Shown here piece by piece: positions 1 to 57,219 of a DNA stretch of 57,219 bases. The notes beneath the pieces were generated by a model. That model saw nothing but the letters and a program-made list of their open reading frames with translations, did not search any database and was not told the DNA's origin. Position 1 is the stretch's first letter, and every line of letters starts with the position of its first letter. The translations under genes were made by a program, and so were the position numbers. Origin of the DNA: Candidatus Nanohaloarchaea archaeon (GTDB lineage Archaea > Nanohalarchaeota > Nanosalinia > Nanosalinales > Nanosalinaceae); contig JBDGSE010000031.1 in the NCBI GenBank assembly GCA_042217695.1, positions 1-57,219 of the forward strand, given 5' to 3'.

Positions 1-2
1 TC

Positions 3-2210
3 ACCGAACAGATGCAGAGCCTGGGAGAATCCATGGACTGGGACAACACCTACAAGACCATCGACCGCGAGGTACAGAAGATATCCCAGCTCTCGTTCAT
101 CGACCTCTACGAGAAAGGCCGTGAATACCGGGAGGAATCCCCGGCGATATGGTGCCCCGACTGCGAGACCGCTATCTCCCAGGTCGAGATGGAGGACATG
201 GAGGAGCAGTCGCATTTCAACGATATAGAGTTCGACCTGGCCACGGGCCACGGATCACTCACGATTTCAACGACGAGACCGGAACTGCTTCCCGCCTGTG
301 TCGCGGTCTTCGTACACCCCGAGGACGAGGCAAACTCGCACCTGGTCGGAGAGAAGGCGGAGGTCCCGCTGTTCGGCTACGAGGTACCGATACTTGAAGA
401 CGAGAGGGTTGACATGGACACCGGCTCCGGCGTTGTCATGTCCTGCACCTTCGGCGACCAGACCGACATCGAATGGTACCAGGCCCACGACCTGCCCTTA
501 AGACTTGCTATCGACGAGACCGGCACCATGACCGAACTCGCCGGTGATTACGAGGGTCTCTCCACGGAAGAGGCCCGCGAAAGGATAGTGGAGGACCTGG
601 AATCCGAGGGCAAGCTACTGGACAGATGGGAGATCGAGCACTCGATAAAGGTGCACGAAAGATGTGACGAACCTATAGAGTTCCTGGTCAAGGACCAGTG
701 GTTCATCGAGCTCCTGGACAAGAAAGACGAGTACCTTGAGGCAGGGCGGGAAATCGACTGGTACCCGGAGAAGATGTTCACGCGCTACAAGCACTGGATA
801 GAGGGCCTGGAATGGGACTGGAGTATCTCCCGGCAGCGCGATTCAGGCGTCCCGATACCGGCCTGGTACTGTGAGGAGTGTGGAAAAGAAGTTATAGCCA
901 AAAGAGAACAGTTACCGGTCGACCCCCTGGAGGATGAACCCCCGGTCGACGAGTGCCCGGAATGTGGCGGCTCCCTGGAACCTGACGAGGACGTGCTGGA
1001 CACCTGGGCCACTTCAAGCCTTACACCGCTGATAAACGCGGGCTGGGACGGGGAGGAGATGAAACGCGAAGAGGTATACCCCATGAACCTCAGGCCTCAG
1101 GGCCACGACATCATCTCGTTCTGGCTTTTCCATACCGTGGTGAAATCAATCGAACACACCGGCGAGGTCCCCTTCGACGAGGTAATGATAAACGGTATGG
1201 TACTGGACGAGAACCGGGAGAAGATGTCAAAGTCCCGGGGCAACTACGTATCCGCGGGCCAGGCGCTTGAAGAACATTCGACCGATGCGCTCAGGTACTG
1301 GGCCGCGCGGACGAAAGTCGGAGACGACCTGCCCTTCCAGAAGAAGGATATAAGGGCGGGAGAAAAACTGATGAGAAAACTCTGGAACGCTTCAAAACTC
1401 GTGGACAGTCTCGCACCGGAGGAGATCGAGGAACCCGAAGAACTGGAGGAGATAGACCGTTGGATACTGGCTGAGACGGATGAAACGGTTGAGAAAGTCA
1501 CTGAGATGTTCGAGGACTACGAGTTCGCAAAGGCCAGAGACCTCCTGAGGACAAAGTTCTGGCACACGTTCTGCGACGACTACCTGGAGATCGCGAAGCA
1601 GCGCGACACCGATTCCACACGTTACGCGCTGAGAACTGCCCACAGAAAGTTCCTGAAGATGTTCGCCCCTATCCTCTCCCACGTCACGGAGGAGATCTGG
1701 AGGGATATGTATGGCTCGGATTTCTCGTCAGAGAGCATTCATCGCTCCGACTGGCCTTCAATCTCAGGAGTAGAGGCCGATCTGGAATCGGGAGAGATAG
1801 CAATGGAGGTCATCTCCGCGCTGAGAACCTACAAGAACGAGAACGGCATGGCTCTCAACGAGGAGCTGTCCAGCGTCAAGGTCTTCGGCGATATCGCGGG
1901 CTTCGAGACCGCGATCCAGGAGGTCATGCATCTCTCCGAGCTTGAAACCCTTGAGGACGAGCCCGAGATGGAACGGAAGGTAAAGGAGATCAAGCTGGAC
2001 TACTCGAAGGTCGGTCCAAAATACGGCGACCGTGTTTCAGCAATGGAGGACGCACTTGAAAACAACGAGTTTACAATCGACGCCGGACACCTGGAGGTCG
2101 CAGATGAAAACCTGGCACCAGAGGAGTTCGAGGTCGTCGAGGAAAACGAGTACACCGGCGAGGGCGAGATGCTGGAGACCGGGAACGCCGTGGTCATCGT
2201 GGAAGGATAG
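3..2210 (+). CDS. valS: valyl-tRNA synthetase, 5'-truncated by window edge
   Basis: Frame open from nt 3 with no stop before the ATG at 12. Class I aaRS blocks present: TTRPELLPACVAVFVHPED, Zn knuckles WCPDCET and CPECGG, KMSKS loop EKMSKSRGN. The HIGH region is absent, so it lies upstream of the window. Confidence 0.85.
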   Translation, partial: TEQMQSLGESMDWDNTYKTIDREVQKISQLSFIDLYEKGREYREESPAIWCPDCETAISQVEMEDMEEQSHFNDIEFDLATGHGSLTISTTRPELLPACVAVFVHPEDEANSHLVGEKAEVPLFGYEVPILEDERVDMDTGSGVVMSCTFGDQTDIEWYQAHDLPLRLAIDETGTMTELAGDYEGLSTEEARERIVEDLESEGKLLDRWEIEHSIKVHERCDEPIEFLVKDQWFIELLDKKDEYLEAGREIDWYPEKMFTRYKHWIEGLEWDWSISRQRDSGVPIPAWYCEECGKEVIAKREQLPVDPLEDEPPVDECPECGGSLEPDEDVLDTWATSSLTPLINAGWDGEEMKREEVYPMNLRPQGHDIISFWLFHTVVKSIEHTGEVPFDEVMINGMVLDENREKMSKSRGNYVSAGQALEEHSTDALRYWAARTKVGDDLPFQKKDIRAGEKLMRKLWNASKLVDSLAPEEIEEPEELEEIDRWILAETDETVEKVTEMFEDYEFAKARDLLRTKFWHTFCDDYLEIAKQRDTDSTRYALRTAHRKFLKMFAPILSHVTEEIWRDMYGSDFSSESIHRSDWPSISGVEADLESGEIAMEVISALRTYKNENGMALNEELSSVKVFGDIAGFETAIQEVMHLSELETLEDEPEMERKVKEIKLDYSKVGPKYGDRVSAMEDALENNEFTIDAGHLEVADENLAPEEFEVVEENEYTGEGEMLETGNAVVIVEG

Positions 2211-2224
2211 CACCGTCGAACGGG

Positions 2225-2233
2225 AATTATAAG
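2225..2233 (+). promoter_or_regulatory. TATA-box-like element for prf1 (leaderless spacing)
   Basis: AATTATAAG centred ~27 nt upstream of ATG 2256. Confidence 0.45.
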
Positions 2234-2255
2234 AGTTCCTTCCTCATCTTTTGCC

Positions 2256-3491
2256 ATGACAGAGGAAACCCAGGAGATGTCGAAGTACCAGCTGAAGAAG
2301 CTCATCAAGGAGCTTGACGATATCCGTGGAAGGAACACCGAGCTGGTCTCGCTCTACATACCGGCGGGCTATGACATGTCCAAGATCTCAGACTTTATAA
2401 CCTCGGAGGCCAGCGAAGCGGAGAACATCAAGTCGAAGCATACCCGGAAGAACGTCCAGGCCGCGCTTGACAAGATCGGACGGAAAGTGAAGGAGGAGCA
2501 GGAGACGCCTGAAAACGGTGTGGTGTTCTTCGCGGGAAATGTTTCTGACACGGAGGGCCGTCCCGACATAAAGATATGGGAGGTAGTGCCCCCACAGCCT
2601 GTGGAGTCACGGCATTACCGCTGTGACAAGGAGTTCGTCTTACAGCCCCTGAAGGACATGGTCACCGACGACCGCGTCTACGGTCTAGTGGTGGCGGACA
2701 AGAACGAGGCCGCCATAGGTTACCTTGAAGGCTCCCGCGTGAAGACGGTCTACACCCTGGACTCGAACGTGCCCGGGAAGACCAGGGCAGGAGGACAGTC
2801 CGCGCAGCGTTTCGCCCGCCTCAGGGAATCAATGTACGACACCTTTCTCAAGGATATCGCAGAGAAGGCGAAGAACGCATTCCTGGAAAAGGCGAGGGAG
2901 GACAAGCTTCTAGGCATAATCGTGGGAGGCCCAGGATTCACAAAGGACAAGCTGCTTGACGACGGCTACCTCCACCAGGAGCTCCAGGACAAAGTGATCG
3001 CGAGAGAGTCCCTGAACTACTCCGGTGAGGAAGCGCTGGAGGAACTTGTGACAAAGGCGGAGGAGGCCATCCAGGACTCCCAGGTCGTGAAGGAGAAGAA
3101 ACTGGTGAACAAGTTCTTCGAGAACCTGAAAGAGGAGAACGGAAAATCCGAGTACGGACTTGAACAGGTGCTGAAGGCCCTGGAAATGGGTGCTGTCGAC
3201 ACCCTCCTAATCTCGGAGAACTTCGACCGGTTCCAGGCAAAGTACGAGTGCCCCAACGGCCACGAAGACGTCGTGTACGAGAAAAAACCGGAGATCGAGG
3301 AAGAGAAGCAGTGCCCGGAATGCAACGAGTCGATGGAAGTTGAAGAGATCAGCGACATAGTCGACGCACTGGGCGAGAAAGCGGAGGAGATGTCCTCGGA
3401 CCTCGAGATAATCTCCTCGGACCACGAGGAAGGAGCCAGGCTGGAAAACATGGGAGGTATAGCCGCAATCCTCCGGTACAGGATAAGGTAA
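2256..3491 (+). CDS. prf1: peptide chain release factor aRF1
   Basis: NIKS (AENIKSK), YxCxxxF (HYRCDKEF) and GGQ (RAGGQSAQRF) motifs. C-terminal Cys/His mini-insert (CPNGH...CPECN). Confidence 0.95.
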   Translation: MTEETQEMSKYQLKKLIKELDDIRGRNTELVSLYIPAGYDMSKISDFITSEASEAENIKSKHTRKNVQAALDKIGRKVKEEQETPENGVVFFAGNVSDTEGRPDIKIWEVVPPQPVESRHYRCDKEFVLQPLKDMVTDDRVYGLVVADKNEAAIGYLEGSRVKTVYTLDSNVPGKTRAGGQSAQRFARLRESMYDTFLKDIAEKAKNAFLEKAREDKLLGIIVGGPGFTKDKLLDDGYLHQELQDKVIARESLNYSGEEALEELVTKAEEAIQDSQVVKEKKLVNKFFENLKEENGKSEYGLEQVLKALEMGAVDTLLISENFDRFQAKYECPNGHEDVVYEKKPEIEEEKQCPECNESMEVEEISDIVDALGEKAEEMSSDLEIISSDHEEGARLENMGGIAAILRYRIR

Positions 3492-3521
3492 ATTCTTTAA
3501 TAGCGGTTCCAAAACCTCCGT

Positions 3522-4088
3522 ATGGAAGATTCACTGGAGAAAGTCGATCTCACCGGAGACAGGTACACGGTAAAACAGCAACTGGTGAGAAACCGGTACC
3601 AGGTTTTCAACTCTGAAGACGAACTGGTACTCGAGGCGGCGCAGAAACTCTTCAAGATGAAGGAGGACTTCCGGTTCAGGAACGCGGAGGGCGACCCCGT
3701 GTTCCGGGTTCAGGCCGAGAAACGCATGGACTTCTCCGGGGACTACGTTTTAACCGAGGAAGACACCGGCGACACCCTGGCGGTCCTGAACAAGAACTTC
3801 ACGTTCTTCCGGCACCGCTGGAACATAAAGAACCCGGAGGGGGAAGAGGTAGCAGTAATCGAGAGCAGGAGCCTGCTGCTCGATGTCCTCAGGGTCTTCT
3901 CCGACATCCTGTCGATATTCCCGCACAAGTACACCATCAAGACACCTGAAGGGGAGATGATCGGCGAGATAGAGGGGAAGTTCTCGCTGCGCGACACATA
4001 CACAGTAAGGATAGAGGATGCGCGGGGACTGCCCAAGGAATCGCTCGTGGCCGCCGCTATAACTGTTGACGCCCTGGAAGGCAACTAG
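3522..4088 (+). CDS. hypothetical protein (possibly LURP-one-related/tubby-like beta-barrel family; unverified)
   Basis: 188-aa acidic ORF with a repetitive beta-hairpin-like pattern. TATA-like element ~23 nt upstream of the ATG. The family guess comes from a remembered pattern only. Confidence 0.6.
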   Translation: MEDSLEKVDLTGDRYTVKQQLVRNRYQVFNSEDELVLEAAQKLFKMKEDFRFRNAEGDPVFRVQAEKRMDFSGDYVLTEEDTGDTLAVLNKNFTFFRHRWNIKNPEGEEVAVIESRSLLLDVLRVFSDILSIFPHKYTIKTPEGEMIGEIEGKFSLRDTYTVRIEDARGLPKESLVAAAITVDALEGN

Positions 4089-7000
4089 AGCCGGTCTCTC
4101 AAACGTTCAAGGACCGCGTTGGCCTCCTCGTAGTTTGAGGCAGAGATGGCCTGTTCCGCCTCCTGTATCATCTTGCCGATACCGGGGTCTCTCGGGAGGG
4201 CTCCGGTCTCCATACCCTTCCTGACGAGTTCCGTGGTCTCCGAGAGTTCACGCCTCAACCTCTTCTTCCTCAGTACATGGAACCCGTAGAACCCGGCCAG
4301 GGCCAGGACCAGGATAAAACCGGCCAGGGCTGCGAGCATCACCGGTCCGAGGTAGGCATCCTCCTGCCTCTTCTGGACCTGGTTGGCCTGCTGGGCCTTC
4401 TCTATGGCAGCGGAGTAGTTGCCCTGCCGGTATTCCTGTTTGGCCCTTCTCAGCAGGTGCTGTGCTTTCCCTGAACTTACTTTCTCCTCCACCGTCTCTA
4501 TCATCTTCTCCGCGGTATTTTTCTTCCGCCAGACCTCACAGCTTTCAACCCGGGACCAGTTCCCGGAGACGTCGTCCCTCTCCATGGTCCGGCAGGTGTC
4601 CGTCCGGCTGTTCGCGGCCGCCACCATAACATCGTGTTCAGGCGCGGCAAGCACGTATCTCCCGGAGGAAAGTGTCGCGGACAGGTCAGCTGAGACCTTC
4701 CTCTCAGGAGCGTAGATACCCATCTCTCCGCGTGAAAAATTGTTTCTCTCGAGCCAGGCCGAGGGGTATGAGAACTCTGTCCTTACAGCCACAGGCGTGT
4801 CCAGACGGAGTGCCTGGAAGACCTCGAGTTCCTCTCTATCCATCTGCAGTGCCTGGAACACCGCGGAACCGTTCTCCACTGTCCCGGAAAAGTTCACCGA
4901 TTCTATACCCAGACCGTTCTCCGGTACTGAAAGCCTGAGAGACTCGTTCTCCAGGTAGAGGTTTTCCACCCTTACAGAGTCGTTGTCCGCCTCCACCACT
5001 ACCTCCGGAGTGGGGGCGAAGCCACCACCGAACGATGGTGCGGGAGTCGTGGACCCTGGATTCTCCTCCGTGACAGGTCTTCCAAGGGCATAGGCCTCCG
5101 CCGCCTCGTACGTGGCGAGTTCCAGTACCTCATCTTTCAGGCTCCTGTTGGCTATCCGCGCCTGCTTCCATCCCGACTCGCAGCTGCCGTTTAACAGGTG
5201 TTCCGTGCAGCGGTAGAGCGTGTAATCTCCCGGTTCTATCCCCAGTTTCGAGGTGTTGTAGAGCCCCCGGAAACCGTGCAGCGGGGACGGGTAGTGCTGC
5301 ACGGATTTCACCACGAGATTCCTGTCGCTGAAGTCCGCGGTCTCCCGGGTGTAGTATGTCTCCAGGTCCGAGTAGTTCATGGAGATATTTCTGTACAGCC
5401 ACACGGTGTGGAACGCTCCAGCGTCCAGCGGCTGATTGAGGACCTGTAACGTGTATGAAGCCGGAACTCCGGAGAGGTCAGGTACAGGCCTGGACGCGGT
5501 ACCCTTTACCTCCCAACCGAACAGGAACGCCTCTCCGCTGGAGGGGCCGACAGAGAGGAAACGCGTTACCGGGGCGGTGCCGTTGGTCACGTTCATGGTC
5601 AGGTTGTAGGCCGGGAACACCCGGAAACTTTCATTGAATGTGTTCACTCCACCACTCTTCCCGGTTATGTTGACGGAAAGATTGTAAGTGCCGCTGTCCA
5701 GCGACGGGACATCCAGGTCCAGCGACGTGTTCCGGACCGGTTCACCGGTCGGACCGTATGTCGAGGTCGTGGTGGTTGCAGTGATGTTTCCGTCAAGACT
5801 CCAGGAACCTGTCGAGTTGTATACCCGGGCAGAGCTAGTGTCGTAGCCGGGCCCGTACAGCTGTAGCTCCAGGTCGAATTTTCTCCCCTCCATGGGGAAC
5901 CCGGCTCTCAGGGATGCCTGGGGCGGCGCGGAGACCTCTGCCAGGAATGTCTCGACGTGTTTACCGTAGATACTGCCGGACCGGTTCTGGTATATCGTGA
6001 GAGTGTATTCTCCGTAGTTCTGGGGGATGAATCCTGTGTAGCCTGCAGGTTCCGGCCTTCCTATGGAGAGGTTGTCGAGGTAGACCGAGCCACCGACCTC
6101 TGGCCCACCCGAGTACCTCCAGCTGAAGTTGTATACATGGCCGGATTCCATGAGGTATGTCTCCCGGCTCCAGCCAGTCGCCATGTAGTCCGTGAGTACG
6201 TCCTTCCCGTTGGCCTGGAACACCAGGTGGCCGTCCGGCAACACCCGGTAGTAGAACTTCAGGACCCGGTCCCTCTGGGCCATGTAACTGAAGTTGAGGT
6301 AGGATACCTGGTCCGCGGATATATTGCCTGTGACCGCGCTTTTCGCCCCGCTGTAGGAGATGGTGGCCAGGCTCCAGGCTCTATCCCCGGAGGTCGACCA
6401 GTTCGAACCCACCGCGGCGGAAAGGCTGTCGGCCTCAAACCCCTGACTGTAGACAGGTCCCAGCGCCGCCCAGGACTCTCGGGCATGGAAGGTGTGGCTC
6501 CATGAGAGATCGGACCTGTTTATCCGGATGGTTGCCGGCTGCTGCACCACCAGTTCGAGTTCCTTCCTGGCATAGGACCCCGTGGTGTCAGGATTGAACT
6601 CCACCACCTCGATCTTCTGAGGGCTGGAAACGGCGAGGTTTCCGAAGGAGTCTTTCACCCAGATCCTCCAGTAGAGATCCATCGGGCTGGAGATGCCGTT
6701 CTCTAGGAAGGATACCGAGGCGTTAATACCGTATTTCGAGCGGGTGGTGAGGTTCTGCCAGGAACCGGTACTGTTGGCGGCCAGGGTCACCGAGGAAAGG
6801 TTGTAGTTGTCAGACACGGAGGCGTTGAAAAATATGGAGGTGTTCACCAGTGCCTCTCTCCAGTCCGGCGAGGAGACTGTTACGGACGGAGGTTTCAACT
6901 CCTCTACCCTGAAGCCTCTCTCTATACTCGCGTTGTCTCCCAACCTGTCGACCGCTCTCACAGTTACTGTGCCCTCTACCCCGGAACTGCCGGTGGTGAC

Positions 7001-9385
7001 GTTGACCTGGAAACCCGAGGTGATGTTCTCCATCTGTTTCTCCACAGTCTTCGAGGGCCCCTCATAGACCAGTTTTACCTCTGCGGTATTGTTCTCCGGG
7101 TCCGTCACCTCCACCGTGAAGATCGCCTTCGAATCCTGTGAGAGCACTGATGTCTCCACAAAACTCCTGTTCCTCAGGCTGTAGTTGCGGAGCACCGGCG
7201 GCCTGTTCTCCTCCAGCATCTCGACGGCGGTATCGGAGTTGCCCACCTGGTCTGTGACTTTAACCCTGTAGAAGAGCTGGTCGCTGAACTCGGGTGCCGA
7301 CAGGTTGAAGCTCACGTTCGCGGTGAGGTTACCACCGAGACCTTTCTCCGCGTACCTCTTCCAGGTCCCTGTGGAGTTCATGAAAACCGCCGCCCTGTCC
7401 AGACCGTAACGGTCCGAAAGGTCGGCCTCGACCCGGAAAGATGTATCCGGCTCCAGGCTGGACAGGTTCGCTGCTACCGCGTCCACGGAGGGCTGAGTGG
7501 AGTTGTAGTACACGTATGCCGTTTCACGGTCCGTGCCCGACGAACCCGAGGACTCGGCGAGACTGAAGTAAAGCGTGTTGTTGCCCGGGGCGAGAGGCAC
7601 CTGAACAGAACCTTCCCGGACATCCTTCTGCTCCCAGAGAGTGTAGACCTCTCCGTCTACCGTCACGGTGGCGGTTGTCTTCTCCGGGTAGGGGGCCGCA
7701 GTCAGGTTCACCGTGAGTTCTTCGGCCTCGACAGCTATCTGGCTGGCGGGCTCGGTCGATGCTATGAGAGGCTTGTACCTCACCCTTGTAAAGGAGTAGG
7801 GTAATGACAGCGATTTCCGGGAAGAGTTGCTTTCGAGCACGATCTCGCCGGAAAACGTCCCGCTCAGCGCAGTGGCGTTGATGGATACCTTTACAGGGGC
7901 TGTAGATCCCGGCTCGAGAAGGAGACTCGAGTCATTAAATTTCACGGCGTCATCGGTATCGCCCGAAAGGTCCTCCGCCAGTGAGGCAGAGAGATTTACC
8001 TGGAGGGTGGAGGTGCCGTTGTTCTGGATTTCAAGGATTTTCACGGCCTCCAGCCGGTCCGAGAGGTTTCCGAAGTCCATCACCGCGGGTTCGGTGAGGA
8101 TGACCGTGTCGTCGGCCCGGGAAACGTTTACCAGGCCGGAACCCGCAGTAAATTCTCCGTAACCCAGTTCCGTTGCCGTGGTCACCAGCGCGGATTTGAC
8201 GTCCTGCGGCGTCCAGCTGGGATGCGACTGAAGTATCAGGGCTGCAGCACCGGAGACCACGGGGGCGGCCATCGAAGTCCCGGATTTCTTCGTGTAGTCT
8301 CCGGCGGCACAGCCATCGCCTGACCCGAGGGAGGTGGAGCACACCCTGCTACCAGGCGCCACCACATCCGGTTTCAGTATCATCGTGCCGTCCCATGTCA
8401 CAGGACCGCGGGAGGAGTAGGAGGCGATAGTGCCATCCTTGTCCACGGCCCCGACCGTGATCGCGGTCTGTTCCACGCCCGGGGAAGCTATGGAATAGTA
8501 TGTCCCGGCGTTACCCGCTGCCACAACGGCGACAGTACCGTTGGCCACCGCGTTCGCGACCGCATCCGAGAGAGGGTCGTCCGGGTTCCCGTCCCCTCCC
8601 AGGCTCAGGGAGATTATATCGGCGCCGTCCATGACCGCCTGTTCGATACCGCTTATGATATCGCTGGTGTATCCAACGCCCTCAGAGTTCAGGACCTTGT
8701 AGGCCAGTAGCTTCGCGCCGGGTGCCACCCCCTTCAGGGTGCCGTTGGCCGCCACTATCCCGGCGACGTGTGTCCCGTGCCCGTTGTTGTCCATCGGGTC
8801 GTTGTCACCGTTCACGAAGTCGTAGCCTCCAACCACTTTCTCACATGAACCTCCGGTGAACTCCGAGGTGGTGCAGCCTCCCAGGGCAGGATGGGTGTAG
8901 TCGACCCCTGTATCGATGACCGCCACCGTCACTCCCTTACCTGTGTGGTTGGCTCCGGAAACAGTCTCCGACCATACACCGCCAACCCCTATCATAGGTT
9001 TAACATCGTCAAGAGTGGTACTGTAGATCTGGTTCCGGTAGACCGCCTCCACCCGGGGCATGCCCCGGATCTGCTCCAGCTCTTTCCTGCTTACACCGCG
9101 AAGGGCGTACCCGTTAAAGACGCGGCTGTACTCGTTTTTCACCTTCAGACTGCCTCTAACATCTTTCAGGTTTGCCCTGAAGTTGGCGTGCGTCACGGCC
9201 ACGGCACTGGCGTGTATACTGCCCGGGTTGGCGACAACCGGTTTGCCCTCCAGCTCCACGATGTAAGAACCTTCCAGGTATCCGCTAGCGGGTTCTCTCT
9301 TCTTCGAGATACCGGCGGAGGCCACGAGACCGATCGACAGCAGGACCAGAAAGAGTGCAGTGAACTGTTTTTGCCTTGAAGCCAT
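4085..9385 (-). CDS. giant membrane-anchored subtilisin-like (S8) serine protease / surface protein
   Basis: Signal-like N-terminus MASRQKQFTALFLVLLSIGLVASA and an I9-like propeptide region. Catalytic D158 (VAVIDTGVD), H203 (NGHGTHVAG), N292 (AAGNAG), S371 (SGTSMAAP). About 1250 aa of sequon-rich (N-x-S/T) ectodomain follow, then one TM (GPVMLAALAGFILVLALAGFYGFHVL, nt 4271-4348) and a 61-aa helical tail. Confidence 0.9.
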   Translation of the reverse strand: MASRQKQFTALFLVLLSIGLVASAGISKKREPASGYLEGSYIVELEGKPVVANPGSIHASAVAVTHANFRANLKDVRGSLKVKNEYSRVFNGYALRGVSRKELEQIRGMPRVEAVYRNQIYSTTLDDVKPMIGVGGVWSETVSGANHTGKGVTVAVIDTGVDYTHPALGGCTTSEFTGGSCEKVVGGYDFVNGDNDPMDNNGHGTHVAGIVAANGTLKGVAPGAKLLAYKVLNSEGVGYTSDIISGIEQAVMDGADIISLSLGGDGNPDDPLSDAVANAVANGTVAVVAAGNAGTYYSIASPGVEQTAITVGAVDKDGTIASYSSRGPVTWDGTMILKPDVVAPGSRVCSTSLGSGDGCAAGDYTKKSGTSMAAPVVSGAAALILQSHPSWTPQDVKSALVTTATELGYGEFTAGSGLVNVSRADDTVILTEPAVMDFGNLSDRLEAVKILEIQNNGTSTLQVNLSASLAEDLSGDTDDAVKFNDSSLLLEPGSTAPVKVSINATALSGTFSGEIVLESNSSRKSLSLPYSFTRVRYKPLIASTEPASQIAVEAEELTVNLTAAPYPEKTTATVTVDGEVYTLWEQKDVREGSVQVPLAPGNNTLYFSLAESSGSSGTDRETAYVYYNSTQPSVDAVAANLSSLEPDTSFRVEADLSDRYGLDRAAVFMNSTGTWKRYAEKGLGGNLTANVSFNLSAPEFSDQLFYRVKVTDQVGNSDTAVEMLEENRPPVLRNYSLRNRSFVETSVLSQDSKAIFTVEVTDPENNTAEVKLVYEGPSKTVEKQMENITSGFQVNVTTGSSGVEGTVTVRAVDRLGDNASIERGFRVEELKPPSVTVSSPDWREALVNTSIFFNASVSDNYNLSSVTLAANSTGSWQNLTTRSKYGINASVSFLENGISSPMDLYWRIWVKDSFGNLAVSSPQKIEVVEFNPDTTGSYARKELELVVQQPATIRINRSDLSWSHTFHARESWAALGPVYSQGFEADSLSAAVGSNWSTSGDRAWSLATISYSGAKSAVTGNISADQVSYLNFSYMAQRDRVLKFYYRVLPDGHLVFQANGKDVLTDYMATGWSRETYLMESGHVYNFSWRYSGGPEVGGSVYLDNLSIGRPEPAGYTGFIPQNYGEYTLTIYQNRSGSIYGKHVETFLAEVSAPPQASLRAGFPMEGRKFDLELQLYGPGYDTSSARVYNSTGSWSLDGNITATTTTSTYGPTGEPVRNTSLDLDVPSLDSGTYNLSVNITGKSGGVNTFNESFRVFPAYNLTMNVTNGTAPVTRFLSVGPSSGEAFLFGWEVKGTASRPVPDLSGVPASYTLQVLNQPLDAGAFHTVWLYRNISMNYSDLETYYTRETADFSDRNLVVKSVQHYPSPLHGFRGLYNTSKLGIEPGDYTLYRCTEHLLNGSCESGWKQARIANRSLKDEVLELATYEAAEAYALGRPVTEENPGSTTPAPSFGGGFAPTPEVVVEADNDSVRVENLYLENESLRLSVPENGLGIESVNFSGTVENGSAVFQALQMDREELEVFQALRLDTPVAVRTEFSYPSAWLERNNFSRGEMGIYAPERKVSADLSATLSSGRYVLAAPEHDVMVAAANSRTDTCRTMERDDVSGNWSRVESCEVWRKKNTAEKMIETVEEKVSSGKAQHLLRRAKQEYRQGNYSAAIEKAQQANQVQKRQEDAYLGPVMLAALAGFILVLALAGFYGFHVLRKKRLRRELSETTELVRKGMETGALPRDPGIGKMIQEAEQAISASNYEEANAVLERLRDRL

Positions 9386-9411
9386 TGCATCATACGCTGC
9401 GTGAAAGCCCT

Positions 9412-9419
9412 GTTTAAAC
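9412..9419 (-). promoter_or_regulatory. TATA-box-like element for the giant protease gene
   Basis: GTTTAAAC ~30 nt upstream of ATG 9385, directly beside the DedA stop codon. Confidence 0.4.
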
Positions 9420-9420
9420 C

Positions 9421-10077
9421 TTATTCAGGGAGTAACCGGAAGAGCTGTATGTAGAAGTCCTGGGCCTTACGGTACGCTATTATCCCGGCGACCGCTCCGG
9501 CCACGAGCAGCAGCACCGCGGTCGATAAGGTATCGATCTTCGAGGCCAGCAACAGGAAGTCGTCCTTCACGCGCCAGCCTATGAACGCGAGGACAAAGTT
9601 CCGGGGCATCATCCCGATAAAACTCCAGACCCCGTACTCCCTCCAGTCCATCCTGAAGAGCCCTGCAGCCCCTGAGATGAGAGAAAGCGGTACCACTGGC
9701 ACGGCACGGAAAAGCGCGACGTAGTATCTCTCCCTGCCGGAATCAAAGTGGCTTTCAAGCTCCTGGACCTCCTCCCAGCGGATATCAAGGTAACGCCCCC
9801 ACCGGTCTATCACCGGCTTGCCGCCGTGGAAGGCGATGGCGTAGACGAAGTACGAGCTGAGTACCGAGGCGATGGATGCCGGCAGGGCTATAACAAACAG
9901 TATCTGGAGCAGTGCGGCGGGAACCGTGGCCGCGTCAACTATTATGAAACCGGCCGCCATCGGCACCACCGGCGACGGGATAGGTACGAAGACCTCCTCT
10001 ATAACCATCCCCAGGACCACTGCCAGCACACCGTGCTGCTGTACAAGCTGGACCAGGAGCTGGGCGCCGAAATCCAT
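9421..10077 (-). CDS. DedA/SNARE-associated family membrane protein
   Basis: Polytopic 218-aa ORF with DedA-like blocks EEVFVPIPSPVVPMAAGF and ALFRAVPVVPLSLISGAAGL. Confidence 0.75.
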   Translation of the reverse strand: MDFGAQLLVQLVQQHGVLAVVLGMVIEEVFVPIPSPVVPMAAGFIIVDAATVPAALLQILFVIALPASIASVLSSYFVYAIAFHGGKPVIDRWGRYLDIRWEEVQELESHFDSGRERYYVALFRAVPVVPLSLISGAAGLFRMDWREYGVWSFIGMMPRNFVLAFIGWRVKDDFLLLASKIDTLSTAVLLLVAGAVAGIIAYRKAQDFYIQLFRLLPE

Positions 10078-10102
10078 AGATAGTTTGTCGTGAAACAGTT
10101 TT

Positions 10103-10489
10103 ATGAAACCGATGAGGCTGGAAATATACGGCCAGACAGTCGAGTTAGACGAGGAAAGGCTTGAAAACCCCGAAAAGCTCCGGTGCCAGCTCGATGAGTA
10201 CCTGGCCGGTGAGAGACGGAGATTCCAGCTACGGTACCGGCTGCCGGACGGCTTCCAGGGAAGAGTGCTCTCAGAGCTGGAGGATATACCCTACGGCGAG
10301 GTACAAAGCTACGGCGATCTGGCCTCGGAGCTGGATACCGCTCCCGTAACTGTCGGGCAGGCTCTCTCGGAAAACCCTCTGCCCATCATAGTTCCCTGTC
10401 ACCGCGTTGTCGGCAAAGACTCTACAGGCGGCTACAGTTACGGTGAAAAACTCAAGAAGAAGCTTTTAAGTCTTGAAGGAGCTCTTTAA
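10103..10489 (+). CDS. ogt: methylated-DNA--protein-cysteine methyltransferase (short form)
   Basis: IPYGEVQSYGDLA block, active site IIVPCHRVVG, C-terminal KKKLLSLEG. Confidence 0.85.
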   Translation: MKPMRLEIYGQTVELDEERLENPEKLRCQLDEYLAGERRRFQLRYRLPDGFQGRVLSELEDIPYGEVQSYGDLASELDTAPVTVGQALSENPLPIIVPCHRVVGKDSTGGYSYGEKLKKKLLSLEGAL

Positions 10490-11909
10490 GCCGTTCCACG
10501 AGTCTTTCCAGGAACTCGCTGAAGGTCACGGTGTCGAAACCTGTGGTCCGGGTCCGGTTCGGTAGCTCAAGCTTCCTTACCACCAGTGTGGTGGTGTTCC
10601 TCTCCGGGGAAGCGGAGTACACGGGGTAGTCGTACTGGTTGATGTCGTTCAGGCAGGCATTAAATTTTTCGCGGGAGCTGTACTCGCACGGCGTCATATC
10701 AAGATACCGGGAATATATCTGCCATTTCTCCCCTGGCTTTTCTACCTCGTGCGAGACATCCAGCTGACGGTAAAGCTTTCGAAGAGAACCGTTCTGGTGG
10801 ACGATGTAGTTCCTTATCATCAGCTCCGAGTAGGCATAGCCGAAATCCCTGTTGGCCGGTGCAGAGGAGAACGCGCTCCATGTCCTCATGAAGCTCATGT
10901 TCTGCCGGTAGTACTGCCATAACCTGTCTCTATCGCCCTTGGAGGGAAGCGTGTAGTAGGTCCTGTCGTCCGGATCCGGGTCGTACTCAACAGGATCTCC
11001 GAAAAGCTCTGCGGGCGGCTTGTCGATCCTTCCGCTCCTGTAAAGTTTTTTCCGTACCAGAAACTCGACGTATTTGCTCGTCCCCTCGTCGAAGTAGCTG
11101 GAAGATGTCGAGTCCCACTTGAGCTCGCGGTCGTTCAGGCCGTGGACCACCTCATGCGCCAGTACTGGCAGGAAGTCCTCCTGGAGGGACTGTCTTATCC
11201 TGATGATCCCTCCGACGTACTCGCCTGCGCTCCACCGGTTGACCGTCTCATTGTATTTTCCATCTGGCAGGGCCGCGACCGGGAAACGCTGGAAGTCCTG
11301 GTAGAACCCCATCGTGCCGACCGGCACCTCGTAGGCGATCTCCGTCCCGTTCCGGCGGGTGCCGAAGAACTGGAAGTACTCGGTTTTATGACCTGAACCA
11401 AATTTCCACCGGAGCACAAGGGCTCCCTTGCCCCGGAAACGCATGCTGTGGTTGGTGTAGGACGTGCCGAAACCGTAACTCGTCCATCCGGAGATCAGGT
11501 CCTTCTGGTAGAGTATACCCTGGGTGGTCTCCCGGGAGAGCGCGGGCAACGATATTTCCCGCCTGTAAAGACCGTCATGTATCTCCTCCGCGTCCCTCTT
11601 CAACCGGAAGGACATATCTATTATCTCAGGGCTGCCGCCGCTTCCGCGGGTGTAGATTGTAAGGCTGTCTCCCTGGAGGCTGTAGTTAGTTACCTCTCCC
11701 ACCCGGGCCGTTATGGAGAGGATCTCCGCGTTCTCGGGCCGCGACCAAGAGAGCTGCCACCTGTCCGGGCACCTTCCATCGCAGCCGAGCTTTACACTGG
11801 TATTGATGGTCACACCCTCGATCCCCGAATCCAGGGTGTAGTGTGCCTGCCCGGTCACGCCCTGGAGCATGAAAACAGCGAGCAGCGGCAGTAAAATTTT
11901 GGTCCGCAT
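10452..11909 (-). CDS. secreted gluzincin-like metallopeptidase (peptidase-MA-like)
   Basis: Signal-like MRTKILLPLLAVFMLQGVTG. HEVVH (nt 11142-11156) followed by X18-E (E275, nt 11085-11087) inside W..FDEGTSKY. The 3' end overlaps ogt convergently by 38 nt. Confidence 0.7.
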   Translation of the reverse strand: MRTKILLPLLAVFMLQGVTGQAHYTLDSGIEGVTINTSVKLGCDGRCPDRWQLSWSRPENAEILSITARVGEVTNYSLQGDSLTIYTRGSGGSPEIIDMSFRLKRDAEEIHDGLYRREISLPALSRETTQGILYQKDLISGWTSYGFGTSYTNHSMRFRGKGALVLRWKFGSGHKTEYFQFFGTRRNGTEIAYEVPVGTMGFYQDFQRFPVAALPDGKYNETVNRWSAGEYVGGIIRIRQSLQEDFLPVLAHEVVHGLNDRELKWDSTSSSYFDEGTSKYVEFLVRKKLYRSGRIDKPPAELFGDPVEYDPDPDDRTYYTLPSKGDRDRLWQYYRQNMSFMRTWSAFSSAPANRDFGYAYSELMIRNYIVHQNGSLRKLYRQLDVSHEVEKPGEKWQIYSRYLDMTPCEYSSREKFNACLNDINQYDYPVYSASPERNTTTLVVRKLELPNRTRTTGFDTVTFSEFLERLVERLKELLQDLKASS

Positions 11910-11926
11910 AAATCTGGTTGGAATCG

Positions 11927-11938
11927 CAAAAATAAAAG
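11927..11938. promoter_or_regulatory. shared bidirectional A/T element between divergent genes
   Basis: CAAAAATAAAAG lies 24 nt from ATG 11909 (minus strand) and 28 nt from ATG 11961 (dcd). Confidence 0.45.
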
Positions 11939-11960
11939 TTCTTGAGCCGCAAAACCCTTT

Positions 11961-12545
11961 ATGGCCATACTATCGGACCGCGAACTGGAAAAGCTCATCA
12001 ACGACAAAGACGCGGTATACACGGAAAAAGGTCCCGATATAGACTTCGACCTACAGCTGGGTCCTTCTTCACTGGATCTCAGGCTCGGCTACGAGTTCGG
12101 AGTCCTCAACACACGGAAACTGGAGAAGATAGACACCCGCTCCATGGAAAGGTACCAGGACTTCATACAGACCGAGAGACACGAACCCGAGGAAGGCGTG
12201 GTTATACACCCGGGAGAGTTCGTTCTGGGAAGCACGCTGGAAAAGGTGAACGTGCCTTCAAACCTTGTAGCCAGGGTGGAGGGCCGCAGCTCCTACGGGA
12301 GACTGGGTATAATAGTTCACGCCACCGCCGGCTACATAGACCCCGGGTTCGAGGGCCAGATAACGCTCGAGATGCAGAACCTTGGTAATGCACCGGTTAA
12401 ACTATACCCCGAAGACCGGGTCTGCCAGGTCGTGTTCGAGACCATGACCTCGGAGGCGGAAGAGCCCTACGGCGAGAAAACCGATGCGAAGTACATGGGG
12501 CAGGAAGGCGCCACAGGTTCAAAACTGGACGAGGAAAAGAGATGA
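11961..12545 (+). CDS. dcd: dCTP deaminase (possibly bifunctional dCTP deaminase/dUTPase)
   Basis: ILSDRELEKLI N-terminus; VEGRSSYGRLGI and DPGFEGQITLEMQN motifs. Confidence 0.9.
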   Translation: MAILSDRELEKLINDKDAVYTEKGPDIDFDLQLGPSSLDLRLGYEFGVLNTRKLEKIDTRSMERYQDFIQTERHEPEEGVVIHPGEFVLGSTLEKVNVPSNLVARVEGRSSYGRLGIIVHATAGYIDPGFEGQITLEMQNLGNAPVKLYPEDRVCQVVFETMTSEAEEPYGEKTDAKYMGQEGATGSKLDEEKR

Positions 12546-13690
12546 ACGTCTCCATCGAGAACGTGGACGGCGACCCGGTAAGGGACAGGAAGACCGAACT
12601 GGTGGAGAGGAAGGGTCTTGGACACCCGGACTCGATAAGCGATGGGATCGCGGAAGCAGTTTCACGCAGGCTCTCCAGGGAGTACAGGGAACGGTTCGGC
12701 CAGATACTGCACCACAACACCGACGAGGTGCAGCTGGTCGCAGGTTCTTCAGACCCGGAACTGGGCGGCGGAGAGTTGAAAGAAAAGATATACGTACTGC
12801 TCACCGGCAGGGCCACGAAAAAACACAGGGGCGAAAATATACCTGTGGACAGGTTAGCGGTCAAGGCGGCCCGGGACTATATCGACGAGAACTTCAAGGC
12901 ACTTTCCTCAAACCATATCGAGTTCGAGCCGCGGATAGGTGAGACATCGACCGACCTGAAATCGGTATATAGCTCTGAAGGCGTGCCGAGGTCAAACGAC
13001 ACCAGTTTCGGCGTCGGTCATTTCCCTCTATCTCCGGCGGAGAAAACCGTTAGGACCCTGGAGGAACGGCTCCACTCCGGGATAGACGAGGTCGGCGAGG
13101 ACGTGAAGGTGATGGGTCTCCGCACCGGGAACAGGATTGAGCTGACGGTGGCTGCGGCGATAATCTCCGGGGAGGTGGCCAGCCTGGACGGATACCTGGA
13201 AGCGGTCGAAAAAGTCAAGCGTACTTCAAGGGAACACGCCGAGGAACTCACTGATCTCGAGGTGGACGTGGATGTGAACGCGGCGGACACCCCGGAGGAG
13301 GACTCCATATACCTCACGGTGACAGGGACCTCGGCGGAGATGGGGGATGACGGCTCCGTCGGCCGCGGGAACCGTGTGAACGGCCTGATAACTCCACACC
13401 GCTCGATGTCGCTGGAGGCGGCCTCCGGGAAGAACCCTGTTTCGCACGTGGGCAAACTGTACAACCTGATGGCGAACCGTATAGCGCGAAAGATCTACCA
13501 TGAGACGGCGACAGATTTCGCCGAGGTCAAACTGCTCTCCCAGATAGGCTCGCCCATCGACGACCCACAGGCGATAGAGATCGAGGTAAACGCGTCCGGT
13601 GACAGGGCGGAAGAGATAGCAAGGTCAGAAATGGATTCAGTAACGTCTCTTACCGACGAGTTCGTGCGCGGTGAGCTCGATACGTTCTGA
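12542..13690 (+). CDS. mat: archaeal-type S-adenosylmethionine synthetase
   Basis: ERKGLGHPDSISDGIAEAVS and GTSAEMGDDGSVGRGNRVNG blocks. ATGA start/stop overlap with dcd. Confidence 0.9.
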   Translation: MNVSIENVDGDPVRDRKTELVERKGLGHPDSISDGIAEAVSRRLSREYRERFGQILHHNTDEVQLVAGSSDPELGGGELKEKIYVLLTGRATKKHRGENIPVDRLAVKAARDYIDENFKALSSNHIEFEPRIGETSTDLKSVYSSEGVPRSNDTSFGVGHFPLSPAEKTVRTLEERLHSGIDEVGEDVKVMGLRTGNRIELTVAAAIISGEVASLDGYLEAVEKVKRTSREHAEELTDLEVDVDVNAADTPEEDSIYLTVTGTSAEMGDDGSVGRGNRVNGLITPHRSMSLEAASGKNPVSHVGKLYNLMANRIARKIYHETATDFAEVKLLSQIGSPIDDPQAIEIEVNASGDRAEEIARSEMDSVTSLTDEFVRGELDTF

Positions 13691-13696
13691 CACCGT

Positions 13697-13819
13697 CTAA
13701 CGTTCTTCCAGGCAGGTGCGGTGTACAACGCCCCTCTCGGTTTCAGCGTACGGTTCGTCCGAGTGGACGCCGTTACCACACATAAGGCAGAAACCTACCT
13801 GTTTGACCATAGCAGCCAT
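13697..13819 (-). CDS. small zinc-finger-like protein (40 aa; CxxCG...HxxC), absent from the 60-aa ORF track
   Basis: Hand translation: MAAMVKQVGFCLMCGNGVHSDEPYAETERGVVHRTCLEER. GGGGAGGGG (13826-13834) lies 6 nt upstream of the ATG at 13819, and a second in-frame ATG is at 13810. Paralogous to the ORF at 52708-52845. Confidence 0.55.
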   Translation of the reverse strand: MAAMVKQVGFCLMCGNGVHSDEPYAETERGVVHRTCLEER

Positions 13820-13921
13820 TCTTATCCCCTCCCCACTCCATTCTTGTGTCCCGAATGGTATATAATTAATGCTGGACAGTCCCTCGGGAGCTGTTTAAAG
13901 CTGGGCCTCCAACCACTGGAC

Positions 13922-14677
13922 ATGAAACCGGTAGATGCGCACTGCCACCTGGACTTCGACCAGTACGACAGCGACCGCCCGGAGGTGATGGAGCGGGCCA
14001 GGGAAGAACTCGAGTTCGTCGTGAACGCCGGCGCATCCCTGGAAAACAACAGGAGGACCCTGGAACTCGCCGACAGGCACCCTGGTTTTGTGGTGCCGGC
14101 TCTGGGCCTGCATCCGACTTACACCGATGAGTTCTCCTGCCTCGACGAAGTGAAGGAACAGATAGAGACGGAGGAACCGGCCGCGGTCGGCGAGATAGGC
14201 ATGGACTACCACCACGTCACAGACAGAGAGATGAGGGAGAAACAGGAGGAGGTCTTCCGCGAGATGCTTTCACTTGCCGGCGACCTGGGAAAACCAGCAG
14301 TGGTCCACTCCAGAGATGCAGAGAAACAGGCGGTGAGGATACTCTCCTCCCACGGGGGAAAGGTCATGCTGCACGCCTTCAACGGAAGACCGGAACTCGC
14401 GAAGGAGGCCGTGGAGAGCGGCATGAAGATAGGGGTGACCTGCCAGGTGCTCTACTCGAACAGGGTCCAGGAACTGGTGAGAGAACTGAGGGTCGCGGAC
14501 CTCATGCTGGAGACCGACTCCCCGTTCCTCTACCAGGGAGACCGCAACGAGCCGTCAAACGTTAAGGAGAGCGCAAGGAAGATCGCAGAGTTGAAGGATC
14601 TCCCGGTAGAAGATGTCGTCGAGGAAACCACCTCGAACGCACGAGAGTTTTTCGGAAGACCGTCCCAAGATTCTTGA
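13922..14677 (+). CDS. tatD: TatD-family metal-dependent hydrolase/DNase
   Basis: MKPVDAHCHLDF at ATG 13922; EIGMDYHH, VVHSRDA and ETDSPF motifs. The ORF-track start at 13721 adds 67 non-homologous residues and covers the opposite-strand micro-ORF. Confidence 0.85.
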   Translation: MKPVDAHCHLDFDQYDSDRPEVMERAREELEFVVNAGASLENNRRTLELADRHPGFVVPALGLHPTYTDEFSCLDEVKEQIETEEPAAVGEIGMDYHHVTDREMREKQEEVFREMLSLAGDLGKPAVVHSRDAEKQAVRILSSHGGKVMLHAFNGRPELAKEAVESGMKIGVTCQVLYSNRVQELVRELRVADLMLETDSPFLYQGDRNEPSNVKESARKIAELKDLPVEDVVEETTSNAREFFGRPSQDS

Positions 14678-14726
14678 GTTAACCCGTTAAAACTTATTCA
14701 ACAAGTATGGACCAGGAGGAACAAAA

Positions 14727-15191
14727 ATGGTTTTCAACAGGATAAAAGACAGGGTAAGCCAGAATCCAAGAGTGGCAGTTTACGTCGACGGCCCGAACGT
14801 GGTCAGGAAGGAGTTCGATCTCGATCTTGACGAACTGCGAGAAGAGATAGAAGAACTTGGAAGCATAAAAGTCGCCAAGGTCTTCCTGAACCAGTACGCT
14901 TCAGATAAACTCATCGAGGCAATAGTATCTCAGGGCTTCGAGGCAGCTCTTGGACTTGGCGGAGAGAAAGACAAGGAAAGCGATGTGGATGTCTACATGG
15001 CGGTTAACGCGATGGAAGCAGTATTCGACGACCATATAGACATCCTTGTGCTTGTAACGCGCGACACAGACTTTTTACCGGTTATACAGAAGGCAAAGGA
15101 GAACGGGAAGGAAACCGTTATCATAGGGATGGAGCCAGGATTTTCCACAGCGCTTAAAAACGCTGCAGACCAGGTAATAGAGCTGGAGTAG
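14727..15191 (+). CDS. NYN/LabA-like (PIN-related) domain protein
   Basis: [10 protein letters not shown] ... [31 protein letters not shown] (14715-14719) lies 7 nt upstream of the ATG. Confidence 0.7.
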
Positions 15192-15506
15192 ATGGCTCCT
15201 GTACGGTTCGACGTCCTGGGCCTTCTGGACATATTCTCGGCAGTCCTGATGTTTTTTACTGCCGCACCGGTGCCTGTTGCGGTCGCCAACCTTCACGCCG
15301 GGTTCCTTGCATTCAAGGGCGGGGGCGGCATAGTAAAAGGCTTCCCGATGCCCTATCCAGTTTTCCTGCTTGGCGGGTTCGCAGACCTGATATCCGCCGC
15401 CATACTCCACTTCGGGCAGCCACCCTCCTTCATCGGTTTCACGAACTGGATAGCCGCGGCGCTCCTTGTAAAAGGAGTCTGGACTCTCCTGGGCCTCATG
15501 GGCTAG
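15192..15506 (+). CDS. small hydrophobic membrane protein, hypothetical
   Basis: 104-aa ORF with 3-4 hydrophobic segments. Its ATG immediately follows the NYN gene's TAG stop. Confidence 0.5.
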   Translation: MAPVRFDVLGLLDIFSAVLMFFTAAPVPVAVANLHAGFLAFKGGGGIVKGFPMPYPVFLLGGFADLISAAILHFGQPPSFIGFTNWIAAALLVKGVWTLLGLMG

Positions 15507-15645
15507 AATAGTGTTCTATCAACTCTTCCAGCATCCTGCTCTTCATGGCGGAGTCCGTCCTGTCGAGCAGCGCCTCCAGCTCCTCCACCTTCTGTTCCGC
15601 CGGCAGTTCGTCAAAGTCCTCCGGTAGTTCAGCCTCTATCTCCAT
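15496..15645 (-). CDS. small acidic helical protein (49 aa), below track cutoff
   Basis: Hand translation: MEIEAELPEDFDELPAEQKVEELEALLDRTDSAMKSRMLEELIEHYSSP. Composition matches the acidic proteome. An AT-rich TTTAATT element (15666-15672) lies ~24 nt upstream of the ATG. Confidence 0.45.
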   Translation of the reverse strand: MEIEAELPEDFDELPAEQKVEELEALLDRTDSAMKSRMLEELIEHYSSP

Positions 15646-15672
15646 GGATCAGCATTCGAGCCAAGAATTAAA

Positions 15673-16359
15673 CTATCTGCGCTGGAGCTCGTCCGTTATA
15701 CGTTTCAGGAGCTCGATTATCTGCTCGTTCTGGGCCTTCAACTCCTCTATCTCGTCTCTGTTCTGCGCCACAGTACTGGAATCCGGGTCCATGCCTACGT
15801 TCTTCATCTTGGCCCGCGTCTGACTGCTGAGCTGTGGTTCGCTGCCCCCTTTCTCAGGTCTTCCGGCCTGCGGGTTCGGAGAGCTGGAATTCTGGCCGGT
15901 ACTGCCTCCGCCGCCCATACTCCTCCTGTTTCCGGGCGAACCCTGCTGCGAGTTATCCATGTTCCTGTCTGTCCCCCGGGAACTGTTCTGGTTCCCCTGC
16001 TGCCGGCCGGAGCGAGACTGTTGCTGGCGGCTCTGGCCCCGCGGTCCCTGTGACGGAGTATCGTTCTGCGGACCCTGGTTCTGAACCCCCTGGTTCTGAG
16101 GTCCCTGGGACGGAGTATCGTTCTGCGGAGCCTGACGTGGAGAGGGATTATCCTGTGACCCCGGGTTACCGGGCGGCTGACCTGAGTTGTCTCCAAAGCC
16201 GCCGCCGAGGTCGCCGTCCCCCCCGAAGTCGTCGTTTCCGCCGAAATCGGGGTCTCCAGACGAGGAGGAGTCGTCGAACCCCGAGCTATCAAAGTCGGAG
16301 CCCGAACCGGATGTATCGGAGCCTGAAACCTTGTCTTTTATATCGTCGAGGACGCCCAT
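15673..16359 (-). CDS. intrinsically disordered G/S/D/Q/P-rich protein with C-terminal coiled coil
   Basis: 228-aa ORF with an acidic G/S/D-rich N-terminus, tandem NDTPSQGPQNQG repeats and a C-terminal heptad-like helix (EIEELKAQNEQIIELLKRITDELQRR). TATA-like element ~30 nt upstream. Confidence 0.6.
   Translation of the reverse strand: MGVLDDIKDKVSGSDTSGSGSDFDSSGFDDSSSSGDPDFGGNDDFGGDGDLGGGFGDNSGQPPGNPGSQDNPSPRQAPQNDTPSQGPQNQGVQNQGPQNDTPSQGPRGQSRQQQSRSGRQQGNQNSSRGTDRNMDNSQQGSPGNRRSMGGGGSTGQNSSSPNPQAGRPEKGGSEPQLSSQTRAKMKNVGMDPDSSTVAQNRDEIEELKAQNEQIIELLKRITDELQRR
16052..16129. repeat. 57-bp-period coding direct repeat
   Basis: Perfect 21-mer gacggagtatcgttctgcgga at 16052-16072 and 16109-16129. 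Encodes the NDTPSQGPQNQG repeats. Confidence 0.8.
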
Positions 16360-16497
16360 GGATGTAACTTCGGAAGTCGTGTTAAATAAAGTTTTGATTC
16401 TGTAGAAACGTGGAGAATCGTTTTACCTGGTTCAAAACCTGTTTTCAAAGCGTTTCAGTCCTTTTCGCGACGGATCCTCCGGCAGCCGCCCTGGGCC

Positions 16498-17043
16498 TCA
16501 CTCGTCATCCTTGACCTTGATACGGAAGACACATTCGGGATCTCCCGCGGCCTTGCACTTCTCCTCGTGGACCACAACCTCCTCGTCGAAGAGATACTCC
16601 AGCCCACCGGCAAACATCCCGGTGAGGAAGTAGCATGTCTTCTTCTCCTCATGGTCCTCCTGGAGATGGGACTCTGCAGTAGGGGAGGAAGGCACTATGA
16701 GACCATCCTCTTCCACCATGATATCGGAGTACCCCAGGAACTTCAGCAGCCCCAGGTACTGGCCAAAGGCCTGCTGGGGGTCCTGCGAGACCTGCAGGAG
16801 ATCGACAAGGTCCTCCGCGTATCCTCGCCCCGTGTTGTTGAGTATGCCGCCGGCTCCTTCGCCGTATACCTCGGCCAGCATCTCCAGTATCTCGGCCATG
16901 AAGTAGTCCGAACCCATTATGTTGAACCTGTGGTCCATGACCTCCACGTTGCCGTCGAAATCTCCCGTCAGGTCTTCGTTCTCCCTCAGCTCTGTGAAGG
17001 CCGACTGTTTCTCCTGTTCAACCAGTTCAGGTTCAAGTTTCAT
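16498..17043 (-). CDS. V4R (4-vinyl reductase-like) domain protein
   Basis: C-terminal CYFLTGMFAGGLEYLF...EEKCKAAGDPECVFRI, matching the V4R Cys pattern. Confidence 0.7.
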   Translation of the reverse strand: MKLEPELVEQEKQSAFTELRENEDLTGDFDGNVEVMDHRFNIMGSDYFMAEILEMLAEVYGEGAGGILNNTGRGYAEDLVDLLQVSQDPQQAFGQYLGLLKFLGYSDIMVEEDGLIVPSSPTAESHLQEDHEEKKTCYFLTGMFAGGLEYLFDEEVVVHEEKCKAAGDPECVFRIKVKDDE

Positions 17044-17674
17044 CTTTCACCACCATCCTGCAGGAATCGTGTCCGCTATCCGCGGCGCACTGGGTTTCTT
17101 CAGCGGTTAAATCCTCGTTTTCCCAGTAATAACCTACTATACCTTTTATGACGCCGGTCAGGAATTTACAGTTGGCCCCGCCGGTCTCGCACGTCCTCTC
17201 ATCGGCGCATTCCTGATAACTGTATGATTCAAAGGAGTTGTAGAACTTGAACTCTGCTCTCTCACCGGCTTCGTACTCCACGACATCGACGTCTCCTAGC
17301 CAGCCGACGTGGCTCCCGTACCCGAATATCTTCTCCATCTGGGAGAGTTCGTCGGTGGGTGAGATACCTCGGATCGACTCCAGGTCAAACCCGGATTCGA
17401 ATGCCAGCTTCACGATATCGGTTACACTTACATCCCTGAAATCCTCGTCCATCTTGCTGGCTATGTAGTGGCCTGCGTTCTCGCCGAAACGCTTTATCCG
17501 GCTGCGTATGACCGGTCCGGCCACCTCCTCCATCTCCTGGAAAAGCTGTGCAAACATCTTGGTGTGGAAGAAGACGAACCGGCGGTCCGAGTATTCGATG
17601 ACCCCGTTCTCATCTGGCTCCGACTCTGTCAGGTACGGGGCCAGCCGGTAAAATGAGTCACGTACATCCGCCAT
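17033..17674 (-). CDS. V4R domain protein (second, longer paralogue)
   Basis: C-terminal CKFLTGVIKGIVGYYW...ETQCAADSGHDSCRMVV. Overlaps the downstream V4R gene by 11 nt. TATA-like CTTAATAAG ~27 nt upstream of the ATG. Confidence 0.7.
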   Translation of the reverse strand: MADVRDSFYRLAPYLTESEPDENGVIEYSDRRFVFFHTKMFAQLFQEMEEVAGPVIRSRIKRFGENAGHYIASKMDEDFRDVSVTDIVKLAFESGFDLESIRGISPTDELSQMEKIFGYGSHVGWLGDVDVVEYEAGERAEFKFYNSFESYSYQECADERTCETGGANCKFLTGVIKGIVGYYWENEDLTAEETQCAADSGHDSCRMVVKDET

Positions 17675-17739
17675 ATGGAGAAACTTACAGGTTCTTGCTT
17701 ATTAAGACACCGGTCAAGTATCAAAAATCTCCAGAGACC

Positions 17740-19941
17740 TTATTTGCGGCCGTTCAGCTTTCGGTAACCTATTTCCGAGATGAAAACCAGCAGTGCCGCT
17801 GCCAGGAGGTATGGAGAGGCGCTCCTCTTGACGCTTACTTTTTTACTGCCGAACTCCTTCAGGTCATCCTTTATCTCTCCGGTCTCCGACAGCCTGTAGA
17901 CCTCGCCACCTGTTTCAGCGGCGAGAGATGATAGCCGGTCGCTGTAGCCTATCTCTTCCAGCTCCGGACGGTAGTTATACGCGTAGGGGAGACCTTGATA
18001 GCTGTGGAAACCAAGTCTCTCCGGGTCCAGTGTCTTCGTGTAAAGCCGTTCGCCCTGTTTTTTCAGGCCCTGTACCGGGTATGACGCCCTGACGACCGGG
18101 CTCTCTCCGCGGCGGGCTGACTCGACCTCGGCCCACTCGTCCTCCTTCCTTTTTGGATCTCCGACCGCCCAGCTCAGGCTCCTGACCGCGAGCGAGGGTT
18201 CCTCTCTCCGGATAGCCCGGAGATCGCGGGTATCGGCGGAGAAAGCTGCCACACGACCCAGACCGTATCGCCAGGTGGCCAGTACAGGGTTACCGGAGGA
18301 TGAGGCCACCACCAGGTTTGCTCCCTCCCTGAGGGAGACCCTGTCGAACAGCGTTACCTGGCCGGAAAGCCTCTGTTTCCCTGTTATGAAGTGTGTGGGA
18401 TCGGCGTTCACCAGTGTGGAGATCGCGCCCCCTCCGCCCCCTGACTTGAACACGAAGCTGATTGTGTTGGCGTACTCCGCGGAACGGTAGAACCCTCCGC
18501 CTCTCTCGGCGAGGTCCATCAGGAAGTCCGTGTTCGGGTTCTTCCCAACACCCACGACGAAGAGCCGGGCGTCAAGCGAACTGGCGACCTCCAGCGCCGC
18601 GGATTTTACCTCTTTTTTGGCCCTGGCGCGTTCTGTATCGGTGAGGAACGTGGTGAAGTGGCCGTCGGTCATCAGTATTATATTGCCTTTGCCCTCCGAG
18701 AGCTGTTTCGCACCCTTGAGTCCACGGTCGTGGAAGGATACCACGCCGGTTCCCAGGCGCGCTATCTTGTTTTTAAGTCTTTCACGGTTGTATGCAAGGA
18801 CGCGGGGCTGGCTTACGAGGTAAGCCTTGCGGGCGTAGGCCACCGCCCCGACTTTTGCGTTGGCCGGTAGCGAGTCCACAAGCGCGTAGGCGATCTCCTT
18901 GGCCCTTTTGATGTCCTCCTCTGTGCTCTTCGAAACATCTATCGCCAGGATTACGCGGGTGTTCTTTGGTTCGTTTACGTCCGAGGAGGGCTTGAGCGGC
19001 AGTACATTCATCGAGCCGGAGTACTCCCCGGTGTAGACAACTCCGTTGCCCCGGGATACGTACGGTTCGATGTTGCGGGAGGGAACGCTTTTCTTCAGCA
19101 CCGCCGCGTAGTACCTGGACAGGTCCTCCGGAAGCGAGTTCCTGTAGATGAGGTCGAAGAACTTTTTGTACTCTGTCAGACCCTCTTTCTTGCCAACTAC
19201 AAGCACCTCCGGCTTTTCTATCACCCGGACAGTTCTGTAGTAGGCGTTGTTCTGGGAGAACCCGTCATCGGAGCTTAAAACCGCACGGAACCTGTGAACG
19301 CCTTCCGTGGAGAAGCTTCTGCGGAACACTTTCCTCTTCACCCTCCCTTCGAATATCTTCTCCGAATCCAGGTAGACCGTTACATGCGGGGTGAAGTTGC
19401 CGGTGGAGTAGGTCCTTACAGTGTAGCTGTTTTCCGCGCCTGGCACCGTGGTCCCCGGTCCCTCTATGGTGGCCGATGCCTCACGTTCCATCGGAGGTTT
19501 CAGTACGTTCAGCGTCGAGTTCGCTTTCTCGAACTTCTCTGCAAGGCCCTCCAGGGAGGTCTCGGACCGGCCGTCGGATACCAGCAGGTACGACTGGTCG
19601 GGCTTCAGGTTGCGTAGTATGCCGTTCCTCAGGTCGGAGCTGTTCCCACTGGCTATGGTTTTCTTCTTTACCTCGACCTCCTCCAGCCTGAGGCCGCTGT
19701 ACTTCATCAGCGAGGCGGAGAGCGAGCTGTCCTTCAGCACAACCAGCTGCGGCTGGTCCATCCTCTGTTCGGATACCGTTACCTGCGGACCTGCAGCGGC
19801 CAGCACCACTAGAACCAGCAGGAGGGATCTGGAAGCCCCGAGAACCTTTTTGTACCGTTCATCTCTCTTCAGGGCGATGTAGAGCCCCGGGATAGCCACG
19901 GGGAGCAGCGCCAGCAGAACTGTATGTTCGAAGGTTATCAC
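17740..19941 (-). CDS. BatA-like N-terminal anchor + von Willebrand factor A domain membrane protein
   Basis: GTG start in a GTGA overlap with the upstream gene. N-terminus ITFEHTVLLALLPVAIPGLYIALKR, MIDAS ILAIDVSKST, ATWRYGLGRVAAFSADT block, C-terminal TM. Confidence 0.75.
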   Translation of the reverse strand: MITFEHTVLLALLPVAIPGLYIALKRDERYKKVLGASRSLLLVLVVLAAAGPQVTVSEQRMDQPQLVVLKDSSLSASLMKYSGLRLEEVEVKKKTIASGNSSDLRNGILRNLKPDQSYLLVSDGRSETSLEGLAEKFEKANSTLNVLKPPMEREASATIEGPGTTVPGAENSYTVRTYSTGNFTPHVTVYLDSEKIFEGRVKRKVFRRSFSTEGVHRFRAVLSSDDGFSQNNAYYRTVRVIEKPEVLVVGKKEGLTEYKKFFDLIYRNSLPEDLSRYYAAVLKKSVPSRNIEPYVSRGNGVVYTGEYSGSMNVLPLKPSSDVNEPKNTRVILAIDVSKSTEEDIKRAKEIAYALVDSLPANAKVGAVAYARKAYLVSQPRVLAYNRERLKNKIARLGTGVVSFHDRGLKGAKQLSEGKGNIILMTDGHFTTFLTDTERARAKKEVKSAALEVASSLDARLFVVGVGKNPNTDFLMDLAERGGGFYRSAEYANTISFVFKSGGGGGAISTLVNADPTHFITGKQRLSGQVTLFDRVSLREGANLVVASSSGNPVLATWRYGLGRVAAFSADTRDLRAIRREEPSLAVRSLSWAVGDPKRKEDEWAEVESARRGESPVVRASYPVQGLKKQGERLYTKTLDPERLGFHSYQGLPYAYNYRPELEEIGYSDRLSSLAAETGGEVYRLSETGEIKDDLKEFGSKKVSVKRSASPYLLAAALLVFISEIGYRKLNGRK

Positions 19942-21638
19942 CTTATATCACCTGTACGGTATAGGTACAGCATCTCGGTAAGCAACAGCAGAAGCAAGAC
20001 GCCGGAGAGACGGGTTCTGAGGCCTTTCCTGGTTTTGCCCTCTGCCGCATCCTCCAGTTCTGCGCTGGTGTCGTCGAGGGAGGACTCGGAGGGGCTCTCC
20101 ATGTTGGCGGCGTAAACCCCGGAAGAGGTGTTGTAGAACCCGGAGCGCTGAACCTCGACAGTACCTGAACGGGTCTCGCCCGCGGGTGTCTCGATCCTCG
20201 AGGCCTGGATGGTCTCCCCGGTCTCCACGTTGAGCGTTTCCACGTCCTGCCTCCCAAGCAGCTGAGAGTAGATCTCCTTCCAGAAGACCGGGTAGAGGAA
20301 GTCGGCACGGAAATCCTGGTTCTCGATGTTGTAGAACACCATCTCCCCCTTCCCGAGGGATGCATGTACCAGGGCCCCGTCCGGCTGGGAAAGAGAGTCT
20401 CCCCTGGTGAGATTCACCTGGAACACCGAGGTCTGGCCCACGTTTATCCTCCGCGGTTCCTGGAACTCTACGGAGACCTTGCGCCGCCCACCGGTTTTCC
20501 TCACTGGAAGCGAGTCCATCTCACTGAAGACGGTTTCCTGCGCAAATACTATGGCGGATTTCCCGTTCCGCACCTTCTCCTCTACACTGGAGAGGGTCTT
20601 CGGCAGGACGTTGGGTGCGTTGCCCACGACGTAGACGTCTGCCTCAGGGAGACTGGAGATCGGCGGTTGCTCGACCTCCACCGAGGTGAAGTTTATGAGC
20701 TCCGCGGCCTTCGCAAAGTACCGGTTGCCTGTGTCAGATATCACGAATACCTCGAACTGGTTTGCCGGAGGTATGCTTATGTATGCGGTGTTATCCGGCC
20801 GGAAACCATCGTCCTCCAGCGTTACGATGTTCTTTCCAGGCCCTGTCCTGAAGCTGACTGCGGTCACGGCACCGGATCCGATGCTCACCGTCTTCGTGAC
20901 ATCCTGGACGGTCACGTCTACCTGTGCAGTGGTTTCCCCGAAGTTCTTGACCTTTATGCTCGAGGTTTTACCGGGCTCCACGCCGACTATACCCCACGAG
21001 TTCTGGTGGGATACGTGCATCACTTCAACCGGTCTCTGGGCGGATATAGATGTTAAAAGCGGTTCTGCTTTTCCCGAGGTGGTGGTCTGGTCTAAGTCGC
21101 TTGCCACCACCATCGAGCCCCTGTAGCCCTGCGCCGTTTTCAAACCCGAGACTATATCGGTCTCCGTATCCACCGCTTCAAGTCCTGCCAGGTACTCCCT
21201 TACCTGGGATGGAGCCACGTTTTCAAGCGCGACCTGGACATCGTTGTCCACCACTACAAGCGTGTTTTTCTGGCCGAGGTTCTGGCGTATGAAGTTCTTC
21301 GCCTGCTGGAAGCCGGGTTTCATGCTCGCGGATCTGTCAAGGACGAGTACAGCGTTTTCCGGGGTCTCCTCCGCCATGACGAACGGGTTGGCTATCGCCA
21401 CCGCTATCAAAGCCACCACGAACAGGTGGAACAGAAGCATCAGGTTTTTCAGTATCTTTTCGAGAGCGCTTCTTATCCTCCCTGATTCGCGCTGCTCCTG
21501 GAAGAAGCGCAGGGGCGGCATCATCACTTCCTCGGGCTTCGGCTTCACCAGGTAGAAAACTATGACCGGTAGAATGCCGAGGAGGGCCGCCAGTCCGACC
21601 GGGTTCAGGAAATAGTGAGACAGCTGGTTCAGAACCAT
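19938..21638 (-). CDS. BatA-like N-terminal anchor + vWA domain membrane protein
   Basis: N-terminus FLNPVGLAALLGILPVIVFYLVKPKP, MIDAS VLVLDRSASM, C-terminal TM LSGVLLLLLLTEMLYLY. Confidence 0.75.
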   Translation of the reverse strand: MVLNQLSHYFLNPVGLAALLGILPVIVFYLVKPKPEEVMMPPLRFFQEQRESGRIRSALEKILKNLMLLFHLFVVALIAVAIANPFVMAEETPENAVLVLDRSASMKPGFQQAKNFIRQNLGQKNTLVVVDNDVQVALENVAPSQVREYLAGLEAVDTETDIVSGLKTAQGYRGSMVVASDLDQTTTSGKAEPLLTSISAQRPVEVMHVSHQNSWGIVGVEPGKTSSIKVKNFGETTAQVDVTVQDVTKTVSIGSGAVTAVSFRTGPGKNIVTLEDDGFRPDNTAYISIPPANQFEVFVISDTGNRYFAKAAELINFTSVEVEQPPISSLPEADVYVVGNAPNVLPKTLSSVEEKVRNGKSAIVFAQETVFSEMDSLPVRKTGGRRKVSVEFQEPRRINVGQTSVFQVNLTRGDSLSQPDGALVHASLGKGEMVFYNIENQDFRADFLYPVFWKEIYSQLLGRQDVETLNVETGETIQASRIETPAGETRSGTVEVQRSGFYNTSSGVYAANMESPSESSLDDTSAELEDAAEGKTRKGLRTRLSGVLLLLLLTEMLYLYRTGDIR

Positions 21639-21674
21639 CGATGGTAATACTTTCTCGACGAAGTTTTTAGAAGT

Positions 21675-24356
21675 CTAGCTATCGATCCTGTCGAGCACCT
21701 GCTGGTGCAACTGCTGTAGGCGTTCCTTCCTGTCCGACATCCTGATGACGTCCGTGGAGCCCTGGAGAAGCAGGTTATGACTGAACGGCGATGGCACACT
21801 GGAGTCTCTCACCGAGTAATCGATGTCTCCTGAATCGATACCGTCTATAACTTCACGGGCATGTTTTATGTCCATCGCATCCTCCATTATCTCGCGGTAA
21901 GTCTCCTTCAGCATCGGGAAGTCCTCGTCGTACCGGTCCCTTATCGCGGAGAGCAGGAAGTGCCCCTTCATCTGCTGCTGGCCGACCGTTTTCTCGTTGC
22001 CGGCGTAGTTCCTGAGTATCATCAGGGAGCGGCCGGCGACGTGCCGGAACCTGCGTTTCATCAGCTCAGTCTTCTTCACCGCGTCCTTGAGCTCCTCCTC
22101 GGGGTCGATTTTTCCAAGTTCTTCCAGCAGGTCGTCGATGTCTATCGGCCGCCTCGGAGCTATCAGTATAAAACCGTTGTCGTCGATAACCATCCCGACA
22201 TTGGATGATATACGTTCCTGGAGCATGTTAGCCAGTATCCGGGCCAGCGCATCGTGCGTCCTTCTCCCGTAGATAGTCTGGAATATGATGTTCTGGCGGC
22301 CCTCCTCGTCTATGTAGCGCTCGACGGTAACATCCTCGTGTGTCGAGACCTCGCCAAGGTACTGGTACTGCTCCTTGATGTATCCGTAGATGGCCTCAGC
22401 GGTGTTCTCGTCCAGGTAGTAGTTATGCATTATCCACTGGATGATGTCGTCGTCGCCGGCACCCATCTCTATCTGTTTTGCCACGTCCCTCCTGAACTCT
22501 CCTATCCGGATCCCGAGGTCGTATGAGAGCGGTAAACGCTCCGAGTACCATGAGGGTACCGTGGGCTGTTTCTGCGGCTCGGGGTCGACGTAGACCTTCA
22601 TGCCCTTCGCGTATGAAAACCGGTAGGTGGAGCCTCCCAGCGTGAAGATATCTCCCTTCGTCAGACGGTCCAGAAACTCCTCGTCGAGGGAGCCCACGTA
22701 GTCGTTGCTTCCACGGGTTATAACGTCATAGCCGGTCTCGTCGGGTATAGTCCCGATGTTGGTCATGTAGATGACACGGGTCATCTTCCCGGAACGGCCG
22801 AACCGGGAGTCATCCCGGTCCACCCATATCTTCCGGTACACGTTCTGGTCCTCCAGCTCGTAGCGGCCGCCGAGGTACTTCAGTACACGGTTGAAGTCGT
22901 CCCAGTCCAGATCCCTGTAGTTGTAGCTCTTTCTCAGAACGTTGAACGCGTGTTCGATGTTCCAGCGGTGGTTGGTGCCCATCCCCACTATATGCTGCGC
23001 CAGCACATCCAGGGAACCGGTAGGTATCTGTATCCTGTCCAGGTCGTCTTCCTTTGCGCATTTCGTCAATACCGAGCATTCCATCGCGTCATCCCGGTCC
23101 GTGACTATCATCTTGCCCTTCGCGACCTCTCCTATACGGTGTCCTGAGCGACCGATCCGCTGTATCCCTCTCGCCACACCCTTTGGGGAGCCGAGCTGCA
23201 GAACGATGTCAACGGAGCCTATGTCGACGCCGAGTTCCAGCGAGGTGGATGTGACAGCGACCTTCATCTCTCCCTGCTTCAGTTTTTCCTCGACCTTCAG
23301 TCTCTCGTCGCGGGACATCGAGGAATGGTGTGCACCGATGTTTTCATCGTAGGCATCAAAACGTTCCTTCAGGTTGTTCACGACCCTCTCGGTCGCGCTC
23401 CTGGTGTTCGTGAATATTATGGTGGATTCGTGGTCCTGCACCAGGCTGTGGATCTTATCGTAGAGCGCCTCCTGTATCTCCTCTGGAGGCGTGTGTATCA
23501 GATCGCGGACAGGGGAAATAGTCTCCAGGTCGATCTCCTTCGATGCCGCAACGTCCACTATGTTAACGCCCCGGGTCTCGTACTCTTCGCTCTCCAGTTT
23601 CTCCGCCGCCTTCACGTCCTCGTACTCTGTCTCCTCGAGTTCGATATCTTCCTCGGCGTCGTAACCAACCAGGTACTTCCCTATCTCGTCGATGGGGGCC
23701 TGGGTCGCGGAAAGCCCTATCCTCGTGGGGGCGGTGTTCGCCATCTCCTCGAGGCGCTCAAGGGAAAGCGACAGGTGGACGCCGCGCTTGTTCTCGCTCA
23801 GAGAGTGTATCTCGTCTACTATGATGTATTCGACGTTCCGTATCTTCTGGTTGAACTTCGGCGAGTTGAGGACGATGCCAAGGGTTTCCGGCGTTGTTAT
23901 CAGTATGTGGGGCGGGTTTTCCAGCATCTTCGACTTCTCGGAGGATGTGGTGTCTCCGGTCCGTACCGCGGAGCGGACTTCAGGCACATCGTAGCCCATA
24001 TCCTCGGCTTTTTCGCGTATGCCCTCCAGCGGTTCCTCCAGGTTGCGCTGGATGTCGTTGTTCAACGCCTTCAAAGGGGATACATATATGGCGTAGACCT
24101 CGTCCTCCAGATTTCCGTTGTCGCCGCGGCGGAACATGTCGTTCAGTATGGACAGGAAAGCCGACAGAGTTTTACCTGAGCCAGTGGGCGCACATATCAG
24201 CGAGTTTTCGTGCTGGTTTATGAGGTCAAAGGAGTACTTCTGCGGGTCGCTGAGCCCCGAGAACTTCGAGTTGAACCACTCCTTTACGTAGGGCTCGAAG
24301 TCCTCCGGAAGCGATTCAGAGGCTTCCGACTCATCCACGAAGTTTACCCTGCCCAT
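21675..24356 (-). CDS. lhr: Lhr-like ATP-dependent DEAD/DEAH-box helicase
   Basis: APTGSGKTL, IIVDEIHSL, GLSATQ and QRIGRSGH motifs, plus the long C-terminal DEAD-associated region typical of Lhr. Confidence 0.9.
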   Translation of the reverse strand: MGRVNFVDESEASESLPEDFEPYVKEWFNSKFSGLSDPQKYSFDLINQHENSLICAPTGSGKTLSAFLSILNDMFRRGDNGNLEDEVYAIYVSPLKALNNDIQRNLEEPLEGIREKAEDMGYDVPEVRSAVRTGDTTSSEKSKMLENPPHILITTPETLGIVLNSPKFNQKIRNVEYIIVDEIHSLSENKRGVHLSLSLERLEEMANTAPTRIGLSATQAPIDEIGKYLVGYDAEEDIELEETEYEDVKAAEKLESEEYETRGVNIVDVAASKEIDLETISPVRDLIHTPPEEIQEALYDKIHSLVQDHESTIIFTNTRSATERVVNNLKERFDAYDENIGAHHSSMSRDERLKVEEKLKQGEMKVAVTSTSLELGVDIGSVDIVLQLGSPKGVARGIQRIGRSGHRIGEVAKGKMIVTDRDDAMECSVLTKCAKEDDLDRIQIPTGSLDVLAQHIVGMGTNHRWNIEHAFNVLRKSYNYRDLDWDDFNRVLKYLGGRYELEDQNVYRKIWVDRDDSRFGRSGKMTRVIYMTNIGTIPDETGYDVITRGSNDYVGSLDEEFLDRLTKGDIFTLGGSTYRFSYAKGMKVYVDPEPQKQPTVPSWYSERLPLSYDLGIRIGEFRRDVAKQIEMGAGDDDIIQWIMHNYYLDENTAEAIYGYIKEQYQYLGEVSTHEDVTVERYIDEEGRQNIIFQTIYGRRTHDALARILANMLQERISSNVGMVIDDNGFILIAPRRPIDIDDLLEELGKIDPEEELKDAVKKTELMKRRFRHVAGRSLMILRNYAGNEKTVGQQQMKGHFLLSAIRDRYDEDFPMLKETYREIMEDAMDIKHAREVIDGIDSGDIDYSVRDSSVPSPFSHNLLLQGSTDVIRMSDRKERLQQLHQQVLDRIDS

Positions 24357-24394
24357 AACCTTTGAAGCAGTCGTGAATCTTTAAGAATCCTGAA

Positions 24395-25246
24395 TCAGGC
24401 AACGGATTCATCGATATACGAGAACAGGAAGGCTGATAGAGCAGTTATCAGGCCCACGACAGGCTGGAGGGCGGTAAAAGTCAGGATTATAAACGGCACA
24501 AGGATCAGGAACCTTTTACCGGTTAGCTGTGCCTGTACCAGGTCGGAGACCCGTGCAGACATGTTTATATCGTAGCTGTCAAGTCTCTCCCTCATCCTGT
24601 CAGATATCCTTGCAGGTATCTCCGCCCGGGCCTTCTGGAAAGCGTTGTTCACGGCCGACAGGCCTTCAACGCTTAAATCGTCCCTTGAACGGTTTAGGAC
24701 ATAGGCCTGGGTGGCCGTAACCGTGGCGCGGCTGGCCTCCTTCACCAGCGTTACCTGGGCCTTTTTCTGCGCCGACAGTATGTTGCTCTGCTCCACTATC
24801 TGCTGGGACTGGGCTCCGATGGCGTTACCTGTCACGGTCCTGATAGTCTCAGCAACTGCAGGATTGCTGGTGGCCGCATAAAACGTGACACCGGCTACAA
24901 GAATTCCGATGAGGAGCAGAGGTATACGGGTAGAGCTGTAGTAATCCCGGAACCTTTCACCCCCGGCGAATACCGATACAAAGATGTTTCCGAGCGCGGT
25001 TACGACAGCCACCGCCGCCATCTTCTTCCCAAGCGGTATAAACGCCAGTACCAGGAGAGAGGTCAGGGCGGCCTTCTGGAACGATACCCGGGAGATGTAG
25101 GCGGTGTAGCCATAGCTGACAGGCACCAGGGCCAGAAACACCCAGCTAGTATAGTTCGAGGCCTGGACAAGGTACGAGGCAGAAACTGCTATCATCGACA
25201 GCGAGAGCACGACCGCGTACTCCAGGTAATCAGTTTCCTCCGTCAT
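24395..25246 (-). CDS. hypothetical membrane protein
   Basis: 283 aa. About 5 N-terminal TM segments, a central soluble helical region and a C-terminal TM hairpin. No recognisable motif. Confidence 0.6.
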   Translation of the reverse strand: MTEETDYLEYAVVLSLSMIAVSASYLVQASNYTSWVFLALVPVSYGYTAYISRVSFQKAALTSLLVLAFIPLGKKMAAVAVVTALGNIFVSVFAGGERFRDYYSSTRIPLLLIGILVAGVTFYAATSNPAVAETIRTVTGNAIGAQSQQIVEQSNILSAQKKAQVTLVKEASRATVTATQAYVLNRSRDDLSVEGLSAVNNAFQKARAEIPARISDRMRERLDSYDINMSARVSDLVQAQLTGKRFLILVPFIILTFTALQPVVGLITALSAFLFSYIDESVA

Positions 25247-25273
25247 GCCTGTGAGAACATTCCCTTCAGACCT

Positions 25274-26191
25274 TTAAATTCCTAACACACTGGAGTAAAA
25301 ACTTTCAGCTGCTCCGCGGTCACGGGCCTCGACTATCGCCCTGCCAGAGCGGAAAAGCGTGAACTCTCTCCCCGAGATCTCCACCCGCAGAAGATACCTG
25401 TTCTCCGCCATCACCTCTCCCTGTTCCTTCAAACGGGTGAATGCGTCATCGTCTATCTCCCGGTCTACCTGGTACTTGTCCTCTCCACAGACAGAGACAG
25501 CGTCTCCTCCATCGAGGTTCGGGTATCTTTCACCGGCACAGACCTCGCAGCCCGGGTGTTCCAGCTCCAGTTCCTTGCCAGAGGCGAACTCCAGTTTCTC
25601 TTCGACCTCTCTCCCGGCCAGGTATCTCACCGCCTTCTCCGCGGATTTCAGGCCGACCACACCGGCGACCTCTCTCAGGATGCCGGCGGTTTCACAGGTC
25701 TCCAGGGAGCCTGCAGGAACCTTTTCGAACACGCAGTTGAAGCATTTTTCATCGAAGAACGCCGAGTAACCCTGCTCGCCAACGGCCGCGGTGTAAACCC
25801 ACGGCAACCCGTTTTTCTTCGCGTAATCATTTATGGCGAAACGAGTCTCCATGTTGTCGGTGCCGTCAAGTATTATGTCGGCCTCGATAGGGACCGGAAA
25901 GCTTTCCAGCCGGGATTCGACCTCCGTGAAACGGGAGAGATATTCTTCAGCGGCTTTTGCCTTCGGAAAGGCTTTCTCACACTGTTCAGGAGTGTAGATA
26001 TTCGACGAGTAGACATCCTTCAGCTCGAGGTAGTCCCTGTCCACCACCACAAGCTCCACACCGTGACGGGCAAGCGTTTCAGCCATCACCGATCCTGTGG
26101 CCCCCAGACCCACGATAGCGGCCCGCGAGTTCTCCAGTCTACCGAGTTCTTCCTCCCCGAAGTTTTCAAGTGCTTTAAATCGAGAGTACAC
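25274..26191 (-). CDS. ThiF/MoeB/HesA-family E1-like adenylyltransferase
   Basis: YSRFKAL...AAIVGLGATGS nucleotide-binding loop and two CxxC pairs (CFNC, CEVC). I chose the GTG at 26189-26191: the track start at 26305 is TTG, would overlap divergent mscS by 64 nt, and adds non-homologous residues. A shared A/T element lies ~27 nt upstream. Confidence 0.8.
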   Translation of the reverse strand: MYSRFKALENFGEEELGRLENSRAAIVGLGATGSVMAETLARHGVELVVVDRDYLELKDVYSSNIYTPEQCEKAFPKAKAAEEYLSRFTEVESRLESFPVPIEADIILDGTDNMETRFAINDYAKKNGLPWVYTAAVGEQGYSAFFDEKCFNCVFEKVPAGSLETCETAGILREVAGVVGLKSAEKAVRYLAGREVEEKLEFASGKELELEHPGCEVCAGERYPNLDGGDAVSVCGEDKYQVDREIDDDAFTRLKEQGEVMAENRYLLRVEISGREFTLFRSGRAIVEARDRGAAESFYSSVLGI

Positions 26192-26213
26192 GGGTAAAAC
26201 AGGTCTGCGAACC

Positions 26214-26221
26214 TTTTTTAA
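26214..26221. promoter_or_regulatory. shared bidirectional A/T element (thiF-like / mscS)
   Basis: TTTTTTAA lies ~27 nt from GTG 26191 and ~24 nt from ATG 26242. Confidence 0.4.
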
Positions 26222-26241
26222 GATGACTTCATCAGGTTTGT

Positions 26242-27084
26242 ATGATGGCGCTGTACAGCCTGACAGGGATGGCCGCCTCTGGTTCCGGGACGCAGGCAGC
26301 GGCAAAACTCAATTTTGGTCCGAAGACTATAGGTATAGCGCTCGCTGTACTGGTCGCGGCATGGGCCGTAAACAAGGCCTCGAACGTGGTTATAGCCCGT
26401 TCCATCAGACGGGAGCGGGACGACCCGCACGCCATCCGGACCGCCCAGAGACTGTCGGGCTATCTGACCTTTGGCGGCGCTGCGATAGTCATACTTGGAG
26501 TGCTCGGGGTGCCGCTATCCGCACTGGGTACGGCGGTCGGCCTGATAGGCCTTGGACTTTCATTCGCTCTGAAGGATATTATCGCTAACTTTGTCTCCGG
26601 CCTGATGATACTGATAAACAAGCCTTTCAGGATAGGCGACCAGATAGAGATCGAGGGCGAAGCCGGGACCGTGAAGGACATCCGTGTCCGTGCCACGGAC
26701 ATAAAGACCTACGACGGCAGGAAAATGGTGGTCCCGAACTCCAGCCTCTACAGCGAGACAGTCATCAACAACACGGCATACACCCGGAGACGGTTCGACG
26801 TCGTGGTGGGTATCGGCTACGACGAGGACATAGAGGCGGCAAAAGAGCTTGCAGAGGAATCGCTGGAGGAGGCCGAGCATGTCATGGACGACCCGGCACC
26901 CGAGGTACTGGTATCTGAGCTCGGGGGTTCATCAGTGAACCTGAAGCTCAGAGGCTGGACCAACCCGCAGCGCGCCGATCTGAACGAGGCCAGCTCCGAG
27001 GTCACCCAGCTTGTGAAGGAGAAGTACGATGAGGCAGGTATAGACATCCCGTTCCCGATCCGGACGGTCTTCCTGGAAGAGTAG
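26242..27084 (+). CDS. mscS: small-conductance mechanosensitive channel
   Basis: LSFALKDIIANFVSGLMILINKPFRIGDQIEIEGEAGTVKDI...PNSSLYSETVINNT. Confidence 0.85.
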   Translation: MMALYSLTGMAASGSGTQAAAKLNFGPKTIGIALAVLVAAWAVNKASNVVIARSIRRERDDPHAIRTAQRLSGYLTFGGAAIVILGVLGVPLSALGTAVGLIGLGLSFALKDIIANFVSGLMILINKPFRIGDQIEIEGEAGTVKDIRVRATDIKTYDGRKMVVPNSSLYSETVINNTAYTRRRFDVVVGIGYDEDIEAAKELAEESLEEAEHVMDDPAPEVLVSELGGSSVNLKLRGWTNPQRADLNEASSEVTQLVKEKYDEAGIDIPFPIRTVFLEE

Positions 27085-27123
27085 ATGCAAGGTTTCTAAA
27101 GTTTTCACGGAGAATAACCTGGT

Positions 27124-27432
27124 ATGCCTGAAGACATCGATCCCGAGAAGATGGAGGAGATACAAAACTCTCAGGAGACCTGGGTGATAGATTTCTGGGC
27201 GGACTGGTGCCAGCCCTGCCACAAACTGGAGCCCGTGTTCAACGAGGTCGCGGAAGAAGTCGACGCGAACTTCGGAAAGCTGGACATGGAGGAGCACCAG
27301 AGCGTTGGAACCAATCTTGGTATACGAGCGCTGCCCACCATCCTGATAATGCAGGGCGGCGAGGAAGTAAGCCGGCGCTCCGGGGTCATGAAAAAGGATC
27401 AGCTGAAGAGCTGGATCGAGGACAACCTATAG
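27124..27432 (+). CDS. trxA: thioredoxin
   Basis: 102 aa; FWADWCQPCHKL active site (CQPC). Confidence 0.85.
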   Translation: MPEDIDPEKMEEIQNSQETWVIDFWADWCQPCHKLEPVFNEVAEEVDANFGKLDMEEHQSVGTNLGIRALPTILIMQGGEEVSRRSGVMKKDQLKSWIEDNL

Positions 27433-27909
27433 TTCAGAAGTCCAGTCTATATCGCCGTAATCCGGCTCTCCTCTTTCAATTTTCTCTTTAACTGTCTCCA
27501 CTGTTTCCTCCACCGTCTTCCCCGTGGTATCTACCTCAACAACTGTGTCCTGTTCCTCAACAGCCTCCACAAGTACCACATCCAGGGCCTCCGACTCGAT
27601 ATTTTCCCGGACCTTCTGCGGGGGGTAATCACGGTCGGAAAGTCTTTCCTCGAGTTCGTCCGGCGCACACCGCAGCACGATACAGATGTCCGCGGGCACG
27701 TGGTGCGCCAGATGTCCCTCGATGACATGATCTCCGTCAAGGTCTTCAAGGGATTCAACCATCGCGGGGACATCCACCTCGAATTCCTCTCGTTGTTCTC
27801 CCAGGCCGTGCTCCTTCACGTACTCTGTCAGGTGTATCACCGGGTAACCCAGTTCCTCTGAGACCGAGGTCTTGCCGGTCCCGGGCGTCCCTGTTAACGC
27901 TATTATCAC
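27427..27909 (-). CDS. Fap7/AK6-type adenylate kinase-like NTPase
   Basis: (V/M)IIALTGTPGTGKTS P-loop; VIEGHLAHH; VLRCAPDELEERLSDRDYPPQKVRENIESE. GTG at 27907-27909 with TATA-like TTTTAT ~26 nt upstream. An alternative ATG is at 27954. The track ORF running to 28221 is an artefact. Confidence 0.7.
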   Translation of the reverse strand: MIIALTGTPGTGKTSVSEELGYPVIHLTEYVKEHGLGEQREEFEVDVPAMVESLEDLDGDHVIEGHLAHHVPADICIVLRCAPDELEERLSDRDYPPQKVRENIESEALDVVLVEAVEEQDTVVEVDTTGKTVEETVETVKEKIERGEPDYGDIDWTSEL

Positions 27910-27975
27910 ACCGATTAACTTGCGACGAAAGCATAAAAGATTGATTTGGTTCATTGTTAGACGGGAGGACTGAAG

Positions 27976-28044
27976 ATGATATCTGTATGGACTCGTGAAA
28001 CAGGTTTCACTCGACCAGCCATCACCACCGGTGATAACCGGTGA
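27976..28044 (+). promoter_or_regulatory. decoy copy of the rfcS start / possible 22-codon upstream ORF
   Basis: atgatatctgtatggac (27976-27992) versus atgatatctgtctggac (28115-28131), 16/17 identical. GGAGG lies 7 nt upstream. Encodes MISVWTRETGFTRPAITTGDNR. Confidence 0.35.
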
Positions 28045-28047
28045 TAA
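28028..28047. repeat. 2 x 10-bp tandem repeat
   Basis: ccggtgataa ccggtgataa; contains the CACCGGTG/ACCGGT palindromes. Confidence 0.8.
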
Positions 28048-28089
28048 GTGTCTGGAAACGAAAAGATAGGGTTTTCTCCTTCCAGACAC
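28048..28089. repeat. perfect 10-bp inverted repeat with 22-nt spacer, 26 nt upstream of rfcS
   Basis: gtgtctggaa (28048-28057) and ttccagacac (28080-28089). Confidence 0.8.
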
Positions 28090-28114
28090 AATCAGCGACA
28101 GAGGTGTTTTGTCG

Positions 28115-29065
28115 ATGATATCTGTCTGGACGGAAAAGTACCGCCCCGACACCCTGGGAGAGGTCGTGGGACAGGAAAAGATAGTTGAACGGCTGGAGGC
28201 TTTTGTGGAGGAGGATTCCATCCCTCACATGCTTTTCGCGGGTCCTGCAGGCACGGGAAAAACGACGAGCGCCATCGCGCTGGCGAAGGATCTCTACGGC
28301 GACGAGTGGAAGCAGAACTTCATGGAGACCAACGCCTCCGACGAGAGAGGTATCGACGTTGTCAGGGAAAAGATAAAGGATTTCGCCCGGACCAAACCCA
28401 TAAACGCCGACTACAAGATAATATTCCTGGACGAGGCCGACGCGCTGACCTCGGACGCCCAGCAAGCCCTGAGGAGAACGATGGAACAGTTCTCCGACAA
28501 CTGCCGTTTCATCCTTTCCTGTAACTTCTCCTCCAAGATAATAGATCCCATCCAGTCCAGGACCGCTGTGTTCCGTTTCAACCGGCTGGAGGAGGATGAG
28601 GTAAAGGAGTACATCTCCCGTATAGGCTCCGAGGAAGGGTTCCAGATATCTGAGGATGCTGTCGACGCGGTTATGAGAGTCTCCGACGGCGACCTGCGGC
28701 GCGTCACGAACGTCCTACAGACAGCGGCTATAAACAACGACTCCATCGAGGAGGAGGACGTATACGCGGTCGCAGCCTCTCTACGCCCGGAAGAGATAAA
28801 CGAGATACTTGAGACTGCGCTTGAGGGAGACTTCATCGATGCCAGAGAAGACCTGGCGGAGATAATGATAGACCGGGGTCTTGACGGCCAGGACGTGATC
28901 GACTCCATCCACAGAGAAGTGTTCGACCTGGATATCTCGGAGGAGGCAAAACTTGAAATCGTGGACAACCTGGGCGAGTTCGAGTTCCGGATAGCCGAGG
29001 GCGGTTCCAGCGACATACAGATAGAGGCCCTGCTCGCCAAGATAGCCTCGCTCGAGGAACGATGA
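28115..29065 (+). CDS. rfcS: replication factor C small subunit
   Basis: MISVWTEKYRP, GPAGTGKTT, FLDEADALT and IQSRT motifs. The track start at 28109 is TTG; an ATG is at 28115. Confidence 0.9.
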   Translation: MISVWTEKYRPDTLGEVVGQEKIVERLEAFVEEDSIPHMLFAGPAGTGKTTSAIALAKDLYGDEWKQNFMETNASDERGIDVVREKIKDFARTKPINADYKIIFLDEADALTSDAQQALRRTMEQFSDNCRFILSCNFSSKIIDPIQSRTAVFRFNRLEEDEVKEYISRIGSEEGFQISEDAVDAVMRVSDGDLRRVTNVLQTAAINNDSIEEEDVYAVAASLRPEEINEILETALEGDFIDAREDLAEIMIDRGLDGQDVIDSIHREVFDLDISEEAKLEIVDNLGEFEFRIAEGGSSDIQIEALLAKIASLEER

Positions 29066-29661
29066 AAGTAGCGCTCGACCTGGAGGGAGTACTGTCAGAC
29101 ATACACACAGAGTTCCTGAAGGTTTACAACAGGAGACACGGGACTTCTTTCTCCCGGGAAGACATCGATGACTGGGTCTTTGGAACAGTCCGCGAACACT
29201 TCAACGAGACGCACGGCCTGGAACCCGGCAACACGCAGGGCTTCCTGAGAGGACACCACAGCTGGGAAGGTTTCTACGCGGTGTCAGAAAACATGTGGAG
29301 AGAGGACCACGATAGAATCCCCGCGCTTTTCGACTCTGTCCCCACTATTATGAGCGACGAAGAGTTCCAGGTGGACATCGTGACAGCCCGGAAACGTGTC
29401 AGGGAAAAACTGGAGCAGTGGCTGGAGTCGAAAGGCGTACAGAAGGGCCGTCACTTCGACCGGTTAAGGATAGAGAACGACAAGCACAGACTTGACTACG
29501 ATATCTTCATAGACGATAACCCCGCGTTACACCAGGAGTTGAAAGGGACGGAAAAACACGGGATAATGGTGGAGCAGCCCTGGAACCGTTCCACGGACTG
29601 CGGAACCACACGGGTAAAAAACGTTGAACAGGTTACGGAGGCGGTAAAGGATCTGGACTGA
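29062..29661 (+). CDS. HAD-superfamily 5'(3')-deoxyribonucleotidase-like protein
   Basis: Motif I ALDLEGVLSD (DxE instead of DxD) and motif IV IFIDDNP, as in the NT5C family. ATGA overlap with rfcS. Confidence 0.55.
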   Translation: MKVALDLEGVLSDIHTEFLKVYNRRHGTSFSREDIDDWVFGTVREHFNETHGLEPGNTQGFLRGHHSWEGFYAVSENMWREDHDRIPALFDSVPTIMSDEEFQVDIVTARKRVREKLEQWLESKGVQKGRHFDRLRIENDKHRLDYDIFIDDNPALHQELKGTEKHGIMVEQPWNRSTDCGTTRVKNVEQVTEAVKDLD

Positions 29662-30835
29662 GAAATACAGGCCGGAAAGCCTTGAAGAGTACCGGGGCGC
29701 TTCCAAACAAAAGGAAGAGCTGAAGAAATGGCTGGAGAACTGGGATCAGGGCGACGAACCTGTGCTGCTCCACGGCCAGGCAGGCACCGGGAAGACCTCT
29801 CTTGTAGAGGCGCTGGCGAACGAGTACGGCTACGAACTGGTGGAGACCAACGCCTCGGACGTGAGGACGAAAAAGAAGCTGAAGTCAGAGCTGAAGGAGG
29901 CGACCCGTCAGGCCTCGTTCTTCGGCACCGAGAAGATAATACTGATAGACGAGGTCGACGGTATGTCCGGCTCCGACCGGGGCGGCGTCGCCGAGTTGAG
30001 GGAGATAGTTGACGAATCCCGTTTCCCCGTCGTGATGACGGCAAACGACCCCTACGACTCCAGGATCAAATCACTGAGGAACCGGGCGAAGATGGTCAAG
30101 CTGGACTCGGTCCACACGAACTCTATCGCGGCCCATCTAAGACAGATACTCGACGCGGAAGGAATCGAGTACGAGGACGGCGCGATGAAACGTATCGCAA
30201 GGGCCTCCGGCGGGCAGATGCGGTCCGCGATAAACGACCTGGAGGCTGTCGCCCGGGGGAAGGACAGGGTGACCGTCGAAGATGTAAAGGTTCTCAGCCA
30301 GCGCGACAACCGCCAGGACATATTCGAGGCGTTAAAGATAGTTTTCAAGACCTCTACCGCCGAGACCGCGGACCAGGCCACGAACAACCTGGACGAGGAC
30401 GCCGACACCTTCCTGCAGTGGGTCCGGGAGAACGTTCCCAGGGAGTACAGGCGGATGGGCGACGTTTCAAGGGCGTACAACTGGGTTTCGAAGGCCGACC
30501 TGTTCAACGGCCGGCTCCGAAGGACACAGAACTGGAAGCTCCTGAAGTACGTCTACCTGTTCTCCACAGTCGGCGTGGCTTTAAGCAAGGAGGAGAAGTA
30601 CGAGGGCTGGACGAAGTACCAGTACCCGTCGAAGATAAGGAAGATGGGTTCCTCACGGGCCTCGAGAAGAACTTTCTCACAGATCGCCGACAAACTGGGC
30701 GAAAAACTACACATCTCCGGGAGGGAGTCAGCCCGCGAACTCCCGTTCCTGGCCCAGATAATGGACGATTACCCTGTACAGGAGGAACTGGAGCTGGAAG
30801 ACGACGAGACGGAATTCATCCGGAAATTTGTCTAG
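29651..30835 (+). CDS. rfcL: replication factor C large subunit (start codon unresolved)
   Basis: In-frame (I)WTEKYRPESLEEY...LLHGQAGTGKTS, IDEVDGM and TANDPYD. The first canonical start (GTG 29762) lies after the conserved box. A TAA at 29645-29647 bounds the frame, so I give ATC 29651 as the provisional start. Confidence 0.8.
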   Translation: MWTEKYRPESLEEYRGASKQKEELKKWLENWDQGDEPVLLHGQAGTGKTSLVEALANEYGYELVETNASDVRTKKKLKSELKEATRQASFFGTEKIILIDEVDGMSGSDRGGVAELREIVDESRFPVVMTANDPYDSRIKSLRNRAKMVKLDSVHTNSIAAHLRQILDAEGIEYEDGAMKRIARASGGQMRSAINDLEAVARGKDRVTVEDVKVLSQRDNRQDIFEALKIVFKTSTAETADQATNNLDEDADTFLQWVRENVPREYRRMGDVSRAYNWVSKADLFNGRLRRTQNWKLLKYVYLFSTVGVALSKEEKYEGWTKYQYPSKIRKMGSSRASRRTFSQIADKLGEKLHISGRESARELPFLAQIMDDYPVQEELELEDDETEFIRKFV

Positions 30836-31398
30836 GGCCTGTATTTCAGAGTGTAAATCTCTTTTACCCATGCGTGAGGGCTGCGGTCAACGGAGCCTTT
30901 ATACTCTTCAACGTAGGCTTCTCCCTGACTGAGAGCGGGCGAACCTATCAACAGGTAAGCGCTCCGGTACTTGAAGTCGGAGGCGCCGAAAACCGAACTT
31001 GAAGCGCCTATACCGTACATCGCTGATTCGAGACCGTTTGAGAGCCGGTGTGTCTGCGGCTCGTCCTGAGTGGTGACGAAAACAACTATATCGCCGTCCT
31101 CCGGAAGGTTATTCAGGTCGTTCGCCATCCTGCCGGCGGCCTCTATCCCGTCGACAGTTCCATCGTTGTCCGCATCGCCGGACTCGTAAACATCGTATGT
31201 CCGGTGCCACATCCACGACCCGGTCTCCTTGTTGAAGACAGAAACACCGTATGAACGGGTGCCGTCAAGCAACTGTGTCCTGCTGCTCCCCACGTAAGTC
31301 CCACCGTAGTCAGCGGGATCGCCGCTAGGCGGAAGCGGGGCGTTTCCACCCTCGGACTGTCTCGCATCGAATCCTATCGAGTACACCATCACCTCCAT
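30832..31398 (-). CDS. signal-less protein with ILEI/FAM3 (PANDER)-like pattern, last gene of the pilus locus
   Basis: 188 aa. GVSVFNKETGSWMWHRTYDVYESGD...LPEDGDIVVFVTTQDEPQTHRL...IGASSSVF...KYRSAYLLIGSPAL resembles remembered ILEI-domain hallmarks. In frame with the upstream ORF across TAG-GAA. Confidence 0.6.
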   Translation of the reverse strand: MEVMVYSIGFDARQSEGGNAPLPPSGDPADYGGTYVGSSRTQLLDGTRSYGVSVFNKETGSWMWHRTYDVYESGDADNDGTVDGIEAAGRMANDLNNLPEDGDIVVFVTTQDEPQTHRLSNGLESAMYGIGASSSVFGASDFKYRSAYLLIGSPALSQGEAYVEEYKGSVDRSPHAWVKEIYTLKYRP

Positions 31399-31401
31399 TT
31401 C

Positions 31402-31746
31402 CTAGGCAGGGGCTCCTACCTCCACGCAGGTCATGTGGAGTCGGACACCGGGCTTGGTCAGTGTCACGTTAAAGCAGTCTCTCTGGCCGGTACGGCTCCA
31501 GTACTTTGCCCTGCCCGTGTACTGGGTGAGGCTGTTCACCATCCGCTTGAAGTTCTCGATCTCCTTGTCCTGCTGGGCGGTGACTTTCTGTGCCTCCCGC
31601 TGGATACGGTTGATGTAGTACGCCTGGTCGTCCGGACTGTAACTCTTTGACTGGATCTGGCTGATGGTCGCCACGGTGCCTATCACCATCACGCTGACGA
31701 TCATCGCCGTCAAGACCATGAACTGTCCCTTCCTCAATTGCGCCAC
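31402..31746 (-). CDS. prepilin-like protein (class III signal)
   Basis: MAQLRKG|QFMVLTAMIVSVMVIGTVATI. Confidence 0.7.
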   Translation of the reverse strand: MAQLRKGQFMVLTAMIVSVMVIGTVATISQIQSKSYSPDDQAYYINRIQREAQKVTAQQDKEIENFKRMVNSLTQYTGRAKYWSRTGQRDCFNVTLTKPGVRLHMTCVEVGAPA

Positions 31747-33512
31747 CTCAGGTGCAGCTGGTACGGCATGTAGGTGATGTTTTTGATACTCCCCGCTATA
31801 CTGGTCGATATCGCCACCGGTTCGCCGCGGCCGCTGAAGGTCTTCTGGTCGCCCCGGAGCCAGTAAATGATTGAAGCCACCAGCCTCCGGTCTGCCTGGC
31901 TGTAACTTGGTTCGTAGGGAACCCTGGCGAGCCGGGTGCCGTCGAAGCCGGAGAACGTCGTCCGGAAGTTAACTACCTCAACCCTCTCCGCCCCGGCATA
32001 CACCATCTCGGCGCAGGTAAGTCCGTCGTCACACCCCGGCCTGGTGGGATAGGTTTTCAGGCGGTACCGGCGGCCTTCAACGGTGAACACCTCGCCGTTC
32101 AGGAAGGGGCCCTCGTCAATGTCCCCGTAGTCGCCGTCACCGTTCCTGTCGATGTTGATGCCGTAGTTCAGTTTGTTGCAGGCCGAGGCACTGGTCCCGA
32201 GGTGGGTGTTGACCATGTCGTATGTGCCTGTGGGGAAGCTGAAGCTCCCGGTCGCCCATTCACCGCAGTAAGTATCCGGCGCGCCCGGAGGCCGGGTATT
32301 CGTCGGGTTCATGTTCATGTTTGTCGCGTTCCATTCATCGGTGTCGTATCTTCCCGCAGGAGAGTATACCATTACCTCCCGGGTGGTGAACTGTGGTCCG
32401 GGACTGGAGCTTATCTTGGCGCCGGGCGAGAGAGTGACCGCCGAGTTATCGCCCTTCTGCCCAACGAAGTACGTCTCAACCTCGCTGGAGAGCGGTGTCT
32501 CGGTGAATGCTATCGATCCACCTGGCGGCGAGGAGTAGCCCAGATCCACCCATTTCAGGCCTGTGTCCGCGATAAACCCGGAGGTCACCTGTGACTGGGA
32601 CGGGTTCATCGCCAGCAGCACGGAGCCCTTCTCCATAAAGTTTTCAAGTTCTGTCCTGTGGTTCTGTATGTTGTCAAGCGACTGTGCTCTCCGGAACACC
32701 ACCAGGTCATAGACGGTTATATCTTTCCCGGAGAACCTGAACGTGTCGAAAGTTGTGTCGGTATCGACACCGTTCACTCCCTTCCTCATGGTCTCCCTCA
32801 TCCGGATCACCTGGTCGGCGCGGTAGACCGTGAACTGCCGGGCGTTGCCGTTGATGGACTTGAAATCGTAGAAATGGGTCTCGCCGGGACCTGTACTGTT
32901 GCCCCAGAAGAAGAAGTCGTGGAGGTAGTGGGGGCCTTCCGCGGCAGAGAACTGGCAAGCGGTACCGTTGTCGACCCATACACTGTCGTAGTTCACCGTG
33001 CCGTCGAATCCTCCGCCGCTGTGTTTTGGGTCGGTATCCGCGAAATAGAGTTTTACCTCGTGCAGATCGGTCAGGGTATCCGAGGAGGCCGTCCGGAGGA
33101 CAGGTGCCTCAGATTTACTCTTTATCTCCTCGAGGCCGCCCTCGCAGGAGCCGCCTGACATGCCGTAAAGGGGTTGTGTGAATCTTTTGTCGGGAAGCGT
33201 GTGGTATCCTATCTGGGTCTCCAGTATAGGCAGGTTTGAAACAGTGCCGGAGACCTTGAGCTCCCTGCTCGAGATAGCGACTACCGAGGTTCTCAGGGCA
33301 CCCGTGTCTCCTCTCTTCATGAAGCTGGAGAGATGGCCTGTTCTCTGGAGCGTGTAGCCCAGGTCATGGGCCGCTATCTGTCTCTGGTAATCCCTCCAGT
33401 CCTGGGCGGCAGAAGGTATCTGGAAGGCGGTGGCGGCGAAGGCCAGCAGGATGAACATGGCTGCTATAGCCTCTATCGAGTACCCTATCCCTTTCCGGTC
33501 GCTCAATCCCAT
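31734..33512 (-). CDS. large prepilin-like protein, candidate pilus-associated adhesin
   Basis: MGLSDRKG|IGYSIEAIAAMFILLAFAATAF. 592 aa. DRNGDGDYGDID calcium-loop-like motif at nt 32115-32150; 7 Cys. Confidence 0.7.
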   Translation of the reverse strand: MGLSDRKGIGYSIEAIAAMFILLAFAATAFQIPSAAQDWRDYQRQIAAHDLGYTLQRTGHLSSFMKRGDTGALRTSVVAISSRELKVSGTVSNLPILETQIGYHTLPDKRFTQPLYGMSGGSCEGGLEEIKSKSEAPVLRTASSDTLTDLHEVKLYFADTDPKHSGGGFDGTVNYDSVWVDNGTACQFSAAEGPHYLHDFFFWGNSTGPGETHFYDFKSINGNARQFTVYRADQVIRMRETMRKGVNGVDTDTTFDTFRFSGKDITVYDLVVFRRAQSLDNIQNHRTELENFMEKGSVLLAMNPSQSQVTSGFIADTGLKWVDLGYSSPPGGSIAFTETPLSSEVETYFVGQKGDNSAVTLSPGAKISSSPGPQFTTREVMVYSPAGRYDTDEWNATNMNMNPTNTRPPGAPDTYCGEWATGSFSFPTGTYDMVNTHLGTSASACNKLNYGINIDRNGDGDYGDIDEGPFLNGEVFTVEGRRYRLKTYPTRPGCDDGLTCAEMVYAGAERVEVVNFRTTFSGFDGTRLARVPYEPSYSQADRRLVASIIYWLRGDQKTFSGRGEPVAISTSIAGSIKNITYMPYQLHLRWRN

Positions 33513-34342
33513 GCTAGCACCTCTATCCTCAGCGGCTGGGGTGCCGACGCCGGCGCGCTGAGGGTGGCGTAACGGTTAAGCTTTATGACCCGGGCATTCC
33601 GGTCTATGGACCCTCCAAAGGTCTTGAGGTGTCGGGAAAGTATAACCGAGGTGCCCGACGTCCCGCCCTTGTTTTCGATGCGTGCTATGGTGAACTTTTT
33701 CCCCTCCAGGAAGACAGTGTCCCCCGGAGAATGCGGCTGACTGTAGAGGAAGTCCCAGTCCGCGGAATGGTAGAGGGTGTCGTAAACACCGTTGTGGGCC
33801 GTCACAAGGAACTTGTGAATAGAACCATAGATCCTCAGGGTTCCGTAATGAACCCTGTTCTCGGCTTTGCTGTATGACGCAGTATCAGGTTCTTCATCAA
33901 CAGGACCTGCAGGATTTCCCCGTATGAAACTTCCCGGCGTCTCCACTATCGGCATCCAGGTGAAGTTGAAACGATAGTTGTTTTCCACGCCCGTCACCTC
34001 CTTGAACTGGGTGTAGTTGAACTGGGCGACGCCGGTGGAGGAGAGGTTCTCGAGCTTGTCTTTCTCGACCACCAGATAGTCGGACGCTATCCCGAACTGT
34101 GTGACATGGCTTATAGTTCCCACGTTCCGCTCCCATTCGGTCCCGCCGGAGCCGTAGCTGTGGTACCCAGGGTTTGAAAGCATCATCTCCGTTACCGCCC
34201 TGGCCTCCAGGTTGAGGGATGCCACTTTCACGTCCTCCCGGAACTGTGGTATTTCGCCCGCCCCCATAGCTGCCACTCCGAGCACGGTAAGCAGGAAGAA
34301 TACCGCTGCCCCTATGTACTCGAGTGTGAACTGTCCTTTCAT
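33503..34342 (-). CDS. prepilin-like protein (class III signal, Glu at +5)
   Basis: MKG|QFTLEYIGAAVFFLLTVLGVAAMG. Confidence 0.7.
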   Translation of the reverse strand: MKGQFTLEYIGAAVFFLLTVLGVAAMGAGEIPQFREDVKVASLNLEARAVTEMMLSNPGYHSYGSGGTEWERNVGTISHVTQFGIASDYLVVEKDKLENLSSTGVAQFNYTQFKEVTGVENNYRFNFTWMPIVETPGSFIRGNPAGPVDEEPDTASYSKAENRVHYGTLRIYGSIHKFLVTAHNGVYDTLYHSADWDFLYSQPHSPGDTVFLEGKKFTIARIENKGGTSGTSVILSRHLKTFGGSIDRNARVIKLNRYATLSAPASAPQPLRIEVLAWD

Positions 34343-34343
34343 T

Positions 34344-35405
34344 CTATAACCCCGCGGGAGCCACCACGAACATGAAAGCGATGAAGGCCAGAGGAAGCAT
34401 CACAAGCGCGTGTTTTATACCGGCGCTGGGGCTTCCCTCGGCTACCTGGCCTGCAACCGCGGCAGTGGCCATGCCCTGTATCATCAGCATGCTGAACAGC
34501 AGGGACTTGTAGTACGCCATGTTGCCGTAGCCGTAGGTTTTTGAGTACTGTGAGCCAAAGGTGACGTTCGCCGGGACAAACCCGAAAATCCTGGCCGTGG
34601 TACAGAAAGGTCGGGAAGCGGCTATATCTCCGCCGCAGAACTGTGTCTGGCCTCCACCACCCTGGCCGATGACCTGGCCTATACTTGCCAGTGCACCGGG
34701 GTCCGAGCTGCCGAGTCCCAGGAGCTGGGCCAGCATGATGTAGATACCTATCGTGATGCCTATGAACAGGAAGTAGATGACGTACATGATGACCAGCTGC
34801 TGCTTGAGCTTGGCGTTCTTCTCCTGTATGACCTCGCGGAGCTGGCCGGCATCCTCCGCCACGGCCTCTATAGTCTGGGTTATGTTCCCTCCGCTCTCGA
34901 AGCTCTGGATGATAATAGACAGCGACTCCTGTATGACCGCCGAGTCCTCCATCCTCCTGGAGAAACGTCTCATGACCTCCGGGAACGGTATTCCCCAGGT
35001 GAGTTCACGGTAGACCTTCTCTATCTCGGGGTTGAGGCGTCCATAGTCTGTGTCCATGGAGGACTCGAACGCCCTCAGAATGGTCATACCTCCTCTCTTG
35101 GATTCCGCCAGGTCCTTCAGGAACACCGGGAACTGGTCCTCCATCTCACGTATGGCCCTGTTCTTCAGGAAGGAAAGGAGACCGTACGGCATTATCCCGA
35201 CAAGCAGCCCCAGTATAACCGTGAGTCCTCCGATCTGCTGGGAAACCCCGAGGTAGAGGAGTATCCCGACCAGGATGAGGACGGCGGCAACACCTATCGA
35301 ACCGAAGACCACCTTGTCCTCGAGCGGTCGGCCGGCCTGGTACTCTTCCTCCTTGAAGAAGTCCAGCTGGAACCTTCCTCCTCCGTCTTCCTCTTCGTCC
35401 GTCAC
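34344..35405 (-). CDS. type IV pilus platform protein, T2SSF-domain (TadC/EpdK-like)
   Basis: Polytopic 353-aa protein with a cytoplasmic helical T2SSF-like core (RLNPEIEKVYRELTWGIPFPEVMRRF). Confidence 0.75.
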   Translation of the reverse strand: MTDEEEDGGGRFQLDFFKEEEYQAGRPLEDKVVFGSIGVAAVLILVGILLYLGVSQQIGGLTVILGLLVGIMPYGLLSFLKNRAIREMEDQFPVFLKDLAESKRGGMTILRAFESSMDTDYGRLNPEIEKVYRELTWGIPFPEVMRRFSRRMEDSAVIQESLSIIIQSFESGGNITQTIEAVAEDAGQLREVIQEKNAKLKQQLVIMYVIYFLFIGITIGIYIMLAQLLGLGSSDPGALASIGQVIGQGGGGQTQFCGGDIAASRPFCTTARIFGFVPANVTFGSQYSKTYGYGNMAYYKSLLFSMLMIQGMATAAVAGQVAEGSPSAGIKHALVMLPLAFIAFMFVVAPAGL

Positions 35406-36274
35406 CGTATACCACCCGGCGATATCCCCTTTATCAGCAGTATAAACATCCCGGAGATTATGGGGAGTCCAAAGAATATGGCGACGGCCTGTACAGCCAC
35501 GATAGTCCCTGGATCAAAGTTGGCGAACGAGCTCATGACCGCGCTCATGGAAGTGAAGATGATCGAACCGACGATGACCACCGTGATGTACATCTCGACG
35601 ATGAGGGACAGGGAGTCAGAGAACTCCTCTACACGGCGCTGGTAGTCTGTCATCAGGGATGAGGCACGTTCCCTCAGGAACTCTCTCAGGGAACCTCCAG
35701 TGGTCAGCACATGGTTTATACCCCACACCAGTTCACGGAAGTCCTTGCTCGGCGTCCTCTCCGCAGCCCGCTCCATAGCCTTGCTGGAGTCCATCCCGAA
35801 TGTCTCGATGTCTCTATGGATTTTCTCAGCCTCCTTTGAGACCTCGCCGTACTCCTCCGTGTCGGCCAGGTTCCCGAATATCTCGGGTAGTGAGGTGCCT
35901 GTTCCAGCAAGCGTTGAGAGGTACATGGTGGCGAACGGCAGGGTGTCACGTATCTTGCTCGCCCTGTTCCTCACCATAAGCACCGGGTAGAGATAGAACC
36001 CCACGAAGGTGGCGGCGAGAGAGACTATGGACAGTACGAGCGCCAGCAGTATACCTGCGACCCCCATACCCATCACGAACATTATACCGAAGAACACGAA
36101 ACTCAGAAGAGACATTACTCCGGCGGAGAACACCATCATGCTGACGTATTCCGGCAACGAGATCTCCAGCCCGGACTTGGTCAGCTGCGGCCTCAGGTCC
36201 TCAAAGTACGGTACATAATCCAGTACATATGGACCTGCCTGGTCGAAACAGAACTCTGCGTACTCGTCAAGCAT
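35402..36274 (-). CDS. type IV pilus platform protein, T2SSF-domain (TadB/EpdJ-like)
   Basis: 290-aa protein with a T2SSF-like core (LPFATMYLSTLAGTGTSLPEIFGNLA...). 4-nt overlap with the next gene and 8-nt overlap with the ATPase gene. Confidence 0.75.
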   Translation of the reverse strand: MLDEYAEFCFDQAGPYVLDYVPYFEDLRPQLTKSGLEISLPEYVSMMVFSAGVMSLLSFVFFGIMFVMGMGVAGILLALVLSIVSLAATFVGFYLYPVLMVRNRASKIRDTLPFATMYLSTLAGTGTSLPEIFGNLADTEEYGEVSKEAEKIHRDIETFGMDSSKAMERAAERTPSKDFRELVWGINHVLTTGGSLREFLRERASSLMTDYQRRVEEFSDSLSLIVEMYITVVIVGSIIFTSMSAVMSSFANFDPGTIVAVQAVAIFFGLPIISGMFILLIKGISPGGIR

Positions 36275-37970
36275 TCTTAATATCTAGTTCGTCCGTCTCC
36301 GAATTAAATGTTTGCCCGATTCTCTCCATAACATCCTGCGGATTCGAGTAGTAACGGGCTATCCACTTGCCCACATCCCGGTAGTGCTTTATCTGCTGGT
36401 CCTGCATGTAGTTCAGAACGTGCTGGCGGTTCCGGACCTCGTTTTTGAGCTGTTCGTAGTCCATACCGCTCTGGTCCGCGATATCCTTCAGGATCAGCGA
36501 GTTGTTCTCAACTATGTACTCGTCGCTCTGCGGGTTCCACGAGAAGACCTTGTTCGCATCTATACCGGTTCTCTCGTCGTAGCCACGTATCTCGTAGATG
36601 CCGTTGATACGTCTCACATAGGTTCCCTCCCTCCGGATCCTGGAGATAAGCATCACGGCGTCCAGCGTCTCTATGAGAGATGGCGACAGGTTTATGGGTT
36701 CGGTCGTAAGGCGGTCCATGAGCATGTCAAGCGAGTCGGCGTGGATCGTCGAGAGCCCTGTGTGCCCCGTTGCCATCTGCTGGAACAGGATGTACGCCTC
36801 CTCACCACGGACCTCACCGACGATGATGTACTCCGGGCGCTGACGAAGGGATTCCTTGAGAAGGTTGTCCATCGATACTTCTCCGCCTTCCTCCGCGGAT
36901 GAACCGAAGCCTGAACGTGCGACCTCCGGTACCCAGTGCTCGTGCGGTAACCGGAGTTCCGGCGTGTCCTCGATGGATACGATCTTCTTGTCCGGTCGGA
37001 TGAAGAGGCTCATCGCGTTTAACTGCGAGGTCTTTCCCGCGCCTGTCGTTCCGGCGATAAGTATCGATTTACCGTGTTCGACCAGTGTCCAGAGGTAGGA
37101 GTACATCTGGGCGTTCTCGGTCTCGTAGTCCATCATGTGGATCGGCGTTAACGGGTCCTCCGTGAACCTTCGGATAGTAAAGTTCGAACCTTTCCGGGCG
37201 ATGTCTGTCGCGAGCGTGGCCTGTACACGGGAACCATCAGGCAGGGAGCCGTCGAGCAGCGGGTTTGAAACCGAGATGGAGCGACCGCAGCGCTGCGCCA
37301 GTTTCATCACGAAAGAGTCCAGTTCCTCGGGTTCGTCCCAGACTATATCGGTCTTTACGGAGCCGAACTTCGGGTTCCTGTGGTAAGCGTAGACAGGTAT
37401 GCCGGTCCCGTCACACGAGATGTCCTCGACCTCGGTATCGTTCATCAGCGGTTGCAGCTTTCCAAGCCCCGCAAAGTCTCTTTTTGTGTAGTAACGTATT
37501 ATCTCCCTCTGATCCTGTGTTATCGACAGCTGGTACTTGTCAACTATCTCGTCTATCTTTTCGTTGAGATAGTCCTCGGCCTCCTGGCTCTCCAGTTCCG
37601 TGAACTCTATATCGAAACTCCTCTCCATTATCTGTTTTATCCTGTCCAGTAGCTGCTGGGTCTCCTGATCCAGTTCCGGCTCTATAACCCGGTAGACGAG
37701 CTCTTCCTCTTCCTCGCTCCAGGTGATATGCGCCCATGCATACACGAGTTCGCCCTCATCCGGGTCCTCCGGCACAAGCGGGTAGGTAACGCTTACATCG
37801 GTCAGGTCTGCCTCCTCCTGACCCTCTTCGACCATACTGGAGCTGAACTCTCCAGGTACAGGCACCTCTATACCGGCCTGGTGTTCCTGCTCCTCTTCTT
37901 CCTCCTCGTACCATTCGGGGTGTCTCAGCCTCCGAAGCTTGTTTACCAGGTTGTGCATCTGGTGCGCCAT
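36267..37970 (-). CDS. type II/IV secretion-family ATPase (FlaI/GspE/TadA-like pilus assembly ATPase)
   Basis: Walker A ILIAGTTGAGKTS, Asp box VSIEDTPEL, Walker B EYIIVGEVRGEEAY, STIHADS His box. Confidence 0.9.
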   Translation of the reverse strand: MAHQMHNLVNKLRRLRHPEWYEEEEEEQEHQAGIEVPVPGEFSSSMVEEGQEEADLTDVSVTYPLVPEDPDEGELVYAWAHITWSEEEEELVYRVIEPELDQETQQLLDRIKQIMERSFDIEFTELESQEAEDYLNEKIDEIVDKYQLSITQDQREIIRYYTKRDFAGLGKLQPLMNDTEVEDISCDGTGIPVYAYHRNPKFGSVKTDIVWDEPEELDSFVMKLAQRCGRSISVSNPLLDGSLPDGSRVQATLATDIARKGSNFTIRRFTEDPLTPIHMMDYETENAQMYSYLWTLVEHGKSILIAGTTGAGKTSQLNAMSLFIRPDKKIVSIEDTPELRLPHEHWVPEVARSGFGSSAEEGGEVSMDNLLKESLRQRPEYIIVGEVRGEEAYILFQQMATGHTGLSTIHADSLDMLMDRLTTEPINLSPSLIETLDAVMLISRIRREGTYVRRINGIYEIRGYDERTGIDANKVFSWNPQSDEYIVENNSLILKDIADQSGMDYEQLKNEVRNRQHVLNYMQDQQIKHYRDVGKWIARYYSNPQDVMERIGQTFNSETDELDIKNA

Positions 37971-38390
37971 CTATCTATCCCTCAACAAGAATTTGTTCTT
38001 CCTTTTCAATACGTTTACGGTTCCACCATCGACAGAGCCGTCAAAACTGTAGGTCGAATCCAGGTAGTCGTAGCTGGTCCTGTACGTGTTCCCTCCGACG
38101 TATATCTTGAGCACACCGTCTTCCCAGGATACCTGGTAGCTCTGGCCTCCCACCCTTTCAGGCAGTTCCACGACTATAGACCCCGTGCTTTCCTGCTCCA
38201 TGGAGGCAAGCGAGTAGACCGCATCGTTGATCTTCGCCTGAACAGCCTCTACCTGTGCCTCCTCGGCTGTTTCAAGCGCACCCATCCTGAACTGGTTGAA
38301 CCCTGCTATAACTGCTATAGCGAGTAAAAGTCCGAGGCCGAACGAGAAAACTGTTTCGATCGCAAGGTACTGTCCTTTACGAGAGTTCAT
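37971..38390 (-). CDS. prepilin-like protein (class III signal)
   Basis: MNSRKG|QYLAIETVFSFGLGLLLAIAVIAGF. Its stop directly abuts the ATPase start. Confidence 0.7.
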   Translation of the reverse strand: MNSRKGQYLAIETVFSFGLGLLLAIAVIAGFNQFRMGALETAEEAQVEAVQAKINDAVYSLASMEQESTGSIVVELPERVGGQSYQVSWEDGVLKIYVGGNTYRTSYDYLDSTYSFDGSVDGGTVNVLKRKNKFLLRDR

Positions 38391-39067
38391 CTCAGGTCTA
38401 CCCTGATAACCGTTCTCTCACGGTTGATGAGTCTACCGGAGGGAAGCCGGATGCCGTTGGATCCCGTGTCACGACGGGTCCCAGCGTTCGTGATCCTGAG
38501 AGTGGTTGCCCCTGCCGCGGCAGTCCCTCCCTTGGCCTGCAGGTCTATCTTCTCAAGTTTTTTGCCGGATGCCGTGTTGACGTAAAGGTTCCTGAACTCC
38601 ACGCGGTAGGTGAGCTTTCCGGCGCTCGTCCCGTGCGGTTTTACCAGGACAACTCCCGGCAGGTCTTCTCCCTTGATACCGTATAGACCGGCGCCGATCG
38701 AGATGTTCTGCAGGCTGCTGCCCTTTACCATAGTCCAGGTGTTGGGCGGGTAGGGTGCGTTCGGCACCGAGGAAACCGTGATGTTGATGTAGTCCTGCGC
38801 CGGGTTGAGGAACACATACTCTATCCTGGCGTTCTGACTGGAGAAATCAAGTTGCACGCTGGCAGCGGTACCGCTTCCTCCCCTGCTCGTGGACACGACT
38901 GTATTATACAGGCCGATAACCTGCTCCTCCACCTGCTGTACGTTGGCCTGGCCCTGCCTCTTGGTAAGTATGGGCGTGCCCCAGACATAGACGCTTGCGA
39001 TGGCTCCTACAGTTATACCTGTTATCAGTACGGCGGTTACCGCCTGGGTCTGGCCCTTCCAGTCCAT
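38387..39067 (-). CDS. prepilin-like protein (class III signal)
   Basis: MDWKG|QTQAVTAVLITGITVGAIASVYVWG from ATG 39067. TTTAAAG (39092-39098) lies ~28 nt upstream. The track start at 39253 would overlap the pilin gene. Confidence 0.7.
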   Translation of the reverse strand: MDWKGQTQAVTAVLITGITVGAIASVYVWGTPILTKRQGQANVQQVEEQVIGLYNTVVSTSRGGSGTAASVQLDFSSQNARIEYVFLNPAQDYINITVSSVPNAPYPPNTWTMVKGSSLQNISIGAGLYGIKGEDLPGVVLVKPHGTSAGKLTYRVEFRNLYVNTASGKKLEKIDLQAKGGTAAAGATTLRITNAGTRRDTGSNGIRLPSGRLINRERTVIRVDLR

Positions 39068-39091
39068 ATAATCATCAGACTCACGCTGGAA

Positions 39092-39098
39092 TTTAAAG
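39092..39098 (-). promoter_or_regulatory. internal TATA-like element for the downstream pilus-assembly genes
   Basis: TTTAAAG ~28 nt upstream of ATG 39067. Confidence 0.4.
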
Positions 39099-39115
39099 TA
39101 ACCGGCTGAAGAGGT

Positions 39116-39132
39116 AAGAAAGAGAAAAAAGA
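39116..39132 (-). terminator. poly-T tract after the pilin genes
   Basis: Minus strand TCTTTTTTCTCTTTCTT just downstream of the pilin 2 stop (39142). Confidence 0.45.
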
Positions 39133-39141
39133 TATGTATTT

Positions 39142-39660
39142 TTAGCAGCTGAAAGCGCCTGCCGTCTGCGTGGTGCAGTGGTACCTGAACTCCTTGTCCG
39201 CACCCTTCATCGAAACCACTAGGTACATGTCGATGGGTTTCTGACTTGGCCACTTTAGCCCTGTGCTACAGTCCTGCGAGTTCTTGGGAGGTACCAGTAC
39301 GGAAGTGCCGGAAGCGAAACAGGTCGATGTACCGCTGGTCTGGAACTGAGTGTTGGCAGCGAATACTGAGGCGCTGACAGGCGAACCTCCTCTGGTCTTG
39401 GCGAACCCGAGTTCGAAGTTGGACGTGTTAAGCGTCCTGGAGTTCGGGTTCCTCCAGGTCAGGCGCATGTTGCCCCCTTCGTTGTACACAGACTGGAAGC
39501 TCAGCTGCGTGTTGATCGCCTGCTGCTGACTCTGGGCCTGACCACCGAACTGAAGGACTCCCTGGAACTGTGTCCAGACGATTCCTATCATTCCGAGGGT
39601 GATCAGGATCAACAGGACGATCGCGATTACAGGTGTGATACCCTTACGTGACTTGAACAT
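39142..39660 (-). CDS. archaeal type IV pilin (Pilin_N-type), candidate major pilin 2
   Basis: MFKSRKG|ITPVIAIVLLILITLGMIGIV. Has its own TATA plus GGTGA ribosome-binding site. Ends in C-x9-C-COOH. Confidence 0.8.
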   Translation of the reverse strand: MFKSRKGITPVIAIVLLILITLGMIGIVWTQFQGVLQFGGQAQSQQQAINTQLSFQSVYNEGGNMRLTWRNPNSRTLNTSNFELGFAKTRGGSPVSASVFAANTQFQTSGTSTCFASGTSVLVPPKNSQDCSTGLKWPSQKPIDMYLVVSMKGADKEFRYHCTTQTAGAFSC

Positions 39661-39700
39661 CTAGATTTTCACCTTATGCATCGAATGTTTCTAGGCGCTC

Positions 39701-39713
39701 CTTTAAATAATTT
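39701..39713 (-). promoter_or_regulatory. TATA-like promoter plus GGTGA ribosome-binding site for pilin 2
   Basis: Minus strand AAATTATTTAAAG ~47 nt upstream of ATG 39660. GGTGA (39669-39673) lies 8 nt upstream. Confidence 0.45.
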
Positions 39714-39721
39714 CTACCGGT

Positions 39722-40216
39722 CTAACAGGCAGTATCGCCCGAAGAATCCTTATCGCAGACTATAGCCGAAACAGTCTTGTACTGGCCCCGTATCTCCACT
39801 GTCTTGGACCCTCCCACCGTTGAAGGATAGTTCGTGCCGGTATCCAGAGTTATGGTCTCTCCAGGGTTCACGAGGACATCTGCGCTGGAACCACCAGGTA
39901 CGCCCCATCCAGAGGCAGGCCGGCTATCGATGTAGAGGTTCCACAGCTTGTCGCCGTTCTCCTTGAACATGAGTGAGACACTTCCCTCGTTCTTTACCAC
40001 GATGTATATATTGCCGTTGGACTGTGACCTGAATCCCTGTATGATGGTGAGCTCGGATTTCTGCTGTTTCTGCTGTACACCGAGCTGTTCCGCGATACTC
40101 TGCCGGATATCTCCTCCGACGTCGCTGATAAAGACTGCGGAAGAAGCCACTGCAGCCATACTTATAGCGATAAGCATTACCGTGGCTACTACAGGAGTTA
40201 CCCCTTTCCTATTCAT
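39722..40216 (-). CDS. archaeal type IV pilin (Pilin_N-type), candidate major pilin 1
   Basis: MNRKG|VTPVVATVMLIAISMAAVASSAV. Ends in C-x9-C-COOH, and these are its only two Cys. Confidence 0.8.
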   Translation of the reverse strand: MNRKGVTPVVATVMLIAISMAAVASSAVFISDVGGDIRQSIAEQLGVQQKQQKSELTIIQGFRSQSNGNIYIVVKNEGSVSLMFKENGDKLWNLYIDSRPASGWGVPGGSSADVLVNPGETITLDTGTNYPSTVGGSKTVEIRGQYKTVSAIVCDKDSSGDTAC

Positions 40217-40847
40217 CGTTCCCGGAATCGAAGCGCTCCTTCAGTTTTCTTACCCGGTCGGCACCGCTCTCAGAGTTTAGACTCCTGCCGCTGCCCTGTC
40301 TTCCCTCGCTCTCCCGGGACTGCCGGGATTGCCGGGACTGCTGAGACTGTCCGGAGACCTGCATCCCACCGGTATCCTGGGACGCGTATGCCTTTCTCAG
40401 GCTGTCGTTTATGTTCTGAAGGTGTTCTATAACTTCCTCGTTGGATTCCTGGATGTCGCTCGCGACATCATCCATCCTGTTGCCGATGGCATCCGCGATA
40501 CGGCCTTCCATGTCTCCCACGACTTCGCCCTCCATGTCGACCTCGGAGGCCTCCGTGAGAAGGTCCATGAAGTCGTTCATGTTGTCCACGACCTCGTCCA
40601 TCTTGTGGGTGAGGTCTTCAACAGAGTTCTTCAGTTCATGCGTGGACTCGGTCATGTCGTTGACAATCCGCTGGTTCGACTTCATTATCTCCAGCACGTC
40701 ACGTATTATCTCCTCGTCCGGACCCCCGCTCTGGGCCTGCTGCTCGATGTTATCTATTCTCTTTTCAAGCTTTCTGACCGGTCCCAGAGGCACGACTTCG
40801 TAGTCCTCGGATTCGCCGTTCCCGAGTTCGACTTCTTTGTCTGACAT
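40209..40847 (-). CDS. acidic coiled-coil protein with Q/S/R repeat tail, first gene of the pilus locus
   Basis: 212-aa ORF. AAGGAG lies ~10 nt upstream of the ATG, with TATA-like ATTATAAATA further upstream. 8-nt overlap with pilin 1. Confidence 0.65.
   Translation of the reverse strand: MSDKEVELGNGESEDYEVVPLGPVRKLEKRIDNIEQQAQSGGPDEEIIRDVLEIMKSNQRIVNDMTESTHELKNSVEDLTHKMDEVVDNMNDFMDLLTEASEVDMEGEVVGDMEGRIADAIGNRMDDVASDIQESNEEVIEHLQNINDSLRKAYASQDTGGMQVSGQSQQSRQSRQSRESEGRQGSGRSLNSESGADRVRKLKERFDSGNDE
40315..40350. repeat. 4 x 9-bp coding tandem repeat
   Basis: gggactgcc gggattgcc gggactgct gagactgtc, encoding QSQQSRQSRQSRE. Confidence 0.8.
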
Positions 40848-40887
40848 AACTAGAACACTCCTTACACCACAGAATTCCCTTCACCAG

Positions 40888-40897
40888 TATTTATAAT
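40888..40897 (-). promoter_or_regulatory. TATA-like promoter of the pilus locus
   Basis: Minus strand ATTATAAATA ~46 nt upstream of ATG 40847, with AAGGAG in the predicted ~20-nt leader. Confidence 0.45.
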
Positions 40898-41115
40898 GTG
40901 GGGAAAGCGCCGGCATCTCAGGCCTATCACCTGCCTGGCCGGGGAAAAACCGCGGACATATAAGAATACGCGCCGATTTGATCTCCCTGGGAAGGGAAAG
41001 ATTAGAACCGGGCACAGTTGTGAGAGTGTGTTCCGGGGTTGCGGTGGTTTTCCTCGCGGAAAGCCCTCCGGCCTTCCCACTACTTTTTACATTAGAATAG
41101 TGTTCGAGAACTTCT

Positions 41116-41145
41116 GGGAAAAATTATAGAAGAAAAGAGACGGGA
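41116..41145 (-). terminator. poly-T tracts after the thermosome gene
   Basis: Minus strand CCCGTCTCTTTTCTTCTATAATTTTTCCC. Confidence 0.45.
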
Positions 41146-41160
41146 AGATGTAGGACGGGC

Positions 41161-42834
41161 CTACATCATTCCTCCCATGCCACCCATTCCGCCGCCGGGC
41201 ATGCCTCCGCCGCCAGACGGTGGCTGTTCGCCTCCACCGGATTCATCGGAGTCGAACCCGGACGCGGAGATAACGTCGTCTATCCGCAGGATCATCTCCG
41301 CTGATTCCGAGGCGGAGGAAACGGCCTGGGTCTTTATCTGGAGCGGTTCCACAACTCCCTGGTCGAACAGTCTCTCCGACTTTCCGGAGGTGACGTCGAT
41401 TCCGGACCAGACCTCGCCCTCGTCGTGCTTGTTTCTCAGGTCGACGAGTGTGTCTATCGGGTCGAAGCCGGCGTTCTCGGCCAGCGTCCGGGGGATGACC
41501 TCCAGGGATTCGGCGAAGGCGTTGATGGCCAGCTGTTCTCTTCCACCGACAGAGTCGGCGTATGTCCTCAGGCGTTTCGCGAGTTCTACCTCGGTGGCGC
41601 CTCCACCGCCGACGACTTTGCCGTTCTTCAGGGCGGATGCGACGCCGCCGATGGCGTCCTCCATCGCTCTCTCGATTTCGTCTACAACATGCTCCGTGCC
41701 GCCCCGGATCAGGATGGAGACGGACTTGGCTTCGGGGCAGTCCTGGACAAAGGTCATGGCGTCGCCGCCGATCCTTCTCTGTTCAACGGTTCCGGCGTCT
41801 CCCAGGTCTTCCTCCTCGATATCCTCTATCGAGGTGACTATGTTGGCGCCGGTCGCATTCGAGAGTTTCTCGATTTCTCCGGAGGAAACCCTGCGTACGG
41901 CGAAGATGCCTTTCTTGGCCATGTAATGCTGGGCGATGTCGTCTATACCTTTCTGGCAGAGCACCACGTCAGCGCCCGCCTCGTCCAGCTGTTCCACCAT
42001 CTCCTTCAGCTGTCCTTCCTCTTCTTCGACAAAGCTTCTCAGCTGGTCGGGGTCGGAGATGTTGATCTCGGCGTCAGTCTCTGTCTCCTTTACCTCGACC
42101 GGGGTGTTCAGTAGTGCGATATTGGCGTCCTCAACCCGGGAAGGCATGCCTTTGTGGGTCTTCTCCTTGTCCAGTATCACGCCCTGGACAAGTTCCGTGT
42201 CTTCCACGGTACCTCCCTGTCTTTTCTCGACCTTCACCATGTCACGGTCGATGACCACTTCATCGTTTTCCTCCTCTGCGACCTGTCTGGCGGCGTCAAC
42301 CGCGATCTCTGCCAGGTAGTCGCGGGCGGTTTCCGCGCTTTTACCAGTCATTGCGGTCATGGCTACCTTTTCGAGCGTGTCATCGTCTTCAAGCCCCACA
42401 TCTTCGGATATCTCGTGGAGGACTTCCGAACTCTTCTCTCTTGCAAGCCTGTATCCCCGGGTGATAACGGTCGGGTGTATCTCCTGGTCCAGAAGGCCTT
42501 CAGCCTGTTTCAGGAGTTCGCCTGCCAGGACTACAGCGGTGGTTGTTCCGTCACCGACCTCTTCCTCCTGTGTCTGCGCTACCTCGACCATCATCTTGGC
42601 CGCGGGATGTTCGAGGTCCATTTCCTCGAGGATGGTCACTCCGTCGTTGGTCACGACTATATCGCCGACAGAGTCGACCATCATCTTGTCCATCCCTTTC
42701 GGACCGAGAGTGGTCCTCACCGCTTTTGAAACGGTTTTGCAGGCGTTGATATTGTTTTCCTGTGCGTCTTCGCCGGAGGTGCGTTCAGTGTCCTCCGACA
42801 TCACGAAAATCGGTTGTCCTCCAAATCCTACCAT
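41161..42834 (-). CDS. ths: thermosome subunit (group II chaperonin)
   Basis: [52 protein letters not shown] and a GGM-repeat C-terminus. Confidence 0.95.
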
Positions 42835-42915
42835 AGTATTTTCACCTAGAATCTGTTTTGATGATGTATGTTAAAATATAAAAACTAACCGATGACAGGC
42901 CGGTAACCTCTCCAG

Positions 42916-44820
42916 TCAGTCAACTCTTTCCTCCAGTTCCTCCTGGAGTATACCCGAAACGGTGTCTCCGTCGGCCTCTATACGAGACATCACGACACCC
43001 ATAAGCGCGCCCTGGGCGTGCATCCCCTGTTCCTCGACGAGCTCGGATTTCTCGTCAAGCACTTCTCTCACAGCGGCACGTATCTCGTCCTCGGAGGATT
43101 TTTCCTCTACAGTACTCTCTATGATCTCCAGGGGTTCTCTTCCTGGCTCTTCGGCCATCGCCGTGAGAACATTATCGATGTCTCCCTTCGCCATCTTTTC
43201 GTTCGCGAGGGCGTCGAAGAGCGCTCCAAGGTGGTGTTCTTCCAGGTTCTCTACCGGGACACCCTCGCCTTCCAGCCGGGGATAGGTGTTCACGAATATG
43301 TTTGCCGCGAGTTTTGTCTCGACACGGTCCCGGAACTTCTCGAACTCTTCCAGGTGTTCCGACCAGACTATCTGGGACGCCAGTTCCTCGCCTATCTCTT
43401 CCGCGAGCTCTTCCTCGCGTTCCTCCAGTGTCTCCGGCAGGTTTTCATCGATCTGGTTTACCCGGTCCTCAGTAACTCTTATCGGCGGTATATCGGTCTC
43501 GGGGTACATCCTGGCGCTTCCCGGCAGAGGCCTCGAATAGCTCGTGGTGAAGTTCTGCTCCGCGTTCCTTGTCTCCTCCGGGATCTCGCCGGAGTAAAGC
43601 ATCTCGGCCCGTTTCCTGACAGCCTCGGCTGCCTCTCCAGCGTTTTCTTCTTCCGCGGCGATGACTGCCACCACGTCTTCTTCTCCCGCGTCGAATTTTT
43701 CCCGGAGTCTTTCGAACTCGGACTCGAGCTCGTAGCTCTCCAGGTCTTCGTCCGTGTGCAGTATGCCCTGGACTCCTCTCGACTTTGCGTAGTCGACAAG
43801 CTCCTTTGCAACGTAGCGCTCGCCGGAGATCTTCCGTTTCATCTTCCCGCTCATCCGCGGCAGTTTTAACGCGTAGACCTTCCCGTTGTTCTCTATCACG
43901 GTCGAGACTATATGGTTGTCCGTGTCCCTGAACAGTTCAGTGACCTCCTCTTTCTCCACCAGGTCGCGGTCCTTTATCCTGTCCAGGAGTTTCTCCGCGA
44001 GCCCGCCCTTCAGTTCTTCCCCGAGTTCGACCAGGTTTTTCTGTCTCTCGACCTCCAGCTCGATCAGGCGGTCGATGTTCTTCACGTCCTGGAATCCCTT
44101 GATCTCCACCCTGGCGCCGTCTTCGATGGATACGTTGACGTCCTGTCTTATGGTGCCGATCCCTCTTCTAGCCTTACGGGTGGAACGCATCAGCATCCCG
44201 AGCTTCATCGCGACCTCCCGGGCGTGCTCCGGGTTCTCTATGGAGGCATCGGTCCCCACCTCGATTAACGGGACTCCCAGACGGTTCAGGTCGTAGACCG
44301 CCTTTTCCTCGTCCCTGGTATGTATCCCTGCGGATTCCTCCTCGAGTTCGATGTCCTCGATCTTTACAGTTCCTGTCTCTGTCTCTATCTCCCCGTCAAG
44401 GCCCACCATCGCGGTGCGCTGGAAACCGGAGGTGTTGGAACCATCGACCACCATCTTCCGCATCACCTGTATCTCTTCTGGGACCTCTGCGTCCACCATC
44501 CTGGCAAACGTCAGCGCCGTGTTCAAAGCCTCGGAGTCCATCTCGTGGGGAGGCTCCTCGTCCAGCTCCACCAGGCAGTTGTTCCGGGAGTAGTATTTGT
44601 AGACGAACCTCTTCGATTTCCGGGCCTCGTACTCCGCCGCGACATCTTTTTCCCCTGTCTCACCGGCGACAGCTCTCAGGTATCTCTCGACCTCTGCGTC
44701 CGGGTTCTCGTCTTCCAGGTCGACAGGGCACTCGCAGAAGAGCTTTGTCTCGGTGTCAAGCTGCTGGTGTATCTCGATGCCACACCTGAAACCCAGTTCT
44801 TCATAGTCTTTATCGCTCAT
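42916..44820 (-). CDS. gatE: Glu-tRNA(Gln) amidotransferase subunit E
   Basis: GFRCGIEIHQQLDTETKLFCECP N-terminus, and GatB/E-like core and tail. Confidence 0.9.
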   Translation of the reverse strand: MSDKDYEELGFRCGIEIHQQLDTETKLFCECPVDLEDENPDAEVERYLRAVAGETGEKDVAAEYEARKSKRFVYKYYSRNNCLVELDEEPPHEMDSEALNTALTFARMVDAEVPEEIQVMRKMVVDGSNTSGFQRTAMVGLDGEIETETGTVKIEDIELEEESAGIHTRDEEKAVYDLNRLGVPLIEVGTDASIENPEHAREVAMKLGMLMRSTRKARRGIGTIRQDVNVSIEDGARVEIKGFQDVKNIDRLIELEVERQKNLVELGEELKGGLAEKLLDRIKDRDLVEKEEVTELFRDTDNHIVSTVIENNGKVYALKLPRMSGKMKRKISGERYVAKELVDYAKSRGVQGILHTDEDLESYELESEFERLREKFDAGEEDVVAVIAAEEENAGEAAEAVRKRAEMLYSGEIPEETRNAEQNFTTSYSRPLPGSARMYPETDIPPIRVTEDRVNQIDENLPETLEEREEELAEEIGEELASQIVWSEHLEEFEKFRDRVETKLAANIFVNTYPRLEGEGVPVENLEEHHLGALFDALANEKMAKGDIDNVLTAMAEEPGREPLEIIESTVEEKSSEDEIRAAVREVLDEKSELVEEQGMHAQGALMGVVMSRIEADGDTVSGILQEELEERVD

Positions 44821-45095
44821 AACCGTCCCCCTCCTTCCAGTACCTCGTTGATCTCCATATCATCGTTCTGCAGCACCTCTACCGCCTCCTTTACCGCCCG
44901 GACGTATTCGGGCCGGGCCTCGAACTCTATCACGTTTTCCTTCCGGTTATACGGGGATCCATCCAGTTCGTACTGTTCCAGCACCTGTTCCGCGGTCTCG
45001 AGCACTTCATCCGCCACTCTCCGGCTCGAGAACTCGAAATACGGTTTTCTGGCAAGCCCTGCCTCTATCTGGAACCCGTACTCACTTGCGGACAA
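44817..45095 (-). CDS. hypothetical acidic protein inside the gatD-gatE operon
   Basis: 92 aa. TTG start with GAGGTGA 6 nt upstream. ATGA overlap with gatE. Confidence 0.55.
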   Translation of the reverse strand: MSASEYGFQIEAGLARKPYFEFSSRRVADEVLETAEQVLEQYELDGSPYNRKENVIEFEARPEYVRAVKEAVEVLQNDDMEINEVLEGGGRL

Positions 45096-45609
45096 TATCC
45101 TTCACCTCTTCCTCCAGCTCGTTAGTTGAACCTGAATCGTTTTCTATCATGTGGTCGCTGAGCGCAAGCAGGTCTCCGACTCCCTGTTTCAGCTCCCGTA
45201 AATCGCGGTCCCGGAGCCCTGTCTCGCGGTCCTCCTCACGCTGGCGCTCCTGTTTCCTTCTCTTTCTCGTCTCCCGCGAGGCCCAGACCCCTATTATCTC
45301 GATGTCTTTTTCGAGTTCGCGTTCAAACAGTTCTTTCTCGTGACGGCTCCTCATACCGGTTATCACCACCCTGTCCTTTTCGTCCACAACTTCCCGGAGA
45401 TAGGGGGTCGAGAGCCGGGCTATGGCGTCCATACCGTGTTCATCCCGGAGCGAGGACACGAAATCGCCCGCAGAGTCAAGCCCCCGTTTATCCATCTCGA
45501 TGCGCACCACGTCGCCCATGTCAAGCATCGTGAAACCCTCTTCCTTCATAACCTCTGCCACGGTGGTCTTCCCCGCGAGAGGCATACCTGTGACGCCGTA
45601 TATCTCCAT
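45082..45609 (-). CDS. P-loop nucleotide kinase-like protein (archaeal UPF0200-like, as I recall the family)
   Basis: MEIYGVTGMPLAGKTTVAE P-loop, MGDVVR, VVITGMRS and a basic/acidic C-terminal helix. Confidence 0.65.
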   Translation of the reverse strand: MEIYGVTGMPLAGKTTVAEVMKEEGFTMLDMGDVVRIEMDKRGLDSAGDFVSSLRDEHGMDAIARLSTPYLREVVDEKDRVVITGMRSRHEKELFERELEKDIEIIGVWASRETRKRRKQERQREEDRETGLRDRDLRELKQGVGDLLALSDHMIENDSGSTNELEEEVKDIVRK

Positions 45610-45610
45610 C

Positions 45611-45850
45611 CTACCTGCCGTCCTGTATCTCGTCTCTTATCACCGATTTTGCCACCCTGTACTCCGTGAAGTCCCGGATCTCGACCGGTCCGAAGGTCTG
45701 TTTTATGAACCGGGACGGGTTATCCAGTTCTTCCCCGTTCTCGTATGATACCACCATGGCGAACTCCTTCAGTATGTCGTCGATGCGTTCAACGTTCCCG
45801 TCCTCCAGGAACTGCTTGGCCTTCCGGTCGAACTCGTCCATCTCCGTCAC
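45611..45850 (-). CDS. hypothetical small acidic protein inside the gatD-gatE operon
   Basis: 79 aa. GTG start, or ATG 9 nt downstream. The stop lies 1 nt before the kinase start. Confidence 0.5.
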   Translation of the reverse strand: MTEMDEFDRKAKQFLEDGNVERIDDILKEFAMVVSYENGEELDNPSRFIKQTFGPVEIRDFTEYRVAKSVIRDEIQDGR

Positions 45851-45898
45851 TTTCTATCACTCGTCTGGGTTGCTTCCTTCTCAATCACTTCAGATCCT

Positions 45899-47197
45899 CT
45901 ATCCATGGTACATCGACCTCGACTCCAACTCGCCGGCGACATCTTCCAGTAACAGTTTTTCGGCCTCCTCCCGGTCTTCTGCGTTGCCGAGCGCCCACAT
46001 CAGTTTGACGTAGGCAAGCTCCGGGTGCATGTCTTCCGCGCCGATTACACCGGCCTGCTGTATCTTCAGTCCCGCGTCGTAGACGTTCATGTCCACCCTA
46101 CCGAACAGGGTCTGGGAGGCCATAACCACCAGCGTGTCTTCGGCCAGCGTTTCCAGTTTCTCAAGTATCTGTTCGTGGTGTTCGGTCTCGTCGTCGAACG
46201 CGTTCACCGGCATGTGTCCCAGCCCGGTTCCCTCGATGACGACGCCGTTGTAATCCTGTTCGATAAGGAACTCGAGTTCTTCCGGCTCCATCCCTGGCCG
46301 GACCTTCAGGTATCCGACGTTCTCGTCGAGCTCCATCGCGGTCCGGTACTCTTCGCCAGTGTTCTCGAAACCTGTCTCTACTTCACCGGTCTCGTAGTTT
46401 ACCCTGCCCAGAGGAGAAGTGTTCACGGCCTGGAAGGCGTCTCTCCTCGAGGTGTGCATCTTTCTTACCTTGTGCGCCGGCAGTATGGAACATTCAGTAT
46501 CGTTCGAGGAGGCGTGCATGCATACGCCGAAACCCTGGAAGTCTGTCTCAGTAAGGAACCGGGCGGCGGAGTACATGTTCATCGCCGCGTCGCTGCTCGG
46601 TCTATCAGAGGACCGCTGCGCCCCTACAAGCAAGACACCGGTGTCGATGCCCTGGAGCATGAAGCTGAGCGCGGCCCCGGTGTAGGCCATCGTGTCCGTG
46701 CCGTGGCCCACGATTATCCCGTCGTAACCGTCCTTTTCCTCATCTATCTTTTCCGCTATCTTCAGCCAGTGTCCGGGCTCCATGTCCTCGGAGAGCATCT
46801 GGGCAACGACCTCGGAGTGCAGGTTGACCTCGTCCGCCAGCTCCGGGTACATCTCCAGCAGGTCCTCCGGGTCGAACGCTGGTTTGACGCCTCCCTCCTC
46901 GTATGATACGCGTGAGGCGATGGTCCCGCCCGTGTGCAGTACAAGTATATCTGGTAGTTCTTCGCTGCGAGTTATCTCCGGCTTCTCCCTGTCCTCTGTA
47001 TCGATGGACTCCACGAGTTCAGGGTCGTCTGCCTCGACACCTATGTTGTAGCCGGAGTCCAGCTTCACCACGAGTACTTCAGGGTCGCCGCTCTCGGGCT
47101 TCGGCATCAGCCTTCCCTCTCTCCCGCCGGCCTTCACACGGTCACCTATCTCTATACCCTCTTCCTCAAGTTTCTCTCGTATCTCGGAGGAGTACAT
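45899..47197 (-). CDS. gatD: Glu-tRNA(Gln) amidotransferase subunit D
   Basis: MYSSEIREKLEEEGIEIGDRV from ATG 47197. Asparaginase-like VLHTGGTIAS and IVGHGTDTMAYT. AT-rich element ~23 nt upstream. The track start at 47317 is rejected. Confidence 0.9.
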   Translation of the reverse strand: MYSSEIREKLEEEGIEIGDRVKAGGREGRLMPKPESGDPEVLVVKLDSGYNIGVEADDPELVESIDTEDREKPEITRSEELPDILVLHTGGTIASRVSYEEGGVKPAFDPEDLLEMYPELADEVNLHSEVVAQMLSEDMEPGHWLKIAEKIDEEKDGYDGIIVGHGTDTMAYTGAALSFMLQGIDTGVLLVGAQRSSDRPSSDAAMNMYSAARFLTETDFQGFGVCMHASSNDTECSILPAHKVRKMHTSRRDAFQAVNTSPLGRVNYETGEVETGFENTGEEYRTAMELDENVGYLKVRPGMEPEELEFLIEQDYNGVVIEGTGLGHMPVNAFDDETEHHEQILEKLETLAEDTLVVMASQTLFGRVDMNVYDAGLKIQQAGVIGAEDMHPELAYVKLMWALGNAEDREEAEKLLLEDVAGELESRSMYHG

Positions 47198-47338
47198 GTA
47201 AACGAGTGAAGTTCGAAAACTTAAGAATCTAGGCATGATGCCGCCGCGGAGATAAAACACGGACCTCCCTTTATAAGATTCACGTCCCGATTGTTCTATA
47301 TTAATAGCTTGAACCAAATTTCTAGGTGAATTTTTCAG

Positions 47339-48649
47339 ATGAAAGTTTACACATTAGGAGGATACGAAGAAGTAGGTAAAAACATGACCGCCGTGGAAAC
47401 CGGCGGAGAAGTTGTGATATTCGACATGGGGTATGACATGGAGAGTGTCATCTCCGCGGAAGGCCAGGTGGACGAGATGACCACCAACCAGAGCCTTGAC
47501 GCCGGAGCCGTCCCCACCGATGAGCAGCTTCTGGAGAAAAATGTTGTAGGGATCGTTATCGGACACGGCCACCTTGACCACGTCGGAGCGATCCCCAAAC
47601 TTGCGGGCGCATACGACTGCCCTATCTACGCTTCGCCATACACCAAGAAGATCGTCGATCGCATGATCGAGGACGATCGCAAAAACATAAACAACGAGGT
47701 AAAAGAGGTCCCGATAGGCGAGGAAGTGGACATAACAGGCGATCTGAGTCTTGAGTTCGCCGACGTGAACCACTCGATTCCTGACGCGACACTGTCGCTT
47801 CTCGACACTCCAGAGGGATACGTGGTCTACGGCAACGACATGAAGATAGACCAGTCCCCCGTCCTCGGAGAGACTACAGATGTCGACCGCCTGAAGGAAG
47901 TCGGGGAGGAAGGCGTGAAAGCCATGATCCCCGGAACCACGAGAGTGGACCAGGACGGACGCGCCCGTTCCGAGCAATCGGTGAAGGTCGAACTCGACGA
48001 CGTGCTGAACTCCTGCTACCAGGCCGGAGGCGCGGTCGTTGTCTCGACTTTCTCATCCCAGATCGGGAGACTGAACTCCATAATCGAGGCGAACGACGAC
48101 CGGAGAAAGATAGCGTTCGTCGGCCGCTCGCTGAAGGAGTACGTCGAGTCCGCCGAGGAACTTGACCTTATCGACACCTCCCAGATAGAGGTGGTTTCCT
48201 ACTTCGACGAGGTCGAAGAACTGATGGAAAAGGTCGAGAACAACAGGGAGGGCTGGCTTATCGTCGCCACGGGCAACCAGGGCGAACCTGGAGCCCAGCT
48301 GAGCAAGATGGCGACCGGCCAGTACCCGTTCCACTTCGAGGAGGGCGACCATGTCATCTTCTCCTCCCGGGTCATCCCTTCCCCTGTGAACGAGGCCAAC
48401 CGTTACAAACTGGAGAAACGGCTGAAGGAACGCGGAGTCCGTCTCTACAAGGGCATCCACACCACGGGACACGCCCTGAAGGAGGACCACCGCGACTTCA
48501 TCCAGTACCTCGACCCGGAGAACATCGTCCCCTCGCACGGAACCATCCAGAAACTCGGTTCCTACGTGGACCTCGCCCGGGAAGAAGGCTACTCCCTTGA
48601 AGAAGACGTTTTCATCGGGGAGAACGGCCGTATCATCGACCTGGACTGA
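47339..48649 (+). CDS. rnj: archaeal RNase J (beta-CASP metallo-beta-lactamase)
   Basis: GHGHLDHVGA (HxHxDH) and a beta-CASP-like C-terminus with HTTGHA. GGTGA lies 10 nt upstream of the ATG. Confidence 0.85.
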   Translation: MKVYTLGGYEEVGKNMTAVETGGEVVIFDMGYDMESVISAEGQVDEMTTNQSLDAGAVPTDEQLLEKNVVGIVIGHGHLDHVGAIPKLAGAYDCPIYASPYTKKIVDRMIEDDRKNINNEVKEVPIGEEVDITGDLSLEFADVNHSIPDATLSLLDTPEGYVVYGNDMKIDQSPVLGETTDVDRLKEVGEEGVKAMIPGTTRVDQDGRARSEQSVKVELDDVLNSCYQAGGAVVVSTFSSQIGRLNSIIEANDDRRKIAFVGRSLKEYVESAEELDLIDTSQIEVVSYFDEVEELMEKVENNREGWLIVATGNQGEPGAQLSKMATGQYPFHFEEGDHVIFSSRVIPSPVNEANRYKLEKRLKERGVRLYKGIHTTGHALKEDHRDFIQYLDPENIVPSHGTIQKLGSYVDLAREEGYSLEEDVFIGENGRIIDLD

Positions 48650-48667
48650 CAGGTCCTCTTCCCCCCC

Positions 48668-48685
48668 TATTCTTTTTCTCTTTTC
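48668..48685 (+). terminator. T-rich tract after rnj
   Basis: TATTCTTTTTCTCTTTTCC, 19 nt after the stop. Confidence 0.4.
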
Positions 48686-48730
48686 CATCCAGAGAACACA
48701 GTTTTAACTTTTTGACCACAACACAGGAAA

Positions 48731-49270
48731 GTGGAAGAAGAACTCCTCCCCTCGGTGCATACAGGGTCCAGGCTGGACCAGGAAGAACTTCTCGAGACAG
48801 GTCGGAGAGCACGTCTCGCCGCGGCGAACTTCCTCGAGGAGGTGGAAGACTACCGGTTCCTCTTCAGGGAATGGAGAAGGGAGCGAGACGGGAAAATAAG
48901 ACGGGAAGCTCTCAACAAGGCATATAACGAGCTTCCAGAAGCGCTCTCCGAGCTTAACCCTCTGCTGGAGGAAGGCAGGCAACTACAGAAGGAACTCCGG
49001 AAAGAAGGTATAAATGGCGACCCAGGCCTGTTCAACGACTACAGCGGGGAACCGGTAGCCTTCAGAAGCGACGAGATACTGGTCGGCGACGAGATACGTC
49101 AGGAATACCGGCGCATGATGGCCGATACGGAGGAGCTGTACCGGGAAGCCCTTAACGAGCTCCACAACGTGGACTCGGAGTTCTACGATGAACTCGGAGA
49201 GACCCACTCCGGGGCCACTGTCATGGAATACCTGCCCCTCGAGTACGAGCCCAGGAGCTCATTCAGGTAG
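48731..49270 (+). CDS. hypothetical acidic helical protein
   Basis: 179-aa ORF with a GTG start and no earlier ATG. Convergent 12-nt overlap with the next gene. Confidence 0.5.
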   Translation: MEEELLPSVHTGSRLDQEELLETGRRARLAAANFLEEVEDYRFLFREWRRERDGKIRREALNKAYNELPEALSELNPLLEEGRQLQKELRKEGINGDPGLFNDYSGEPVAFRSDEILVGDEIRQEYRRMMADTEELYREALNELHNVDSEFYDELGETHSGATVMEYLPLEYEPRSSFR

Positions 49271-49732
49271 CTCCACTCTCACACCTCTCACTATCGAATG
49301 GTTCTCGGCGAAACCCTGCCTGACCTCCACAACGTAGCGCGCAGGCTCCTCACTTCTGTACCGTTTTAACTCTTCCTCTGTGGCGTTGGGCTGCGGATCC
49401 GCGTGTTCAACGTTTATCACCCTCTTTCCAGCGGAGATGAATATCATGTCTAAAGGAACATAGGTGTTCTTCATCCAGAACGTCAGCCGCTGTTCTTCAG
49501 AAAACACGAACAGCATCCCGCCCTCGAGCTCCGTCCGGTTCATCAAACCGACTCGGCGTTCCCGGGGAGTGTCGGCGATCTCCACTTCCAGGGTGGCGAG
49601 CGTGGTGTTGCTGGCGTAGAACGTTACAGTGGCGGTGTCCCCGTGTCCGGGCGTCAGTACGTACAGGAGTCCGGAGAACAGTATAACCAGTGTTGCAAGC
49701 AGGAGCAGTGATCCACGGTCGAGGCTACGCAT
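49259..49732 (-). CDS. DUF192-family protein with N-terminal membrane anchor/signal
   Basis: MRSLDRGSLLLLATLVILFSGLLYVL, then GLMNRTELEGGMLFVF...WMKNTYVPLDMIFI (DUF192 pattern). The track ORF extends to 50425 only as antisense to gltX. Confidence 0.7.
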   Translation of the reverse strand: MRSLDRGSLLLLATLVILFSGLLYVLTPGHGDTATVTFYASNTTLATLEVEIADTPRERRVGLMNRTELEGGMLFVFSEEQRLTFWMKNTYVPLDMIFISAGKRVINVEHADPQPNATEEELKRYRSEEPARYVVEVRQGFAENHSIVRGVRVELPE

Positions 49733-49804
49733 GGCATCCTTTTGTACTGGAGCAACAAAAAACCAGCCGGTTAAATAAAATAGGTTTTCCCACCAGTAAC
49801 CGTT

Positions 49805-51463
49805 ATGGAGCTGGAAGAACTCGCCAGGAAGTACGCGCTGAAGAACGCCGTCGAGCACGGCGGAGAATGCAACCCGGGAGCGGTGATAGGAAAGATATTC
49901 GCAGAGGAAGAGTTCGACGACAAGGGTAAAGTAACGTCCGTTGCTCAAGAAGTCGCGGAAGAAGTTAACTCGCTCTCGGTGGAAGAACAGGAAGAAGAAC
50001 TGGAGAACTACGAGTTCGATGAACAGGAGCAGGAACACGACCCGATACCCGATTTGCCGGGGGCGGAGGAAGGAGAAGTCGTTGTCCGGTTCGCCCCGAA
50101 CCCGAACGGTCCGCCACACATAGGACACGCCCGGGGAATGGTGATAAACGGGGAGCTGCGGGACAAGTACTCTGGCAAACTGATACTGAGGTACGACGAC
50201 ACCGACCCGGTGAAGAAACGGCCCATGAAGGAAGCGTACGAGATGTACGAAGAGGACTACACCTGGCTTGGTTACACGCCCGACGAGGTAAGATACAGTT
50301 CGAAGAACTTCGACACATACATCGAGTACGCCGAAAAACTTATCGAGGACGGGCACGCCTACGTATGCTTCTGCTCCCAGGAGGAGGGAAGCAAACATAG
50401 AGCGGAGGGAACCGCGTGCCCGCACCGCGACAAGAGCCCGGAGGAAAACATGGCGGACTGGGAGAAGATGCGGAACGGCGAGATCTCCGAGGGAGACGCA
50501 ACGTTAAAGATAAAGACGGATCTGGACCACAAGAACCCGGCGGTCCGCGATTTCGTCGCTTTCCGGATAATAGATGAACCGGATCACCCGGTAACGGGAG
50601 ACGAGTACCGGGTCTGGCCGCTGCTGGACTTCCAGGGCGCGATAGAGGACCACGTGATGGGGACCACACACATAGTCCGCGGAAAGGATCTCCGGGCGTC
50701 GACGAAAAGACAGAAATACATCTACGACTACCTCGACTGGGAGTATCCCGAGGTGCGTTACTGGGGAAACGTCCGGATATCCGGTTTTGAAGCACCTGTA
50801 TCCGGCTCCACGCTCGGCAAGATGATAGAGGAAGGCGAACTCAACGGCTGGGACGACCCCCGTGCTCCAACTTTGAGAGCGTTAAAGAAGCGCGGTTTTC
50901 GTCCTGAAGCGATCCAGGAGTTCTTCATCGAGATGGGTGTATCCGAGAACGACATAGAGGCATCCGCAGAGACCCTGGAGTCGGCGAACCGCGACCTGGT
51001 CGAAGAATCCGACAGGTACTTCTTTGTACGCGACCCTGTAGAACTCGAGGTCGAGGACGTTCCCGAAAACGTCGAACCTGAGCTGCCGCTCCACCCCGAC
51101 CACCCTGAAAGAGGTTACCGGAGACCGGGACTTGTCCGGGACGGCGACACGGTGAAGGTATACATAGAAAGGGAAGACCTGGAGGACGGCTTTTTACGCC
51201 TCAAAGGGCTGTGCAACATCGAGCTTTCCGGGAAAACAGCGGAGTACGTCGAGGGCGACCATACCGTCGCGGTAGAAAAGGACGCACCCATCATCCACTG
51301 GGTTTCTGAAGCGGAAGACGCAGAGGTACACATGCCGGACGGTCGAACGTTCCAGGGCCTGGTCGAGCCGAACTCCATAGAGAAAGATGAGGTGGTCCAG
51401 TTCGAGAGGTTCGGGTTCTCCAGGAAGGAAAGCGATGGCGAGTACTACTACGCCCACGGATGA
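49805..51463 (+). CDS. gltX: glutamyl-tRNA synthetase (archaeal/eukaryotic type)
   Basis: RFAPNPNGPPHIGHARG (HIGH), LRYDDTDP and HIVRGKDL. TATA-like TTAAATAAAATA ~27 nt upstream. Confidence 0.9.
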   Translation: MELEELARKYALKNAVEHGGECNPGAVIGKIFAEEEFDDKGKVTSVAQEVAEEVNSLSVEEQEEELENYEFDEQEQEHDPIPDLPGAEEGEVVVRFAPNPNGPPHIGHARGMVINGELRDKYSGKLILRYDDTDPVKKRPMKEAYEMYEEDYTWLGYTPDEVRYSSKNFDTYIEYAEKLIEDGHAYVCFCSQEEGSKHRAEGTACPHRDKSPEENMADWEKMRNGEISEGDATLKIKTDLDHKNPAVRDFVAFRIIDEPDHPVTGDEYRVWPLLDFQGAIEDHVMGTTHIVRGKDLRASTKRQKYIYDYLDWEYPEVRYWGNVRISGFEAPVSGSTLGKMIEEGELNGWDDPRAPTLRALKKRGFRPEAIQEFFIEMGVSENDIEASAETLESANRDLVEESDRYFFVRDPVELEVEDVPENVEPELPLHPDHPERGYRRPGLVRDGDTVKVYIEREDLEDGFLRLKGLCNIELSGKTAEYVEGDHTVAVEKDAPIIHWVSEAEDAEVHMPDGRTFQGLVEPNSIEKDEVVQFERFGFSRKESDGEYYYAHG

Positions 51464-51471
51464 AAACGGTC

Positions 51472-51503
51472 TGAAGATAAAAGGAAAAAAAAGGGAAAAA
51501 CGG
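51472..51503 (-). terminator. strong poly-T tract after the 103-aa gene
   Basis: Minus strand CCCGTTTTTCCCTTTTTTTTCCTTTTATC. Confidence 0.5.
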
Positions 51504-51505
51504 GT

Positions 51506-51817
51506 TTAAAGCGCGGAGGCGAACTCCTCTGCCTTCATCTTCTTGGGAGTGATCTCGTCGGGCAGGTCGATATCGGTGTCATCATCGACTATCTCATCCA
51601 CGGCTCTCCGGGCGATACCTATGGCGCTCTTGCCCTGGGTCTCCCTGTAATTTTCCAGGAGCTCTTCCACGTCCTCTCTGGACGGTTCTCCCGTGAACTT
51701 GAGCTGGTCGTCCTGGAACTCCAGGACATCTAGCTCCTCTGCAGGGCCCCTGGCAAGCGGTCCGATGGTATCGAGCTGCTTGTTCACTATCGTCTCTATC
51801 ACTCTTCTGTAGTTCAT
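51506..51817 (-). CDS. hypothetical acidic protein
   Basis: 103 aa. GAGGTGA lies 4-5 nt upstream of the ATG, suggesting coupling to the upstream membrane-protein gene. A strong poly-T tract lies downstream. Confidence 0.55.
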   Translation of the reverse strand: MNYRRVIETIVNKQLDTIGPLARGPAEELDVLEFQDDQLKFTGEPSREDVEELLENYRETQGKSAIGIARRAVDEIVDDDTDIDLPDEITPKKMKAEEFASAL

Positions 51818-51821
51818 ACTG

Positions 51822-52502
51822 TCACCTCATGAAGCGGAATCTCTCCGCGAGGTTACTCCAGTAAGCAACGGACAGGAAGAGCCCGATCCATACCAGGTTT
51901 GTCAGCTCTCCCAGGACCGTATACCCGAAGTTGTGGAGCATCGAGGCGACGACCAGTGAAAGCACCGTCCCAACGCCTATAACCGCCAGCTTCTTCCTTG
52001 TGGCTCCTGAGGTCAGGTAGGCAGAGTAGAAACTGCTGCCAGCTATCAGGACCGCGCCGGCGGTCATGCCGAGAGGTATCAACATGTTGAACATCGACTT
52101 CCCGTACGTGAGACCGTTCTCGACCACGGCCACGTCAGGCGTGTTCATAACGCCGTAGAAACCCAGAGCGACTCCGTAGGCCACGAAAACCCAGAAGAGG
52201 TTCTCGTATTCCGGAAAGTTGATGCTGCTCTGGACCTTCCAGAGATACCCTACCGAGACAAACGCGAATACATGGGGTATCACGTAGCCGAGGTCCAGTA
52301 CCGCAGGCATCTCGAAGTATATACCTGCGGCGAACATCGTCGCCATAAGCCCGAAGAACGGCACTGACCACACCAGGAAGAACCTGTAAAAGTTCTCCAG
52401 CATCTCGTTGCCGCTTTGCTGGTGTTTCCTGTAGACCGCGTAAAACGCGAGGAACATCAGTGCCGCCCATATCCAGTGACTGTATACGACTGTAGGAATC
52501 AT
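51822..52502 (-). CDS. hypothetical 7-TM membrane protein
   Basis: 226 aa with seven hydrophobic segments by eye and no family motif recognised. Confidence 0.6.
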   Translation of the reverse strand: MIPTVVYSHWIWAALMFLAFYAVYRKHQQSGNEMLENFYRFFLVWSVPFFGLMATMFAAGIYFEMPAVLDLGYVIPHVFAFVSVGYLWKVQSSINFPEYENLFWVFVAYGVALGFYGVMNTPDVAVVENGLTYGKSMFNMLIPLGMTAGAVLIAGSSFYSAYLTSGATRKKLAVIGVGTVLSLVVASMLHNFGYTVLGELTNLVWIGLFLSVAYWSNLAERFRFMR

Positions 52503-52707
52503 ACGTGTTAAACTTATACAACCCGGTTAAAAACTGGTCTGGTTACCTCCAGGTAGCCCGGAAATGGAATTCTCTACTACACGCACTCCTAGAGGCCGGA
52601 AAAACCGGTTTTTTAGACCCTATTCTCTGTTCGGTAATAATGATATTACCTACAACTTTCTTTATATGGGCTGGAAAACAAATTATTGCTTCCGGGGGAG
52701 GGTATGT

Positions 52708-52845
52708 ATGTCGCAACTATCTGAAAAGCTCGGTATCTGCGTTCTGTGTGGAGACAGAGTGTTCTCCGACGAACAGTTCCTGAAGTCGCAGGAAGGCTAC
52801 ATCCACTACGACTGCATAACGCAGACCGAGATCATGAAGGCCTGA
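52708..52845 (+). CDS. small zinc-finger-like protein (45 aa; CxxCG...HxxC)
   Basis: MSQLSEKLGICVLCGDRVFSDEQFLKSQEGYIHYDCITQTEIMKA. GGGGGAGGG (52694-52702) lies 5 nt upstream of the ATG. Paralogue of 13697-13819. The track ORF from 52564 is an over-extension. Confidence 0.6.
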   Translation: MSQLSEKLGICVLCGDRVFSDEQFLKSQEGYIHYDCITQTEIMKA

Positions 52846-52858
52846 GAAATCAGGCCTT
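52837..52858. terminator. hairpin between convergent small genes
   Basis: AAGGCCT-gagaaatc-AGGCCTT (7-bp stem) followed by TTT. Overlaps the stop of the 45-aa gene. Confidence 0.4.
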
Positions 52859-52891
52859 TTCCACTGTTCATCCTGTCCAGAACCCTCTATA

Positions 52892-53071
52892 TCAGTCAGA
52901 GGCATAGACCTGTTCCGGACCGTAGTCGGGGGTTTCCTGGAGGTACTCATCCTCAAGCAGCTCTTCCATCGTGGATTCGCCGTCGCCCTCCAGCACCCCG
53001 GGTCCGAAGACGTACACATTTCTCCCGTCCTCCAGGACCTCGTCGAGGTCCGGGGAAAACTCAAACGACAT
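52892..53071 (-). CDS. small acidic protein (59 aa), one residue below track cutoff
   Basis: Hand translation: MSFEFSPDLDEVLEDGRNVYVFGPGVLEGDGESTMEELLEDEYLQETPDYGPEQVYASD. AT-rich element (53087-53100) ~23 nt upstream. The listed 153-aa ORF on the same strand (52717-53178) is basic and Cys-rich and looks spurious. Confidence 0.45.
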   Translation of the reverse strand: MSFEFSPDLDEVLEDGRNVYVFGPGVLEGDGESTMEELLEDEYLQETPDYGPEQVYASD

Positions 53072-53158
53072 AATCGTAATACGATGTAATATAGCTTAAA
53101 GGTTTTTCGGTCGATCCTGCTCGAGCAGAATAAAAGTCTGGACACGAAACAGTCATAC

Positions 53159-53707
53159 ATGACCGACACACCGTTCATGGGCGATGACTACGGCCGGAAG
53201 GGCAGAGCCCCGAACCCCGCCGAACACGAGTTCGGGGAGACCTACTCCCTGGAAGAGGTACATGACGACAGGAACAGCCTGGAGAAGGGGCTGGAAGCCG
53301 CGCACGAATTCCTGACGGACGATATCGTGGCCGGCGGCTCCATAGCAGGAACAGGCTACGCCCTGCTCGACCTGATGTACAACCCCGCCACGTTCGAGAT
53401 CACCGCATCCAACCCGGAGGCGCTCCAGGCAGCCACCACCGCAGTCACCGCGGTCACGCTATACAACGCAGCCGACTGGCTCGGGGTGCAGAGCTCGGTC
53501 CGGGAAGCCTTCGAGTACGTAGAGGAACAGTTCCAGGAAGAGGGATACGTCGAAGCCGGGGACTTCGCCCAGCTGGACGAAGAGGAGGCAGAAGTTTCCG
53601 TACCTGAGATGGCAGAGGAGCTGGCCCCTGAGGAGGTCTCCGGGGAAGAGAACGAGGTACAGTTCTACGACTTTCTTGACGACATCGATGGCCTTGAAGA
53701 GGTCTGA
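53159..53707 (+). CDS. hypothetical acidic protein
   Basis: 182 aa. GAATAAAAG ~28 nt upstream of the ATG. Confidence 0.55.
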   Translation: MTDTPFMGDDYGRKGRAPNPAEHEFGETYSLEEVHDDRNSLEKGLEAAHEFLTDDIVAGGSIAGTGYALLDLMYNPATFEITASNPEALQAATTAVTAVTLYNAADWLGVQSSVREAFEYVEEQFQEEGYVEAGDFAQLDEEEAEVSVPEMAEELAPEEVSGEENEVQFYDFLDDIDGLEEV

Positions 53708-53767
53708 TACCCCCCCACCCTTTATAAATAAAACCGAAGGGTTTAAGCCCTTAAGGAGTCTATACTA

Positions 53768-54088
53768 ATGCGGGGATTACATATGACCTTCCTAGGACTC
53801 GAACTCAACGCGGGTCTGACCGCGGCAATGGCTCTATCCATCGTTGCCGTCTTCTGGAACTACAGCTCTCTGCCAGAGATCAACTGGAGCACAATCGCTG
53901 CAGGAGTTATGTCGATGCTGGCAGGAGCAGGCGTAAACGTGCTGAACGGCAGCACCGCACTGGGAGCCTTCGCGGCAGTCCCTTCGATCGCATATATAGC
54001 CGCCCTGCTCTACATCGCAGGAGGCCTACTCGTACTCATCGGAGCAGTTGTCCAGGGACTCCAGCTACTGAACGACAGATGGGCGTAA
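53768..54088 (+). CDS. small membrane protein, hypothetical
   Basis: 106 aa, about 3 TM segments. AAGGAG lies 10 nt upstream, with TTTATAAATAAAA further upstream and a poly-T tract downstream. Confidence 0.55.
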   Translation: MRGLHMTFLGLELNAGLTAAMALSIVAVFWNYSSLPEINWSTIAAGVMSMLAGAGVNVLNGSTALGAFAAVPSIAYIAALLYIAGGLLVLIGAVVQGLQLLNDRWA

Positions 54089-54097
54089 CTGTCTCCA

Positions 54098-54116
54098 CCT
54101 TTTTTCTTTCTTCTTC
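54098..54116 (+). terminator. poly-T tract
   Basis: CCTTTTTTCTTTCTTCTTC, 10 nt after stop 54088. Confidence 0.45.
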
Positions 54117-54160
54117 AGGGACTGAAGAGTTAAAGATTGTTGAAACAAATTACGAGTACG

Positions 54161-55306
54161 ATGAGCCTCAGTTTCGAGTTCGTCCTCGCGCTGTCCATAG
54201 TCTACGGCACCAGCTACCTGCTGAAGTTCCTTGAGAGGTACGAGATACCTGTCCTCGCGGTGGAGATACTTGCCGGCATAATATTCGGGTCGGTGCTGGG
54301 CCTTGTGACGCCGTCAACTCCCGGTTTCAACGTGATAGCCAGCATGGCTGCCTTTGGCCTCCTCCTCATAATGTTCGACGCAGGGCTTGAACTGGACCCC
54401 GGGCTGATAGGCGACAACCCGGTCCGGGTCGCAAAGCTCGGCGCCCTTACCTTTCTTCTCCCGTTCCTGTCAGGCGTGGGCCTCGGCATCTTCCTCGGGC
54501 TCGACACGTTCGCCTCGTTCCTGGTAGGAGTAACCGCCTCCACCACCTCTCTCGGGCTTGTGCATCCGCTCCTGGAGGATTTCGAGCTGCTGGCAGGAGA
54601 GGAGGGACAGCTGATACTCTCCGTAACCGTACTCAACGACATACTGTCCGTGGTGGTGCTTGCCTACGGACTGGCGCTGACCTACGGTGGCGGAATACTG
54701 CCGATAGTGGTGGTGACCGCCGCCCTGCTGTTCTTCCTGTACGTGGCACCCGTCCACCTGTCCAGCTACCTCTCCACCCTTCTGGAGGACAGGATATTCG
54801 ACAACACCGTGAAGTTCAGCATATTTTTCGCGGTGGCTTTCGCCTGGATAATGGACTACCTTGGCGTGCACGCCATCCTGGGCAGTTTCTTCGCAGGACT
54901 TCTGATAGCGGAGATAACCCATGAAGGCCACCGGATAGAACAGTCCGTGAAACCTGTGATAAACCTCGTGGCACCGGTGTTTTTCTTCTTCGTCGGCATG
55001 CAGTTCACCTACACAGGTTTCTCGCCGGGAGACCTCTGGCTGCTCGGGGCCGTCACCGCGATAGGGCTGGGATCGAAGATGCTGGGAGCCTACCTGGGAA
55101 GCCTCTGGACCCGGACTCCCGGACAGACCATGAAACTGCTGGTGGCCTCGATGCCGGGCAGACTGAGTATATCCGTCGCCGCGGCAGAGATCGGGCTGAA
55201 AAGAGGTCTGATAGGCCAGACCCTCTACGACTCCTTCATCCTGCTCTCCATAATCTCCGTTTTCCTGGCCAGCCTGATGTTCCGCCACTTCGCCCCGGAA
55301 AATTAA
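54161..55306 (+). CDS. cation:proton antiporter (CPA2/Kef/NapA-like Na+/H+ exchanger family)
   Basis: About 11-12 TM segments, with ILAGIIFGSVLG and FLLPFLSGVGLG blocks. ATG at 54161 with TTAAAG ~28 nt upstream. The track start at 54137 is TTG. Confidence 0.75.
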   Translation: MSLSFEFVLALSIVYGTSYLLKFLERYEIPVLAVEILAGIIFGSVLGLVTPSTPGFNVIASMAAFGLLLIMFDAGLELDPGLIGDNPVRVAKLGALTFLLPFLSGVGLGIFLGLDTFASFLVGVTASTTSLGLVHPLLEDFELLAGEEGQLILSVTVLNDILSVVVLAYGLALTYGGGILPIVVVTAALLFFLYVAPVHLSSYLSTLLEDRIFDNTVKFSIFFAVAFAWIMDYLGVHAILGSFFAGLLIAEITHEGHRIEQSVKPVINLVAPVFFFFVGMQFTYTGFSPGDLWLLGAVTAIGLGSKMLGAYLGSLWTRTPGQTMKLLVASMPGRLSISVAAAEIGLKRGLIGQTLYDSFILLSIISVFLASLMFRHFAPEN

Positions 55307-55359
55307 TTGTTATCGATAAGTAACAAAAAATATTAAAGCGTTGTAGAGGACTCTTTCAC

Positions 55360-56184
55360 ATGCGCCAGGTCAAGTCGGACAGATACGTCGACCAGCAGGT
55401 ACTGGACCGTTTGAACAGTGTCTCTGCACACCAGGTCGACCCCGGTTTCAAGAAAGGCGGACTGGACCCCGCCGAGATAGAGCCCTCCTACGATGTGAGG
55501 ATAGACGGAGATCTCTCCGACTACGAACCACGGGAAGGCGCAGACCCCTACCCAGCGGTCGACGTCCTCGCAGAGTCATACCTGGACGAGGTGAACCTCG
55601 ACACCGACAGAGGATACTTCCAGTTCGTCATGGAGTCCGGCGACACCTCCGAGGGATGGATGCCGTACCTGGACGAGGGTAAGGCAGAGGCGATATTTGC
55701 CATAGAACACCCCTGGACGGGCGAAGTGGAACTGGAGGCCTACGACGGGATGGAGAACCCGGGTTCATCGATAGAGCCGCTGCTGGAGGCTGCCTACAGG
55801 ACAGGTCGCGAACACATACCCGGAAAAGGCCAGAGAAACATGGACAATCCGATGACAGACCTCAAAAGCCAGCTCAAAGGCTTCTACGACACCATCGCGG
55901 AGCTGGAAGCCGAGAACGAGGTGGAGGTCGACGGGAAGCAGCACGCCGGACAGCTCCGGGGCAGGGACATAGTAAGCGCCTTCTCCGGGGCGATGAAACG
56001 CGCGCGACAGGCCAACCTCATCGACTACACCGTATCCAACGAGTTCGGCAACCACAGCTTCTCCCGGACAGGAGGAGGCTACAAAAACCTTACAGACCTC
56101 CCGGAGTCAGCCCCGTACGACACGGTAGACGAGGCGATAGCGTTCAGATACCCTGACAGCTGGCTCCAGGAAGAACAGGGTTAA
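55360..56184 (+). CDS. hypothetical acidic protein
   Basis: 274 aa. AT-rich element ~26 nt upstream. No motif recognised. Confidence 0.55.
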   Translation: MRQVKSDRYVDQQVLDRLNSVSAHQVDPGFKKGGLDPAEIEPSYDVRIDGDLSDYEPREGADPYPAVDVLAESYLDEVNLDTDRGYFQFVMESGDTSEGWMPYLDEGKAEAIFAIEHPWTGEVELEAYDGMENPGSSIEPLLEAAYRTGREHIPGKGQRNMDNPMTDLKSQLKGFYDTIAELEAENEVEVDGKQHAGQLRGRDIVSAFSGAMKRARQANLIDYTVSNEFGNHSFSRTGGGYKNLTDLPESAPYDTVDEAIAFRYPDSWLQEEQG

Positions 56185-56212
56185 AAATTTTCACTGACAG
56201 GTGTTAACAGAG

Positions 56213-56740
56213 ATGAAGCTTTCGGTGCTGAACCAGGCCGAAGCCGAGGATTACGCGGCGGAAACACTGGGCGGAGACACTGAAAACTACGGTTTCAGGG
56301 CGATCGTGTCCGCGGAGGCAGAAGACCCGGAAACCACCTACGAGGCCGTGAACCGCTCCACTTTCCTGAAGATAGATGGCATGGGCGAGATAGCCCGCGA
56401 CTTCGGGGAGGACACCTACCCCCTGGACGTTACGAAGACCGACTACGCCCAGGAACTGGAAGAGCTCGTGGACGCACAGGAGATCCTGGATGACAGCGGC
56501 CTGGACTACAACACCCGGATAAACGCGGAAAAAGAGGGCGACAGCCCGGCAGAAGCCATTTACTCCCTTGAATCATCCGAGATAAGCCCTCTGCTCGTGG
56601 GACAGGACAGCCGGTTCAACGCCGTGATACTCTACTCCGGCGGGTTCCAGCCCAGGGTACAGCCAACCTCCGCCACATCCCCCGAGGAGGCCATGGACCA
56701 CCAGGAGTTCCTGGAGGACATCCTCCACGACCTGCAGTAA
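56213..56740 (+). CDS. hypothetical acidic protein
   Basis: ATG at 56213, ~26 nt downstream of GGTTAAAAATTTTC. The track start at 56201 is GTG. Confidence 0.55.
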   Translation: MKLSVLNQAEAEDYAAETLGGDTENYGFRAIVSAEAEDPETTYEAVNRSTFLKIDGMGEIARDFGEDTYPLDVTKTDYAQELEELVDAQEILDDSGLDYNTRINAEKEGDSPAEAIYSLESSEISPLLVGQDSRFNAVILYSGGFQPRVQPTSATSPEEAMDHQEFLEDILHDLQ

Positions 56741-56775
56741 CCACGTTTTTAAGCTCTGCGACGGCATCCCTGACC

Positions 56776-57051
56776 ATGACAGTACCCATCCAGGAGGCAG
56801 AAGACGTTCTCGAAGAAGGCCAAAAACTTCTCTCCGATACAGGAGACGAGAAACTCGGCGAAAGACTCCGCGAACTCGAGACCGTCTTACAGGAGGAGGC
56901 CGACCTGGAGGAAGCAGTGAAGAAGGTCCGGGACGCCATGGAGCGGGTACGCGAATCCGAGCTACACGATGAGCCAGAGATGACACCGGAAGAGGAAAGA
57001 GAGGCCCGCGAAACAGGACCCAGGGACGAACACTACCGCGAACAGCAGTGA
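56776..57051 (+). CDS. hypothetical acidic coiled-coil protein
   Basis: 91 aa, E/L/R-rich, heptad-like. Confidence 0.5.
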   Translation: MTVPIQEAEDVLEEGQKLLSDTGDEKLGERLRELETVLQEEADLEEAVKKVRDAMERVRESELHDEPEMTPEEEREARETGPRDEHYREQQ

Positions 57052-57097
57052 TCCCCGGGTAACGAAATTATAAGACTTCTCGAGTAATTTTACCGGT

Positions 57098-57219
57098 GTG
57101 GCGGTCATAGGCATCTCGGAGTACGAGGGCAGAAGGCCCGAAACAGTGGCGATACTCGAGGAAGAGGCAGACGTAACGCTGCTCCACCCGGAGGAAACGC
57201 ATCCAGAACAGGTCCCGGG
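57098..57219 (+). CDS. partial ORF running off the window 3' edge
   Basis: GTG at 57098, ~30 nt downstream of AAATTATAAG. Open to the end of the window: (M)AVIGISEYEGRRPETVAILEEEADVTLLHPEE... Confidence 0.3.
   Translation, partial: MAVIGISEYEGRRPETVAILEEEADVTLLHPEETHPEQVP

Follow-up and report, generated by a model that had tools for sequence, protein, structure and literature searches.

Among published systems, the one nearest to the locus described here was reported by Hamm et al. (2024, Nat Commun, PMC11291902) as "Locus 1" of the cluster-2 DPANN archaea, and proteomics detected several of its proteins in Ca. Nanohaloarchaeum antarcticus. Tad-like clusters have also been described in Nanohaloarchaeota (PMC9563170), and the filaments of the cultured Ca. 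Nanohalobium were termed "long archaella" by their authors. In the surveys of Makarova et al., ArlH, ArlF, ArlG and ArlC/D/E were present in all archaella, and two tadC-like genes were common in the Clade 2 type IV pili (Makarova et al., 2016).

We believe, with a probability of about 0.8, that the region analyzed here carries the genes for a conserved type IV pilus machinery in a Nanohaloarchaeota genome, corresponding to Locus 1 of the cluster-2 DPANN. This upholds the central reading of an earlier note made from the DNA sequence alone, in which the genes were taken for a Tad/Epd-like archaeal type IV pilus and a candidate for the attachment apparatus of a nanohaloarchaeon.

Gene content and conservation of the locus

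The locus extends from position 40847 down to 30832 of the window (the whole 57-kb stretch of DNA analyzed) and consists of 12 tightly packed ORFs on the minus strand. The only gaps are of 61 nt (g02/g03) and 74 nt (g03/g04), and the remaining junctions abut or overlap. The features are as follows, with a slash marking the class III cleavage site:

40209-40847, minus strand: g01, 212-aa acidic coiled-coil protein, the CCP of Hamm et al.
39722-40216, minus strand: g02, 164-aa Pilin_N-type pilin, MNRKG/VTPVVATV...
39142-39660, minus strand: g03, 172-aa Pilin_N-type pilin, MFKSRKG/ITPVIAIVLL...
39068-39141, minus strand: g03/g04 intergenic region, an oligo-T run and then a TATA-like box
38387-39067, minus strand: g04, 226-aa minor pilin-like protein, MDWKG/QTQAVTAV..., DUF7289
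37971-38390, minus strand: g05, 139-aa minor pilin-like protein, MNSRKG/QYLAIE..., DUF7266
36267-37970, minus strand: g06, 567-aa assembly ATPase, T2SSE and PilB3_C
35402-36274, minus strand: g07, 290-aa platform protein, N-terminal half, T2SSF
34344-35405, minus strand: g08, 353-aa platform protein, C-terminal half, T2SSF
33503-34342, minus strand: g09, 279-aa minor pilin-like protein, MKG/QFTLEY...
31734-33512, minus strand: g10, 592-aa multidomain minor pilin-like protein, RKG/IGYSIE
31402-31746, minus strand: g11, 114-aa small minor pilin-like protein, GTG start, MAQLRKG/QFMVLTAM...
31399-31404, minus strand: TAG and one codon (GAA), in frame between g11 and g12
30832-31398, minus strand: g12, 188-aa protein with an ILEI/PANDER-type domain

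This layout agrees with that given in the earlier note, as do the seven class-III-type N-termini (g02, g03, g04, g05, g09, g10 and g11). A class III motif scan of all six frames of the window returned six of the seven, along with a single match outside the locus, in a DUF192 protein (49259-49732); g11 was missed because of its GTG start. In orthologue sets from about 40 Nanohaloarchaeota loci the class III N-termini are kept in every family and, therefore, they are not due to chance. Orthologue alignments also showed that a Glu is kept in g05 (+6), g09 (+5) and g10 (+5 or +6). A longer g04 ORF, starting with a GTG at 39253, is also possible; the orthologues of g04 favor the ATG at 39067. As had been claimed, the window has no A24 prepilin peptidase, and within it we found neither a KaiC/ArlH-like gene nor a Walker protein of that kind.

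Co-conservation in related genomes, a check named in the earlier note, proved to be strong, with g01-g11 co-linear in about 40 Nanohaloarchaeota genomes. A core comprising the coiled-coil protein, two minor pilins, the ATPase, the split platform and a thermosome neighbor reaches the Aenigmatarchaeota and Undinarchaeota. Beside the pilus genes of all three groups, the N-terminal motif of g01, DDYEVVPxGPIRKLEKR, is invariant. Pfam searches with g01 gave generic coiled-coil matches only. The protein is presumably cytoplasmic, because it has neither a signal peptide nor a TM segment, and we expect it to be a coiled-coil partner of the motor, acting as a scaffold or regulator in the cytoplasm rather than as a secreted fiber. 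This location differs from the resemblance drawn by Hamm et al. (PMC11291902), where the coiled-coil protein is likened to the viral attachment protein sigma-1, an attachment fiber.

Pilins, minor pilin-like proteins and their heads

The assignment of g02 and g03 as Pilin_N-type pilins in the earlier note has profile support at the level of the family, of which 40 of 71 members match Pilin_N; the window's own proteins fall below the Pfam gathering cut-off of 25.2 bits, with 17 bits for g03 and no Pilin_N match for g02. Compared with solved structures, the family profile found archaeal type IV pilins, among them 8FK7 (2.4e-11), Iho670, Natrinema PilA2 and the pilin of Hfx. volcanii. There is a C-terminal C-x9-C pair in g02. 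The RKGITPVIA N-terminus of g03 is near-invariant in its orthologues and the gene is duplicated in several genomes. It is flanked by TTATTTAAA upstream (conserved, promoter-like TATA box) and TTTTTTCTCTTTCTT downstream (T-run), and a TATA-like box, TTTAAAT, lies 3' of the oligo-T run, about 31 nt ahead of the g04 ATG. A TATA-like box is present at -45 to -20, mostly at -30/-31, in 31 of 36 orthologous g03/g04 spacers, and 21 of the 36 have a T5+ run. Based on these elements, the spacer probably both terminates g03 and provides the promoter for a leaderless transcript of g04-g12, and g03 would be transcribed separately. We consider g03 the candidate major pilin; the filament shaft would be formed by g03 and probably also g02, both of them small Pilin_N proteins with a disulfide pair at the C-terminal end.

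The earlier statement that most of the exported components have no assignable family does not hold for g04 and g05. DUF7289 was matched by 33 of the 44 g04 orthologues (best E 3.4e-9) and DUF7266 by 36 of the 40 g05 orthologues (best E 1.1e-8), and g04 is kept in Aenigmatarchaeota loci as well. Both are pilin-like subunits kept across DPANN phyla and expected to be of low abundance; they are likely minor pilins that prime assembly or belong to the core.

The confident AF2 model of g09 (pLDDT 90.3) has a pilin design, with a long helix at the N-terminus and a head rich in beta structure, and no PDB neighbor at E<1e-3. All 28 of its relatives are "hypothetical" or have no protein name, those with an organism name being Nanohaloarchaea, and the homolog in L035 has an additional Laminin_G_3 lectin domain. 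The model of g10 (pLDDT 83.5, pTM 0.80), a protein with four conserved Cys, is likewise confident and consists of an N-terminal helix and then several domains, and had no PDB or viral structural neighbor at E<1e-3. There are 142 relatives of g10 among 1.84e9 representatives. Nine distant ones were scanned, and four of them proved to be proteins of 1040-2058 aa with Laminin_G_3 domains. We regard g10 as a candidate tip or adhesin component.

The last protein, g12, scored 33.8 bits to Pfam ILEI, above the gathering cut-off of 27, and has a DxDxDG calcium-loop-like insert (EF-hand-like loop). It shares its reading frame with g11, from which it is separated by a TAG and one codon (GAA). Identical bases are found at this junction in a Logan contig from run SRR28304477, and the stop is absent at this position in L002, L039, P0205 and P0206. 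Only six relatives of g12 were found in 5.8e9 proteins, and in every homolog other than g12 itself the domain is joined to a pilin N-domain of the g11 or g02 type. By sequence, g12 is a C-terminal pilin head detached from g11 by the in-frame TAG. The earlier note was correct that this protein is signal-less, but not in treating it as an independent component without an assignable function; lacking a signal, g12 as encoded in this strain could not get to the cell surface. In relatives, g11 is a scaffold for variable C-terminal heads: its homologs in L020, L032 and L038 have about 200 extra C-terminal residues, and those in L002, L003 and L039 have an ILEI head. Elsewhere the pilins of relatives bear ConA-like or intelectin-like heads, as in L085, where an intelectin/fibrinogen-like head is found on a g02-type pilin.

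In the type IV pilus that we propose, g09, g10 and g11 are Nanohaloarchaeota-specific pilin-like proteins with large heads that gain lectin-type domains (ILEI, ConA-like) in different lineages. They probably form an adhesive or tip module, predicted to recognize host surface glycans, and g12 is an ILEI head of this kind, cut from g11 by the TAG in the present strain.

A competence-like pilus, used mainly for taking up host or environmental DNA or nutrients, has in its favor that the ATPase, split platform and g04/g05-like core also occur in Undinarchaeota and QJJ-9 (L041, L043, L051), and DNA import through pili has been suggested in the literature for clusters of Undinarchaeota and Nucleotidisoterales. 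Nanohaloarchaea are also without nucleotide biosynthesis. We nevertheless consider such a pilus unlikely, since the lineage-specific additions are lectin-type domains, pointing to glycan binding, a second (retraction) ATPase is absent from the locus, and the ORFs examined in the locus and window included none recognized as DNA-binding or ComEA/ComEC-like. Uptake and adhesion are compatible functions, and either need not exclude the other.

The assembly motor

Pfam and NCBIfam searches confirmed the FlaI/GspE-family ATPase and two separate T2SSF proteins that the earlier note had recognized. Pfam matches of g06 are to T2SSE (111 bits) and PilB3_C (34 bits), and its Walker A, Walker B and His box are all intact, while g07 and g08 have one T2SSF domain each (64 and 63 bits). 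On the ArlJ model of 555 positions, g07 aligns to 6-248 and g08 to 262-462, matching its N- and C-halves, respectively. In the assembly of an adhesive pilus, g06 would act in the cytoplasm as a hexameric secretion ATPase powering a membrane platform of two half-size T2SSF proteins, g07 and g08, equivalent to a split ArlJ/TadC. A putative prepilin peptidase encoded elsewhere would cleave the [KR]G/ class III signals, and the platform would pull the cleaved pilins from the membrane and polymerize them.

The same genes might instead constitute a reduced archaellum for the swimming of detached cells, with g02 and g03 as archaellins or ArlF/G-like proteins, g06 as ArlI, g07 and g08 as a split ArlJ and g01 as an ArlX-like scaffold. 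The best NCBIfam model for g06 is indeed FlaI, at 405 bits, and that for both g07 and g08 is ArlJ. There are also weak matches of g02 to ArlF/ArlG (E ~1e-3), of g01 to FlaX/ArlX and of 23 of the 71 pilin relatives to Arch_flagellin; the best solved match of the pilin profile is the "flagellar-like" P. calidifontis pilus, and "long archaella" were reported on Ca. Nanohalobium cells. However, the FlaI score of g06 is below the cut-off of 550 bits and on a par with that of the non-archaellar afGspE (430), whereas a true FlaI scored 651. Among PDB structures g06 matched afGspE (380 bits) better than FlaI (267) or CpaF (140), and its score on the TadA model was 164 bits against a cut-off of 373. 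In an NJ tree with just a single FlaI and a single euryarchaeal pilus ATPase for reference, g06 grouped with afGspE in 86% of bootstraps and with FlaI in 4%. The ATPase does not, therefore, belong to FlaI. In addition, the ArlF/G and ArlX matches are far under their cut-offs (17-19 versus 110 bits and 16 versus 225 bits, respectively), the pilins have 164-172 aa and Pilin_N-type N-termini, and the five further pilin-like genes and lectin-type heads are without an archaellum counterpart. A reduced archaellum is thus very improbable, being largely refuted by the FlaI score, the afGspE grouping and the absence of an ArlH/KaiC-like gene from the window; these results, together with the Pilin_N-type pilins, bear out the earlier distinction of this system as a pilus and not an archaellum.

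Equally remote is a pseudopilus or bindosome-like system that would insert or anchor surface proteins without a long filament, although the large non-pilin heads on most class III proteins would suit one. BasE and BasF are second-best or lower NCBIfam models for g06 and g07, and their scores (209 and 45 bits) are far under the respective cut-offs (1000 and 1300). Nearby there is no substrate-binding protein bearing a class III signal. The two small Pilin_N pilins have N-termini that hardly vary, a promoter of their own and gene duplication, all of which suit a polymerizing shaft subunit.

Comparison with known systems

The adhesive type IV pilus proposed here shares with the archaellum a homologous motor core, including the best NCBIfam models for the ATPase and platform, but the present platform is split and there is no ArlH, ArlCDE/X, true ArlF/G or subunit of archaellin length. 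With the bacterial Tad/Flp system (TadA/CpaF, TadB, TadC) it shares a VirB11-family ATPase and two separate half-size platform proteins, and CpaF structures are the third-best PDB match of g06. Unlike in that system, the pilins are archaeal Pilin_N proteins rather than Flp, and there are no secretin or TadZ/RcpA-type genes.

By gene layout, the locus resembles that of the Epd pili of Methanococcus maripaludis (EpdJ/EpdK/EpdL, "Clade 1" of Makarova), with one ATPase, two platform genes and many pilin-like genes in a single locus. A further similarity is that Gln directly follows the cleavage site (position +1) in g04, g05, g09 and g11, four of the seven class III proteins. Gln at this position is typical of EppA substrates. 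The locus is unlike that of the Epd pili in that neither an EppA-type peptidase nor a DUF361-type pilin was found here. The PilB3-PilC3/PilA pili of Haloferax volcanii and the euryarchaeal Clade 2 (Makarova et al., 2016) have in common with our locus PilB3_C on the ATPase, Pilin_N (DUF1628) pilins, with profile matches to the solved Hfx. volcanii and Natrinema pilins, two tadC-like genes, and afGspE as the closest solved ATPase structure. The PilB3 locus is without pilins, whereas here they are encoded in cis, alongside a coiled-coil gene and another five pilin-like genes.

The closest correspondence is to Locus 1, from which, as far as the accessible text of PMC11291902 describes it, our locus has no essential difference and is a copy in another genome. 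The parts are the same (coiled-coil protein, FlaF/PilA-type pilins, CpaF-like ATPase, TadC-like platform genes), as are the neighbors (thermosome (GroEL), GatE and a small P-loop NTPase) and the lineages (Nanohalo-, Aenigmat- and Undinarchaeota). Our analyses go beyond that text in placing g04 and g05 in families, in describing three pilin-like genes further downstream that are specific to Nanohaloarchaeota, and in showing the fusions of pilins to lectin-type domains and the separation of g12 from g11. The new detail concerns the last gene, which is a sugar-binding-type head domain severed from a pilin by a stop codon.

Gene organization and class III N-termini

The twelve ORFs (g01–g12) that run on the minus strand from 40847 down to 30832 most likely encode an adhesive type IV pilus machine, a reading to which we assign a probability of about 0.8. 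A role in DNA or nutrient uptake is possible and would be compatible with adhesion. The locus encodes a coiled-coil protein (g01), two pilins (g02 and g03), five minor pilin-like proteins (g04, g05, and g09–g11), an ATPase (g06), the two halves of a platform (g07 and g08) and a detached head (g12). An ORF check of the window recovered all twelve where an earlier note on this DNA had placed them, as well as the only two spacers it had listed, of 61 nt (g02/g03) and 74 nt (g03/g04). The remaining junctions abut or overlap by 4–13 nt, the g01/g02 overlap being 8 nt.

A TATA-like box precedes g03 and an oligo-T run follows it; in 31 of the 36 orthologous spacers, another TATA-like box is located ~31 nt ahead of the g04 start. 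Based on these boxes and the oligo-T run, we infer at least three putative transcription units, g01–g02, g03 and g04–g12. The 313-nt spacer between the thermosome gene and g01 (40848–41160) has no credible ORF and no Rfam match; upstream of the g01 start it contains a TATA-like TTATAAATA (at a distance of ~45 nt) and a GGAG (at 12 nt). Neither an Rfam nor a tRNA scan gave a match anywhere in the window.

The N-termini that had been quoted for the seven class III proteins were right, and alignments of orthologs showed that the motif is kept family by family (see list). A six-frame scan of the whole 57-kb window for the pattern M-x(0-12)-[KR]-[GAS] with a hydrophobic stretch after it recovered six of the seven, g11 being missed because it starts with GTG, and the sole extra match was a DUF192 protein. 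A conserved Glu is present at +5 in g09 and at +6 in g05 and g10. The window proteome is strongly acidic.

N-terminal consensus of the class III proteins among orthologs
g02: [RS]KG[VIL]TPV
g03: RKGITPVIA
g04: MKGQTQAVTAV
g05: KGQYLAVE
g09: KGQxxxEF
g10: RKGxGYxIE
g11: KGQFMxIS

Motor, pilins and the distinction from archaella

The ATPase g06 matched T2SSE in Pfam (111 bits) and PilB3_C (PF23989; 34.2 bits, above the gathering cut-off of 27), and alignments showed that its Walker A (GTTGAGKTS), Walker B (IIVGEVRGEE) and His box (TGHTG...HA) are intact. There is one T2SSF domain each in g07 and g08 (64 and 63 bits). Since g07 aligns to the first half of the models for ArlJ, the archaellum platform protein, and g08 to the second, the platform is split.

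That FlaI, the archaellum ATPase, and ArlJ are the best-scoring models for the ATPase and platform is a point in favor of the locus being an archaellum, and it means that automated annotation can mislabel both components, which is why filing the locus as a pilus matters. However, the score of g06 against FlaI, its best NCBIfam model (NF058587), was 405 bits, below the cut-off of 550. Calibration of this model with sequences recovered from PDB alignments gave the scores below.

Scores against the FlaI model
Sulfolobus acidocaldarius FlaI: 651 bits
Archaeoglobus fulgidus afGspE, a non-archaellar ATPase: 430 bits
Aenigmatarchaeal homolog: 419 bits
Nanosalina homolog: 405 bits

Among solved proteins, phmmer placed g06 closest to afGspE (380 bits), followed by FlaI (267 bits) and CpaF (140 bits). 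In a neighbor-joining tree of 22 taxa, with a CpaF outgroup, 300 bootstraps and no PilB1-4 sequences among the taxa, the DPANN ATPases were monophyletic (99%) and grouped with afGspE, FlaI lying outside, in 86% of bootstraps vs. 4% for a grouping with FlaI. Both the scores and the tree thus place the ATPase outside archaellum FlaI, although we consider this exclusion good but not final, because the reference sampling of the tree is thin.

The other components are consistent with this placement. Archaella all carry ArlH, ArlF, ArlG, and ArlC/D/E (Makarova et al.). No KaiC/ArlH-like protein was found among the Walker-A proteins of the window (a helicase, two RFC subunits and a 175-aa AAA_17 kinase-like protein), in agreement with the earlier note, and the pilins in the window had no match to Arch_flagellin (PF01917) at E ≤ 0.1. 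Scores for ArlF (19 bits) and ArlG (17 bits) were far below the cut-off of 110. We also rejected an ArlX/FlaX similarity for g01, as a Pfam scan of its orthologs gave only generic coiled-coil noise; its ArlX score was far under the cut-off. Taken together, an archaellum is largely excluded, and the ATPase, the lack of an ArlH in the window and the lack of an archaellin match support the original reading of the locus as a pilus.

In keeping with the pilus reading, the combined family profile of g02 and g03 matched solved archaeal type IV pilins: the “flagellar-like” pilus subunit of P. calidifontis (8FK7, E = 2.4e-11), and also Iho670, Natrinema PilA2, the Hfx. volcanii pilin and FlaG/FlaF soluble domains. 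Pilin_N was detected in 40 of the 71 family members and Arch_flagellin in 23, both weakly; in the window, g03 scored 17 bits on Pilin_N (cut-off 25.2) and g02 had no match. Both window pilins end with a conserved C-x9-C pair. Its flanking TATA-like box and oligo-T run, along with the most invariant N-terminus and its duplication in several genomes, make g03 the likely major pilin.

The coiled-coil protein g01 has neither a signal peptide nor a TM segment, and its database matches are to generic coiled coils only. Its N-terminal motif, [DE][YF]E[VIL][VI]PxxP[IVL][RK][RK][LM]E[KR]R, is conserved across three DPANN phyla. Our reading of g01 is that of a putative cytoplasmic protein that partners the motor, with a role like that of the intracellular coiled-coil protein noted in a halobacterial system (Makarova et al.). 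Hamm et al. (PMC11291902) stress that the coiled-coil protein structurally resembles the viral fiber sigma-1; a surface location for g01 is argued against by its lack of an export signal.

No A24 prepilin peptidase was found within the 57-kb window, as had been noted. Five multi-TM ORFs were considered for this role and rejected, three being VTT, MscS and Na/H exchanger proteins, and two being family-less and without a GxGD motif.

Minor pilin-like proteins and variable heads

According to the earlier note, most of the exported proteins had no nameable family. For g04 and g05 this holds for function alone, as they belong to DUF7289 (33 of 44 members, best E = 3.4e-9) and DUF7266 (36 of 40 members, best E = 1.1e-8), respectively. 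For g09 and g10 it stands in full: neither has a Pfam family, and a Pfam scan of all g10 orthologs gave just three single-member weak matches. PDB-sequence profile searches with g04, g05, g09, and g10 returned nothing significant. The sequence relatives of g09 (n = 28) and g10 (n = 37) are unnamed or “hypothetical” proteins and, where an organism is named, it is a nanohaloarchaeon.

In the confident AlphaFold models of the two proteins, an N-terminal helix leads into a beta-rich head in g09 (pLDDT 90.3) and into several domains in g10 (pLDDT 83.5, pTM 0.80). Foldseek searches found no neighbor at E < 1e-3 for g09 in the PDB, or for g10 in the PDB and the viral library BFVD. Judged from these predicted models, g09 and g10 are two structurally orphan families, without a neighbor among solved structures and, for g10, in the viral library as well. 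Hints that the central alpha/beta domain of g10 is GH42, IFT52-N or glutamine-amidotransferase-like were too weak to retain. A profile search with g10 of 1.84 billion representatives identified 142 relatives; four of the nine distant ones scanned are proteins of 1040–2058 aa in which Laminin_G_3 lectin domains precede the g10 core. The g10 homologs of three related loci (L004, L015, and L037) have an insertion of ~250 aa.

The last gene, g12, encodes an ILEI/PANDER-type domain (PF15711; 33.8 bits vs. a cut-off of 27, profile positions 5–86 of 90), and homologs fused to other domains score similarly (35.7 and 35.9 bits). It is in the reading frame of g11, from which it is separated by just a TAG and one codon (31399–31404, minus strand), and in three related loci (L002, L003, and L039) the two parts are one ORF. 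Therefore, while the 188-aa protein as encoded has no signal, as originally described, it is not a separate component of the locus but an ILEI head in frame with g11. Only six relatives of g12 were found in 5.8 billion proteins and all, bar the product of the window itself, are fusions, two with a g11-type N-domain and three with a g02-type Pilin_N domain. The g02-type fusions are the closest to g12 (57–58% identity) and have a DxDxDG loop in common with it. This EF-hand/DxDxDG-like loop, DADNDGTVDG, is inserted in the ILEI domain at residues 71–84 of g12 (30832–31398); it is DADGDGTEDG in the three closest fused homologs and absent from the g11-type fusions. The loop may be a calcium site.

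The exact g12 sequence was not on record, and the sole record was a call of 184 aa that derives from the same run (SRR28304477). A Logan contig of this run (L084) contains the TAG too. Because a different assembler gave the same bases, the TAG is probably not an assembly artifact, but as the run is the same the contig is not an independent biological confirmation. A nonsense mutation, a polymorphism and a read-through site are all candidate explanations for the TAG.

The presence and type of head varies among relatives. In the nearest genome (73% identity in g09 and g10), g11 has no head at all, and other loci have the arrangements listed below.

Variable heads and extensions in related loci
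L035, 13635–15077: g09 homolog with an inserted Laminin_G_3 domain (59 bits)
L020, 14380–15303: g11 with ~200 extra residues, no family
L032, 11589–12524: g11 with ~200 extra residues, no family
L038, 16183–17121: g11 with ~200 extra residues, no family
L085 (Logan contig SRR27869037_630047), 540–4287: three tandem g02-type Pilin_N pilins with different C-terminal heads, namely intelectin/fibrinogen-like (XEEL, E = 4.3e-9), Gly-rich and ILEI

The taxonomy of L085 was deduced from the N-termini of its pilins alone. The g11 extensions gave us the impression of candidate ConA-like heads; by BLASTP, that of L038 has no similarity to the ConA-like g09 homolog of L035.

The main new point is that the downstream pilin-like proteins appear to be scaffolds for lectin-type heads, which would fit adhesion to host glycans. 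This locates the variable part of the locus in the three pilin-like genes downstream, which, together with their lectin-type heads, are candidates for host-glycan binding. A more speculative proposal, which we consider doubtful, is that the pilus is a display rack on which ILEI, ConA-like and intelectin/fibrinogen-like heads are interchangeable on g02-, g09- and g11-type pilins and set the specificity for glycans of the haloarchaeal host, the TAG between g11 and ILEI being an on/off or read-through switch and not simple decay.

Conservation and comparison with known systems

Synteny was assessed by tblastn of all twelve proteins against 80 loci that were fetched with the ATPase. In essentially every nanohaloarchaeal locus that was long enough (about 40 genomes), g01–g11 have the same order and strand, bordered at one end by the thermosome and gatE and at the other by the two RFC subunits; the genes are hence co-conserved in related genomes. 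ATPase relatives at 67–84% identity are almost exclusively from Nanohaloarchaeota, which makes the source of the window a nanohaloarchaeon that differs from every species representative of the genome collection. A smaller core is present in MAGs of Aenigmatarchaeota and Undinarchaeota (ATPase identity about 50%), comprising g01, g04, g05, the ATPase, both platform halves, the thermosome neighbor and, often, a g03-type pilin. That the thermosome gene directly precedes the coiled-coil and pilus genes not only in Nanohaloarchaeota but also in MAGs of Aenigmatarchaeota and other DPANN (loci L044–L078) is an unusually deep conservation with no obvious functional reason.

Neighbors of the pilus locus
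41161–42834: thermosome
42916–44820: GatE
45082–45609: AAA_17/18 protein (small P-loop NTPase)

Other features of the window
4085–9385, minus strand: 1766-aa protein with an N-terminal hydrophobic segment (possible signal peptide), I9 propeptide, subtilase (Peptidase_S8, 224 bits) and Ig-like domains, then ~1200 family-less residues; it may be a large surface protease
16498–17674: two V4R-domain proteins, just downstream of the BatA-type pair
17740–21638, minus strand: two adjacent BatA/von Willebrand-A-type membrane proteins (DUF7406, DUF7407, DUF7408)
29648–29764, plus strand: conserved N-terminus of the RFC large subunit (IWTEKYRPESLEE...), in frame before the first ATG/GTG/TTG and right after a stop codon; translation probably starts within the end of the NT5C gene, at a non-canonical ATC (29651)

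To our knowledge, attachment to a host cell is a condition for growth in Nanohaloarchaea and other DPANN archaea. As the most conserved surface-filament system of these archaea, the locus is central to the question of DPANN host attachment and so an obvious target for experiments. Long filaments, termed archaella or pili-like, have been observed on Ca. Nanohalobium (La Cono et al.), and Tad-like clusters of Nanohaloarchaeota were reported to have exactly the architecture of the Undinarchaeota clusters and to contain “no pilins annotated” (Xie et al., 2022; PMC9563170).

The locus has three components of a generic archaeal type IV pilus: a VirB11/GspE-family ATPase, a T2SSF/TadC platform and class III pilins. 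It differs from bacterial Tad systems in that its ATPase scores 164 bits on the TadA model (TIGR03819; cut-off 373) and no Flp family match was found among the window proteins in Pfam. Its split platform is common to Tad, Epd and many euryarchaeal Clade 2 systems, and the PilB3-like C-terminal domain of g06 is shared with the Haloferax PilB3-type system (Clade 2 of Makarova et al., whose supplementary files contain no nanohaloarchaeal genomes).

The closest counterpart is published. Hamm et al. (2024; PMC11291902) described two loci conserved in cluster-2 DPANN that are type-IV-pilus-like and encode coiled-coil proteins. They give Locus 1 as CCP, FlaF, PilA, CpaF and TadC beside GroEL, GatE and an NTP hydrolase, with several of its proteins detected by proteomics; the supplementary datasets hold no further annotation of the locus. 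Compared with that account, what is new here is the assignment of pilins and minor pilins, the lectin-head modularity and the two structurally orphan families, the type of locus having already been published; our results refine this picture and change nothing in it. The window locus is Locus 1: in both, the coiled-coil gene is directly beside the ATPase, TadC-like and FlaF/PilA-like genes, and all three Locus 1 neighbors, the thermosome (GroEL), GatE and the small P-loop NTPase, are present in the window. The range of Locus 1 (Nanohaloarchaeota, other cluster-2 DPANN and Undinarchaeota) is matched as well, by ATPase relatives with the same flanks in MAGs of Nanohalo-, Aenigmat- and Undinarchaeota.
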